A stretch of DNA of 64,000 nucleotides from NCBI GenBank assembly GCA_030704615.1, contig CM060733.1, positions 33,170,001 through 33,234,000 on the forward strand. Reading direction: 5' to 3'. Source of the stretch: Takakia lepidozioides. Taxonomy: Eukaryota > Plantae > Bryophyta. Below the pieces are notes generated by a model that worked only from the letters and a program-made list of their open reading frames with translations, did no database searches and was not told the DNA's origin. The position numbers and the translations under genes are program-made. The stretch's first letter is position 1. Each line of letters opens with the position of its first letter. Positions 1 to 64,000 of the stretch are shown piece by piece.

Positions 1-26
1 AGAGAGAGAGAGAGAGAGAGAGAGAC
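1..26. repeat. (GA)n microsatellite at the start of a URI intron; similar tracts at ~1559-1592, 27030-27058 and 40154-40178
   Basis: Direct sequence. Confidence 0.95.
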
Positions 27-1562
27 CCGATGCTGTGGTGTGGGCTCTCTGTTGGTGGGAGGCCGGGGGGGAAGCTGATTCCGAACAGCAGAAGCACCTG
101 ATGTCCCCTTCTCGTATGCATTAAGTTGCCATGCTACGGTGACCCCTTGAGCACTACCTGCTCCATCCTTTTCAAACAGAACACTTCCTTCCTTTCTTGT
201 ATGTAACCTGTTCTCTTGCCAGTTAGATTCATGGGTAGAGGGCGATGATGCCAAGCTGGTCCTTCCCCTGGCATTCTGTGGCACTATTCTGCTAGTACTT
301 GCAATGTCTGGCAAGCTTCCTCTCATGCTTCCATTTTCCAAGTACTCCTCAAACTCCTCATCAACATCACCATGTTTGGAGTTATTTTCGTCCCCATCGT
401 CTGAGTCAAGCTGTAATCTTTGGGTAACCATCTCAAGTTCGTCATCTTCATCATCTTCACTGTCCATGTTGTCAGCCTCAGCCATCTCGAGTTCAACCAG
501 GCGTGCCATTATTCTATCATGTTCAGCATCATCATTGGAGTTCCCTTCCCCTGAAAGCATTTCACACGTCCTCATGAAACAGTCCTTCTAGTGACACACT
601 TTTGGCCATGAGAGTTTAATAGAAGTTCTTGTGATCAAATCGAATGTGAGTAACTCATTTGTTGTTATACCATGCATGTTTCATTTTGATGATTAGTTGT
701 GATAGTACATGCCAAAGATTAAACATACCTGCTGAGCTGGCAACTATGGAGTCTCTTCGCTGGTAGGGGACAGGTGGCGCCACATACTCCTCTCTAATTT
801 CAACAACACCACCCTGCCACCCCGCATTATCCTACCGTAAGTCAGGGACTGTATTTATTCTGTGAAAGACTATTTAGTACCAGCTTTAGATTGAGAGATC
901 CTCTGCAACCAGACCACAGATGCTCCACTGACACTGGGAGAATTATCGGTTGCCCAAGCAAAGTTAAGCCTTCTTGGCGAGCCTTCACCTGAAAGATCTG
1001 TGGACTGCTTAATGTTAGCCAAAACCCTTCTTCTACCAGTAAAATTTGCCATGAAGAATCTTAGGGCTTGGGCAAAAACCTGAGAAAATCCAACACGTGG
1101 TCTCTTGTACAAAAAAGTGTACAGAGAAGCACCCCTTCATCATAAGACAATGTTTACTGTTGTCACTTTCATGCCCCCCAAAGTGGCCAGATTGGTTCTC
1201 TATTTGGCAGATGAACTAACTACTGAAGCTTATCAGTCCACTTGTGGGCATCAGCTTGTTCACTTTTAAGTAGCATTTCCCATCCTGTATTCCCTGATCC
1301 TAACCTCATTCTTTTGCACAAAATTCATAAGAGGAGACATGCAAGCAAGAAGCCGCCCCCTTACCGTTCAATTAATAAGGCAATACCCTACTGGCGACCA
1401 GTGGTTACGTCACTCTCTTCAAACAATGCAGCCTTACAAGGCTGGCATTTGTTACTGGAACCAGTAGGTCCAATGACACATGAGACGAGAGAAAAGACAA
1501 CGAAGATAATTTACACATCCACAGGTGACTAGAGAGCCATGGAACAATGCAGAACTTGAGAG

Positions 1563-1597
<35 letters not shown>

Positions 1598-2686
1598 TAC
1601 TGCAGCTTCAGCAGCAGTGTTGCTGGCAAAGGAAGCCTCCGCTTGGAGGTCAGCTATATGGGCATTGATAGCTTCAATCTTGGATTGCAGAAACTCACCT
1701 CGCCTCTCTAGTATTTCAACTGCTTGTTTTGCAGAACGCTCTGCATAGTAGCCCTCTCCCAACAGAACCTGAGCTATGACCACCATCATCACGGCAAACA
1801 AAATCCCATCCGGTAAGTCCCAACATCCAAGTCCCTCTCTCCGTACCCCTTTTTCCCCTCCTTGTCAAAACAGGTCTTTCCGTTGTAAGTTGCACGAGGA
1901 ATGTAGTTATCCCCCACCCTCTATCTTTCGCCTCTGCCTGCCTACTCTCTTTACCAACTTGGAGGGATTTGATCATTCGAGTTCCAAAGTGCAACCTCAC
2001 CGCTTTCAAATTCATGGCAGACCAACAAAGTGAGCCCTAACTTGCTGGCCTTCCATCAGCCACCAACATAATAGTAGCAACGTCCAGATTCTCGCAAAAC
2101 CTCACAGAAACCTAGCATGGAAACAATCATCCTACCAGCCCTCCAAGCATCCTCTCGTGATTCTTAACCTGAGGCATAGAAAAGAAAGGGTGGTTAGGGT
2201 GAATTCAGCTTGAATGTATAAGGGGGTCATACCATAAACTCGTTGGTATGGATGAAGCGTCCAGGCATAAACGCTGCCTTGCCAAACGGAACCTGCAAAC
2301 CACCAATGTTTATTGTTGCATTACTATACATCACTTGCAAAAGACTCCTCCTCCTCCTCTGTTCTCTATCTCTCTCCTTTCTCTCTCTCTCAAGATAGGC
2401 AAATAACATCTAACCAGCATCTCCTTGAAGACTAGCTTAATCTATGTGATAGGACCGCTGTCACGCAGCAACACATTTGTACCATGATATTGTAGGAGAT
2501 CATATCAGGAAGCTCAAGAACAAGCTCGGAGAGTGACTGATTTTCATCAGAGAAGTTCTGCAAGGTCTGCAGCTGCTTGCGCTGAACCTCTATGGCCTCC
2601 GCCACCGCCTTTGCCACCTTCACTGCATCTGTGACCGAAATGGACTCTGCCAATGGGGTCACAGTTCCTTTCTTTCTATCCGCCAT
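27..2686 (-). CDS. Unconventional prefoldin RPB5 interactor (URI/RMP)-like protein; 5 exons in window (2686-2483, 2292-2233, 1768-1601, 813-729, 550-27), continues past the left edge
   Basis: Spliced translation gives an alpha-prefoldin core (IMVPFGKAAFMPGRFIHTNEFMVLLGEGYYAERSAKQAVEILERR...GVVEIREEY) followed by an acidic region. GT/AG junctions are phase-compatible and exon 5 is open to a donor at 26-25. Confidence 0.85.
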
Positions 2687-3115
2687 GGTAAATGGCAACG
2701 CATGCAGTATCCCGAAGAACGGAGAGAAGGATGCGTTTCCTAATCAAACTCGACAAACTGAGAGAGACGAAACCAACGCAATTACTTGTGCAGTATCATA
2801 TGCACAATCTGAGAGATCTTGACAATAGACAAGAGAAATGCAGAGACAGATTTGATCACACACACTGATGAGACTTAGTCAGATCACTTTTCTCAGTCGG
2901 GCTAATCAGGCAGATTCAAACCCAAGTACCCGGAATCCGAGAAGGATCTGATAGATGAAAGAAGCAACGCGGAGACAAATTTGGAAGATGCTGAGACACA
3001 CACACGCACCAAACCCACCAAACAAGCTGCGATGAACTTAGGAAGCAAACAAAGAAGAAATGCATTTGACAAACTGGACCCGCTAATCCCGAAACATATC
3101 AGCTTCCGTTACGTT

Positions 3116-3125
3116 AAACCCTAAA
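3116..3125. promoter_or_regulatory. Telo-box (AAACCCTA) upstream of the URI-like gene
   Basis: AAACCCTAAA lies between the PPR 3' end and the URI ATG; function inferred from the known plant motif. Confidence 0.35.
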
Positions 3126-3673
3126 CCCATCCGTTCCATCAAGTGTAGTGCCAGGACTTTGAATTTGTTTGTATTTCTCGTGCCCTTAAAAAGCAGAATT
3201 CATCGGGCCTTCCCCTCAGGCGTCATGAGTGCCAAAGCAGTTTCATAAAACAAATCACAAGCTACCTTCCTTCATCTGCACCAAGCTCATCTAAAGTACT
3301 CAGAGTGGTTGTTTGCTTTAGTTGACTGCTGCATTGTGGGATTAAGTCAACACTCAGTGGAGTTTTGTGAAGGATTTGAAGGACAAGTGCTCAAGTTGAA
3401 AACATCTCCAGCTCTTGTAACATGTAGAAACTGGCATCAATGATTTGGTATAAAAATTCAACCTTGCCCACAGTTCCATCTGTCAACAGCTCCTCTGCAA
3501 TGATGTTTTGGTGACTACACTGCTGCTATCCTACATGAATTGTGATCATCACCTTCTCTGAGAAAGTGCAGTCCGGGGGACATAATTCAACTCTTCCAGC
3601 TAACTGTTTGCATTACAACAACAGGGGCCTTTACACCCTCACTTGGAAGAGACTCCCCGTTTTTGTTGCTCAT

Positions 3674-6600
3674 TCACCAGTAATCAGCACAAGAACAAGC
3701 CCCATCCTGGAAGTGGTGAAAGCGGTTGGCATCCCGTACCACAACTACTCGCCCAACAATTTTTGAGATGAATTTAGTGGCAGTGTGGCAGTCACCGCAC
3801 ACCCGAAGGTTCTTAATTACACGGAGAGGTGTCCCAGGCGATGTACTGATGAGCCCAAAAGCAATGGCCAATCTCTCACTGTGGTGGCAAAGAGAAAACT
3901 CTTTTTGCTCCTCCTTCACATCATGAAGCACAAAGCGTGTATCAGGTACGTACCCAACCTCCTTCATCTGCCCAGACAATCTCTGCAGCTCAGCCTGGAT
4001 TTCCTCAAATTGTGGATGGTTTGTGTCTTCTGCCATGAATGTATGCACTTGATTATTCACCTGAACCCAGCTGCACCCTGGCTTCTTTCGGACACCTCTG
4101 TCCTGCATCATTTGTCTCACCTTTCCTGTGTCGTCCCACCTGCCAGCCACAGCATAAATGTTAGACAGCTGCACATATGTTGCAGCTTCCTGTGGATCCA
4201 ACTTGAGCAGGCACTTCGCCACACGCTCTGCTAGCTCCACATCACCATGCATTCTGCAGGCACCAAGCAAGGGCCCCCACACTGAAGCACCTGGTTCAAT
4301 TGGCATCTTGTTGATGAAGTCCTCTGCTTCAGCCAATCGCCCTGCACGGCCAAGAAGGCCCACCATGCACCCAAAATGCTCCACTGCAGGAGTGAGGCCA
4401 TGATCCCAACTAATGGAATCAAAGTAGTGACGGCCTTCATCCACTAGGCCCACGTGGCTACATGCAGAGAGAAGACCTGTAAAGGTGATACTGTCTGGCT
4501 TCAAATCTTCCTGTTGCATTTGTTCAAAAAGTTGGAGGCTCTCCCTACCATGTCCATTCTGAGCATATCCTACGATTATGGCATTCCATGAGACCACATC
4601 TCGCTGAACCAAGTTGTTCAGAATTTCATGGGCATCTTTTACGCTCCCACATTTGGCATACATATCAACAAGGGTATTCTCCAGAGTAATATCTGGTGCA
4701 ATTCCAGCTTTGATGATGTCATGATGGACCTCTATGGCCTTTTCCAGGGCTGCCAGGCTGGCACAAGCATTGAGAACGGAAGTAAATGTCACATTGTTGG
4801 GTGTAATCCCTTCCCATATCATTTGCTCGTAGATCTCCAAAGCCTCCACACCATGTCCATTCTGAGCATATCCTGCAATCATAGTGCTCCATGAGACCAC
4901 ATCTCTTTGGGCCATATTGTCAAGCACTCGACGCGCATCCTTTACACTGCCACATTTGGCATACATATCAATAAGAGTATTGTCTAGAATGATATCTGGT
5001 GCAATTCTAGCTTTGATGATTTCACAATGAACTTCTATGCCCTTTTCCAGGTCTACCAGGCTGGCACAAGCATTAAGGATGCCGATGAATGTGACCTTGT
5101 TGGGTATCACCCCTGCCCATATCATTTGCTCATACATCTCCACAGCCTCCCTACCACAGCCATGCTGACCATATCCTGCGATTATCGCACTCCATGAGAC
5201 CACATCTTGTGCAGCCATCTTGTCAAACACTTTGCGTGCATCCTTCATGCTCCCACACTTGGCATACATGTCGACTAGGGCATTCTCCAAATTAATGTGC
5301 GACCCAATCCCAGAGTTTTTGATGTCAGCATGGACATCTTTGCCCTTTTCCAGGGCTTTCAGGCTGGCACATGCGTTGAGAACACAAATGAATGTGACCT
5401 TGTTGGGCGTCAGCCCTTCCTGTATCATCTGCTCATATATTTCGAAAGCCTCCCTGCCACGTCCAAGCTGAGCATATCCTGCGATCATTGCATTCCATGA
5501 GACCACATCTCGTTCAGCCATATTGTCGAACAGTAGACGTGCATCGTGCACACTCCCACATTTGGCATACATGGCAACAAGGGCAGTCTCCAGGATGATA
5601 TCTCGTGGAATTCCCGCTTTGATGATGTCGGTATGAACCTCTTTGCCATGTTCCAGGGCTCCTAGGATGGCACATGCTTTGACAACAGAAATGAAGGTGA
5701 TGTTATTCGGAGTCACTCCTTCCCGTATCATTTGCTTGTACATCCCAAAAGCCTCCTTAGCACAACCGTGCTTCACATATCCTGCAATCATTATAGTCCA
5801 CGTAAACAAAGTTCGTTCAAGTATCTTATCAAACACTTGGCGTGCATCCACCACGCTCCCGCACTTCACATACATATTGACAATGGTGTTGAGTAGAAAG
5901 ATGTTTGAGTGGAATTTACTTTGGATAATGTGGGCATGCACCTGCTTTCCCTCTGCTAGAGCTTGCATGTTGATACACTCCCGCAAGAGACAGACATAAG
6001 TGCTGGAGTCTGCAAAAATGTCCTGTTGGTTAAAAATGTGCAGTGCCTCTTTAAGGCGCCCCTCGATGCATAGTGTCCTTACATCACTACATTTGGCTTG
6101 ATCTTGAATCATGGCAGCTAGATCTGCTTGCAACCAAGGTGGGTTTGCTGAATCCTCAATCCAAAGGGTCTCGTTTGTGCGTTTATGTCTGAAGTCTGGT
6201 GATCTTGGACTCCTCTGCCAAATCCAACAGTGGGCAGCTGGGCAACCATAACTTAACCCAACCCTCACATAGACTTTGCAGGGAATAACTTTGAGCAACC
6301 TACTTTCATGCCCTGCTAGCAAGGAAGAATTCACACTGATAGAAACAGTAAAACCCAATTTTTGCCAAGAGGAAAATTCATTAATGTAAGGAAATGGAGA
6401 TACACTTGAGTCCACAAAACATCATCATGTCAGCTATCCTTGAGAAATTTCCCTAGTCCTAAAATGAATAACCTCACCTTGTCAAACCTGTTGTCCCACC
6501 ACTGTGAAGGATCTGAAAAGAACTCCTGCCAAAGTAGATCCCTGCTCATTGTTTGCCCTGCATGCACACACCAGGTATATGTAGATCGTAGAGAGGTCCA

Positions 6601-7418
6601 ACTTGTGTCTCCACGACTTCTCCCTCTCTTCCCCACTCCACATGCCTGGCTCAGCAATCATGTCACATCTGTGCTGTATTGGGAACTAGAGGAGCACAAT
6701 GTTTCCTGCATGATGTCTTTCCTCATCCTTTCAGGGAATAGTAGGCGTCTGTGTGGCTTTGTGGGTAGGTAGATCTGTGGGAGTCACAGCCAGCATTCGC
6801 GGTGCGGTCAATTACTACCTGCCGTCATACAGTATAACTGAGGCTGGCAATGGTTCCTTGCCTGGCTCCAGAGGGACCCATGTGTGTCACCTCTGTGATA
6901 ACCACCCTCCACATTGAGGAGTACAAAGACATGCTTCCACCTCTTCAAACTCGCAGCAGGCTTCCCGGTGGGCTATGCTCGAGCCCTGTCACAATTCTCA
7001 ATCGGGGTGTCCCACAGAACCCAGTACCCCTCTCTCTCGCTTATGTACGAGTGTCAACAAGATAATTACAGCAGCTCAGATATTCTTGCGGACCCCTGTT
7101 GTCAATTACACTCATGTATGATCAAAAGGTGAACTTCCTTGACCAACCCAAAGCCTGGATGGCGCAGACAAACTCCTTCCACAGACGAAAGAAAGCAAAC
7201 AAAGATTACATATCCAACGTACCTTTCTGCTGTATAAGTGGAGGCTGGGGAGACATTACAGCCATCACTCGCAAGCGTCTGGGGCCAAGCATTGCCAAGC
7301 TGGATACACATTTCGGCTCCCCAGCATGGTCCCAGAATCTGTAGTATGATGTAAATCCTCCGGCTCGTTCGTCCCCCTGCACGCTCAGGAGACCGGCAGA
7401 AGAACCAGCCGCTGCCAT
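3674..7418 (-). CDS. PLS-class PPR-E-DYW (PG type) organellar C-to-U RNA editing factor with N-terminal OSB-like PDF motif; exons 7418-7223, 6557-6478, 6214-3674 (938 aa)
   Basis: Five L-S-P triplets followed by L2-S2-E1-E2, PG box KKPGCSW, HSERLA and CGDCH zinc ligands, terminal DYW. Upstream exons splice in phase (total 2817 nt) and rebuild WQEFFSDPSQWWDNRFDK|RSPRSPDFRHKRTNETLWIED. Exon 1 is transit-peptide-like and is the least certain part. Confidence 0.9.
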
Positions 7419-7974
7419 GCCTCTGGGGTGGGTGTGACAGCAAAAGCTATTAGTTCATTTCATATCCCTCTCAGCAGGAGTCATGATGTCCTTGGAGTTT
7501 GAAGTAAGAATTTGTAAGAAGCTAGACATTAGGTCTCCAGGACGATGAAATCAACATGAATCTTCACATTAGACTCAAGTGCACAGTAGTAATCTTCAGG
7601 GATGGGATCTTGCTTGTCATCTCATTGAGGTTGGAATTTGTCCTTGCCTTGTGCTCACAAGGAGCTATGAAGGCCAGAATGTCTTCTGGAGAAACACGTT
7701 GTTGATCAGGAGCTACGAAGTAAGAGTCTACCGCCACTGGAGAACTCAGATTAATATGGCAACAAGTTATTCTTGAATCGGCTGTGGAGGCACCAAAATG
7801 AGTCTGGTCCCAGTTGTCCAATTCATGAGAATCCTAGTGTAGAAATAGCAACCGATTGTTTGCGTCAAATTAGTGCAGTGAGGGACATTACAAGAAGCTG
7901 GAGGCTCAAAGATCCCTCTCAAGAGTGTGTGAAGGAAAGTCACACTGGTACACTGCAGGGTAGTAGTGCCGAAC

Positions 7975-8172
7975 ACCCTCCAACGCTATCCCTTCATGTT
8001 CACTAGTACCCTCATCATCGCTGCTTCCTGAACTGCTTCCTCCTCCTTCGCCTCCCTTGCGGAGTCTGGTGATTCTGACGACCTAAGTTCCATCACCACT
8101 CCAAGAGCGCTCTCTTCAGTTTGATGAGTGGTATTGGCAGGGTCACTACTGGAAATTGATGCACTCCTGACG
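7975..8172 (-). pseudogene. Duplicated fragment of the RIO1 last exon
   Basis: [24 protein letters not shown] matches RIO1 at ~36130-36345. Confidence 0.85.
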
Positions 8173-9512
8173 TCCCCAATTGTGCTCTTCATATTCCTGG
8201 AATGCCCAGGATAAAATAGCGGAGTACCACAGGCTTAAGCTACGTCCTCACAAACCACAAGGATGAAAGATCTGTACTCATTAAGTACCTCAAACTTGGA
8301 AGCAGGTGTTGGAAAGGAGGGAGAGATGGATACTAGGACCAAGCTCTCCAGATGTGCAGCTGGATGCATGTCAAACACGGCAGCGAAATTGCTCAGCTAT
8401 CTAAGGGGGTAGCCACAAGGTTACAGAGAAGAAGTAGGAGGGGCTGTAGATTACAAGAAAGGTGGGAAGAAAGGTGGGGGAGTGTGTACATGCAACACTA
8501 GCATGGAATGGGATGAACGGTCCTGCTGTTAGTGAGGGTGGATGGTCAGATTGGCAAGCCATGTTCTTGATAATTGTCACTTTGAGAAACTGAATTGTAC
8601 AAACCACTGATTGTGGAAATCATAGGGTAATTTGTAAGGGCAGCTGCATCCCTCCTGTTGTTTTTGAGAAATACTTAATTGAGTCACTCTATTCTCGGCA
8701 GATGGGAAGAAGTTGTAATTGGATATATCCCATGGAATCCATTCCCAAAACGAGCTCTTGCATCCAGATGTGTTAGTGCCTACTGTGATCACATTCACAG
8801 AATGTTATCAGTGCATCCTCCACGAAGGAGACTTGTCAGGAGTCTTGGAACCTCAATGAAGCAGGAGACTCTTCTTCAGGGCAAGGGCTCCCCCATCAAA
8901 TGTAACCTTCCATATTATGTTTCCAGCCCACACTGGGGATTAGTTTTAGGTGTGTTGATGTACCAATCTGATGATGGAAAACACATGTTGGGAAAAACCA
9001 AACAGGCTTCTGTAGTATGTAAGTTTAGTACAGACCACAGTAGTATCAACCTTCTTGGTGTGTTCACCTCTTAACAAGAGCTTGTTGACCAGTTAAAAGG
9101 AGAGTGACAAGGTGGATACTTGGGCACCACTCATAGAGTAAGTGTAACGCTAGATGCAAACGCTGGAATCACAATCAACATTTATCTCCCAACTTAAACG
9201 TTCGACAACAGCAGTGAGCATATGGCTAAACATCCATCCCATCATGTTTACTTCCATTACTTTCCGAACTCATGAGTCACTACACAAGATTGCAAAGTAT
9301 GTTCAAAATGTGTAGGAGTATAAATCACAAGCATAACCCATGATCTCATACCCTTCACCAACTAACTGTATATGCTTGTTTCCGAAAGAGCTCTGCAAGT
9401 AGAGACAAAGATTTCAGAGCTTTTGGAATCAGCCAAACTAAAATTCAAAATTGATGATGAAGTTGGTTATGGAGCAACAGTGTGTTGAAGCACTGGCTAT
9501 TCCTTGTTGGGC

Positions 9513-10521
9513 TCCTTGAGCCCAGCGATGGTTTGGTAATAGATACCCTTGGTACCTTTGCCACTTGCGATCTGCTGCATGTCACCCTCGTAGACTTTGA
9601 CTTGATCCAATGTTGTGGGAATAAATGACTGACCAGCAAGAAATGAGTAAATGTAAGTCCAGGTGACCTTCATCATCACAGCAAAATTGCCATTTCTCAT
9701 TTAATGTCTCATATCCTCGCCTGAGTTCATTAACAAATCAAAAGCTCTACTTGATACCTATATTCATCGTATGACTAAAATTCTTTGACCATTGTATGAC
9801 GATACATAAAAATGAATGACCTGAATGGCAGAAGAAAGCCACACTTCTGGGAACAAACCTGAATAAACGCCACCTGCTCTTCAACTGTGGGCTCATGCAC
9901 CCGGCCCCTGATCCTCTCCTGCATCTGAATGACAGTGGACACTACATAGGTGAATGTACCACACCTGATAACATTAGTGTCGTCTATTGTAGCTGGTCAG
10001 TCCTTTAGTGGCTTGCCTGGAATAGATTATCCATTGAAATTCAATGACCTCCCACAGATTTCTGCAGAACTGAGGAGGCAATCCATATGGACCACAATTT
10101 CTCAACACGACCTACCCACACTAAGGGAAAGACGGGTACGTACCTTTTCAAGGTACTCGTCCACTTGGTCATCAGTGAGTGAAGGTTCTACAACAAAGTC
10201 CAAAAGCTCCCTCACACTTGCAACCCCATTATTTCTAAAAAAAAGTCCTGCAGTTGTCATACTTGGTTAGAGAGTACCCCACATTTTCAGAAAAAGGATA
10301 AATCAAAGGCTACTGAGGGGTGGGTGCATGCCAGACGTACTGTAACATGCAGGCAATCCTCCCTCAGAAAGTCAAAGGCCCACAGATGATCTAACTCCAC
10401 TGTGATACGCCGATAATGTAGACATGGCGCTGTCATGGAGAGACATTGAACTTGGTGAGCCACATTGATTTCTGATTTCATCTGAGTCAGCGTAGGAAAG
10501 GGGAGGAGGGAGGAGGGAGAA
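9513..10521 (-). pseudogene. Intron-containing duplicate of RIO1 exons 10-13 (partial, degenerate)
   Basis: Colinear with ~36353-37355, introns included, with small deletions and frameshifts. Confidence 0.9.
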
Positions 10522-10544
10522 CTATACATTTAACTCATCCAATT

Positions 10545-13115
10545 GCTTTTGCCACATGAAGAGCGTGTCAGGCACGTACCCCGCCTCCTTCATCCGTCTG
10601 GGCAATCTCTTCAGCTCAGCATTGATTTCCTCAACTTGTGGATGCAATTTGTCCTTTACAATGAATGTATGCACTCGGTGACCAACCTCAACGCAGCTGC
10701 AGCCTGGCTCCTTTACAACACCTGTGTTCCATCATTTCTCTCAACTTTGCTTCATCATCCCACCTGCCGGCTGCAGCATAAATGTGGGATAGCAGCACAT
10801 AAGCTGTGGACTGCTTTGGATCTATCTCTAGAACTCTTTTTGCCGCACGTTCTGCTACCTTCACCTTGCCATGAAGTCTGCAGGCACCAAGCAAGGCCAT
10901 CCACACCCCAGCATCTGGTTGGATTGGCATTTTGTTGATCAAGTCCTCTGCCTCATCCAATTGCCCAGCACGGCCAAGAAGGTCCACCATGCAGCCAAAA
11001 TGCTCCACTGTAGGAGTGAGGTCGTGATCTCGACTAATGGAATGGAAATAGTGGCAGCCTTCATCCACTAGGCCCAAATGGCTGCATGCAAACAAAAGAG
11101 ATGTAAAGGTCATGCCATCTGGCTTCAAACCTTCCTGTTGCATTTCTTCAAATAGCTGAAGGACCTCCCTACCACACCCATGTTGAGCATATCCTGCAAT
11201 CATGGCACTCCATGAGACCAAATTTCTTTTAGCCATATTATCGAACACTTGACGTGCATCTTTAATGCTCCCACATTTTGCATACATGGCAGCAAGGGTG
11301 GTCTCCAGAATGATATCTGGTGCAATTCCAGCTTTAATGATGTCAGCATGGACCTCCTTGCCCTTTGCCAGGGACCCTAAGGTGGCACAGGCATTGAGAA
11401 CACAACTGAACGTAACAGTGTTGGGCCTCGCCCCTTTCCATTGCATTCGCTCGTAGATCTCCAAAGCCTCCCTACCAAACCCATGCTGAGCATACCCTGC
11501 GATCATTGCATTCCATGAGACTACATTTCGTTCAGCCATTTTGTCAAAAACCTGACGTGCATCGTTCATGCTCCCGCATTTGGCATACATGTCCACAAGG
11601 GCAGTTTCAAGAACGACATCTGATGCAATTCCAGCCTTGATGATGTGAGAATGGACCTCTTTTCCCTCTTCCAGGAGTTTGAACCTGGCACAAGCATTGA
11701 GAACACAAATGAACGTAACCCTGTTGGGCATCATCCCCTCCCATTGCATTTGCTCAAAGAGCTCAAAAGTCTCCCTACTACACCCCTGCTGAGCATATCC
11801 TGTGATCATAGCATTCCATGAAACCACATTTCTTCTAGCCATTTTATTGAACACTTGACGTGCAGTCTTTAAGCACCCGCATTTGGCATACATGTCAGTG
11901 ATGGCAGTCTCCAGAATGATATCTGGTGCGATTCCAGCTTTAACAATGTCAGCATGGACCTCTCTGCCCTTGTCCAGTGTTCTTAGGATCGCACAAGCAT
12001 TGAGAACTCCGAGGAACGTGACCTTGTTGGGGACCACTCCTTCCCGTCGCATTTGCTCATAGATCTCCAAGGCCTCCCTACCACACCCATGCTTGGCATA
12101 CCCTGCTATCATTATTGTCCACGTAAACAAGTTACGTTCAGGGATTCCTTCAAACACTTGGCGTGCATCCACAATGCTCCCACACTTTGCATACATGTTG
12201 ACAAGGGTGTTGAGTAGAAATATATTTGGCTTGAATCCACTTTGGGTAATGTGGGCATGCACCTGCTTTCCGTCTGCAAGACCTTTCACATTGATAATCT
12301 TCTGCAGGACAGAAACATATATATTGGAGTCTGCCTGAATTCCAGGTTGATTCAAGATATGCAACGCCTCTTTCAGTCGTCCTGCCCTGATGAATATCTT
12401 CAAATTTCCACAAGACTCCAAACTGTCGACTCTATCTTTTTGTCCATTTTCAAAAGAAGTCCTGATGGGGGTGCTAATCCTGCCATCACTGGCAGGTCCA
12501 GCAAGTAATTGATTCAACCCTGCCATCCTGCATGAACACACACTCCTAGTTACAAACCTTTCCACTCCAACTCACATAACACACCTCCCAAGAGCACCAG
12601 AATTTAGATATAAGGGCACAGAGGAGGTCCTTTGGATTGAGGGGTGGTTGAAGCCACCTTTGGGTAAAACCAGAGCTAGCTGCCATGATGCAAGGTGAAG
12701 CACATTCTTGTGGTGATCCTAACGTTGGTGCACAATGTGCCAGGGAGACAAGGGGTATTTTGCAATGATGATTTAAGGGTTCGAACGCAAACATATAGAA
12801 TTGGTAAGCTTATTCTCCATAGAGATGACTCTAGTACTTTTCAAAACCTGCTAATTGTAGCAAGGAACCTGTCCCCAAGAAGGACTTTTTTGGAAGTATC
12901 TAGGATACAAGGACCAAAAGTGTCATTATTCTAAGCAAATAGAGATACAAACAAGTCCACAAGAATAAAATCATGCCATCTTGAGTCACAATTGCATTCA
13001 TCAACTCTTTCACATTCAAATCGAGATAGCCTCACCTTATCCAACATGTTGTCCCACCGCTGTAAAGGATCTGAGAAGTACTCTTGCCAGAGCCATTCTG
13101 TGCTCAATGCTTGAC
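10545..13115 (-). pseudogene. Second PDF-PLS-PPR paralog, pseudogenised
   Basis: Long PPR ORF 10688-12565; frameshift near 10720 just before the PG box (KEPGCSCV); DYW truncated after AGYVPDT; degenerate 80-bp PDF exon 13115-13036 (WQEYFSDPLQRWDNMLDK); second half of the PDF motif lies on the opposite strand. Confidence 0.85.
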
Positions 13116-13399
13116 CTGCATGCAAGAAATGCGAGAACATGGAGCTCCTTGCCAGCTTCCTATGAGGACTTGTAGCGCTTAATTTTGTAGCTACTGGCTT
13201 ACTGTGAGATTCTAGTGGTAGCAGTTGATAGATCCCTTCCATTCTTTCTCTCCCTTTCTGACTGCAGACTGTCTCCCTGTCCTCTAGGAGGCCTATTGCC
13301 ATTGGGTGGACTTGATACGGGAGTACATTAATGTCTCTGACTAAATGCCGGCCTTGTGACCTCGTGTCCTTGTTTGTTTCGACCAGAAGCGCTTTGCTC

Positions 13400-16300
13400 C
13401 AGGTAAGGTAGTGCATTGGATTTACTTAAGCTTTTTCCCTCTTTACAATATGCCTACACGGGCCATTCCCTGCAACTCCCTGGAGTGTGATCTCTGAATG
13501 GTAACAAGCGGACCCCTACCGCTTGGGGGCAGCCCCTCCGCCCAAATTGGGGAGTCATATGTTCTGTCTAGCATACTCGGCACTTGGGCTCGGGTTGGTT
13601 CCTGTGCTTCAACTTATAGCCTGCGACTACAATCAAAATTTTAGCTCCTATCAACATCAACACTCCTCAGGGTGATTCCTGGGAATTGGTTACTTATGCC
13701 AAATCTAGGGCTTGTGTAGTTTTTGGGGTGAATCCAAGATGGACGATGTGTCCTTTGAAACTACATGCTCTAGCTTAGGCTTGGATTTCATGGCTAATGG
13801 TACCATCTCGAGACTTGATAACAGGGGCGCGTTGAAGGTTGCAATGACCAAAAGTGCTTCTAATAGAGTCCCACATCAATTCAAACTCAAAGAAGTTCGT
13901 CCCTTGACTGGCTGGAGAGCGGTCTTAGACATTGGTGATTCAATGGGGTGCTCTAGGAAGACAACCAAGAGCAAGGACTTCAACTTGAGAGTTTCTAATC
14001 AGTTTGATGCTCTGGATGAGGTTGAATCCAAACAGCCAGAAGGACAAGATGCCCCTAAGTGTATGGAACCTGAACGTCCTGAATCTGAAGGATTTGTACT
14101 CTGAATGGTTTACCAATCCTCAAGGTTTACACAAGACGAACAAATTCTATACACAGGGTAATTGTCCCCAAGCCGTCAGATGGACAATCTGTCCCTAAGT
14201 GTGCAGAGCCTGAACGTCGTGTAACTGAAGGATTTGGTACTCTAAATGGTTTACCAATCCTCAAAGTCTACACAAGACGAGCAAAATCTATACACGGGGT
14301 AATTGTCCCCAAGCAGTCTGACGGACAATCTGTCCCTATGTGTGCGGAGCCTGTGCGTCATGTAACTGAAGGATTTGGTACCCTGAATGGTTTACCAATT
14401 CTCAAAGTTTACACAAGACGAGCAAAATCTACACATGGGGTAACTGTCCCCCTTTGCAGAACGGTTGGCCGTCCAGGAGCAATCACAAGCCTAGACGACA
14501 AACAATTCACATGCAAAGGGCTGGCTTGCGGCTGGCCACTTTCAACTTCTCAGGGTTGACCAAAAAAAGAACTCGAAGTGGGATAAGTTCTTCGGACTAA
14601 TGATATTCATATCTGTGCTGGGCAAGAAACATGGGAAACGTCGGATAAACTGGTTGGAGATGTCAATGGTTATAAATGGGCAGGTAAGACGTGTACTCTC
14701 AAGGCAGCCTCTGCCAAACGCGGTCAAAAAGGGGTTGGATTCTTTGTCCGTATTTCTTGTTTGACAATTGTGAAATTATCAACAAGGGTTTGAGGTACGA
14801 GCATAGTATCTGGCTAAAACTGAATCTGAAGGGCGGCATGAGTACGAAGGACCTCTTTTGGGTTGTGTTTACATGCCCACAGAGGGGACCCTTAGTGCTG
14901 ACGCAGACAAAGCCTTCGAAGATGTAAAGCTGGACTGTGCTTCGTTCCTTGCCAAAGGTCAGGTGGTGCTATTAGGTGACTTCAATGCCCGGGTGGGCAA
15001 AGGGCTCCATCAGGACGATATCATTGGGCCTTTTGGTGAGGACGAGCTGAATTCTAATGAACTGTCTAGAAGAGCTTCAGCTTTTGACCTTGAATAACAG
15101 GACAAGAGGTGACCAAGTGCAGTGGACTCGTGAGAAATCCCAAACTGGGGAACGTTCCATTGTGGACTATATCATAATGGACAAAAATTTGTTCCCCCAG
15201 TGTGCCAATGTGTTGATCGACAGAACTGATATTGGTACCTCTGACCACTTCCTGGTTTGGACTGAGATCAAAAGGTGTTTTCCCAACAACAAGAGATCTG
15301 TGAAACGTTCGATTCGGAAGTGGCGCATAGAAAAATTCCATAGGAGGTCAAGGCTGAGTACGTCCGGGCCTTGCAAGAGGCTCTCCCTCATTTTGTCCAA
15401 TTGCTCCAAGAACTTCAGTCTCGCTCTGATAACGCAAGAAATGAAGTCGAAAGAGCAGTGGACTCTTGGGAGAGTTTCGTTTCCTCCGTGGCTGACAAGA
15501 TCATTGGGAGGAAACTAATTGTCTGCGGTAGAGCTGTTAATTGGTGGACCAATGAGATTAAACTCAAGATAGCTGAGAGACAAGCCCTCTATAAAGAGTG
15601 CTGCAATTTGGAAACCAACAGAGAATTGTGGGCGAGGTACTACCAGCTCCGTAAAGATATCAATCAGCTTGTTAGGTCTCAGAAGAAATTATACTGGGAC
15701 AAGTTATACAGTGAAATAAACTCAAACCACCATGGTGGTAATGACAAGAAATTCTGGTTGGCCTTCAACGTTTGTACAAGCCGAAAAACAGTCAGCAAGT
15801 ACAAGCGCTGAAGACTACTAAAGGTGCAGTGGTGACTTCATCGGTTGACATTGTCAAGACCTTTGAAACTCACTACAGTATCCTTGGCAGAACTTCTAGG
15901 TCTAACAGTGAGGGGTCTTCTGCTGAATGGAGGGACAACTGTTCCTATGATTCAAAACAGCCCTGATGAACTGGAGTATATTTCAATGGCTTATAACGCT
16001 CCCATTAGTTCTTCTGAGATTGTGGAAGCAATTGAACATTTAAATGGATATAAAGCTGGTGGACCTGATTGTCAACGAGCTTATCAAGCACGGTGGCGAT
16101 CCCATGATAGAGGCCCTAGTTCTCCTCTTTAACCTTATCTGGAAGACTGAAATGATCCCCTTTCGCTGGCGACAGGGGGTCATTGTCAATCTATACAAGA
16201 AGGGTGACAGAGAAGAACCGGGGAACTACCGTGGCATGACGCTCCTCAATGCTGTTGGCAAGACATTCTGCAGAGTTATAAGTACTCGTCTCGAGGTTGA

Positions 16301-17985
16301 TCTAGAGTCTAGAGGTTGTCTCCACGAAGGCCAAGCTGGCTTTCGGCGAAACAGGGGCATATCTTCACTCTAAGCCAGATTATCCAGGGAAGGAAAAAAG
16401 AAGGGAAACCCACTTATGTTTTTTTCCTGGATGTCAAAAAGGCCTATGACACAGTGTGGAGAGATGGCCTATGGTTCCGCCTCTGGTCTTGTGGGATCAA
16501 GGGAAAGATGTGGAGAGTTGGCTCACACCAAAAGCTGTGTCACTGTTAACGGACAGAAGTCCAACTTCTTTGACATAGACCAAGGTGTAGCTCAAGGTTG
16601 TACTCTCTCCCCTCTGCTCTTCAATGTTTTCATCAATCAACTCCTCGAGGATGTGGAAAGTGAGGGATTTGGGTTAAGGGTGGTGATACCACCATACCAG
16701 CCCTTATGTTTGCGGATGACTTCGCAGGCATAGGGGAGACTCCAACCAATCTCCAGGAGTTGATTGATTGCGCGAAGAGACACTTTGATCTTTGGGGGCT
16801 AGAGGCTAATGTCAGCAAATGTGCAGTGGTAGCATTCAACGACAGAGGAGAGGGAGGAAGTGATCTTTAAGTGGCAGTGGGGTAGCCAAGAGATCCCCCT
16901 CCCTTCCTACACCTGGGCGTTGAGTTTTCCTCCAATTGTAATTGGGATGCACATATCCGGAAAGTTGTTCAAACTGGCAAGGGCAAAGCTCTGGGGCTCA
17001 CTTTTTTCCACTGCAGAGGGGTCAACTCTGAGGTTAAACCATGCTTTGTCGCGTTATTAGACCTGCTTGGAGTACGGATCTGCAATGGGTTGATAACTCC
17101 AACCAGGCTAAGTCTCTAGAATCCATTCAAGTGGGGTGCTTAAGGAGTGTATGTCAGCATGCTCCAAAACAGCCAATGTGGCTGTTCGGGGCGAGTTTGG
17201 CATTCCGTCCTTAAGCTCCGACGAGATGAATTCAAGGTCAGATGGTGGGGTCAGCTGCAACATATGCCCAACACCAGATATCCTAAGTTAATCGACTCTA
17301 TATCTTGGAAACAGGACCGCCCGGTCAAACAGGCTAAGTCCTGGCAGAAGAGAGTAGAAGAGATTCTCAAGGACCTGGACCTGGATCCGCAAGTCTTGAC
17401 CCTGCTGGATAAATCTGACTTAGAGGCTGTAGTGTCCAAAGCCATGTCTGTTGCCATGAGATTGTCTGATGAAAATGAAGTTAGACAGAAAACTTCCTTT
17501 TCAGTGACATGGGGGAGGACATCTTGGATGAACTCAAGGGTCTACCCACTCTCGGCACTAGACTGAAATTTAAACTCAGGGCAGGAAGCCTACCTTTGAA
17601 CAGCAAACAGAAGCAGAGAGGAAAGGGAGAGTGCAATTGCCCGTTGTGTGGGCAATCTGAAGGCAGTATTCATTTTCTGATACACTGTCCGGGGTTCTCT
17701 CACCAAAGAGACACTCTCTTCAACTTTGAAAGTCTTGAGGCTGAGCCAAAAGCCCAGGCCCTCCTGAGGCCTAGTTTTTGGGCAAATCACACACAGCAGA
17801 ATGATGCTTGTGTGAAGGGATTTCTAGAGGATATCTGGAAAACCCGGATTAATTCTATATATGAAGGTAAGTCTTACTACCAACATCAGCCCCTGTAGGT
17901 TCTGTCCCTTTTGTTCCCGCTCAAACTGGGCGCGGGGTCAATAACCACAAGGCTACGGCAAACAACGTCTTATGAGTACAATCTG
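13400..17985 (+). mobile_element. Degenerate non-LTR retrotransposon (APE-RT LINE, possibly RTEX-like); 5' boundary approximate
   Basis: Endonuclease motifs VVLLGDFNARVG, IVDYII, SDHFLVW; RT motifs YKKGDREEPGNYRG, FLDVKKAYDTVW, QGCTLSPLLFNVFI, MFADD; C-terminal CPLC...HFLIHC; many frameshifts. Confidence 0.9.
14050..14452 (+). repeat. Three tandem ~141-bp units upstream of the LINE endonuclease
   Basis: The motif ctgaaggattt(g)gtac...ggtttaccaat.ctcaa recurs at ~14085, 14225 and 14365. Confidence 0.9.
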
Positions 17986-19859
17986 ACATTACAGCCCGGG
18001 TTGGGTTGGGGGCTGAAGAGAACTTTCTGGAGTGAACATGGATATGTCTAGCATGATGTTATAACTGCCCAAGCATCACTATTTAATTCCTTGCAACGAC
18101 AAGGGTGGGGCGCCTCGGTCAGAACTTTCAGGTGGGTAGAAACAGGAGCTGATGGAAAGAGGCGAAGGTGTTGATGACGCTTGCGCACCTCCATGGCCCA
18201 TAACGAAACTGCGACCAAGGGTCTGGGATCGTTCCCGAGCAATGTGGAGTCTCACGCACAAATTCACAGACCCAAAGAACCCAGCAAAGAGAGTCAATGT
18301 CCCTACCTTCCTTCGAATCACCTGCAGAAGCGTGGTAGGCATCAATCAGGTGCACGGATGATCCCTCACTCCGTTGCCAACGTTGATGCCCATTCTGCTC
18401 CTCCTCACCCCGCTTTCTTCAATCTGCTGCATCGTGTGTGAGACAGCGAGAAACCTTCCTACTGCTCATTGCTACAGTCATCTTAATTGGCTGCATCCAT
18501 CCAGCTGTCGGCCCCGCCTCTACTCCACCGTGTCGCTCCCCCGCCCCTATTTCGCTCACCTCTTCTATGCTCCGATCTTCCCGCCTTTTCTCTGCTCGCC
18601 TGTCTCGCTCCCCCCGTTGTGTGTCTCTCTCTTTTGCGTTACAAGAGTACATGCTCTCACTGACTCACACTGCACGACAAAAAAGCATTACGTACAAGGA
18701 CCTGTACAAAGCTCACAGTATTCTGATATGAAAGCTCAATCACAAGGTTCGCTACAATTTTCACAGTGGCAGGACTCTCCCAGCTGAACTCGGTGAATTG
18801 AGTGAACTTCTCCCGCTCTCTCGCTCCCCCGCTCTCCAGTTCCGCTCCCCACCTCTCCCGATCCTCTCTCATTCCCGGGTCCCTCTGCTCCCCCGGGGTC
18901 CCCGTGGTCCCCTATCTTGCTTCCCCCGCTCCCCTGCCGCGTGCCCCGTTCCGTTCCCCTGTTCTAATCTCTTGGCCATCCATTCCCCATCGAGGTTCTA
19001 CAAGCTCCCTATAACTGGGGCTTGTACACATGACGACGGTTTGTTCTTCGCATGTGACTCACCGTTTCTTTTGAGACTCTACTCAAATATGCCAATATGA
19101 TGAGGTTCTTGCCTCCGAATCTCTAAATTTTTGGGATGGTTGTAGCTATCTTGCGAAAATATTCTCATTCCATGTTGGAACGATGTGCCACCGTCCTCCC
19201 AAGCTTTCTATGAGTATGTACATGGGATTCATGGTCGTTCTGATTTCCTTCCATGTAGGTAATTGACTCGGTTGGTGCGACAGAACATGCAGTATTTTAA
19301 ATATGCTGGCCCGGAGGTGATATGACCAACAATCCTCCTGTTTTCAGTATGGATCATTTCGCATACATTCTTGGTGTATTCATGCTATCTGCATGTACTT
19401 CACATGTATAATTTCACCTATGCATACAAGAGTCTATCGACATATATTGTAGTTTTACTTGCAATGAAATAGTCTTACCCGTGATTGAAGTTGACAAAAC
19501 GGTCGCATATATTCTACCCCCAATTTTGTGTGATCTTCTTTTTCGTGGCCTTCTCTGTCTCTCCCTTGTCAGTCACTCCATGTCTCGTCTTTGTTGATTA
19601 TGGTCCCCTCTATATGCCTTGTGACGATGGCCTACTCCCCCGTTCCCTACAGTTTTTGTGTTCCCATCATTTTGTCCGTCATATACGTGTTCCCCCGTAC
19701 ATCGTTCCACAGTCCCATGTATCATACGCTCCCTGTCGTTCTAGCCCGGTACAACGCGTCCGCTCGTGCAAACAGTTGCTTTTATTATTTGGCAGCATTT
19801 AGATTTCAGCTCGTCACCGTGTGCCACGTTGGTCCATACACGCGCTCCTCTATATAGTT

Positions 19860-20210
19860 GTCATTCGCCACGTTGTGTTGTTTCGTCAGCTTGCTGAGAG
19901 TGCTGACCTTTGTTTTCTCCTCCACATGCTCTCATGTGCCCACCTCTGCTTGTTCTCATGTTTTCCCCTATGCAGCTCACTTTTGTGTTGGGTCCTCTGC
20001 TTGCGCTTTTCATGATTGCTCTCATGTTTCCTATCATGTTTTCTCTTGTGCAGCTCACTTCTTTACGAGCTCCTCTGCTCACGAGTCTGTATGTTCTCCT
20101 CCTGATTATACTTCCCCATGTTTGCACTCCCATTTTCTCTCCTGATTTGCACCTCACTTCTTTGCTTGCTCCTCTACATGCTTCTCTGTTGCTCCTCTTC
20201 TTGCTGCTTT
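19860..20210. repeat. Imperfect pyrimidine-rich repeats (ctcatgtttt...gcagctcactt)
   Basis: Direct sequence. Confidence 0.5.
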
Positions 20211-21249
20211 CAATGTGGCCCGATCTAAAATCTTCCAAAAGCGGCGTCGAGGAGCATATGCCTCCACTCCTTGGAATGATAATATATTTGCACATTCGCA
20301 AAAAAGGAGAGCGTATCCCTACTCATATGATCCGAAGAAGTATGATCAGATAATAGCGGAGGCTACAGTTGGATTAAGGATGGTTGGTCATGGCAATGGA
20401 ACTACACGGGATCTTTATATCTGCAAGTTTTGTGGCTGCCTCAAGAAGGACAAAATGTGGTTGAACCGAGAGGGGGAGGGTTGCCGGCAACTACTTGCAC
20501 CCGAAGATGCAAAACCTTGGCCCACTGTAGTTAACCCAAAAGAAGACAAGGTAATTATACTAAGGCTGCGAGGTGTGAAGATATAAGCAATTCGATAGGT
20601 ACCATGAGGGGGACCATACATGATAAGGGAGCAACAATTTACAGGTGATGAAGGACGACGACAGAAGACAGGGGAGCAAAAGACAAGGAATGCAAGATGA
20701 CGCACATTAGAAAAGGCCCGTTTAGAAAAGGGAGTTTAATGCAACCCCTTCGGTCCTGCCTGCGTGGCACCCCCCACCACCCCAGCCGCACCCCTTTGCC
20801 GGCTCCTGCGCGGCTCGCGGTCGCGGCGCCCCCTCGCCCCCGCGCCCCCCATCCCCCTACCCACCCGCCCTCCCCCCCCGGCCGGCCGTCACCACAACCC
20901 AACATCGCGCACGGGACACATCGTGAGTCGAAAACATGGATCCATACATGGCAGATGACACATACATGATGGTCATGAAAGTAACATGATGACCATAGGC
21001 GTGAAGCCCCAATATGCATGTATACAAGGTTGTACATGTTCAAATTTCAAAATTCAAATTTGAAATTTAGTATTATTTTATGGAGACGATGTTCAGAACG
21101 ATCTTGTGGGTCTACTTCTAGGATTTTGGATGGATGGATGTAGGTACGGATGGATGAGACCAGGAAGTATGTGTAATGAGAGGCAACCTCCAATCGTCTC
21201 CTTTCATGGTCCTCTCAAACTGTTCTGACCACGAAAGCACAACGTGCAG

Positions 21250-21632
21250 CCAGTACTAGCCGTGCCTCAGGTCCCTGAATTGCGCCACGATATGTCTGTT
21301 GCCGAGAATGAAGAAAACACCCATCTTGTTTTGCTCCTTCGAAACCAAGTTCAAATGCCCAGTGTAGGTGCTTTTAGCCATCATGTACTGCAGTGGCGTT
21401 TCCAATGGCATGGCAAGCCTCCTGGCCAAAACTCAGCCGAAGTCGCGCTTTTGGTGCTCTTCAATTGCGCTTTCAGGTTCCCGTGGTATGCTTCTATGGC
21501 AGCATTAATGTCTTGAGAGGCATGAGGTATATTGCGGGATCCCTTTATCCACATTTTGGCTTTTGGAAGCCATTCTGTCTCCATGTAGGTGCAGAATTCT
21601 ATCTCAAAAGGCACTAGAAGCATTCGTGTCAT
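21250..21632 (-). mobile_element. MULE/SWIM-type transposase fragment
   Basis: FCTYMETEWLPK...ASQDINAAIEAYHGNLKAQL resembles the MULE (T)N.AIE.YH..LK region; frameshifted. Confidence 0.6.
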
Positions 21633-23899
21633 TTACCAATGGGGTAACGACTCATTTTGAGTCGTAAAAGTCAAAAAACTGGGATCGACTGGAAGTTACA
21701 ACAGACTAGTTACAACAGACGTGGTAGTTGGGTTGGACATCCAATGATTGGAGTGGTAAAGGACGCAGACGCGCAAACAACTGCTCAGCGATTAATGCGA
21801 TTAATGCTGAAGAACCACGTGGCGTAACCAGGCGGGCCGCCCGTGTGTCTGACCTTTTGGGCTGACTTTGACTTTTCCCTCCGGATGAGTGGACTGACTC
21901 ACCCGGGGCGCGGTGACACATGGACGCGGACTTGGATGCGGACGTGGATGCCGATGTGGCGGCGCCGCGACGAGCGGCAATGCTGCCGTGTGGCCACGGC
22001 CCAAGACGCCACATCGCAGTCGGCCACATCACTTGGAGTGTTGCATGTGACGTCGCAACAGCCACTAGCGAAGTCAACTGCACAACTTCCGGTAGACGAA
22101 TCCACGGGGACCACGTGGAGAGTGTGTGGGTCGACGCGCGTGGCGTCGTCCCCACGCAATGGCAGTGACGGGTACGACTGCTGGTGGAAAGACGCAGAGT
22201 GCTTGTGCCATCTCGGGACTGCTTTGGCCAACTCCGCTGCCACTGTGCTAGTTGGTTGCACTACAGTAGGAAAGACGAAAAATGGAGCATTTTTAGTGGT
22301 TTGTGTGAGTTCCAACTGACCTGCATTCTAATGAAAATATGTTCTGATGCATTCTAACTGGTTTTAGTGGGTTGCACCTCATGCAGGGGGAATTGAGAGC
22401 CAATGATACTGGGCGAGACCAGACACAGACCACGATGCTGCACAATATCACGCTAATGAACCAAATAACGAGGCAACAGTGAGACAAAGACATCACACAT
22501 ACACATTAAGGTGGACGGGACACACGACAAGTCAGGAAATGTGATATTACATTCAAATTGAGACCGTCACGGCACACCTGCATCTGAGCAAGACTAAATC
22601 AACATACATGGTTGCCGGACATCACTTAAACTGTCATTGCCCAAATGTTCAAACTGGTAACGTGAGTATCAGACACACTTCTATGAGTATCATTACACAC
22701 CCCAATAGGGACTACAACAACATGAAATGTCACTTGATACTTTCCCTTTCCTCATACTCTTCTCTGGCCAAGAGTCACCGTGCTTTTCACGTGCTCTAGT
22801 GTGGTCTGGGGGGGGCATCGTCCACATTTTGGCAAAGCAGTGTAACACTTGGAAAGCATGATCTCGTGGACTTTCACCTTGTAACCACCCCGGATCGACA
22901 TGTCCTTGCAGTGGAACTTGTCAAACCTCGGCTATTCCCTCCCACCCTTCCGCCTTGGCGGCGGCTGTCTTTGACCGCTTGTCATTGGGGTTCAGGAGAA
23001 ACACAGGATCGTGATGCGCAGACACCAACATCAGGGTCCACTCAGCAACAAACTGCAATGACAGGGTGAAAGTCAAGCGCAGCTTGGGCATGAAACGTCT
23101 GGTTGCCACAATACTGAATCAGCAGCAAATTCACGGTGTACCAATGTACCTTGAGGCGAAGCTCGTCGCTGAGGGTGGCAACTGAGGAAAGCTTGCCCAC
23201 GTGTCTTCAACTGCAGTAGCAAAAAGAGGTTTAGTCAGACGGATAAGAATAACATGAACTCTGGTGTGGTTGCAATGTATAAAACACCCCTCACACGGAG
23301 CAAGCTAACAAACACCCGGCTCAGACCCTGCACACTACAACTTCCTGGCAAAAATAACCCTACTAAAAAACCCCCCATCCAAGGCCAAAGCAGTACCATG
23401 AATGCATGCCTGGGGAACCACGTCCTGTTGCGATGATGTGCCGGGGACAAAAAGCCCACTCCTCTTGCTCACCTGCAATGAATACAATTGCAACGCTTCA
23501 GGAAGTGTATCCATAAAGGAAACCAACCAAGTAAGTTTTGGCGGAGAGGGGCTTGGAACAACCATACCTTGGGCGCTGCCTCCTCATGCCGGGGGGGAAA
23601 TCCGGAATGCTGCTGCCATAGCCCTGTGGTCGAGGCGCAGGACCCACCCTTCTTCAATTCGACCCACTGCCACTCCATGTAATTTGGTCCCGGCAAAACA
23701 TATAGTGCCAGGCCTTGCGTGAGAGGGCATCCGGGGGAACAAAACAAACATGGACTTTGGCTTCGATGTCATGTTGCAACCAGTAAGGTTAGTTTCACCT
23801 GCTGGGCGCAGAAGTACTTCCCCCAACGACCCCATCCTCTCCCACATTCAAGCTGCCAGTCGGGGTCAGCTTCCGCGTGCTTGTGAAGACACGCACATC

Positions 23900-24938
23900 C
23901 TTGGAGCAAAACAAATCTTGGTAGTAGGGCCAGACTGTTTCTAAAAGGTAGTCTGAATCGGGCCCCTCACTGACATTGTCACTGAATCAAACGACATGGA
24001 TGGACCCATGTTCAAAGGGGAGTTCCCCTCCCCTTGTGTGGTGAATCATCCACTAGGAGGGTGTTGGATTCGTTAAATCCAAGAAATTCCGACCACCCTC
24101 GACAGTCTCTTCTGTAAGTTCTGTACAGCATACCCTTTTGTGGGGTGTGGCTCTGTCAAGGGGTCACACTCCTCTTGTGACCACACAAAGAGGGCAGAAC
24201 CCTTGACCCCCTGCATCACCACTTTGAAGATGCTCTGCCACATTCCCCTTGGAAGCACAGGACCATATTCCCAACGTAGAAACCGGAAAAGAAGGTTTAA
24301 AAACTCAAGACCTGGGGCCTTGGGAAAACATACTTGTTGTGGTCAACACACCCATGGCCAATGACGCCCGGGTTGGGCTGAAAGTTAGGAATAGAGTGGC
24401 ACCAGATCCCGTTCAGGTCTGAACAATTAGTTTCGACTTTTCTATGAAAGGAGCTTTTTGAAGGGGTGTCACGGGGTCTCACCTCAGTGGTTTGGGAGAC
24501 AACAGTCACCCCAGAGGGCAAAAGTTTCGGTCCCCCCCTGCGCCTGGACCAGAAAACTACCACCCTCTCCCCCCTACAAGCTGCCCCTTCCCCTTTTCCC
24601 CCATCATGAGCAATGACCCCCCCATCGTCCATGTCACCCCACCAACTTGCTGGACCTCTCCCTCTTCCTTCAACGAGTGGACCCTGCCCCCCACTGTGAA
24701 TATCATCACAACAAGCCCGGACCTCTGTCACATCCCTACCCACTACAATTACTTCCTCCTTGTCAGGTACAATGGGTCGCAGCAGGGGGTCTTCCATAAT
24801 GCCACCCGTCACACCCCCATTTTTGCCCTTCCCATCATGAGTTCCACTATCTTCTTCAGTTATTCTTTCCATTCCCCTCTCCCCCCTCTCCGCAGAGAGA
24901 GCCGCAAGCCTCTCCAGGGCCCCGATGCGGGCTGCCAT
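23900..24938 (-). pseudogene. Degenerate NIF/FCP1-like HAD phosphatase domain
   Basis: Across frameshifts: DLNGI (motif I variant), VFPRPQVLSFL, VGIWS, LFVWSQEECD, NTLLVDDSPHK. Confidence 0.6.
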
Positions 24939-25439
24939 TGAGTTCCCCGCTCCCTACGCATACAAACACCCCACCCGTACTGTTAAAACCAGAAGAAGAG
25001 GCCGAATGTGCAGGATTTCAAGCATCATCGGAGATGGCTGGGTTTGGCATAACCCCCCCTCGTGTACCATGCGTGGGGGCCCCACATACCCACCAAATCT
25101 TAGTACAACAACAGATTCATGAATGGAAACCGGCCTTCAAAACATACCTGGCTCAAAACAGACTTTGATGGGGTGCCAGTCGCAGCGTTCTTACACTCCG
25201 CCCCCGAGCTCGGACAGTGACGGGCTCCACGCTTTTGCGTCTTTTCTTATTTGCCCATCACACACTGTCAGTACAAAATGCCAGGAGCATATGGACAAAA
25301 GCACTGCCATGCATATCACATAACAACTAATTCTGCACAAGCAATAAAACCCACTCGTGGTTGTCTCTTCCATCAGAACATGCCACAACGTAAGAGCAAT
25401 GAGAAGGGGGTGCGGGAGATTACCAAACGGGCTGCTTGG

Positions 25440-25924
25440 CTGCACTCTAACTCCTCCCCGGCCCCCAACGCGAGGGGTTTCGTGACACAAGCACGCTTGC
25501 TTCAATCCCTTCAGCCTTGCAAGTCCACGAGGGACTCCCAGTAGGCAAACACTTATCCCAATAGGCGGGTTCAGTGTTCATTGGCCTCACGCCAGTCTTT
25601 CGCCCATTTATCTTTCAGTTTTGCTCTTTCCTCCTTTCATTATCTTCCCACATTGCTTCACTATAAATCACGATTGGCAGGGATAGGTGTGTACTCGTAC
25701 ATTCCATTTATGCCCTCTATTACTCTTGACATGGCACTCTGGGACTGCTGGTCAATGTCTTGTACGCTTGAGTCAAGGTAACGTAATGCCCGGCCACGCA
25801 AATCATCACGCTGCCAGTGTTCCCTTACCTTCGCAGCCAGCATTGGGACTCCATTTCCATGCACCTCCACCTTGTGGCGCTTTAGCCCTGCAGCCACCCT
25901 TCCCCTCTCCATCTCCTTCCCCAT
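25440..25924 (-). mobile_element. CACTA/En-Spm Ptta-like ORF fragment
   Basis: Across frameshifts: ERAKLK...PAYWDK..AYWES...KQA...RVGGRGG, resembling the W..L..YW.S...R...G pattern of this family. Confidence 0.45.
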
Positions 25925-26589
25925 TGTTTCATTGGCATGACGTCGTTCCTTCCTCAGCTCTGATGTCCGTTTCCCTTCCTTTCCCTGCCCCCATGCTCTG
26001 GAGCAGCGCCGTCATACGTGTGGGGGGTGACTGATGTGTGCGGAGGGGGAGGCCGTATGGAGATGTGGGAGGCCCCCATTGTGTGACGTTGCACATCAGG
26101 AAGCCAGCGCCACGACCCCAAAGTAGGGGGGGCTCCCCATGGTACACTATGTTGTGGAGACCATCCGGCAGGGGGTGGGTGCCAAGGTTGGTGTTGGTTG
26201 GCATTGTGTGGTGGCTGTGAGGTGCTTTGGCTGCAGCTTCACTCCCCTTCCGCTGCCAAAAACTCCACACACAAGGTGCATCAGCTGTAGTCCTACTGAA
26301 CACAACGTCACCAGAGCACAAACCATCCCACAACCACAACTATGGATTGGCTGACCTCAAACCCACTCCCCTGCAGCGCAAGTGCCAAAAACTGAAAAGG
26401 AGAGGGACAGAATGTTCCTCATAACATGTAAGCCCATTCATTGGTGAAGAAACAGAATGTGGGCGGGTTCACATCAGTACCACATGAAACTTACCAAGAA
26501 ACAGAACATCCATCCGGGTTTTGCACATATCCAGTGGACATCTATTCACACAATCAGCAAATGGCTGTATGGCGGAGCCCAGCAACGGA

Positions 26590-27012
26590 GCCCCAAAAGG
26601 TACATCCTTGAGCTACAACTTGGTCTATGTCCAAGAAGTTGGACTTCTGTCCGTTAACAGTGACACAACTTTTGGTGTGAGCATACAAGTTGTGGACAAC
26701 TCTCCACATCTTTCCCTTGATCCCACAAGACCAGAGGCGGAACCATAGGCCATCTCTCCACACACTGTGTTATAAGCCTTTTTGACATCCAGGAAAAAGA
26801 CATAAGTGGGTTTCCCTTCTTTTTTCCTTCCCTGGATAATCTGGCTTAGAGTGAAGATATGATCCACACAACCCCTGTTTCGCCGAAAGCCAGCTTGGCC
26901 TTCGTGGAAACAACCTCTAGACTCCAGATCAACCTCGAGACGAGTACTTATAACTCTGCAGAATGTCTTGCCAACAGCATTGAGGAGCGTGATGCCACGG
27001 TGGTTCCCCGGT
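26590..27012 (-). mobile_element. RT fragment of the same LINE family, abutting a (TA)n(GA)n microsatellite
   Basis: Near-identical to ~16213-16600 (ITLLNAVGKTFCRVISTRLEVDLESRG...). Confidence 0.9.
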
Positions 27013-27129
27013 TCTATATATATATATATAGAGAGAGGAGAGAGAGAGAGAGAGAGAGGACTCTGGCCGAAGCCGGCGTAACTAAGAGCCACTTCGCCTC
27101 GCGGCTACTGCCCTTTTTAAGGGGTGGGC

Positions 27130-27660
27130 CCTATATGATATAGATATTTGTATGTAGCTTGCTGGTAAAATGGTGGCTATGTAGGATTCAAAAAATGAGA
27201 AAGAAAGCATGGAGCAGGTTGGGATATCGCGACAGCCTATTGATCTCCTAAATAGACCAACCACACCAGTTATGGTGTTATTAAACTTATTCTCAAAATC
27301 TAGAGGACAATTTAAATTCAAATATGATCATACCGACAACAAGTGAGTAGATGTAGACTCAATTATTAGTTCAGTCACTATGACTTTCGATACAGCACAA
27401 AACGTTTATACTTTGAATGCTGATGATGCGAATGCTTTAAATGAATTTATTTCAACCAAATAATGAATTCATTTGTCTTGTAAAAACAAAATTTATTGTA
27501 TTATTAATATAGGGTGTCTAGTATTTGTTTGAAACAAAAAATTATAATTAAAATAGTATGCCAAAAATTCACCATATTACAAAATTATGTAATTATAGGG
27601 TACTAAAAAATACCCAAAGTAAAAGTAATACCCCCCTACAAAATACCCATTTATCTCACG
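27130..27660 (+). mobile_element. Putative DNA transposon 3' remnant (C-terminal ORF piece plus AT-rich end)
   Basis: Interrupted frame MVLLNLFSKSRGQFKFKYDHTDNK*VDVDSIISSVTMTF ending at 27462; family not assigned. Confidence 0.3.
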
Positions 27661-27874
27661 TGACCTATACAAGTGATAGGGAGTGACCTCCCCGGGTTTT
27701 TGCCGAAGATGTTGGCCTTAACAAAAAAGATAGGAGACGGCATTTGTTCTCCCTTTGCTGACTCTGAGATACGATAGTATGTGTTCCTATAGTATAACGT
27801 TGTTGGCGACAATGTATGGAACATCTTCGTTTCAGCAGCAATAGCATCCAAGCATGTCCATGTGTGAGTTTACT

Positions 27875-28090
27875 GAAGGTCAAAAAATGTAATATCCACC
27901 TCAGTTAGGAACCGCCAGACATGAAAAGAAAAAACAACCTCTGCTGGGTGAGAATCGATTATTTTGAATTTTTTTTTTCATGTTTGATTTGATTTTGAAC
28001 TTGCTGCCCAAAGAAGCAAGTTATGAACCACTTTATCCGGCTTTTAGTTATAGTCCAGATAACAACTGGTTATCAGGTTCACACATAGAC
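27875..28090. repeat. Left arm of a long imperfect inverted repeat (partner 33230-33435)
   Basis: ggtcaaaaaatgtaatatccacctcagttaggaaccgccaga and aagaagcaagttatgaacc...tatccggc recur reverse-complemented near 33388-33431 and 33268-33300. Confidence 0.75.
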
Positions 28091-28430
28091 GAAAATGAAG
28101 TAGAGCAATGACAATTTATAATGCAAGCATCAAATGAGGGTGTTGCAGTTGCTCAAACCCGATCTACACGATGTCATCACACACACACACACACGGGGGG
28201 TTGGGATCGCCGAGGGTTTGAGGCGAAATCTAACCTTTGTTCAACATTAGTACAAACCCTAGAAAGAAATACACCCCATTTTTATTTTTTATAATGATCA
28301 AAAGATGAAAATAAAAATAAAATAAACAATAAATATTGTTCCATCATCCGGCAAATGGACTGTATACTTATGACCTATATTTTTGAGGAAATGAAAAGAT
28401 GAAGTACAAGAAATTTGTCAGCCATCATTC

Positions 28431-31163
28431 TTAGCAATGATTGCTAGAAAATCCAATTTTATTCTGAGGCAAATCGAACAGAACTTGCATACGTTGTTGT
28501 TGCCAAGCGCCAAGAACACTCACTTTTGCTTTACTGAGGAAGCTGAAAGCTAAACAGATTTCTCCAAATTGGTCATCTCCCTCAAAGAACACAGTTTTTT
28601 CTTTACTCAAACGCCAAACCAACTCTTTTTTACCGTCGTCAAACACGAATGTCACAGTCGGAACGTCGGGAAGAGGCATGTTAGGTTCCACATTCCAACA
28701 CGTGTCAAAATAGATATATGTGAGTTGGGCAGAATGAGGTGGGCCTTGAGGCCCATTAGATAATCGCGATGCTTTATCAATAAATGCGGCCTTGAATGGC
28801 AAATATGCTTCTGTAGTGAGGGTTGTGTACGAAGTGCCGCTGTCGATTATCACACCTCCTTCACCTTCCTCGTCGATGTCAAAGATGCCAAGAGGCATAT
28901 TAGGCACTTCTTCCTCATTCACTAGAATTTTCGTGAGAGGAATGTAGTATGTACTTGTGACATCAGCCCCTTGTTGAGGCATTTGCACAAAGATGGCGTC
29001 TTGAACTGCAATGTATTGCAGAGAAGAACTTTGTCAAGATGATGTCTATATGTTATACAAAACAGAATTATGGCCATAAAAGAAGTACGAGTTAGAATGC
29101 TAATGTGGAATGTTTCTTTTTTCTGTACGTTTCAAGACAAAATTGCGACTCGTATATTTGTGATATAAAGATGAAAGACTCTTTGTCAAAGCAAGTGCAA
29201 CATTTGGTGTCCCTCCACTGACTATTGCCTTCAGTTTGCAAAGTTGACATCTTCTAACGGCCGAAACCGAGGGGACGCGGTTGCCCTCCCTTTGCCAGCT
29301 ATGACTAAAAAACCCAAATGTACCCACATTCTGTTTCTACTAGTTGATCCAGATACCTCATTTGTAGCTAAATTGCCCATAATATGTGATATCCAACATA
29401 TTGTACCTATGTGGATCTAAACGCATGACCACTTGTAAAGACGGCCTAGTGGCCCTAATCCTTTGGACCATGATCTGTTGCATGCTTGTTTCAAATAGAC
29501 AGTTACATGAAATGAAAAATGTATATACAATATTCATGATCTCCAGAACAACTTGACAACTTCACAAGAGGAGGAATTGAACGTACATAAGTCTATGGAC
29601 GAGGCACCAAAGAGCAAGAGTCCGTCTTCTTGCCCTTGGGCCTTTGGCAAACAATATGAGAATTGTTTGCTGATTTGTGGACCATTAAGGGCGATTTGGT
29701 CTGGCATGGAGAACTCAGATCTCCCTCCACCTCCAAGGCCCAAGATGCCGGCGGCCAACGCATTCATGGTTAGCGTTTGCTCATGCCCTAGACCAATCAT
29801 AATATCTACAAAATAAACAACATTACAAATATATTAAATGGAAAATACTAAGAGAAATATAAGCACTTAATGCACACTTGTAATTCTCTGACATGACGCT
29901 AAGCCAATTTCTAGCATGTCAAATCTTTTTTGTCCGCTCTCAAGAGTGACATTGAACTGAAAGGACTGTAACTCTACTTGGTGTAACTCCCACTTGGATT
30001 CACAATTTGATTAAGTCCAAATTTGGCTAAGTATAAAATGCACTAAGAGGAGTTACACAAGACATAGGAGTTTGACTCCATCCCACAACCTCTACCGCCA
30101 TCACCATACCGACATGCTACTCACCATTGCTTAACAACCTCTATCAATGGGTAAAGATATTACATGCCAAAAGCATTTCAAAAACAAGAAGAGTCATCAA
30201 GCATGTATACTTGGAATGGTGGTTTGAACTCCATATTGATTAGTCAATTGAATGACCTCCGTAGCAAGCCGACCCAAGCTGTACTCATCGTTGGCTTCTT
30301 GTATGTACTCGTTGTACTCCTCTCGATCATTTTGGCCATACCCATATTTGTATAGACAATTGCAATTGTTCTCTAGGTCACAACCATGAAAGTTACCATT
30401 TGCAAATAACTTAAGACATTCAATGTCACAACACGAAATATCTTTTGAGGTAGGCGAGGCCAAAGATAAATAATGAGTTGATTCTTGTGGTTGACAAAAC
30501 TGCACACAACCAAAATAAAATGCTAATTAATGTCATCATATTTGTCTTTAATAGTCCTTGAAAAAAGGAGTGTACACTCACGTCAAAAACACATTCCATA
30601 TCTAATACATGTCAACACATGATACGCCTTTCCAAAATATTGAATGAGACGGATGTACTCACATCACATGGGTAGGCTTGGATCCAAGTCAAGTCGCTGC
30701 CGGTGTCTAGGAATACATACTGGGAGACTATACCTGGAGCTGTGCCCACTTTAATGGTTGTAAAATAATCTAATTGTGTGCCGTATACTATTTGCGCCTG
30801 GGTCGCGAAGACCAACACTGTCTCTTTCAAGTTCCGGCTAGGAGCCTTGTTGCGCATGGAAGGGCCCAACGTTGCAGCATTATGCCGAGCCCTCCTAGCT
30901 GCACGCACACAAGCCTCATCGTCTTTGCCGCAATGAGTGGGTCTCAAAGGGGAGTGGGGCGAGTCAACGTGGGTGAGTGCAAGAGACACACCATGTTGGG
31001 TGGCATTGGTCTCAACCAACGGCCTGTATACTATATCATTGAGCACAAACTTGTGCTTTGTCCCATGGCTGACGTAGTCGTTGGTGACGCCCGATGAGTT
31101 GACTCGCAGTAATACAAGAAGAAAGAGGCAGCTGATGTAGAGCGCACACAGCTGTGCATCCAT
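28431..31163 (-). CDS. Secreted A1 (nepenthesin/atypical-type) aspartic protease; exons 31163-30663, 30499-30211, 29805-29587, 29005-28431 (527 aa)
   Basis: Signal peptide, LTHVDSPHSP propeptide, catalytic LDTGS and IDSGT, FSYCL, VLGAWQQQ; junction phases consistent (1584 nt). Confidence 0.9.
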
Positions 31164-31905
31164 TGCTTGTTTGTTGAGTGTTGCCGAAACATACTCATAC
31201 TTTGACAAGTAGCTTGGTAGTTATATAGACTAGGCCTAGGAACTACCGTAGTACCTTGGCAATTTTGACACAAATTTTAATATTTCAAAGATTATTGAAA
31301 ATTTTGGACATTGATTTTGTGAAATTAAATAACTTTGCGAATGATAATAAAACATCTTTGGGAATATTCCATATGTTGAAATGAAACTCTCAAAATAAAA
31401 TAAATATTCGACTGATTGTCAATCTTGCCAAGGTGGTACGGTATCACCCCCACTGATGTGGATTTTCTTCCACGACATTGCAATATTGCCAACGTAGAAT
31501 ACAATCATCTATAGATGGTGATGTTGCTTGCTTTATTTGACGGTTCTGGGGTTTTGGAGCTTTTCCGTTTTTGATATCATGCCGGTTCGCAACAAATACA
31601 AATTTTAACCCTATGCGGTTATGGACAAATGGAGTTTATGTGAGGATGGCATCCGACGGTTCAGTATCCGGTTATCAAACAAATCCAAGCTTATTTTATT
31701 AAAATAACCCAAACTTAAAAATCTAATGTATTGAAAATACTAATAAAAATAGTTACAATTATAGGGTAGAACGGAAAAGAGTGTTATTAGGAGATTTTCT
31801 ATTGTAAGTAATGCAGAAAATACAAGAGTTCAGTCAACTCTCACAAAATGGGATGCATCATAAAAGATGAAGTTATAAATATGCGTGCCTCTTCGAATGA
31901 AGATA

Positions 31906-33200
31906 CCGTACTTACCTAGCTTACTAGGCAATAATTAATTCAAATTCAAGTGCCTAACTAAATTTAGAACATTTTTGAAAAATGTGCCTAAAACTTGGAA
32001 AAAAATCCTGAGAAGTGTCTAATTGCTCGAATTCTATTTTCACAATCATTATATTTTTTTAAAAAGAAAATTACCTCAAGATAGGGCGACTGTAATACAT
32101 GCTTAACCCCTAATGGACGAGTCAACCTGAATCGGGTCGATTGAAAATTTCGAATGGATGAGGGATGAACTCGGATGAAATCAAGCCCTGAATGAAAAAT
32201 GTAGGAAATTTAATTCTGTGCCCCGGTGTGTCGATGGCACCCTAAAAATCCTAAAGGACAGCCGTCAGGATTTTTTTGGAGTGCATGGGGGTACCCAAAA
32301 TCATGTGGTTTGGGGCCTCCAGCAGGGTTGACTTTACCACGTGGCAGGTAGATGGGATTGGGTCTCGGCATTTGCCGGCGACGGGTATCAACGGGGCCCC
32401 ACTAAAAACGAGCCCACACAAAACAGCACCCGTGACTTCATCAGTTTTGATGATGTGCCCTTTTTGGCCGGAATTATCTACCAGCTTAGGCAATACTTGG
32501 CCCGAGCTGGGATTTAAGTAGGAATTGAAATTTTTGCCTGCAGTTTGGTTAGAATTCAGAAATTCTTTTTGGAGGTAGTAGGAAATCAATCAAGGAACAA
32601 TTCCACTATTGCAATTGTGGTTACAACTCCAATTTGGACCCCTATGGCTGAATTACAGGTTAGTTGAGCTAAATGGTGTTTTTTGACCCCCCTGTTTTCC
32701 CATACAAAGCAACCCTATGCAGATTTAGGAATTCTGCTTTGCAAATTTGGGGCAACATGCTTTCGGTGCCTCTGAATTGGAATGTGGGTGGGGTCTTGCA
32801 AGGAAAAAATATTTTCTCGGAAAAATTGCCTGGTCAAACTATTTTTTCCCTCTAAAATTGGAGTATACTACAGATTTAGGGCTTACCATTTTGTTATAAT
32901 CTTCCTAATGACACGGTGAAATGGGCTGGAATTCTTACAGCAGGTGCATGACTTAGGTAGCCTTCCTTTCATACGGTTCATCCCTGTGGATGTTTGTTAG
33001 CTGGGAGATATACCCTCATCCGTGAGGTATGTGCTGTTTTGGAGTGGGCCCACCAAAAACTGCCTCGTCCATTAGGGGTTAATGTTTGGAAATTACCTAG
33101 GTGAGGTGCCTAAATAATAAAAACGAATCTGCCTAATAATATTCCATTTTAATTAATTATTAGGCGCGGACTTAGTGCCTAATAAGCTACGTAAGTATGG
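31906..33200. mobile_element. Tc1/mariner-like MITE with ~25-bp TIRs
   Basis: ccgtacttacctagcttactaggca ... tgcctaataagctacgtaagtatgg; left flank TA, right flank AA. Confidence 0.65.
32107..33078. mobile_element. piggyBac-like non-autonomous element, TTAA-flanked, nested in the MITE
   Basis: TTAA|CCCCTAATGGACGAG ... CTCGTCCATTAGGGG|TTAA: perfect 15-bp TIR. Confidence 0.75.
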
Positions 33201-33229
33201 AATGGCCAGTTCATGACTATGACCCGCCT

Positions 33230-33435
33230 CGTTTATGTCAAGTGAACAGAATAATTGGATATTCTCCTGCCGGATATATGGGTTCATAACCTGCTTCTTC
33301 TAGACCACCAGTTTCGGTTCGAATAGAAAAAAAAAAAAAATACAAACCCACCAGTTCTCAACTGGATCCGGTTATCCCATCTCTTAAAATCTGGCGGTTC
33401 TTAACAGAGGTGGATATTTGATTTTTTGACCTCCG
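33230..33435. repeat. Right arm of the inverted repeat flanking the aspartic protease
   Basis: Reverse-complement similarity to 27875-28090. Confidence 0.75.
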
Positions 33436-35973
33436 ACATATCCATATATATATATATGAATTTTTCCCACAAAATTAAATATTTCAATGGTCATTGTATG
33501 CATGAGGGATTCCACATGGGCTTGCCAAATTCCAAAGCATTCCAAGAATTTGGCAAGTCCAAATTTTGTTTTAGTGATTCTGAGTCTCATTCCAACTTAG
33601 GCATTATGTTGCAAAAGTTCCAGCCATCACGTGAAGTGCATGGGGGGGGGGGTACTTTTGAGATAGCTTGAGGATTTCTTTTAGACTATTGTGGCGGTGT
33701 GCTCCCCCTTGACCCAGTAGTGATGATAATCAAAGGGGCGGTGTTCCATCTACGTTGACGAAGGGTCAAAATGAGCAACTCATATTTTTCACGTTTTACA
33801 TAATTGATTGATCTGGGTACATATCATGGAAAAATTTAAATTCTATGATATGAATGGTAAGGGAAGGGAGTGGTCCCGCTAGTACCGGCGGCGAGATAGG
33901 GAGTCCATGGACAAACAAATATCATAGCATAGCCATGCCAGACATCGGCATGGGCGGCATGGGTAATTAAAGCATTTGCATGGTAGGAGCCATGAGGGTA
34001 TCGTGTGGTCTGATGGTCTATCTTAGAATGTGATAAGGTTGAACCATCTAGATTTAGGATATGACATAAGGAACTTTTGAAGCTGCCAAACCCCTTGGTT
34101 ATGTGGAGTCCATGAATTATGGGGTGCTTATGTAGTGAGAAGAAGATGCGGCCATGTGTCTACTTGAGTGGGCTGTGTATGGCATAATATGCAATGTTTG
34201 TTATGATATGATAAAGGCCGATACATGGTTGCACAAAGCCACATATTGGAGCCAGGTACTCTTTAGGACTTTCTTTGCTTGAAATTTTGGAAATTTCTTC
34301 CCAGGCATGGACTCTAACCCAGGCATATGTATCCTTGCAGATTGAAGCTCGTGCAAACAAGGTGCTGGAGAAACAACCTCAGTAAGTACCCTGCCTTCAT
34401 CGACTTGTGGTCTGACTCCTCTAACAACCAGACCACGTACACGGTAGACATCCTCAGGGACTATGGGAGATATCACTTGAAGGACTGCTGCTGGTATCTT
34501 GACATTCCCAAATCAGATTGCCCCTAGTATGAGTTGCAGACACGGAACTAGAACGACAATGCGGAGTCGTTGGCCTCTCTAACTGACAAGGAATTGCGTG
34601 AGAGGAATCTGCGGAACCTCGCTGAGAAAGAACCTGCAGCCAACAAAACCCCTGCGAGAGGGAAGGGAAAGAAAAGGGTACAAAGGACAAAGGGAAGGAG
34701 AAGGCCACCCAAAGGGAGGTTGCGGGGGGTGAGGCAGTGCAGACCCCAATTGCAAACAAGGAACGAAAACGCAAGAGAAAGTTTGAGCCATACGACGCAG
34801 TGGAGCACCCATCCAGAGTCTAGCGAGAATGTAAATGCGAGCTTGTCAATGATTCATTCCTTGCCATGACGCCCACCAGCCCAAAACGGGCCATTTCAAA
34901 ACGAAAAAACTGAATAACTTTTTGGGATTTTATTATTTTGGGCTGAAATTTGGCCAAGTTTTATTTGACCAGGTGTAGGGCCTAGATCCGGGTTCGATTG
35001 AACCCGATCTGAGATTTATTTTAGGGTTTTGGGCTGGCAAAGAGAGGGGGCTTGGCTCCCGCCCAACATCTGCGCGGTCCTGCGTTTTCTCCTCTCTCGC
35101 ACAGCTCGCAAGCTCGTGCTCCTACATGACTTGGTGCCCAGTCCATTGACCATTTCCCCTGCTCTGAGATCTCACCCAATTCCCCTGATCTATAGCTCGT
35201 TGGAACGCCTGTCTTGCAAGTATAGAACACGTAAAACCTCAGGCTGAATGGATGTCATCCTGATATTGAAAAACCAAAAAAAACTTCCTTGGAATTGGAA
35301 AAAGAAAAAATCAATTTGCCCAAATTCGCAACTGTGGCATTTCGCCAGATCAACGTTGATTGGCCTGAAATTTGGCCAGTAACCTTGTCAAGTAAGTAAC
35401 CGAACAAAATGTCCGTCAAAATTGAAAAATTACTTTTTTCCTTCAAGTTACCACTGGATTTCCGCGCAGGGGTCTCTTTTTGGGAAAAAGTGAACTCTGG
35501 CTGGTGGGCGTTTAAGGGCTAATCTGATAGTGGGCAACTCAGTAACGTAGTGAAGATAGAAGACTCCAAATAGCTTTATGTGTTGTATTTAGCTAAATTG
35601 AGGCAGATGGACCATGGCACAAAGGGGGATAAGACATAAGACCCGGTGCCGGGTGGCCATAGGATTTCAAGTTATTTGTCTCTAATTTTCAGAAACCGTT
35701 TAATAGTAGAATTTCAATTTATCTGTCTCAGTTTAAAGCCGTTGGATAGTAATCATCCCGTGAACGGCCGGTGGACACTAAAAATCAGATGATGCAAGCC
35801 CAAGTATAAACGAGAGACTCTGATTTGGAAGTGTTCAGCATCAAAATACGGTCTCATTTCATCCTATTTTTGTCATGTCATTTCTCCAGCATGTCTGCAG
35901 ACTTCCAATGAGAGAAGCAACTTTGAACTGGGACTTATGGATCACAAGTTCAGCATGAATGTGTCACATAAAG

Positions 35974-38900
35974 CTAACGTTTGGAGTTCTTTGTGTTGGC
36001 AATTTTCTGTTTTCTCCTCTTCAGTGCTTTGGGCACTTTGACCTTGCGTGCCTCTCTTTTCTCTTCCTTCACTTTCTTTTTGTGTTCCTTCCTTGCTAAC
36101 CGGGCACTCTCCTTTGCATCACCATTCAACCCTCCAACACTATCCCCAACTTCATGTTCACTACTACTCTCACCATCGCTGCTTCCTGAACTGCCTTCAT
36201 CCTCCTCCGCCTCCCTTGTGGTGTCTGCTGATTCTGAAGACCTCAGCTCCGTCATAACTCCAAGAGCACTCTCTTCAGTTTGATGAGTTGTATTGGCAGG
36301 GCTAGTGATCTCTTCCAACAAAGACGGCACTTGACGCACTCCTGACAAATCCTCCTTAAGCCCAGTGATGGTTTGGTAATAGATACCCTCAGTATCTTTG
36401 CCACTTGCGATCCGCTGCATGTCACCCTCGTAGTCTTTGACTTGATCCAATGTCTTGGGAATAAATGACTGACAAGCAAGTAATGAGTAAATGTTAAGTC
36501 CAGGTGGCCTTCACCATCACAGCAAATTGTCATTTCTCAATCTCTCAGATCCTCGCCTGAGTTCACTAACAAATTAAAAGCTCTACTTGGTACCTATTCT
36601 CATCTTATGACTAAAATTCTTTCACCATTGTATGACAATACATTGGAATCCTGTCACTACCACAAAAGTGAATGACCTGAATGGAAGAAGAAAGCCACAC
36701 TTCTGGGAACAAACCTGAATAAAAACAGCCTCCGCCACCTGCTCTTCAACTGTGGGCTCGTGCGCCCGGCCCCTGATCCTCTCCTGCATCTGAATGACAG
36801 TGGGCACCACATAAGTGAACGTACCACGCCTGACGACATTAGTGTCCTGTATGGTAGCTGGTCAGCCACAAGACCAGCTACAGATTTCTGCAGAACTGAG
36901 GAGGCAATCCCTATGGACGACAATTTCTCGACACTAAACCTACTCACGCGAAGGGCAAGACAGGCGTGTACCTTTTCAAGATATTCGTCCACTTGGTCAT
37001 CAGTGAGTGAAGGTTCCACAACAAAGTCAAAAAGCTCCCTCACACTCATGGGTGAAACCCCATTCTTTCTGAAAAAGTCCTGCAGTTGACATACATTGGT
37101 TAGAGAGTACCCCACATTTCAGAAAAAGGATAAATCAAAGGCTACTGAGGGGTGGGTGCAGCCAGACGTACTGTGACATGCAGGCAATCCTCCCTCAGAA
37201 AGTCCAAGGCCCGTGGATGATCTAACTCCACTGACTGTGATACGTCGATGATGTAGAGATGACCCTGTCATGGAGAGACACTGAACTTGGTGAGCCACAT
37301 TGATTTCTCATGTCATTTGAGTCAGGGTACGAAAGGGGAGGAGGGAGAAGGGAAGCATTCCCAAGATTTCCAGACACGGAAAAATGGGCCATATCCTAAA
37401 GACATACATGTTCAACTTTAGCTCTAGGTTGTTGGGCACCCTTGCTAGAAAGTACTGGGAGGTCAAAAGTGATACACATCCACAGTAAAGGTATCATGTC
37501 ATGAGGCACATATCCTGATAGACAGACTAAAGGGTTACAAGTTAAATTCAGAACTGCAGAAGAAAGTCTCAAGGAAACTGAACATTTAACTTGTCAAAAG
37601 CAGATAACTTCAAAAATTTGGGAAACCACCCTCACAACCTCATGGTAAAGAATGTTGTATTCACTCAAGTCACCATGGACTAGTTTACACTTCTGGTACA
37701 TTTTGCGCATTGTCACGACTATCTGCAATTCATCCACCCTCAATGTTTCCATTAGCCACACACATGACAACAAAAAACAGAGATGGTAGACGCCTCATAA
37801 AAGGATGGTCTTCACATTGGCTTCATTGCCTAATCTTGGCATTTGAACAGAAAGTATGAATCATCAATTGCACTCAATCTTGAGGGTCAAGTTGACTGCA
37901 GCGGTCCAATACAGGAAGATACAATTGAATCTGTATATTCAAATAGGATTGGAGGACCCATGGAGGCACGAGAATAACATTACCAACCTAGAAGGAGCCA
38001 TGAGCTGCTCATGCACAACTCTCTGATCATACAACTTGTAAACACAACTTCCGTTGTTATGCCCAAGCTCTTTTAAGCCTTCTGTACTCTCTCCACCCAG
38101 AATATCCCTTCTAATTCTTCATGGATGTTGGTGGGGCTTGTAGTTGAATTAATGGTTTATTGAAACACCACCTGCCTGTTTCAGCTACCAAGACTTTCTG
38201 GTCACAACATTAGCTAGGACTTTTTGCAGTAAACACCAGAATCAGCTGCTGGCTCCTATCACTTCAGCAGCAGACCAGTACCCATATAGATGGCAGTCTA
38301 AGGGGATCAGGTTGGATTGGCCTTGAGAGACCAGTTGTTTCACAAAACTGTAACTTGTAGGGTTGATGTGAAACTGCTGATTAGGTGAGACTACATGAAG
38401 CCTATATCTGACAGATCTTTCCAAGACAGTAGGAACCACACACAGATTCAAGGAAGTGCAAGAGAAGTAGTCTCTTTTAGTAAGAGTACTACTTTGGGTT
38501 CTGAGCCCTGCAGATCAATTCGTATTCATGTTCTCTGATCTGTAAAGGAAAATCAAGTTGCCCAGCTTTCCTGATTGTGACTACAGGGGATTCATGGCTG
38601 ATAAATTCCTTATATACGGTGTCACAAAAAGAAAACCAGATATTGTACTCCCTGTTGTGTCTTTATGCACTGTGTAATTTTCTTATCTTATGCTCAGAGT
38701 GTGGAGACAAAAGGAAGGGGACAAATACCTCAGCATAGCATTCATTCATCTTAGATTCTGTAAGTACGGCATCCTTCAGACGTGGTGCAGGCCAGCCCTC
38801 CATTCCTGTGACATGCCACAAAGGTACACAATCAGATGTCCCAGCCTTCGTGGATATCCCAGCCAATGTCAAATCGGCAGAAGGCTCAAAGCATGAGTGT

Positions 38901-41900
38901 TGAGTAACCTAGGAGGACGAACAATGCAAAGAGTCCCATGCACTAGAGAAAAGAGGAGGAGAGAAGGGAGACATTTGATATCCAAGGAAGAAAGAAATGG
39001 CCCTGTGAGGCTCCAAGGGACCTCCTGGCCCCTTGCCCATTGGACAATGTAGAACAACAATGAAAAAAGTTACAAATTAGCAAGTGACTGCAAAGACAAA
39101 TACAAATGATACGCAACAATGAAAACTCACATGAAAAAACACAAATAGAAAGCGATTGCAAAGAGAAATGTGTCATATCCAGTGACACAGTGACAGAAAG
39201 GATATACAAAAAACTTTCACATTCACGAGGCAACAGAGAGAGAGACCAATAAAGGACATGACCAGCACATGCAGACGGAGTAGTAGAGGGATTGGGCTCC
39301 TGATTCCTGCAGAATTCAACCTGCACACACCATACAGCCACGTTACAAGCATTCTTTACATGTCCTTGTCAAGGGAAATTTGTTTTACGACATTCTTCCC
39401 CATCTAGACAATGCCTGTACGGACAACTTATTGATACAGAGGTTAGGGTTGGAAATCTGCCATAGTGGTCCACATGATCTACTGGCACCTCAATACAATT
39501 ATTGGAAAAATCTACTCGTGGCCTGTGCTGCCATAGTCTACTTGGCATATACACCAAACCCAGTCTGAATGGTGTGTCACTTTCAAAATGTACTCACAAG
39601 ACTTTGCTTCCCAAGAGCCGCACATGTCCACTTTGCAAAAGAGAGGGTTCCCTTCTGACATGCTCCCAGGTCAACATTTTGTAAAATTTTAGAATAAAAA
39701 AGAAAGAACATTTATGACAATAGGGGCTCAGGATGAAGTAGAAGACCGAGAGAATGTACTCATGAGACTTTATTTGCCATAGCCTTGTGGCCACACATAG
39801 TTTGGGCGAATGTACATGAACAAGACTTGGAGAGAGCATGTACTCGTGAGACACTTGCCATAGCCTTGTGGCCATTGCTCCCGCGCGCCCAGTTTGAACG
39901 CAACACAAAGGGACAGAAACTACCTTTGTCAAGGACGCTGGCAGTATGACTTACCTTGAAACAGACAATTGATCTGAGTTCTCCAGATATCCTCTATAAA
40001 TCCCTTCACACAAACATCAAATCTGCTGTGTGTGGTTTGCCCAATAACTAGACCCCCGAAGGCCTGGGCTTTTGGCTCAGCCTCGAGATTTTTGAAGTTG
40101 GTAAACCGAGGTACAGAACAATTCCCTTAATGAATTTGAAGAGGGTGTTTCTTAGAGAGGGAGAGAGAGAGAGAGAGACCTGGAGAGGTTGCGCATCTCT
40201 TTCTCAGCCCAAGTTTTCACCATCTTTCTGGGATTGTGCTTACAGTAACCATGCCGGAATCGAAAGTCTCCCTGCACGTATCTTTCACGGTCTCTAACAG
40301 AATCCAAAACAAGAGAAAGATGGATAGCATTAGCTCACAATGTACGTGGCCTTCCAAATAAAGAGCAAACCAAAATAGAGACAAAGAGAGAAAGAAACTT
40401 TATAACATCCACGGCAAGCTAAGACAGACAGATTGCCCATGACAAACCAGTTCATTGTGCCCAAGAATTGAACCATACAAGCATACTAGAACTGGTGGTA
40501 GGAATCCATCTCTGCGATCTGAATCCCAAACAGCAAACACCATGGGAGCAGAAAGTTACTTAAAAACAAGAATTGAAGTTTTGTACACCTTGACAGCCAG
40601 CTCGTCCCCTTTATCTGTGGTTGCATGATACACATTTGCCTAGCAACAGACACACAACCAGGCAATAAGATGATGAAATTAGTCCAGAAAGGTAGTTAAG
40701 CCATTCTATCATAATTTGACTGGAGTCTGGCTCTCTTCCTTGTCACTTTGTCTGCTTCTCTACACACGCAGTTTCAATTTCTGGCATGTGCAAGACTCCT
40801 GAAAAGTGGTCAGCTGTCAATTAGCAATCATCTTTTCTATCAAACTTTCACAACATGGAAGACAGTGGCATTTCAATTTCGTGTAGCAAACATACATGCA
40901 AATAAATCTTGACTCCATCATTGAAACTCTACTTACTTCCTTGCCAGTGGATATGCAGCCATTGATGTCCTCGAATATTCCCCGGTTCAGCATCTTGAAC
41001 AGAACCATTCGAGTGCGTGGATCCAAAGCCTGTACATGCAACAGGCTTTAAAATGTTGAAGGGTGCGAGTCCTCGATTGATGGTCTTGCTGCACTTATGC
41101 GACATCTTCCATTATCTTTGATGCTCATGTCAGACTGCTCCCACATTTAATCCCTGCCTCTTCATTCTCGATGACAACTTGATCAATTGATAGAACCACA
41201 GACTGCTCTGTCACCTTCCAGACAACTATTTGACACTGCCTATGTGGTCAAGGATGGAAGCATAGGATTTGAAGACAGCCCTCCGCATATTTGACATCAT
41301 GCAAGTGCACACGGGAAAGATAATGACTGGACAATTGATACGAGAGAGAAAGTAAACGAAACATGATTTGGTTTACATGAGCAATTCTAAGTTGCGGCTC
41401 TCCAGTCTGAAATCCAGATATATACCTGTTCAACCGTAGCCCTATCTGCTTTTTCCCTAGTCTGAGTGCGTCCCTCTGCCTGCCGCCGCACATTGTCACG
41501 AACGGCTGTTGTCACTGAGTTAGACATCCCCACACCTCCCTGGCCCTCCCATTCCTGCAAGGACATAGATTCCATTCATCAGGCTTTGCATGCAAGGGAA
41601 GAAAGAAGTCCATGTAGAAGCTCTTACAGCTGCAGCACAGCAGTCTTAAGGGAAGAGAGAAAGAAAGGAGTTCAGTTGACCCCACAGAAGTACACAAAAT
41701 TCTCCTTAACATCAATCTATGTCTCATTAGTGGAGTGATATTTAACCTACTTAACAGATTGTGGAAGGGGCACCCAGCAACCTATGAGATGTACTATAGG
41801 ACTGTGTTAGCCGAAGCCTTGTGGCCAGCAACCTATGAGAGACTGAGAGGAAGAAACTTATGGTGTATTCAACACAGAAATTAACGGATTCCAAGTATTG

Positions 41901-43429
41901 AAATATTGTATTGTAGGATCCACGGGTAAAAAATGTAGCTCACACGAGCTCCACAATTTCTACCTGTGGCCATATTGCTTTGGCATCCCGTTCTTCAGCA
42001 AGGGTCAATGGCAGAGCCTACCCTCACTGCTTTTTCAAGTGCCTCAATTTCCTACAAATTGCCTAAATATCCACACTCTGGGAAACTCCAGAAGAAGCAG
42101 AATGTCATAAAAACAAGACTACATGAATTTTCGAAAAGACCAAATTTCCAGTGTATGTAGGATCCACTGGTCAAGAGTGTAGCTCATACAAGAAGGGCTC
42201 CACAGTTCATACCCATGGCCATATCACTTTGGCATCTTGTTCTTCAGCAAGGTTCAATGGCAGAGCCTACCCTCACTGCTTTTTCAAGTGCCTCAATTTC
42301 CTACAAATTGCAAAAATATCCACACTCTGGGAAACTCCAGAAGAGGCAGGAAGTCACAAAAACAAGACCATGTGATTTTTCAAGAACATAAAAGTGTATG
42401 TAGGATCCACAGGGAAATAGTGTAGCTCACAAGAAAAGAGGTCTACATTCAAAGCTGTGGCCACATTCCTTTAACATCTTCTTTTACAGCAAGGCTCACC
42501 ACTGCCTTTTCAAGTGCACTTATTGATATGAATGATGGAACTACAGTGTAACAAAAACAAGATGTATCACCAAACTATTGAAATATAAATTCATCTCTTC
42601 GAGACCTTCAGCAAAGCTCAACCATTGATCTTACCTTGAAGCTCCAATCATCCTCACTTATCAAAAGCACACGGCAAATGGATTATAATCCCAAACAAAC
42701 AGACATTACTCTGAACACCTGACACTTCCCAACAATGACCCAATTCTTGCATTCTGGACACCTCGTCTGTTCAAAGTGGAAATACAGAATATATTTCTGT
42801 TAGACAGTCATCCTCCTAATTGTACAAGACCTGCAAGTTGTTGGATAAGTATAACTCACTGGTAATGGCCCAGAATTTATGCGTCCGCTAAACTTTTGGT
42901 GGAGATTGGTGCGAGGTTGTAAGAAGCTGTTTGGCCCAACGCTGTGGAGATTGTGGGCGCCCCCACGAGCATTAGGGCGGTTCTGTACAGAAAATCCTGC
43001 TCCATAGCCTGCTGTGGTACCCTGACCACTTCCTCTTGACTGCGAATCTGAACAGCACAAGTGAACGGCCCGCCATCAGCTCTGTGCGTGTGTAAGTGGG
43101 AGGATGCGAGGAAACGTCAGAAATGAATGAATGCTCACAAAACATGAGTAAAGAAAAATTCAAACCAGCGCTTCTCACCAACCTGGCCCCCTTCCCTCTA
43201 TGTTTCTTACTGGAAAAGAGTAGAGACCGTCATAGAAGTCAAGCCAATCCAAAGCCCCCAGCACCTCCATCTCCTCGTCAGACGCTTCCGCCTCCTCCTC
43301 CTCCCCCTCCTCATCACATTCTCCGTCCCTCCCATAATCAGTCAGTGAAGCAGACGGACCCGCATGTTTCCCCTCAGGCTGGAGCTCACCGTCGTGCTCC
43401 TGCAGATTGGCATCTTGCACAGCAGCCAT
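35974..43429 (-). CDS. RIO1: RIO1 atypical Ser/Thr kinase, 13 exons (43429-43228, 43047-42860, 41554-41426, 41029-40937, 40639-40560, 40293-40180, 39320-39247, 38805-38729, 37722-37639, 37264-37172, 37079-36972, 36789-36715, 36468-35974), 603 aa
   Basis: [75 protein letters not shown], basic tail; exon lengths sum to 1812 nt with consistent phases. Confidence 0.95.
39748..40153 (-). mobile_element. 5'-truncated LINE 3' end (with a duplicated tail) in RIO1 intron 6
   Basis: Homologous to ~17700-17985; ends in GAGTACATGCTCTCTC and again in GAGTACATTCTCTC. Confidence 0.85.
41905..42515. repeat. ~243-bp tandem repeat (~2.5 copies) in RIO1 intron 2
   Basis: tgtaggatccac...tgtagctca recurs at ~41912, 42157 and 42399. 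Confidence 0.9.
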
Positions 43430-44055
43430 GGCTCCTCCAAACCTGTCGCGCTGCGAAACAAGAAACGCTTCGAACCCTAAAACCTCCCTCACCCTAAACC
43501 CTATATACCTTATTTATTTATTTTCCAAATTTTTAAAATAAAAACAAATCTGTATCAACACAATCAACAATTGCTTTTTCAAATATGTTTATCGTCTAAA
43601 AATAAATAAATAAGGAGAAAATAAATATTACCTGAATTGTGAGCAGTCGCTCCCAGGTTTCCTTTATATATATATATATATATATATATTAACAAAACAA
43701 GATTGAAAAACAAATCAACAGGTTTGACAAAGAGAAACCTGTTCATCCAATAACAGAGTCGTTCATCCGGATGTAGCACAAAGTCAGCGAGGGTGCCGAG
43801 GGTGTCGTTGCCAAGCCTTTGATCTCATCACTCTTGTGGAGAATGCAGGGATGCACGAGAGGATATGAGAAGATTTGAGGCAGCATGCATGTTTAGCGGT
43901 TGCAGAATTCTGTTTTGAGGACGCAGAAGTATAGATCTGAGGAGGTTTGGGATAGGATTCAAGCAGATTCAAGTGATCCAGCGATAAGTTTTTGTGAGAG
44001 TGTTGAGGAGGCTTGAAGTGGGGCAATCGAGGGTTGTAGCCCATTTTTGTTCAAG

Positions 44056-45793
44056 ATGCACGATTTTTGCTTCACGATCCCCTATGGCATGGTGGTGCTG
44101 GGAGGGGGTTTGGTCGGATTTATGAGAAAGGGAAGCGCGGCGTCATTGATGGGAGGTGGAAGTACTGGCCTCTTGCTGATTCTGGCGGGCTATTTGAGCT
44201 TGCGAGCTTATGAGAAGGGATCAAATTCCTCCTTCGCACTTTTTCTTGAGACAGGTTCTATTTCTCAACTGCCCGTAGGCATCAGAGGTAAATGCTGGAG
44301 AATGTGCAGGTTTTCCAGCTCTTTCTGTTAGGCTTCAACCCAAGAGTGTTGTGGCAAGTTGGGGTCCTCATTTGTGGTCATTCTTTTGATGTGAGGAACA
44401 ACAGGGGAGAGGGAGAAAAATAAGGCTGTGGGCTGTTCGTGGAAATGTAATGCCGGAGGTAGTTGATTCCAAACACGAAGAAAGGGACACCTCTTATTTT
44501 GGTTGAAGTGAAAATCCTGTCCAGTATGTAGCGGTTTGGTCAGGACCCTCACTTTACCTTCAAGAACAGACATTAACTGGCTTTTGCGACTGGCTCTGTG
44601 ATTGGTCTCATGCTTTGGCAAAGAGAAGAGAGGGTCAAGGAAGTTGCTATCCTGCACAGCAAATTCGATTCGTCCCACAAAATAATTGTGGGGAGAGGCA
44701 GTACTCTCCCCAATGAATGTGTCCATGTTTTGGATTGTTGACATTCCTCAGTCAATTGGACTACAATGTTTGCAAAACTAGCTCTCATCGAAGGGCATAT
44801 TAAAATTATCAGCAGTTTGAGGTTATTGCGCGCTTACACTGGGGCATGGAATGGTGAAGTGCAGCGTTGTCCCTTGCATTGACATGGGTAATGGGACAAC
44901 GTTATGTGGCCACTTCGAAGTTTATGCCTGCTGGGCTTGTGGCTGGTCTCAGGTATATGTCCTCCCTTTCTTGGATGCCTGAAAGTACTCTCTGTCTCTC
45001 TATCTCTTTCTCACACACACATCCAAACCAGTATTTTCACTCAATGGTGAACAATTATGTGCGCTTCATTTGTTCCAAGAACAAAGGGAGCGTAGTTTTC
45101 TTGGTTGTGGCAGCTGCCCATTAGTGCTAAAAAATTTATCACCATCCATGAGATCCGCGGTCGGGGCAGGGGCCATTGTAAGTATGTTGGTCTGTGTCCA
45201 CATCCATAAATAGACTGGAGGTTAAAAATTTGTGATGCAAATTAGCCCCAAAGTGCCCTTTGGTGTACCCACCTGTCTGTCCTTCACTCACGTTTGACCT
45301 GTCCCCTTGGGCTACTGTCCTGAGGATCCAAGCCTTAAACTAGCGAAGGCTCGGATAGGAACCTTGCGTAAGCCCTTCAAAAAGAACTGCAAGAAACTTT
45401 TGCCCCTCGGCACCATATGTCAGCAGAAAAATGGGCAAATGTATGTTTTCAGAAGGTGCCCTTGACAGTTGCCTGACAACTGTCTGGACACCTATGTTTC
45501 CTTAAGGTCCCCTTGATGTGGAAGGGGGCTGTATGTTGGATTCTGCCAACTAAGGGGATGTACAAATACAATGAAATTTTATGGCAGTTCATTATGAAAG
45601 TTGTGAAGGCAAAATGAAAATATTCAGTATTCACTGGTTATCTTGATATTAGAATTAAATGATCTAATTTCTTGGTGATAAGGGAGCTAAGAGATTGGGT
45701 TGTTCATGCAGTGGGGCAATGGCCCTCTTCTATCTCTACAAAGTGGCCACTGGGGGCAATCACATTGTGAAGAAGGCTGCTTCATCTCCATGA
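44056..45793 (+). CDS. TMEM14 family / FATTY ACID EXPORT (FAX5/6-like) membrane protein; exons 44056-44254, 44865-44952, 45712-45793 (122 aa)
   Basis: MHDFCFTIPYG...KGS..SL.GG...MGQRY..TSKFMPAGLVAGLS...YKVATGGNH; junction phases consistent. Confidence 0.92.
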
Positions 45794-46699
45794 CGCTGCT
45801 GATGCCACTTCGGTGTCTTAGTTTGTCTTGAGGTGTTTAGTGGTTGATAGTGGAATTAGTCACTTAGGCGGTGGCTCCTTGAATGCTACATGCTTCAACA
45901 GGTGTAGGAAGATAGATCCTTTTTGAGGAACAGATGAGAAAGATAGAGTTGGATTCGGAGACATTGTATGGAGTGACCACTGATTTATGATTTAGTGTTG
46001 TTGCACATTGCAGGAGGATACTTACATGGAATAATCTCTAGGTATAGTGGCCGTTGGCCTGCTGTGCATGTAGTGAGACTGCAGTCTTTATAATACAGGT
46101 CAAATGATTTTTTTAATCTGAGGCCTGCTCCTTCGAAATGCTGGTGCACACTAAAGGGACCCAACTAATTTGTCTCATCGCAAATCATAAAATTCTGATT
46201 CCGTAGGGACCAGTCTTCGAGTTAATAAGGGCTCTCAACAGCAGATTGCAGAGGCGCATGTGACCCAAATCTACATGCTCCAGGTAATGGTAGCCAGTGA
46301 CCTAGGGAATAACTTGGAAGTGGAAATTCTCAGCTTGGGCATGAATTGGAAGTGTTATAGGGTCCTTGTGAGGGGCAGGTCAATATACTGATTGAATCCA
46401 AAGTAGAGATCAAGGGGTTCATAGCCATAGACACTTGACCAGTTCCTATCCAACCAATGATAGATTGCCTAAGACTCAACTTGGGGCCTGACCTATGAAA
46501 TCCCCAAATCAAATACTTGGTCCCCAATTTGGAAGTGATCTGCATAGACCACTTGTTCAATTCCTCCAATTATGCAATTTTCAACGGCAATGTGCAAGGT
46601 CAGCATTCAGCTGGTCAGAAATGGTCTCCCATTAGCTCACTCCTGTCCATCCATTTCAAACATATTTGACTGCAAAGCCTCTACTGTAATATACTGTAA

Positions 46700-48099
46700 T
46701 GTACTGTAGGTACTGTAATGTTTTCTAGATTGGGTAATATGCTAGCTGCTGAAGGTCAGCAAAATTAAGAATGTGCTAATATATCTTCAGACCTGTCCAT
46801 GCCACGACAAAAGCTAGAGCTATGATTGAAATATGGGCCAAATATCGGAGAGTCTGTGTATTATCATGAGAAGCTGGACAGGTGGTCAACGAGACTAGAC
46901 TAATTGCCACCTGAACATGTATGGAGTTGCATGTCATCACAAAATTGATTACTTGAGAAGGTGCTAATGGGGCTAGTACTACTACTTGAGGCTTAATTAC
47001 ACAACAAAACTGCAACCTAAAGATAGCAACAAGAATTAAGTGAGGGTTCAGGGTAGTTAGAGCTACTAGGGATTTTGACAATTGACGCAGTTTGATTGAA
47101 GATCAGACACAACCCATAACATAGCAGTGCGGAGTGCACATATGAGTACTAGAGATCATTTGATTGAAGATCTTAGTACAATTAGAGATAGAGGTACCTG
47201 ATGAACTCCCTCACTAAAATTAATCGGTGTCCTCAATGCTAGGGAAATCAAGGAAATCCACTAATAAGTTGTCTTTCTTTTCCCAAGTCGCCTCATGCTC
47301 TAGTTAATGAAAGATTCCACCCATCTACGATGTCGAGTATCACAAATGTGTGTTTCAAGCTCTCTCTGGTTCCGCTAAAATTTGACCGTTGGAATGACCT
47401 TAGGTAAAACAGACAACATCTGACCTAGATCAGCCATACATTCTCAACAGATTTTATACATGGAAAACATAATGTAATATTTTACATGAAGGAGGTAAAT
47501 CTAATTTGTATGCAGCTGATTTGTATTTTTCCAAAATGGGGAAGGGACCACAAAATCTAGGAGGGAGTTTGCAACAACAACATTAAGGTTGCAAACTCTC
47601 CCTTAGATTTAGTGGTCCCTTCCCCATTTTTCCCCATATTTTCATAGCTTTAAATGACTTATTTGACGTGGTGACACTTTCATACATATCATCAACCTTA
47701 ACTCAACCTCAAATTACGATAATATCTATTCTTATCTGCATAATGCTTAGTACGTTCCTGAGCCTTTGGATGCTTTGTTTAATCAGGGTTAGTTGCATAT
47801 TCATCTCACACTTGGATCTTGAGGTGAAGATAGTGTAATTGGAAATAACAATTTTTTTTTCCATAAATTGCAGCAAAAAGACTCATTCCAATAGTATATG
47901 AGGTTTATCATTATAAGCAAACTCTAACATATAGAGATACTCTTCCCATGAACTCCGTTTTTTCCAACGTATGTCGTCAACATATTAGATTCCAAGGTCT
48001 GATTAGTCCTTTGAGTTTGGGCATCAGTCTTAGGATGATAAGAAGTACTGAACTTAAGCTTAGTACCCAATATCCAAAACAAGGACCTCCAAAAATGTG
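46700..48099 (-). mobile_element. 3' part of a decayed chromodomain Ty3/Gypsy host element (integrase C-half, GPF motif, chromodomain remnant, PPT); left boundary approximate
   Basis: [32 protein letters not shown]...AYKLDLP, EATWE...; purine tract near 47205-47215. Confidence 0.75.
47533..47630. repeat. ~43-bp-stem inverted repeat (12-nt loop)
   Basis: aaaatggggaagggacca...tttgcaac / gttgcaaa...tggtcccttccccatttt. Confidence 0.9.
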
Positions 48100-48179
48100 T
48101 CGTGCGCATACATATCGCTACACAACTACATCGCTGTCCAAAACCACACAACACATGTGTACACCACACACTAATATAC

Positions 48180-48272
48180 CACTAGTCCACCACTAGTCCA
48201 GCCACTAGTCCAACCACTAGGCTGCCACTAGTCAGTCGTTAGGCTGCCCACTATGGCAGTCACTAGTCCACC
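48180..48272. repeat. CCACTAGT(C)-based short tandem repeats near the 3' end of the DNMT element
   Basis: Direct sequence. Confidence 0.85.
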
Positions 48273-48535
48273 ACAATCGCCCCCCTAGCTGGTGCTTAGG
48301 TCCCTCTAAGTCCAGGTAGCCACAAGATGTGATAGTGACCGTAGCCTCACTAAGTCCTCCACCACTGTCCCTATTACACTCAAACTCGATAGATCAAGAG
48401 GCCGGGTGCAAGAGTTGCCCCATCGTTAGTCGTCGTCTTGCAATCTGTGAACTTGAACCTGAGATCTCGTGTATTGACTCCTATGAGCTTGGCCTCCTAT
48501 GTCTTGTTAGCTGCCTCTAGTCATGTCCACTGCCA

Positions 48536-48685
48536 CTATCCCAAGCAGTGTGGACACAACCAATCTCCATCAGGAACCTTCTCAAGAGGTGGTGTCAAGC
48601 ATCCTATGTGCCAACCTCTTGAGCATCGATCACACACCAGCATGGTGGCTGCCCCTTTGGCAGACCCGCAGAGCATGCACCTCAA
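48536..48685 (-). other. PHD finger at the integrase C-terminus
   Basis: CMLCGSAKGAATMLVCDRCSRGWHIGCLTPPLEKVPDGDWLCPHC (C4HC3). Confidence 0.92.
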
Positions 48686-48773
48686 ACCTGCAAGGTACCA
48701 CTGCCAAGTTTGGGTCAACTCTGCCATTGACATTGGGAAGGTGACATGGCGCACAATTATGCACATGGTCTTT

Positions 48774-49800
48774 TCAAGTCATGCCATCCTGACCCTCCAA
48801 GATCAGGACTCCTGATGGCAACACCTCTCGAACCCTCAGAATAACACGCCCTGCAGTGACATCCAAGGTCGTAGAAGCAATCTGCTGCAAATAAACATAG
48901 TCACCAGGGCTAAACCTCCGAACCCTAGGATGATATCCTCCACCACGTATAGTGACATACCTCAACGTATCACGGTGCTGTGCAATGGCAAGGTTCTCAA
49001 AAGCCATGGGCATGACTTTCTTGAACAACTCTGCACGCTGATCACATGCACGTACCCACACGTCCGGATCGTCAAGGTTCAGGACTTGAGCAGTGTCCCT
49101 ACGACTGGCTGCAGGCAAATCCGGCTCTCGGCCAAAGAGAAGAAAATATGGTGAGAAGAAGACAAGTGATGTTTGCTTGCTGAATCGGTAGCCCATGGCT
49201 AACCAAGGTACCTGAAGACCCCAATCTCTTAGGTGTCCCTTCTGCAAGCCATACTTGCGCAAACCCCTCTTCACCGTCTGAACAACTCTCTCTGCCAAGC
49301 CATCGGCCTCAAGATGATCTCGAGAAGTTGTGTAGTGATCTATCAAGGCTTTATCACACAAAGCCTAAAACTCCCCCAAGAACTCTCTCCCTTGGTCCGT
49401 GAGTACCTCAGCTGGAGCACCGAATCGGCTAAGCACATGATCCAAGAATGCATACGCAGCCTCCTCACTAGCCTAGTCAGGCAATGGAAGCAACTCAATC
49501 CACTTGGAGAAGTATTCTACCATCACCAACACATAACTATGGTGGCGCATAGTCAGTGGCAACAGCCCTGTGAAGTCAAGACTCCACCTGTAGCCCAACC
49601 CCATGATTGGTAAATGATGCAACTGTGGTGTAGGGGCATTGAATGAAGCACGCACCCTGTCACACACCATGCACCTAGCCACAAACTGTTGCACCTCTGT
49701 ATGCATACCACGCCACCAATACTTCCCCTGCAGTAAACTGTGAGTACGTCGCACTCCAAAATGCCCCAACCCCTCATGGGCATGCCGCACTAAATGTGCA
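48774..49800 (-). other. Integrase (HHCC plus DDE core)
   Basis: HEGLGHFG...CMVC, WSLDF, VMVEYFSKW, ADGLAERVVQTVKRGL, SPYFLLFGR. Confidence 0.92.
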
Positions 49801-50189
49801 CGCTGTGTGGGGTGAGGCACAATCCTCACCCGACCATCCTCCCATACTCGGAGCAGGTGTATCCCCTCCCATTTGAACCTCTTGGCTCGTTGCAGGATCC
49901 GATCCATCTCCCTGTCAGTCACAGTGGCTGTCGTGTCTCCCATGCGGAGGTAGTCCAACACAGCCGAATCCTCATGTATATCTCTAGCACCACCTGGCTC
50001 ATCACTAGCCTCAGGGTCCTCAGACACTCCGTCTATAGTCATCCCTGTTGTAGGTCCAACCTGACCTCCCGCTGCCAAAATACACAAAAATGCAGATGCG
50101 TGCCATCCCGGCACCATCTCCTCGTCCGTCTCACCATGCCACCGAGCTCCAGTGTCATCCTGCTGGCTCGTGCATGGATTGCGACTCAA

Positions 50190-51450
50190 TCCATCCGCAT
50201 CCCGATTGACCAATCCCGGTCGATGCACAACTTGAAAGTCATACTCCTGGAGTATGAGTGCCCACCCTACAAGCTTCCCCGTAAGCTTGTCTGACTCCAT
50301 CAACCACTTGTGTGGCTGGTGATCCGTGACAAGGGTGAAAAAATTGATGTATAGATAGCACCTGAAAGTGTGCCACGGCCCACACCGCAGCTAAGCACTC
50401 TCCCTCATATGAACTGTACTTAGCCTCTACAGCGTTGTTCGAGCGGCTAGCATAAGCCACATCGAACTTTCTTTCCTCATCATCCACCTGTGTGAGCACC
50501 GCTCCAAGCCCCAGCATGCTCAAATCCGTATACAGCTGAAAGGGACGCCCCCTGATAGGTCGTCTCAGGATAGGCGCCGAGGTCAACCTCGCCTTGAGCT
50601 CTTGAAAAGCTCGTTCCTGCTCATCTTTCCACTGCCACTCCTGGTCCACCTTGGTCAGCTTGGTTAGAGCCTTTGCAATGACACTAAATCCCTTGACAAA
50701 CCGTCTATAATAGTTTGTCAACCCCATGAAAGCTCGAACTCGGCTCACATCCGTGGGGCGGGGAATTTGTGCAATGGCCTCTACCTTAGTCTGCTATACC
50801 CCCAATCCTCCAGGATATATCATGTGACCCAGATACTCAATCTGGTTGTGGAAAAACTTGTACTTTCCCGGATACAACTTCAATCCGTGCGTTCTCAAGC
50901 GCTCCAATACCACCTGAAGGTGTCTCTCATGCTCCTCCACCGTAGCACTAAAGATGATGATGTCATCTATGTAGCACCGAGCAAAGTCCACCTTTGCTAG
51001 AATCCTATCCATGACTCTCTGAAACTTTGCAAGAGCATTCTTAAGCCCAAATGGTAAGAACCGCCACTGATATAGGCAATCTTTGCCGTGCTCATTGATC
51101 CCCCCGAATGCCGTCTTTTGCTTGTTCGCCTCCTTGATCGGCAACTGGTGATATCCGGATCGTAAATCCAAAGTGCTAAAGACCTTAGCATGTCCGATGG
51201 CATCAAAGATCTCCTTTGGTGTTGGCATGACGTACTTATCAGACTTGGTCTGACGATTTACAGGCCGGTAATCACCGCACATACGTCTCTCCGTCCAATT
51301 GCCATAGACATCCTTCTTGGCTGGCATCACTGTGGCTGAAGCATACTCTCCACCAGAGAGCTCCACCAAACCAGCGTCCTAGAGGTCTCGAGTCCTCATC
51401 TGAATCAAAGTCCTCTCCATGTCACTGTATCTATAGGGTCTCCAAAAGAT
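50190..51450 (-). other. Reverse transcriptase and RNase H
   Basis: RMCGDYRPVN, FSTLDLRSGYHQ, LPFGLKNA, YIDD, FMGLTNYYRRFVKGFS, LYTD, AYASR, YEGECLA. Confidence 0.95.
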
Positions 51451-51879
51451 TGGAACCGTCGTATACGTCGTCTCTTTCCTCCAGTGACAATGGGTCCAAT
51501 GTCAGGCTCCCAATTGTCCTCCGTAACTGCAACCTTAAGTCCAGTGGGCTTAGAGATAGATGACGCGTCCAGTGGTTGCTATGTTGCAACCTCTTGAGTA
51601 GTACTCCCTGCCTGCTCAGTCAATGACAAGGCCTCATCCTGCCCCATCATCTCATCCTCGAGGACTTCCTCAACCCGAGAAAAATCCCCAACCTCATCCA
51701 TCACCGCCGCCCTGGCTGCCAACTCCCTCTGAACCTCGAGCACCTCCCACGTGTGCCATGGATGCCTGCACCCCGTGGTTCTCTCATGCTCGCCCCCACT
51801 CACTGTCTGTACTGTCTCAGTAGGCAGAGAGACCATTGAGGGAAGTGTACTCCGCATTCTACGTTGCTCAGCCATAGCC

Positions 51880-52830
51880 AAGCTGATAATCCAGGTCAAG
51901 CAATTGAGATCCATTGCTTGCCCCAACATCTGACGACGTGATGCCTCAGAAAGAGACAGCACCGCCGTGGTATCAGTGATAAAAACACATTGCCCGCTCA
52001 CGCTCGTCAGCATTAGGCTCCACTAACTGCTGCAACTATGCATCCCACAGGAGGCCAGGTCCGCTATCCCGGAAAGCATATGATCCTGGGAAGCTGAGCA
52101 GTGTAGGTAATGCTGCTCGTGGTTGACCCACCTTGTTGACCACTGCCAAAGGCGAACGGTCATCGTGTCTCACACGCTGAGACTGCTTTCCTGTGTCCGA
52201 AATGCTATCCACTATGAGGTGTGCTGGCCGCTGCACCCCATCAAATGCACGCTTGAGCAGTGCGGGTGGCATCAAGTTGGTCCACCATAGCCATGGACGA
52301 TGAGCCCGTGATCCCACTGTAGCTGCATCTAGCAATACTGTTGACCCAAGCCACGACCGGACTTGATGCACACTGGCCATCACCCTAGCCCGAGAATCGC
52401 CCATCAGTGACATATTCTCCAAGATATATGCTGGAGATACAGCTTGATGAAGCTGCAAGTGGCGCAAAACTCGCACCATCTCCCAAAACAGACCCGACCT
52501 CGAGTCTCGCAATCCATTGCCATGCCCGACTGATTAATGCCCTTGGCAGGGCCAACCTGCCACTATTAGATCAATGGAGCCAACCCACTCCAAATCTTGC
52601 GCCCCCAGCAACGAAATGTCTGCTGGCAAAGCCTGCTGAGATCCACGAACTGAGACACCGGCAACAACTTAGGGTACTGCTACACCAACTGAACAACATG
52701 ACAAAGTGAAATGTGTCGTGCAGTCTCATCCCTCTCCACATACAAGTAACGCCAAACTCGTACACCTACCTATAACACAGCAGCCAATCCGGTGTTGATC
52801 CCGCCAAACAAGTCCAGAAGACAAATGTCT
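51880..52830 (-). pseudogene. C5 cytosine DNA methyltransferase domain inside pol (stops and frameshifts)
   Basis: Motif I LLDLFGGINTG (~52790-52820), II YLYVE, IV IDLIVAGWPCQG (PCQ 52551-52543), RSGLFWE, VI YILENM, VIII SRAHRPWLWWTNL, IX ERERAM.F, X RRQMLGQAM. Confidence 0.9.
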
Positions 52831-53229
52831 TCATCCGGATACTGCCACACAATAGGTGTGGTGTCCAATAGAGACAATTGAGGTAGTTCTGGTGCAATCC
52901 CCGCTCTCTCCTCCTCTCCTAATGGTACAAAAGCCTCTACCCAGGCTTGTTGCACCCGTCGATCAACAACCTGCTGCAAATCCTTGCTCGTGCCCCACAA
53001 TGGAGTCTGAGCAATCATGGCAGGCAACTCCGCCATACCATGCATGTCATCCTGCTCTCCCGGAGGTGACACATCCTCTGAGTGTTGCCCTCAAACAACT
53101 CTCCAGGCCAACTCACTACAGCTGTGAATGCTGCGAGTGTTGGCATTTTGCCTCGCTGGGCAACCGCAACTCTTCCTATGAATGTCACAGGGAGCTGCAC
53201 ACGCCAGCCCTCCTCTGAGTGCAATCCAG

Positions 53230-53600
53230 GCCTATAAGAAGCTGACTCTTCCCAAAAATCTAGGGTGAAGCCCATGGGGTACAACACTGCCCCACCAACC
53301 AGGACATCGTACGAGACCGCGTCTGTCACAATGGCCTTGGCTCGCATTACTGAGCCATCTGTAGGGTGATCCGGCCGTAGTCTGATAGCCAACTCACGTC
53401 GTGTCATGCCTCAAGCCTGCTCCGATCCTCCCAGAGACGTCTGTATTTGGAAAGGACAAGGCTCCATATCCGCCTCCGTGAGGCCCAAGCCTGCAATAGC
53501 AGCTTTGCCCATCATCAATGGCTGAGCTCTCGAGTCCAACAAGACCCGCAGTGGCCGGTACCTCTTGCCTACCGGTCCACTCAAACAGAAAATGTCATCC
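53230..53600 (-). other. Retropepsin-type aspartic protease
   Basis: VLLDSRAQ (DSG>DSR) ... YDVLVG. Confidence 0.75.
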
Positions 53601-54429
53601 TGATTGTCTAACATGACAACTCTAGGTGTCACCATGGCGCGCTCAATGGCTGGCCTAGCTGGCAGCTCCATCAACCTGGCAGCTGCAGCTTGTCATGGCG
53701 CCGCCGTGGCAGTCTTGACCCTCAAATCCGAGGATCCCTCTGGCACTACACCTCCCACTATCTCCGCAGAAGATGAAGTAACCTCCCCACTCTCACAGAG
53801 TGTAGCTGCCAGCCTGAACACCTCAGCTGGTCTTACCCCCGGCGTCGCAATCATGGTAGCCGAGAACAATGGAGCCTGACACACAGATGTGGCCGCTCCC
53901 AGCAGCACACTAGCTGCCGTAGCCTTGGCAACACTAGGTAGTGGTGCTACCCGTGTAGCTCTCCCCAATGGCATAGTAACCTCCGCCTCAGTAACAGTCG
54001 GGCGAAAACTAGGTGCCATGGATGGCGTCGACACTGTCTCCGCCAATGTGAATGACTGAGGAAGCCTAGCTTGACGGCTTGCTTCCCCACGCTGTGGATC
54101 CAACTCCACCTCTGCACCTCGTGGCTCAAGATTTCGTGCTGCTCCTCGAGTCACGGCTGTAGCAGACTCCACCTGCACTAGTGGTAGTGCTACTCCGCAC
54201 ATGAATCCCATGCCTCCCATATCTCTTCCCTCATGAGCAGGAGGTGGACCATCCGGCCTTGGAGCCGGTACCACCTGAGCTGTAGCCATGGCAGCGAGCC
54301 TCTGCTCTAGCTACTGAAGCCGGTTGGCCATGCCTTGGTCAACACCCTGACCTCCGCGTCCTTGGCCATGTTGAGCTTGCCCTTGGCCTGCACCTCGTGC
54401 GTGGCCACCTCGTCCTCTCTGGGCTGCTC

Positions 54430-55565
54430 CACCTCACCCCCGGCCACCATTGTTCCCTTGGAATTGGCCTGGGCGCAACTCAGGATGCAAACCATAACAC
54501 TGGGCATCTCCATGCCCGCGCTTGCCACAATGCCCACACTGCAACTGTGCAGGCTGTGCATGTGCCGACCTTTTGCCTCCCTCTGGGCAATCTTTCTTGA
54601 CATGACATCCTCCACATGTCCAACACACCACCTTTGCCCGTTGTTGGCTTGCAAATGAAGGGAGAGACCCCTGCATCTGAGGTCCTCTCTGTCCTTCCCT
54701 GGGCTTCACCTGGGCCCTCTTGTTGCCTTGAGCACGTTGAGGTAGTGGTTAGCTAGGAGCACCACTACCCCGTGGTGTCTCCTTAGCAAATCCCACCATG
54801 ACCACTCGTTCCTCCACCATGTTGAGCTCTATCCGCTCTGCCAGCAAAAACACATTTGCTAAAGTGGGTTCGGCCGCTTGTAGGAGAATTGCATCCCGCA
54901 CCCTTCTCCTCAGCTCCTTGTCCAATATCCCATACCAGAATTAGACTGTCTGAGCTTCCGTAACCCCTTGGGTTACATTTATCAAGCACCTCATGCAAGT
55001 GAAAGCCTCCCTCAAGCTCTCAGTAGGCTTTTGTTGGAACTCTTGCAAGCTCCGCAACTTCTCTGTCCTCACCCCCTTGATAGTTCCCTCTCAACTCTTC
55101 GAAGAACTCCACAACAGGGTTGAAGGCAGGCACGGGTACTGGTGCTGGTGCGGTAGTGGTTTGGGTGGACGTCGTAGCTACGGTGCCACCAGTCCCACTA
55201 GTCCCACTGCTGTTTGCTGAAGCTGTCGGTCCAGCGGCAGGTGTAGCCACTGCCCTCGTGGCTCTAGTGCCCCTAGTGATGGAGACATAGTCGGGTGACC
55301 AGTACATCCTCCAACTCCTCGATCTCAACCTCATGCCCCTGCCTGAACTCATGGTAATCATCCATAGGCGGCCCCTCAAGGTGCTGAAACAACCCCTTCC
55401 ATGCCATGAAAGGCGTAAATAGTTGTGGATTGCGCATTTGCTGCAAATCACACCAACTATCAAACACTTGGATAAAATCATCCAACTCGATGGTGCCCAC
55501 CGCCCCAGAGTACCTTCGTGGCCCCTTGGTAGCTCCATACATCTCTTGCATTGTGTCCCACAACA
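54430..55565 (-). other. Gag with two zinc knuckles
   Basis: PRRYSG...DDFI..FDSWC; CWTCGGCHVKKDC and CGHCGKRGHGDAQC. Confidence 0.8.
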
Positions 55566-56459
55566 ATGGCAAGGAAACAACTTGCACCGCCGGTGTGAGT
55601 CCTCCTGATTCACAATCCGAATCAGAACCTTCCATAGGAAGACACAGGAGGTGAAGGTGGCCTAAACCGCACACCTCGTCTCGTGTATCCACTAGTATCG
55701 CTAGTGCTCGAACCGGCACTGTCCCCAGCAACTAGTGGCACCTCCGTGTTGACAAACTATCACTCAACCGGTCATGAACATGTCCATAACCCCCTCTCCA
55801 CAAAGTAATCGGGTAGAGAACCTGTTGCGGCTTATGGTTTGGAATACTAGGTTCCTAACATAGCCTACACCTGCACCTGCATCCACCGCAAACACTTCTA
55901 TGGTTGGCTGGTCATCACCTCCAACCTCACCATAAGAGAAACAATGATGGTCTGACTGGTCATCACCCCAGCCTCACCATCGACAGCATGCTCTAGGACT
56001 GGCCGGTGATCAAACCCGGACCAATCACCTATAAAAACAAGCGCCCACACAAAACTAACATGGCGCACAGTCAAGCATGCAGGTATGGAGGGGATTCAAA
56101 CACAAGAAATCAGAACGACAACTCCCCCACACCAAAAACAAGTCCACGGTGTTGCTCCTGCAAGGACACCCCAGCCCAAACCCGGACTGACTCTTGCCTC
56201 CACCTACGGAAAGTTCTTGGCCTAATGAGAGGGTGGAAAACTACGAAGAAGAGAAGCTAAAGCAATGCCTAACCCCAGCATGCCCTCATCCCAACACTCT
56301 TCCTCTCCTCTCTTCCCTCACTTGCATGACCATGCGAATATCATGAAGATACTCCTCAAACCGCCCTCCACGAGCGTCAAAATTCGGCCTTCAAGACCAC
56401 ATGCCAGTCCTTAGGCAGTCCACCAGTGCCTCCACGAGTTAGCACAGGCCGTCCACAGG

Positions 56460-56800
56460 TCAACTCGGGCCACCACAGATCAGCACAGGCCCACACGGAT
56501 CACAGGCCACAGCCCATCACAGCCCCAAAGGCCACAGGTCACAGCCTGTCACAACTTGTCACAGGTCACAGGATCACAGCCCCACAGGCCACAGCCTGTC
56601 ACAGCCCATCACAACCTGTCACAGCCCCAAAGGCCACAACCTGTCACAGCCCATCACAGCCCCACAGGCCACAGGGCACAGCCCATTACAGCCTGTCACA
56701 GCCCGTCATAGCCCCACAAGCCACAGGGCACAGCCTATCACAGCCCGCCACAGCCCATCACAGCCCCACAGGCCACATGGCATAGCCTGTCACAACCCCA
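56460..56800. repeat. CACAGCC/CACAGG minisatellite upstream of gag
   Basis: Direct sequence. Confidence 0.92.
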
Positions 56801-57269
56801 TCCATGGCCACTCATGGCAGTTTAGCCATTTCTCCAAGGGGTTTAGCCATGCCAAGCTAGGGTTTGTGTCTCTTGGGCTGTAGGCTTCTTTGCACCGAGC
56901 TATGGCGGCTGTGAGGAAATCAACAAGGTATCTTGCTCTTTATGGCCCCCACGCACCACCAATAGTAGCTCTAATTCCAAAGGAAGATGTTTGCAACCGA
57001 AACTAAGTGCACAAGCTTCATTTTAACTCACTAAACAGCGCCATTGATCCCTATGGCGACTAACCAAACATGGCTAACTTCCAGCCCTTGTAGGCACTCA
57101 TTCACGTGCTTTTCTTGACCATAGCATGCCTTTCACACCTAATCCAGCCCCTGCTCCTGCTGCTTCAAGAGTGTGCTCCCTTCAAGCTTGAAGTTGAAAC
57201 CCCAACTCACATAGGCCCTACAAGTGTTTTTATTTCACTCCAAGTGGAAACCAGCCCTAGCCCTTCCAT

Positions 57270-57665
57270 TCTAGCTCTCTAAAGCTTGAAAACAAGAGCC
57301 TCAATGGGCTGAAGGCATGCTCCACACATGCCCCACTCTCACCATAAGAGAATCAGCTCATTTGCTTCATTTCTTGCACCCACAAACCTGAAAATACAAG
57401 CTTCAGTGGGCTGAAAGCATGCTCCACACATGCCCTATAGGGGAACCAGCCCCTTCCTTCATTTCTTGCACTCCCAAAACCTGAAAGTACAAGCCTTCAA
57501 CAGGCTGAAAGCATGCTCCACACATGCATTGCTCTCATATAAGGGAAGTCAGCCATTCCCTCTTCCTTGCTTGCCCTCCAAGCTTGAAGATGGAAGCTTC
57601 AATGAGCTGAATACATGCTCCACACATGCAACCTCTTCACAGAAGAGATATCAGCCCCCTATCTT
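57270..57665. repeat. ~100-bp tandem repeat (4 copies; gctgaa.gcatgctccacacatgc)
   Basis: Core recurs at ~57308, 57410, 57504 and 57605. Confidence 0.88.
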
Positions 57666-58609
57666 GGCTCCTTGGCTCCTTGATGCTCTCTAAGACAAGA
57701 CTAAGCACTCCACAACCTTTGCCAAGCTCCTGAAACCCTAAGGCTTACATTTCCAGCCACAAGACACTCCTCTTGTGGTGCAAGAGCTCTTCTTCCAAGC
57801 TCTGAAACCCTAGGTGCACATTCCATGGCCTTGCCGCACCTCTTAGCTCCTGTTCCAGCCCTGCTCTTGCCATGACAAGAGCCCTCTCAATGCTAAAGCT
57901 CGAGATTGAAACCCAATCTCAACATACTCCACAAAGTGCACTGATTTGCCCCAAGCCAAAATCAGCCCTTTTGCTTGGTCTTGCAATCCTTCACACAATG
58001 AAAGCTCGCATTCCCAAGTCCAGTTGTCAGCTTTGCCACCAAAGCCACTCTAACCTGCTCTTGACTGGTCCTCTTTCCAATCGTGTTTGCTCATGCATGT
58101 ACACAATCTGAAACCATCAAGGTGCTCTGGAATTACCTGCAGCATGGTGCTTTCATTTCTGAAGCTGAAGATCGAATGCCAAGGTCTACTACCTCGTAAC
58201 CCACATCGCCTCCGCTTCTAACAACCTGGTTTCTCTCATTCTCAAGCAAAAACCACAAGTGCTACAACTAACTCGTATCTGGCACTCACAGATACGAGCT
58301 CATCTTTCTCGAGTGATAAAGAAGAGAATACAAGCACAAGCTCATGCGAACTCACAAAGCTGAAGCATAAACTCATGCATATATAAACTCATCACTCAAA
58401 TACAAGTCAAGCCAAGTGTGGGGAATCCACACTACGGCGCCATAGCTAGGCGCGGTGAGGCTCAACTCGAGAAAGATGAGCCTCCCGCACTTGCCGTGAA
58501 GATAACCACTCCATGGCCTAAATCTGCCTTGACCCCTGGATTGACACTTGGGCCAATCCCAAATGTCAATATGTAAAAGCTAGCTATTTCCTAGCTAGTT
58601 TCACACTAG

Positions 58610-61600
58610 TGGTGAACCATCTATATCAGAGATGATCTCTCGCGATATTCCATGCAATCTATAAATCTCATTCATGAAGAGTTTGGCAATATCTGAAGTG
58701 GCTGTCATTTTGGTGGGCACAAAATGTGCTTGTTTTGATAGTCTATCCACCACAACAAATATGTTATCATGGTTATGCCGTGTTTTAGGCAAAGCCATAA
58801 TAAAATCCATGCTTATGGATTTCATCAATCAATCTGTTGTCACTGGTAAGACTTAAAAAATGAGAATTAAAGAATGCATCTGTTGCATAATGACCATTGA
58901 TCTTATCAATCAATGTGCTTCTGACAATCGATACAACCGCAATCAAAGGTCTTCTAAACAAAACAACATGTCAACAATCACATTTTCTTTATCCTTCACA
59001 TATTGAATTTGATATGTGAGTCTTGAAATAATTCCACCCAACGACGTTGTCGTCTGCGTAATTTTGGTTGGGTAGATAAATATTTGAAGCTCTCGTGATC
59101 TGTTTCAATCCTGAATTCAATAGGAAGCAAAGACCATAACCGTAGTGTTGAAGATCTGTTGAAATTAATACTACTCAAGCCTCTCGTTGTTGCAATGCTC
59201 CAAATTTTGAGAGCATGAAATATTACTGTCAGTAAATTTTTTTTATTGATAGGATAATTGATCATTACAGCTGGACTCAGCTTTCTGGAGTCATATGTAA
59301 TCACATGCCCCTCTTGCATTAAAACTGCACCAATAGTTAGATCACTAGCATCAGTATATAATACAATGTCTTTTATCATATGATTCAATAATCGCAAAAT
59401 TGGAGCATGTGTTAAAACATACTTCAATCTAGCAGAACCCTCATCATATTTTTCAGTCTATGAAAACATCACTGTGTTTTTCAACAAATCACTTAACGCA
59501 GCTGCAATTCATGTTTGTTTCAGCTGCGCAAATTTATCCTTCGATCCCTCCAAGAGCCGCATCACCTCAGTACATTTGCCATTTTCAAGAGCCTTAAACC
59601 ACGCCGAGTCTGGAGGTGCCTCCTTAAATTTGCTAGCCACTGCAAGCCCACTAATTCCACCATTGCCAGACATTGTTATCGAGAAATGATGAATTGAATT
59701 TAACAAACTTTCGCAAATAACTTGCTTGTCCAAGGAAGCTTCTTACCTCGATTTTGTTTTTTGATATAGATAAATCTTTGTCGACAAAATGACTTTGTTT
59801 TTTGTTCGTCTTTGAGCTATAACTCTTGAATTCGAAAGTCCATTTGAGCCAATCTCTAGTCCTCCATGTGATCATCATCTCCCCTCTTGTAGGTCATTAG
59901 AAATGATCCATCTCGAGGACTAGGGTTATCGAAATTCTCCATCCTCTTTGTCTCGTAGGGAGACAGACTTCGTTGATCCCTAAGTCGACAAGAACCTAGT
60001 ACTTCTCCCTACGCTGGGGAGCAGATGAGAAGATCAACCCTCCCCTAGACATCTACCCACCAACAAGCTCCCATAATGCCATGAGCTGCGTCTACGCTTT
60101 TATTAGGAAACAATTTTATTGAGATCCTTTGAAAAACCAGCATATGTGTCGTGTACTCAGCTCATGAATGTGATCCAAACAATATGACAGGCTTGCCCAC
60201 GAAGATCAGTGGATCAACTCTCTCAAAGCCACAAAGCCACAAAACACATGAAGTTGAAATAAACGCAGAGAGGAGAGAGGATGTCTCAGGTGAAAGGTGA
60301 GAAGATCTTCTGTTGTTGCCAAGTCTAATATTTGTGGAAAGCTGGTTTAGTGAAACATTCAGGGATCTATTTAATAAATAGGTCATTGCAACCTACAAGA
60401 ACCTGAGAGTAAAATGAGAAACAACTGATGTTGTCTTAAAATATCCAGCACAATTCTTAGATATTGCTCATGTCATCTTCAGTATTTGAAAAGACAATAA
60501 TAACAGAAAACACAAATCACAGGGTGTGAAGGAGCGTGTCTTGTGGTTGAGTAGACTCGGTGTGTTAACAACGAATGTACTTCTCAGCAAGGTGAGATTT
60601 TACACCCCCCCCCCTCCCCCCCCCTCCCCCCCCCCAACACATCCGATATTGTATCGGATAGGGGTACTCGGAGTCTCAATACCATTATCAGATACATGTA
60701 AAAACCATTATACTTCATTATAATACTTACGCTGGATACTGGGCAGGGTGTTGCGATGTCATCGATAAACAACAATACCATCTTACCACAATATTTTCTA
60801 AACAGAGAATTCATCAAATGTATAAAAGTGGCACGAGCATTTGTAAGTCCAAATGCATCACCAAGAATTTGTAATGTCCAAAACGAATTCAAAACCCAGT
60901 TTTAGTTAATATGTCCGATTCTTTGACGCGAATATGATGATACATTTTAAGATCTAGTTTAGAAGAAACCTTGCTCCCATACATATGATCATACAATCGT
61001 CGATACGGGGGAAATGATATTTGTTCTGGATAGTTACCAAAATCAAGAATCTATAATCCACACAAGACACAATCCTCCATCCTTCTTGTCAGTGAACAAT
61101 ATAACAGGAGCACCCCATGATGATTTACTAAGGTATATATATCATTTTCCAACAAGTTACTCAATTGCTTTTATAACATGATCTACCTCACGTTCCGGGA
61201 GTAATGTTGTAATATCCTTTGAAAATATGTCTTTGTAATCCTTTAATAGTAATGCATCAATACAAGAAGACCTACGATTCGTTCGTCCATCATCTAGATC
61301 ATTTTGCCGAAGCTCATGAATACTAACAACAAAATCTGATTTTTTCCCTTTCTCATACAACGTTTTAATTGTTTTCCTGCATTAAGCAAATGAGAAAAAA
61401 GAAGGACATAACTATAGTTGATCTCAGATGCAATCGTAGCGAGCTCCACCCCAAATTTCAAAAATGACTTACGTTTGAATTCTTTGGATTGTCATGGCAA
61501 TATCAGCCAATATCAGGTATTCCAAAATTTGTTGTCAGAAAAGGCCATGAGAGCTAACCCTGCAGAAGTAGCAGTGAAAACTAAGTTAGTTATTTTCCGG

Positions 61601-62500
61601 AAGAGTTACTCCAAGAAGGCATATTCGAAGAGCAAACGGTGGACTAATATAGGTAAGGCAGAAACTCAAACTCCTATATTTACTTATAAGGAGCAACATG
61701 ATCATATGAAAGAGGTTCGTGTTTCAAATGTCACGAGCATGGCCATCGAATGCTCGAAGAATTCCGTCATACAGCTGCGGTTGAGGTAATAGAATCAAGA
61801 CCTTCAAATCCTACAACAGAAACTGGGGAAATTTCAAACATCGGATGGAGCTAAGGGGGAAGCTCCAGGGAGGGAACTTTCATCTGATGACCGTTGTGTG
61901 ACGCATGGAACTCTCCGAGCATTTTGATGAACGATGTCCATGCTCATGGGATTTGAAACACAAACCTCTTCTCATATATGTTGCTTCTTATAAGCCAAAT
62001 TAGGAGTTTGAGTTTTTGCCTTAGCTGTATTAGTCCACCATTTGCTCTTCTTCCAATTTGTCTTCTTGGAGTAACTATATTCCATCTTTCAGTCTTGAAG
62101 ATATTGTTGTTCTCTGAAACTCCTCCTTATATAGGCAGTCCAACTCTTCTTTCAGTGCAACATGCAAGTACCCATAAATACCCAAATATATCAATTTGAT
62201 AAAAGGGTTCAATGGTAGGTTGACACCTCTCCTTCCATCTATGTCAATACCAATATTGAATCCTTGTTGAATATATCATTCTTCTAAACGCTTTACCAAT
62301 TAATATAATTGGCTTTATCAATCCACAAGACATAATAAGCCTTGCCCGATATATCATTGGTTATATCAATCCATGGTCAATCTAAGCATCACTCACATTG
62401 GATAAAGCACTAAATCAACCGCGATTCATCTTTAGCACTGCTAAGTTAATATCCTGGTCTAAAACCATTATGTCCAAGAGGTGGAGATAGAGGTACCTAA
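58610..62500 (-). mobile_element. 5' part of the decayed host Ty3/Gypsy (RT, RNase H, integrase N-half) with further internal insertions
   Basis: LPEREVDHVI, FGLTNA.ATF..LMN, FIDDI, VRSFLG.ASY.RKFVK, LYTDASD..IGAVLMQ, ISMDFIMALP; gagatagaggtacct shared by ~47185 and ~62484 (possible LTR ends). Confidence 0.8.
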
Positions 62501-63181
62501 TAGCTACTCTCTCCTAGTGCTTGCTAGGCAACGACATATAGGGGTCTAAGTATGCAAGCAATATACCATATGGCACAACAAGGCCATATCTAAACTACGT
62601 TCAAAGTAGAAGCTGGGCTTAGTCCCATACATACTTACAGACATAATATTAGAAGTTACTTGTCTTGTTTATACTAAATGTTCTTTTAGCTGTCCAAGAA
62701 AACGTTATGACTTCAATAAATTTTGTTTTATTTTATTTCTTGTTTCTTAAAACATGAAAGACTTGCTACCTCCCTCTTACCCAAAACCAAAGGGGGGGCG
62801 GTGCCTCTGAAAATTGAAATAAAGTTTGAAAATAAAACTTAAATCAGTTGTAACTTGTAGCAGTTCATTATGCTACTTTATATTGTTGAAGCCAAAATCA
62901 AAGTTTGTCATGACGACTTGCATGGACTCAATTTCTAAGCATACCTCTAGGTCTTATAAGACTCATAACCCTAAAGACATCACTAACTAAGTTTTAACTT
63001 CCATTGTTTAAGCTGCTTCTTTATGCGCGACCACTGCTAGTTACCAAGCATTCATGGTCTTAAAAGAAGCTAATGTTGTTAGGGGGAGGGACATGAAGCT
63101 TGCCTATATAACTTATAGCTAACTTTAGGAACCGTTCACGAAGCAAACACCATTATCACGAGCCTTGAGCTAGCTACCTAG

Positions 63182-63863
63182 CTAGAACAAACCTAAAACG
63201 GCGATTGGCTCTCTTGCTTTGGCAAAACATGAGAGGAAGGTGAGAGAGGGGCATGACTCAGCACAACACACCAATCGGTGCCTTGACACGGTGTAAGGTC
63301 CTTTGACCACATTTTCTCCATTGACTTCAATATGATGCAAAGTCTCTCTCTGCAAGAGAGCCAACAAACATTTTTGATGCATGCCTCACTTTTGCACAGC
63401 TGTGCATGTGTTCATATGCAGTAGCTTAGCTTGGTGGTGATGGATCAACTACTATGATTTCCTTCGCCTTTGTCGAGGGTATCAGGTCCATCATGACCTT
63501 ATAAATACAATCCTCCTCTATGGGGATATTGTAACCCCACTCAACGTATTGACCTTCGTATGATCGAGAACCGATAGTCTTGTAAGTTCTCAATATAAGT
63601 TTGTCTACAAAACCAAGAAGAACGTGCAACACAATAGCTGCAGCTTGTATATCTTCATCTTGGGTATAAGCAAACTGTAGTTCTGCTAACTCCACAGTCA
63701 TGGTCCGTGTATGGCCCATCTCCTCATAGCACCAGCAGTTGTCCTGACCTCGATAGCTCTCAAGATTTGAGAGCACTTGTAATTGGAGGTCTTGGCTATC
63801 CATGCCTTCAAGAAAGATCAAGCCTTTGTTCACCATTAGTGTTATACTGTAAGAATAGTCCAT
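63182..63863 (-). mobile_element. Possible L1-type ORF1 remnant
   Basis: Broken ORFs with a VVKGPYTV motif reminiscent of DUF4283; weak. Confidence 0.25.
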
Positions 63864-64000
63864 AAAGAGGCTTCACACAATATTCTGCGACAAGATGATG
63901 TGGATGCTGCAAGACCAGGCACAATATAAAGGTTACTACACTGAAGCTGGTTAGATCTAGCTGAGAGCAGAAGAAAACCCAGAGATAGATAGAGAAACAT

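What the first reader, a model, noticed from the sequence alone, without database searches (positions are those of the whole stretch)
51880..52830. Ty3/Gypsy retrotransposon carrying its own C5 DNA methyltransferase between protease and RT, in a land plant
Seen: reading through a few stops and frameshifts that the ORF track splits, the pol region contains the C5-MTase motifs in canonical (non-permuted) order: LFGGINTG, YVE, AGWPCQG, RSGLF, ILEN, AHRP.LWWTN, ERERAM.F, R.QMLGQ. The domain is intronless and colinear with the protease upstream and RT downstream. Knowledge: PCQ/EN/RxR are the catalytic motifs, the VIII-X wording resembles DNMT3-like enzymes, and plant DRMs are permuted, so this is not a captured DRM. 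From memory, retrotransposon-borne DNMTs were reported in dinoflagellates and the charophyte Klebsormidium (de Mendoza et al. 2018); I know of no functional description in embryophytes. Inference: the family encodes a polyprotein-processed MTase that could methylate its own cDNA or insertion sites (camouflage, self-regulation or host epigenome manipulation). This copy is dead.
Basis: partly seen in the sequence, partly recalled or inferred. Interest (0 to 1): 0.95.

Follow-up and report, generated by a model that had tools for sequence, protein, structure and literature searches.

The report
Dead Gypsy retrotransposon with DNMT3-type methylase
This is a broken copy of a plant jumping gene whose family carries its own DNMT3-type DNA-methylating enzyme and a histone-reading PHD finger. 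The type was described in 2018 from the alga Klebsormidium, and here it sits, in very many copies, in a land-plant genome.

Summary

What it is:
- **The element.** A roughly 10.5-kb Ty3/Gypsy-type retrotransposon (about 48,120-58,610), ordered gag-PR-DNMT-RT-RNaseH-INT-PHD, nested in an older Ty3 integrase.
- **This copy is dead.** The DNMT part alone has four in-frame stops, two frame changes and a lost motif-VIII arginine.
- **The domain belongs to the family.** The 165-aa DNMT piece finds 602 relatives, many of them intact polyproteins. P0169 (2,358 aa) has the identical architecture.
- **Land-plant relatives.** The nearest named relatives are liverworts. Calypogeia fissa has a 780-aa open PR-DNMT frame with every motif; Marchantia polymorpha has a remnant.
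- **It is DNMT3-type.** A family profile and a confident fold model both match DNMT3A/B/C best. DRM matches only in the way its permuted motif order predicts.
- **Selection.** Between two intact relatives, DNMT dN/dS is 0.095.
- **Abundance.** DNA runs of the source organism hold tens of thousands of family contigs, and these cover the DNMT part like the RT part.
- **Host.** PPR-E-DYW genes in the window mark a land plant; the exact lineage is not fixed.

This is a new member of a known kind (Gypsy-DNMT3, de Mendoza 2018), not a new kind. The scan had already noted and followed up sibling copies elsewhere in this genome. Enzymatic function remains untested.

The parts
48120..58610 (-). Whole decayed Gypsy-DNMT3-PHD retrotransposon copy. 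It is GC-rich (52%) and inserted into the integrase gene of an older AT-rich Ty3 element. The ends are approximate.
   Evidence: The GC step is shown. The two halves of one older integrase lie at 47,927-48,181 and 58,604-58,828. The element is colinear with P0169 and P0025. CpG o/e is 0.47 and TpG/CpA o/e is 1.39.
55750..58610 (-). 5' non-coding part, with two tandem-repeat blocks (56,418-56,800 and 57,263-57,660). No matching terminal repeat is found at the other end.
   Evidence: the repeat finder and self-blastn.
54467..55731 (-). gag-like region with two CCHC zinc-knuckle patterns (54,587-54,625 and 54,497-54,538).
   Evidence: tblastn of the N-terminal parts of P0162 (4e-11), P0037 (9e-12) and P0169, plus a regex for the knuckles. 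DNA homology to the Marchantia locus L005. No Pfam hit.
53018..53692 (-). Aspartic protease region, with one in-frame stop at 53,411-53,413.
   Evidence: tblastn against P0169 644-782 and P0025 772-961. No Pfam hit on the pieces.
51860..52860 (-). DNMT3-type C5 cytosine methyltransferase domain, broken. It has in-frame stops at 52,770-52,772, 52,680-52,682, 52,534-52,536 and 52,036-52,038, frame changes near 52,650 and 51,985, and Trp in place of the second conserved Arg of motif VIII.
   Evidence: Translations, motif coordinates, alignment A1, phmmer and weak Pfam hits at the right profile positions.
51379..51859 (-). Diverged linker between DNMT and RT. Other family copies carry about 92 extra bases at 51,452/51,453.
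   Evidence: read laying record 11 and the loose ends. There is no HSP to P0169 1276-1389.
50797..51378 (-). Reverse transcriptase (an open 194-aa piece).
   Evidence: Pfam RVT_1, 1.8e-30.
50242..50793 (-). RNase H.
   Evidence: Pfam RT_RNaseH_2 (2.9e-28) and RT_RNaseH (1.1e-16).
48777..50390 (-). Integrase (H2C2 zinc domain and DDE core), with stops at 49,473-49,475 and 49,365-49,367.
   Evidence: Pfam Integrase_H2C2 (5e-16) and weak rve. tblastn against P0169 1748-2300 at 49% identity.
48539..48700 (-). PHD finger at the integrase C-terminus.
   Evidence: Pfam PHD, 5.8e-12. The nearest solved PHD fingers are those of CHD4, KDM5B, KDM5A, ATXR5, PHF21A, AIRE and UHRF1.
47927..48115 (-). Downstream half of the interrupted integrase of the older AT-rich Ty3 element. 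This is flank, not part of the DNMT element.
   Evidence: Translation and sequence.
58611..59427 (-). Upstream half of the older AT-rich Ty3 element (RNase H and the start of integrase). This is flank.
   Evidence: Pfam RT_RNaseH, 1.9e-17, and translation.

Best explanation
The stretch is the broken methyltransferase domain of a decayed copy of a Gypsy-DNMT3-PHD retrotransposon, lying in a land-plant genome.

In intact family members one polyprotein, or two adjoining ORFs, carries gag, protease, a DNMT3-type C5 cytosine methyltransferase, RT, RNase H, and an integrase ending in a PHD finger.

Shown here:
- the architecture;
- the DNMT3-type fold, with invariant catalytic residues across the family;
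- purifying selection on the domain in intact relatives;
- very high copy number in the source organism;
- the death of this copy, with a C-to-T decay signature.

Inferred, at about 35-40% for the specific mechanism: the enzyme is made with, or cut from, the polyprotein and travels with the particle or pre-integration complex. It then methylates the element's own newly made DNA or fresh insertion. The PHD finger on the integrase steers integration to chromatin whose histone H3 lysine 4 is unmethylated. Together the two would act as a split reader-writer pair that sets the insertion's methylation state, for camouflage or self-limitation.
For: **Motifs and colinearity.**

**Relatives and architectures.**
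- There are 602 relatives, with two architectures among them.
- P0169 has the identical PR-DNMT-RT-RH-INT-PHD layout.
- Pfam PF00145 is significant in relatives.
- Calypogeia fissa has an open 780-aa PR-DNMT frame with every motif. Its element is 65-70% identical in DNA to the window's over about 4 kb.

**DNMT3 type.**
- The family profile scores DNMT3A at 2e-23, DRM at 4e-14, M.HhaI at 1.6e-9 and DNMT2 at about 1e-6.
- The AlphaFold model has pLDDT 94.6.
- All top 50 Foldseek hits are DNMT3A/B/C, with target TM-scores of 0.81-0.85 for catalytic-domain chains.

**Conservation and selection.**
- The catalytic Cys, the Glu of ENV and both Arg of motif VIII are invariant or nearly invariant in 80 sequences at 35-48% identity.
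- dN/dS is 0.095 for DNMT, 0.27 for gag and 0.037 for RT-RH.

**Trees.**
- The window groups with Calypogeia, Marchantia and P0001 at SH-aLRT 100.
- The DNMT and RT trees both split the two architectures on one branch.

**Copy number.** 59,407 family contigs were laid from one DNA run, and depth over DNMT is like that over RT and INT.

**Decay.** The window has T or A where the family has C or G at 209 places, against 92 places the other way. CpG o/e is 0.47-0.54.

**Land plant.**

**PHD finger.** Its nearest solved relatives are readers of unmodified H3 (plus my knowledge of those proteins).

**Two-ORF relatives.** In some relatives the DNMT sits at the end of the gag-PR ORF, so it would be made at gag level.
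Against: - Pfam on the window's own pieces is below threshold.
- No enzymatic evidence exists for any Gypsy-borne DNMT. The Klebsormidium domain gave no methylation in yeast, which the authors call inconclusive.
- No terminal repeats are detectable in this copy.
- Evidence of transcription is weak. Contigs about 92% alike occur in runs only guessed to be RNA.
- No named Klebsormidium sequence and no host DNMT3 sequence could be retrieved, so orthology with KnitGypsy-Dnmt3 and the donor of the domain were not tested by tree.
- The host lineage is unsettled. The TE's nearest named kin are liverworts, but the window's PPR-DYW gene is most like lycophyte paralogues at 54-57%.
Confidence: 0.88

Rival explanations
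1. One-off capture: this single copy picked up a piece of a host DNMT3 gene or pseudogene between PR and RT. The family as such would not encode a methyltransferase.
For: No LTR pair is found and the copy is heavily rearranged or decayed.
Against: - The same domain sits in the same place in intact polyproteins from other sources (P0169, P0167, P0025).
- It is also there in Calypogeia fissa and Closterium.
- Contigs of the source organism's DNA runs cover the DNMT part as densely as RT and INT.
- The scan noted many sibling copies in the same genome.
Confidence: 0.02
2. The domain is conserved but does not methylate DNA. It would serve as a DNA- or RNA-binding or RNA-methylating module, or as a structural part of the polyprotein.
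For: - The KnitGypsy-Dnmt3 domain gave no methylation in yeast, and the authors raise RNA methylation for retrotransposon DNMTs.
- The query model is about 75 residues longer than the DNMT3 catalytic domain (query TM-score 0.67 against target TM-score 0.84).
Against: - The catalytic Cys, the ENV Glu and both motif-VIII Arg are invariant or nearly invariant over 80 diverged sequences.
- dN/dS is 0.095.
- Human DNMT3B also failed in the same yeast assay, so that negative result is uninformative.
Confidence: 0.2
3. Independent acquisition: the land-plant elements captured a DNMT3 separately from the Klebsormidium elements, so the resemblance would be convergent.
For: - De Mendoza 2018 documents repeated independent captures in other lineages.
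- Two different positions of the domain exist (PR-DNMT-RT and RH-DNMT-INT).
- No Klebsormidium sequence could be placed in my trees.
Against: - All 150-plus relatives form one DNMT family, well apart from the bacterial-like outgroup.
- The DNMT and RT trees agree on the split between the two architectures. This fits one capture followed by one relocation.
- Streptophyte algae (Closterium, Spirogloea) sit in the same architecture clade as the liverwort copies.
Confidence: 0.12
4. Assembly or nesting artefact: the apparent PR-DNMT-RT order comes from a separate DNMT-bearing sequence inserted into an ordinary Gypsy element.
For: The window is a mosaic of nested transposons.
Against: - Base composition is uniform across the element.
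- Single open reading frames span PR-DNMT-RT in relatives.
- The DNA alignment with the Calypogeia element is colinear.
Confidence: 0.01

Closest known systems
KnitGypsy-Dnmt3 of Klebsormidium nitens (de Mendoza et al. 2018, PMC5890265). A 2026 preprint (10.64898/2026.05.21.726589) refers to it as streptophyte Gypsy-DNMT3.
   Same: - Gypsy-type pol domains.
- An intronless, non-permuted DNMT3-type domain inside Pol.
- Conserved catalytic residues and Ka/Ks below 0.2.
- Terminal repeats that are not simple LTRs. A relative here, L008, has mixed direct and inverted repeats.
   Different: - The host is a land plant, not a charophyte alga.
- Copy number is very high, whereas the paper says Klebsormidium has few copies.
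- The paper's text does not mention a PHD finger.
- The paper's text does not give the position of the DNMT, so PR-DNMT-RT may or may not be the same layout.
- Direct sequence kinship was not tested.
SymbioDIRS-Dnmt3 and SymbioLINE-Dnmt of Symbiodinium (same paper)
   Same: Retrotransposons that carry a DNMT in the RT-containing ORF. The SymbioDIRS-Dnmt3 domain methylates CG de novo in yeast.
   Different: They belong to DIRS and LINE classes with a tyrosine recombinase or endonuclease, not a DDE integrase. The host is a dinoflagellate, and the capture was independent.
Animal DNMT3A/3B/3C catalytic domain with its ADD reader
   Same: It is the best sequence-profile and fold match. The logic of pairing a reader of unmethylated H3K4 with a de novo methyltransferase is the same.
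   Different: There is no PWWP or ADD domain. Identity is about 22%, and there are about 75 extra residues.
Chromoviruses (Ty3/Gypsy elements with a chromodomain on the integrase)
   Same: A chromatin-reader domain is fused to the integrase C-terminus and presumably guides integration.
Plant DRM methyltransferases
   Same: They are DNMT3-related catalytic domains found in plants.
   Different: DRM is circularly permuted. The family profile matches DRM only with its N-terminal half against DRM's C-terminal part. The element's domain is colinear with DNMT3A.

Membership tests
C5 cytosine DNA methyltransferase (Pfam PF00145) | Motifs I (FxGxG), IV (PCQ), VI (ENV), VIII (RxR), IX and X in canonical order | tested here: met
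   All motifs were located on the minus strand in order and aligned to 33 relatives.
C5 cytosine DNA methyltransferase (Pfam PF00145) | Score above Pfam's gathering threshold | tested here: inconclusive
   The window pieces score 11.6 and 13.3 bits against a cut-off of 22. Intact relatives pass: P0025 at 46.1, P0008 at 45.5, and the Calypogeia ORF at 40.6 bits.
C5 cytosine DNA methyltransferase (Pfam PF00145) | An intact catalytic domain in this copy | tested here: not met
   There are four in-frame stops, two frame changes, and Trp for the second Arg of motif VIII.
DNMT3 type | Closest to DNMT3 by sequence profile and by fold, with non-permuted motif order | tested here: met
   The profile scores DNMT3A at 2e-23, against DRM at 4e-14 and M.HhaI at 1.6e-9. 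All top 50 Foldseek hits are DNMT3A/B/C.
DNMT3 type | Placement inside the DNMT3 clade in a tree with host DNMT3, DRM, DNMT1 and bacterial enzymes | not tested
   No host DNMT3 or DRM sequences could be retrieved as usable ids. Only a bacterial-like outgroup was available.
DNMT3 type | N-terminal PWWP or ADD reader domains, as in animal DNMT3 | tested here: not met
   Pfam finds neither on the full polyproteins. A PHD finger sits on the integrase instead.
Gypsy-DNMT3 retrotransposons (KnitGypsy-Dnmt3) | Gypsy pol set (PR, RT, RNase H, DDE integrase) with the DNMT inside Pol, intronless | tested here: met
   In intact relatives single ORFs span the domains.
Gypsy-DNMT3 retrotransposons (KnitGypsy-Dnmt3) | [quoted passage not shown] | tested here: met
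   dN/dS is 0.095 between L009 and L010, which lie in the sister clade of the liverwort copies. It was not measurable on the dead window copy itself.
Gypsy-DNMT3 retrotransposons (KnitGypsy-Dnmt3) | DIRS-like (split or permuted) terminal repeats instead of plain LTRs | tested here: inconclusive
   No terminal repeats at all are found in this copy. The relative L008 has mixed direct and inverted repeats.
Gypsy-DNMT3 retrotransposons (KnitGypsy-Dnmt3) | Sequence kinship with the Klebsormidium elements | not testable with these tools
   No hit carried a Klebsormidium name, and the paper's sequences are not held.
Ty3/Gypsy LTR retrotransposon | RT-RNase H-integrase order with an H2C2 zinc domain and a DDE core | tested here: met
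   Pfam RVT_1, RT_RNaseH_2 and Integrase_H2C2, plus weak rve.
Ty3/Gypsy LTR retrotransposon | A pair of long terminal direct repeats | tested here: not met
   None was found down to 20 nt with seed 10, nor by blastn with word size 9.
Plant DRM | Circularly permuted motif order (VI-X before I-V) | tested here: not met
   The order here is I to X. The DRM match covers only profile positions 2-136 against DRM residues 230-354.

The most novel reading that the evidence does not exclude
The Gypsy-DNMT3-PHD lineage is still active in some land plants. It would work as a split reader-writer. The PHD-tipped integrase places new copies in chromatin with unmethylated H3K4, and the element's own DNMT3-type enzyme methylates the new DNA. 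At the copy numbers seen here, the element's enzyme would then also contribute measurably to the host methylome.
Probability: 0.15. Interest if true: 0.8.

Novelty: new member of a known kind. Interest (0 to 1): 0.45.

Why it matters
Retrotransposons that carry the very enzyme hosts use to silence them are a paradox, and so far they are documented only in algae.

This work shows that the same kind of element sits in land plants. It is present in very high copy number here. A motif-complete open copy exists in the liverwort Calypogeia fissa, and remnants exist in the model Marchantia polymorpha.

That moves the question "why would a transposon methylate DNA?" into organisms where methylomes, transformation and chromatin assays are routine.

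It also matters for annotation. Fragments of these elements can be, and have been, called as host "hypothetical proteins" or as extra DNMT genes, which would inflate counts of plant DNMT3 genes.

Tried and rejected
- **Pfam on the window's own DNMT pieces.** The hits are only sub-threshold, so I relied on relatives.
- **Terminal repeats.** No LTR or other terminal repeat was found in this copy with three settings.
- **Rfam on the whole window.** Nothing was found.
- **Naming the organism.** The sequencing-run search returned coded names. Exact look-ups hide the window's own proteins. The PPR-DYW search gave only land plants, with 54-57% as the best identity. I therefore say "land plant" and leave the lineage open.
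- **Host DNMT3, DRM or Klebsormidium sequences.** None could be fetched for a joint tree.
- **Careful IQ-TREE run.** It did not finish in 300 s, so the quick mixture-model tree is reported.
- **First atlas call.** It failed on length. The second gave only a generic streptophyte C5-methylase cluster.
- **Rejected readings.** One-off host-gene capture, a nesting artefact, and DRM origin; see the rival explanations.
- **Not attempted.** I did not use complex prediction, because no binding claim is made.

Full report
**What is in the sequence**

The finding lies on the minus strand. Three-frame translation of 51,400-53,100 and a motif search place the motifs as follows:
- motif I (LFGGINTG): 52,788-52,811
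- motif II (YVE): 52,734-52,742
- motif IV (AGWPCQG): 52,540-52,560
- RSGLF: 52,486-52,500
- motif VI (ILEN): 52,414-52,425
- motif VIII (AHRPWLWWTN): 52,276-52,305
- motif IX (ERERAMCF): 51,982-52,005
- motif X (RRQMLGQAMD): 51,909-51,938

The order is canonical. Reading the domain requires passing four in-frame stops (52,770; 52,680; 52,534; 52,036) and two frame changes (near 52,650 and 51,985). At the second conserved arginine of motif VIII this copy has tryptophan, where Calypogeia, Marchantia and the rest of the family have arginine.

**The element around it**

On the minus strand the order is as follows.
- A gag-like region with two CCHC knuckles lies at 54,467-55,731. It is homologous to the gag parts of P0162 and P0037.
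- The protease lies at 53,018-53,692, followed by the DNMT.
- RT follows (RVT_1, 1.8e-30), then RNase H (2.9e-28), the integrase (H2C2, 5e-16) and a C-terminal PHD finger (5.8e-12).
- Between protease and PHD I count about ten in-frame stops and about six frame changes.

The element is GC-rich (52%, against about 40% in the flanks). It splits the integrase of an older AT-rich Ty3 element, whose two halves lie at 47,927-48,181 and 58,604-58,828. That gives a span of about 48,120-58,610.

No LTR pair or any other terminal repeat is detectable.

**Is the domain a property of the family?**

The longest open DNMT piece (165 aa) finds 602 proteins at E<=1e-3 among 1.84 billion representatives. Many are long polyproteins. 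Domain mapping shows two architectures:
- A: gag-PR-DNMT-RT-RH-INT, as in the window.
- B: RT-RH-DNMT-INT-PHD, which is the majority.

P0169 (2,358 aa) has exactly the window's layout, including the PHD finger. It aligns colinearly with the window at 45-58% identity.

Named relatives are these.
- Calypogeia fissa CAM6104272.1 (65% identity).
- Marchantia polymorpha OAE24016.1 (58%).
- Closterium spp., Spirogloea, and, with architecture B, Monoraphidium.

In Calypogeia a 780-aa open frame holds the protease and a DNMT domain with every motif. Its element is 65-70% identical in DNA to the window's over PR, DNMT and RT-INT. Marchantia keeps only a remnant.

In DNA runs of the source organism, 59,407 contigs match this 6-kb stretch. 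They cover the DNMT bins like the RT and INT bins.

**What kind of methyltransferase?**

- Pfam PF00145 is significant in intact relatives.
- A profile of 80 family domains scores DNMT3A at 2e-23, DNMT3B and DNMT3C at about 1e-21, DRM at 4e-14, M.HhaI at 1.6e-9 and DNMT2 at about 1e-6.
- The DRM match joins only the N-terminal half of the profile to the C-terminal part of DRM. That is what DRM's permutation predicts, whereas the match to DNMT3A is colinear.
- An AlphaFold2 model of the P0169 domain is confident (pLDDT 94.6, pTM 0.91). All of its top 50 Foldseek matches are DNMT3A/B/C, with target TM-scores of 0.81-0.85 for catalytic-domain chains.

I could not place host DNMT3 genes in a tree, so the donor is not shown.

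**Selection and history**

- Across 80 domains at 35-48% identity, the catalytic cysteine, the glutamate of motif VI and the first arginine of motif VIII are invariant, and the second arginine is nearly so.
- Two intact elements from different samples (L009, L010) lie in the sister clade of the liverwort copies. They are organised as gag-PR-DNMT followed by RT-RH-INT-PHD. Their dN/dS is 0.095 for DNMT, 0.27 for gag, 0.18 for the protease region, 0.037 for RT-RH and 0.052 for INT-PHD.
- In DNMT trees, the window, Calypogeia, Marchantia and P0001 form a clade (99 with FastTree; 100 SH-aLRT with IQ-TREE and a mixture model). This clade sits inside an architecture-A clade supported at 98.
- The RT tree separates architecture B on one branch with support 100.
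- The simplest reading is one capture and one later move of the domain. The root is not established.

**Decay of this copy**

Where the window differs from the bulk of family contigs, it has T or A against their C or G at 209 places. The reverse holds at 92 places. CpG observed/expected is 0.47-0.54, with an excess of TpG/CpA at 1.39-1.46. This is the usual trace of deamination of methylated cytosines, so the copy was probably methylated by the host after insertion.

Runs only guessed to be RNA hold contigs about 92% alike over RT-RH and the DNMT end. This is a hint of family transcription, not proof.

**Host**

The window also holds an intact PLS-type PPR-E-DYW gene (3,674-6,415, minus strand; DYW deaminase 4e-43) and a PPR-E gene. 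The 120 best relatives of the former are all land plants. The best identities, 54-57%, are to the lycophyte Diphasiastrum.

"Land plant" is therefore supported. "Liverwort" rests only on the transposon's nearest named kin, and I leave it open. Marchantia itself is unlikely, since marchantiid liverworts lack DYW editing factors (my knowledge).

**How it probably works (inferred)**

The enzyme is part of the polyprotein. In the two-ORF relatives it ends the gag-PR frame, so it would be made in gag-like amounts and could be packaged. The most likely role is methylation of the element's own new DNA or fresh insertion, as de Mendoza et al. proposed.

The PHD finger's nearest solved relatives are those of CHD4, KDM5A and KDM5B PHD1, ATXR5, PHF21A, AIRE and UHRF1. 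To my knowledge these read unmodified H3K4 or H3R2. Such a finger on the integrase could steer insertion to such chromatin. This mirrors the ADD-plus-catalytic-domain logic of animal DNMT3, but split across the polyprotein.

None of this has been shown. The one bench test of the Klebsormidium enzyme was negative and inconclusive.

**Comparison with what is known, and novelty**

Gypsy-DNMT3 elements were described in Klebsormidium nitens in 2018, and a 2026 preprint refers to them as "streptophyte" elements. PHD fingers in retrotransposons are known in general. I found no paper in the searchable library that reports such elements in embryophytes.

This is a new member of a known kind. The additions are land-plant hosts, very high copy number, the PHD pairing, and two alternative positions of the domain.

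The scan had already noted at least 13 sibling copies in this genome and followed several of them up, with the same conclusion. This particular copy adds little beyond confirmation.

I built no consensus and no repaired frame of the element. The broken gene was searched piece by piece.

Noticed in passing
window 3674-6415 (-) and 10688-12565 (-): There is an intact 912-aa PLS-type PPR-E-DYW ORF (DYW deaminase 4e-43) and a 624-aa PPR-E ORF about 4 kb apart. All best relatives are land plants, with top identity 54-57% to Diphasiastrum complanatum.
   Followed up: partly
window 28431-28988 and 30612-31208 (-): Two ORF pieces of a TAXi/nepenthesin-type aspartyl protease gene (TAXi_C 1.9e-31; weak TAXi_N). 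They are probably exons of one host gene.
   Followed up: no
window 48539-48700 (-): The integrase-borne PHD finger is most like PHD fingers that read unmodified H3K4 or H3R2 (CHD4, KDM5A/B PHD1, ATXR5, PHF21A, AIRE, UHRF1). This suggests that integration is targeted to H3K4-unmethylated chromatin.
   Followed up: partly
window 58608-58613 and 48190-48262: The palindrome ACTAGT occurs right at the 5' junction and several times within 150 nt of the 3' end of the element. It may relate to the palindrome-cut permuted repeats that earlier notes describe for this clade.
   Followed up: no
window 56418-56800 and 57263-57660: There are two tandem-repeat blocks in the element's 5' non-coding part. One has units of about 52 nt rich in CACAGCC. 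The other has four units of about 100 nt at 65-80% identity.
   Followed up: no
L009 469-7605 and L010 601-7752: These are intact relatives with two ORFs, gag-PR-DNMT then RT-RH-INT-PHD, separated by a stop and a short spacer. The methyltransferase would be made at gag level, and RT-INT only by readthrough or a frameshift.
   Followed up: partly
L007 1-18357: The contig that carries the intact P0169 element is an 8,262-bp unit repeated 2.2 times at 99.9% identity. It could be a tandem array, or a circular form assembled round and round.
   Followed up: partly
L008 8595-19143: The element that encodes P0167 is flanked by a mix of direct and inverted repeats (for example 9,368-9,667 equals 17,465-17,764, and 9,567-9,910 is inverted at 18,798-19,143). 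They are not plain LTRs.
   Followed up: partly
P0191 (Monoraphidium neglectum), residues 2260-2407: This architecture-B element carries a Tudor domain (PF21743) after the PHD finger, giving it a second chromatin reader.
   Followed up: no
L005 9001-14909 (Marchantia polymorpha): The annotated 'hypothetical protein' OAE24016.1 is a spliced gene model drawn over a remnant of this transposon family (protease plus the C-terminal half of the DNMT). It is an annotation artefact that could be counted as a DNMT-like gene.
   Followed up: partly
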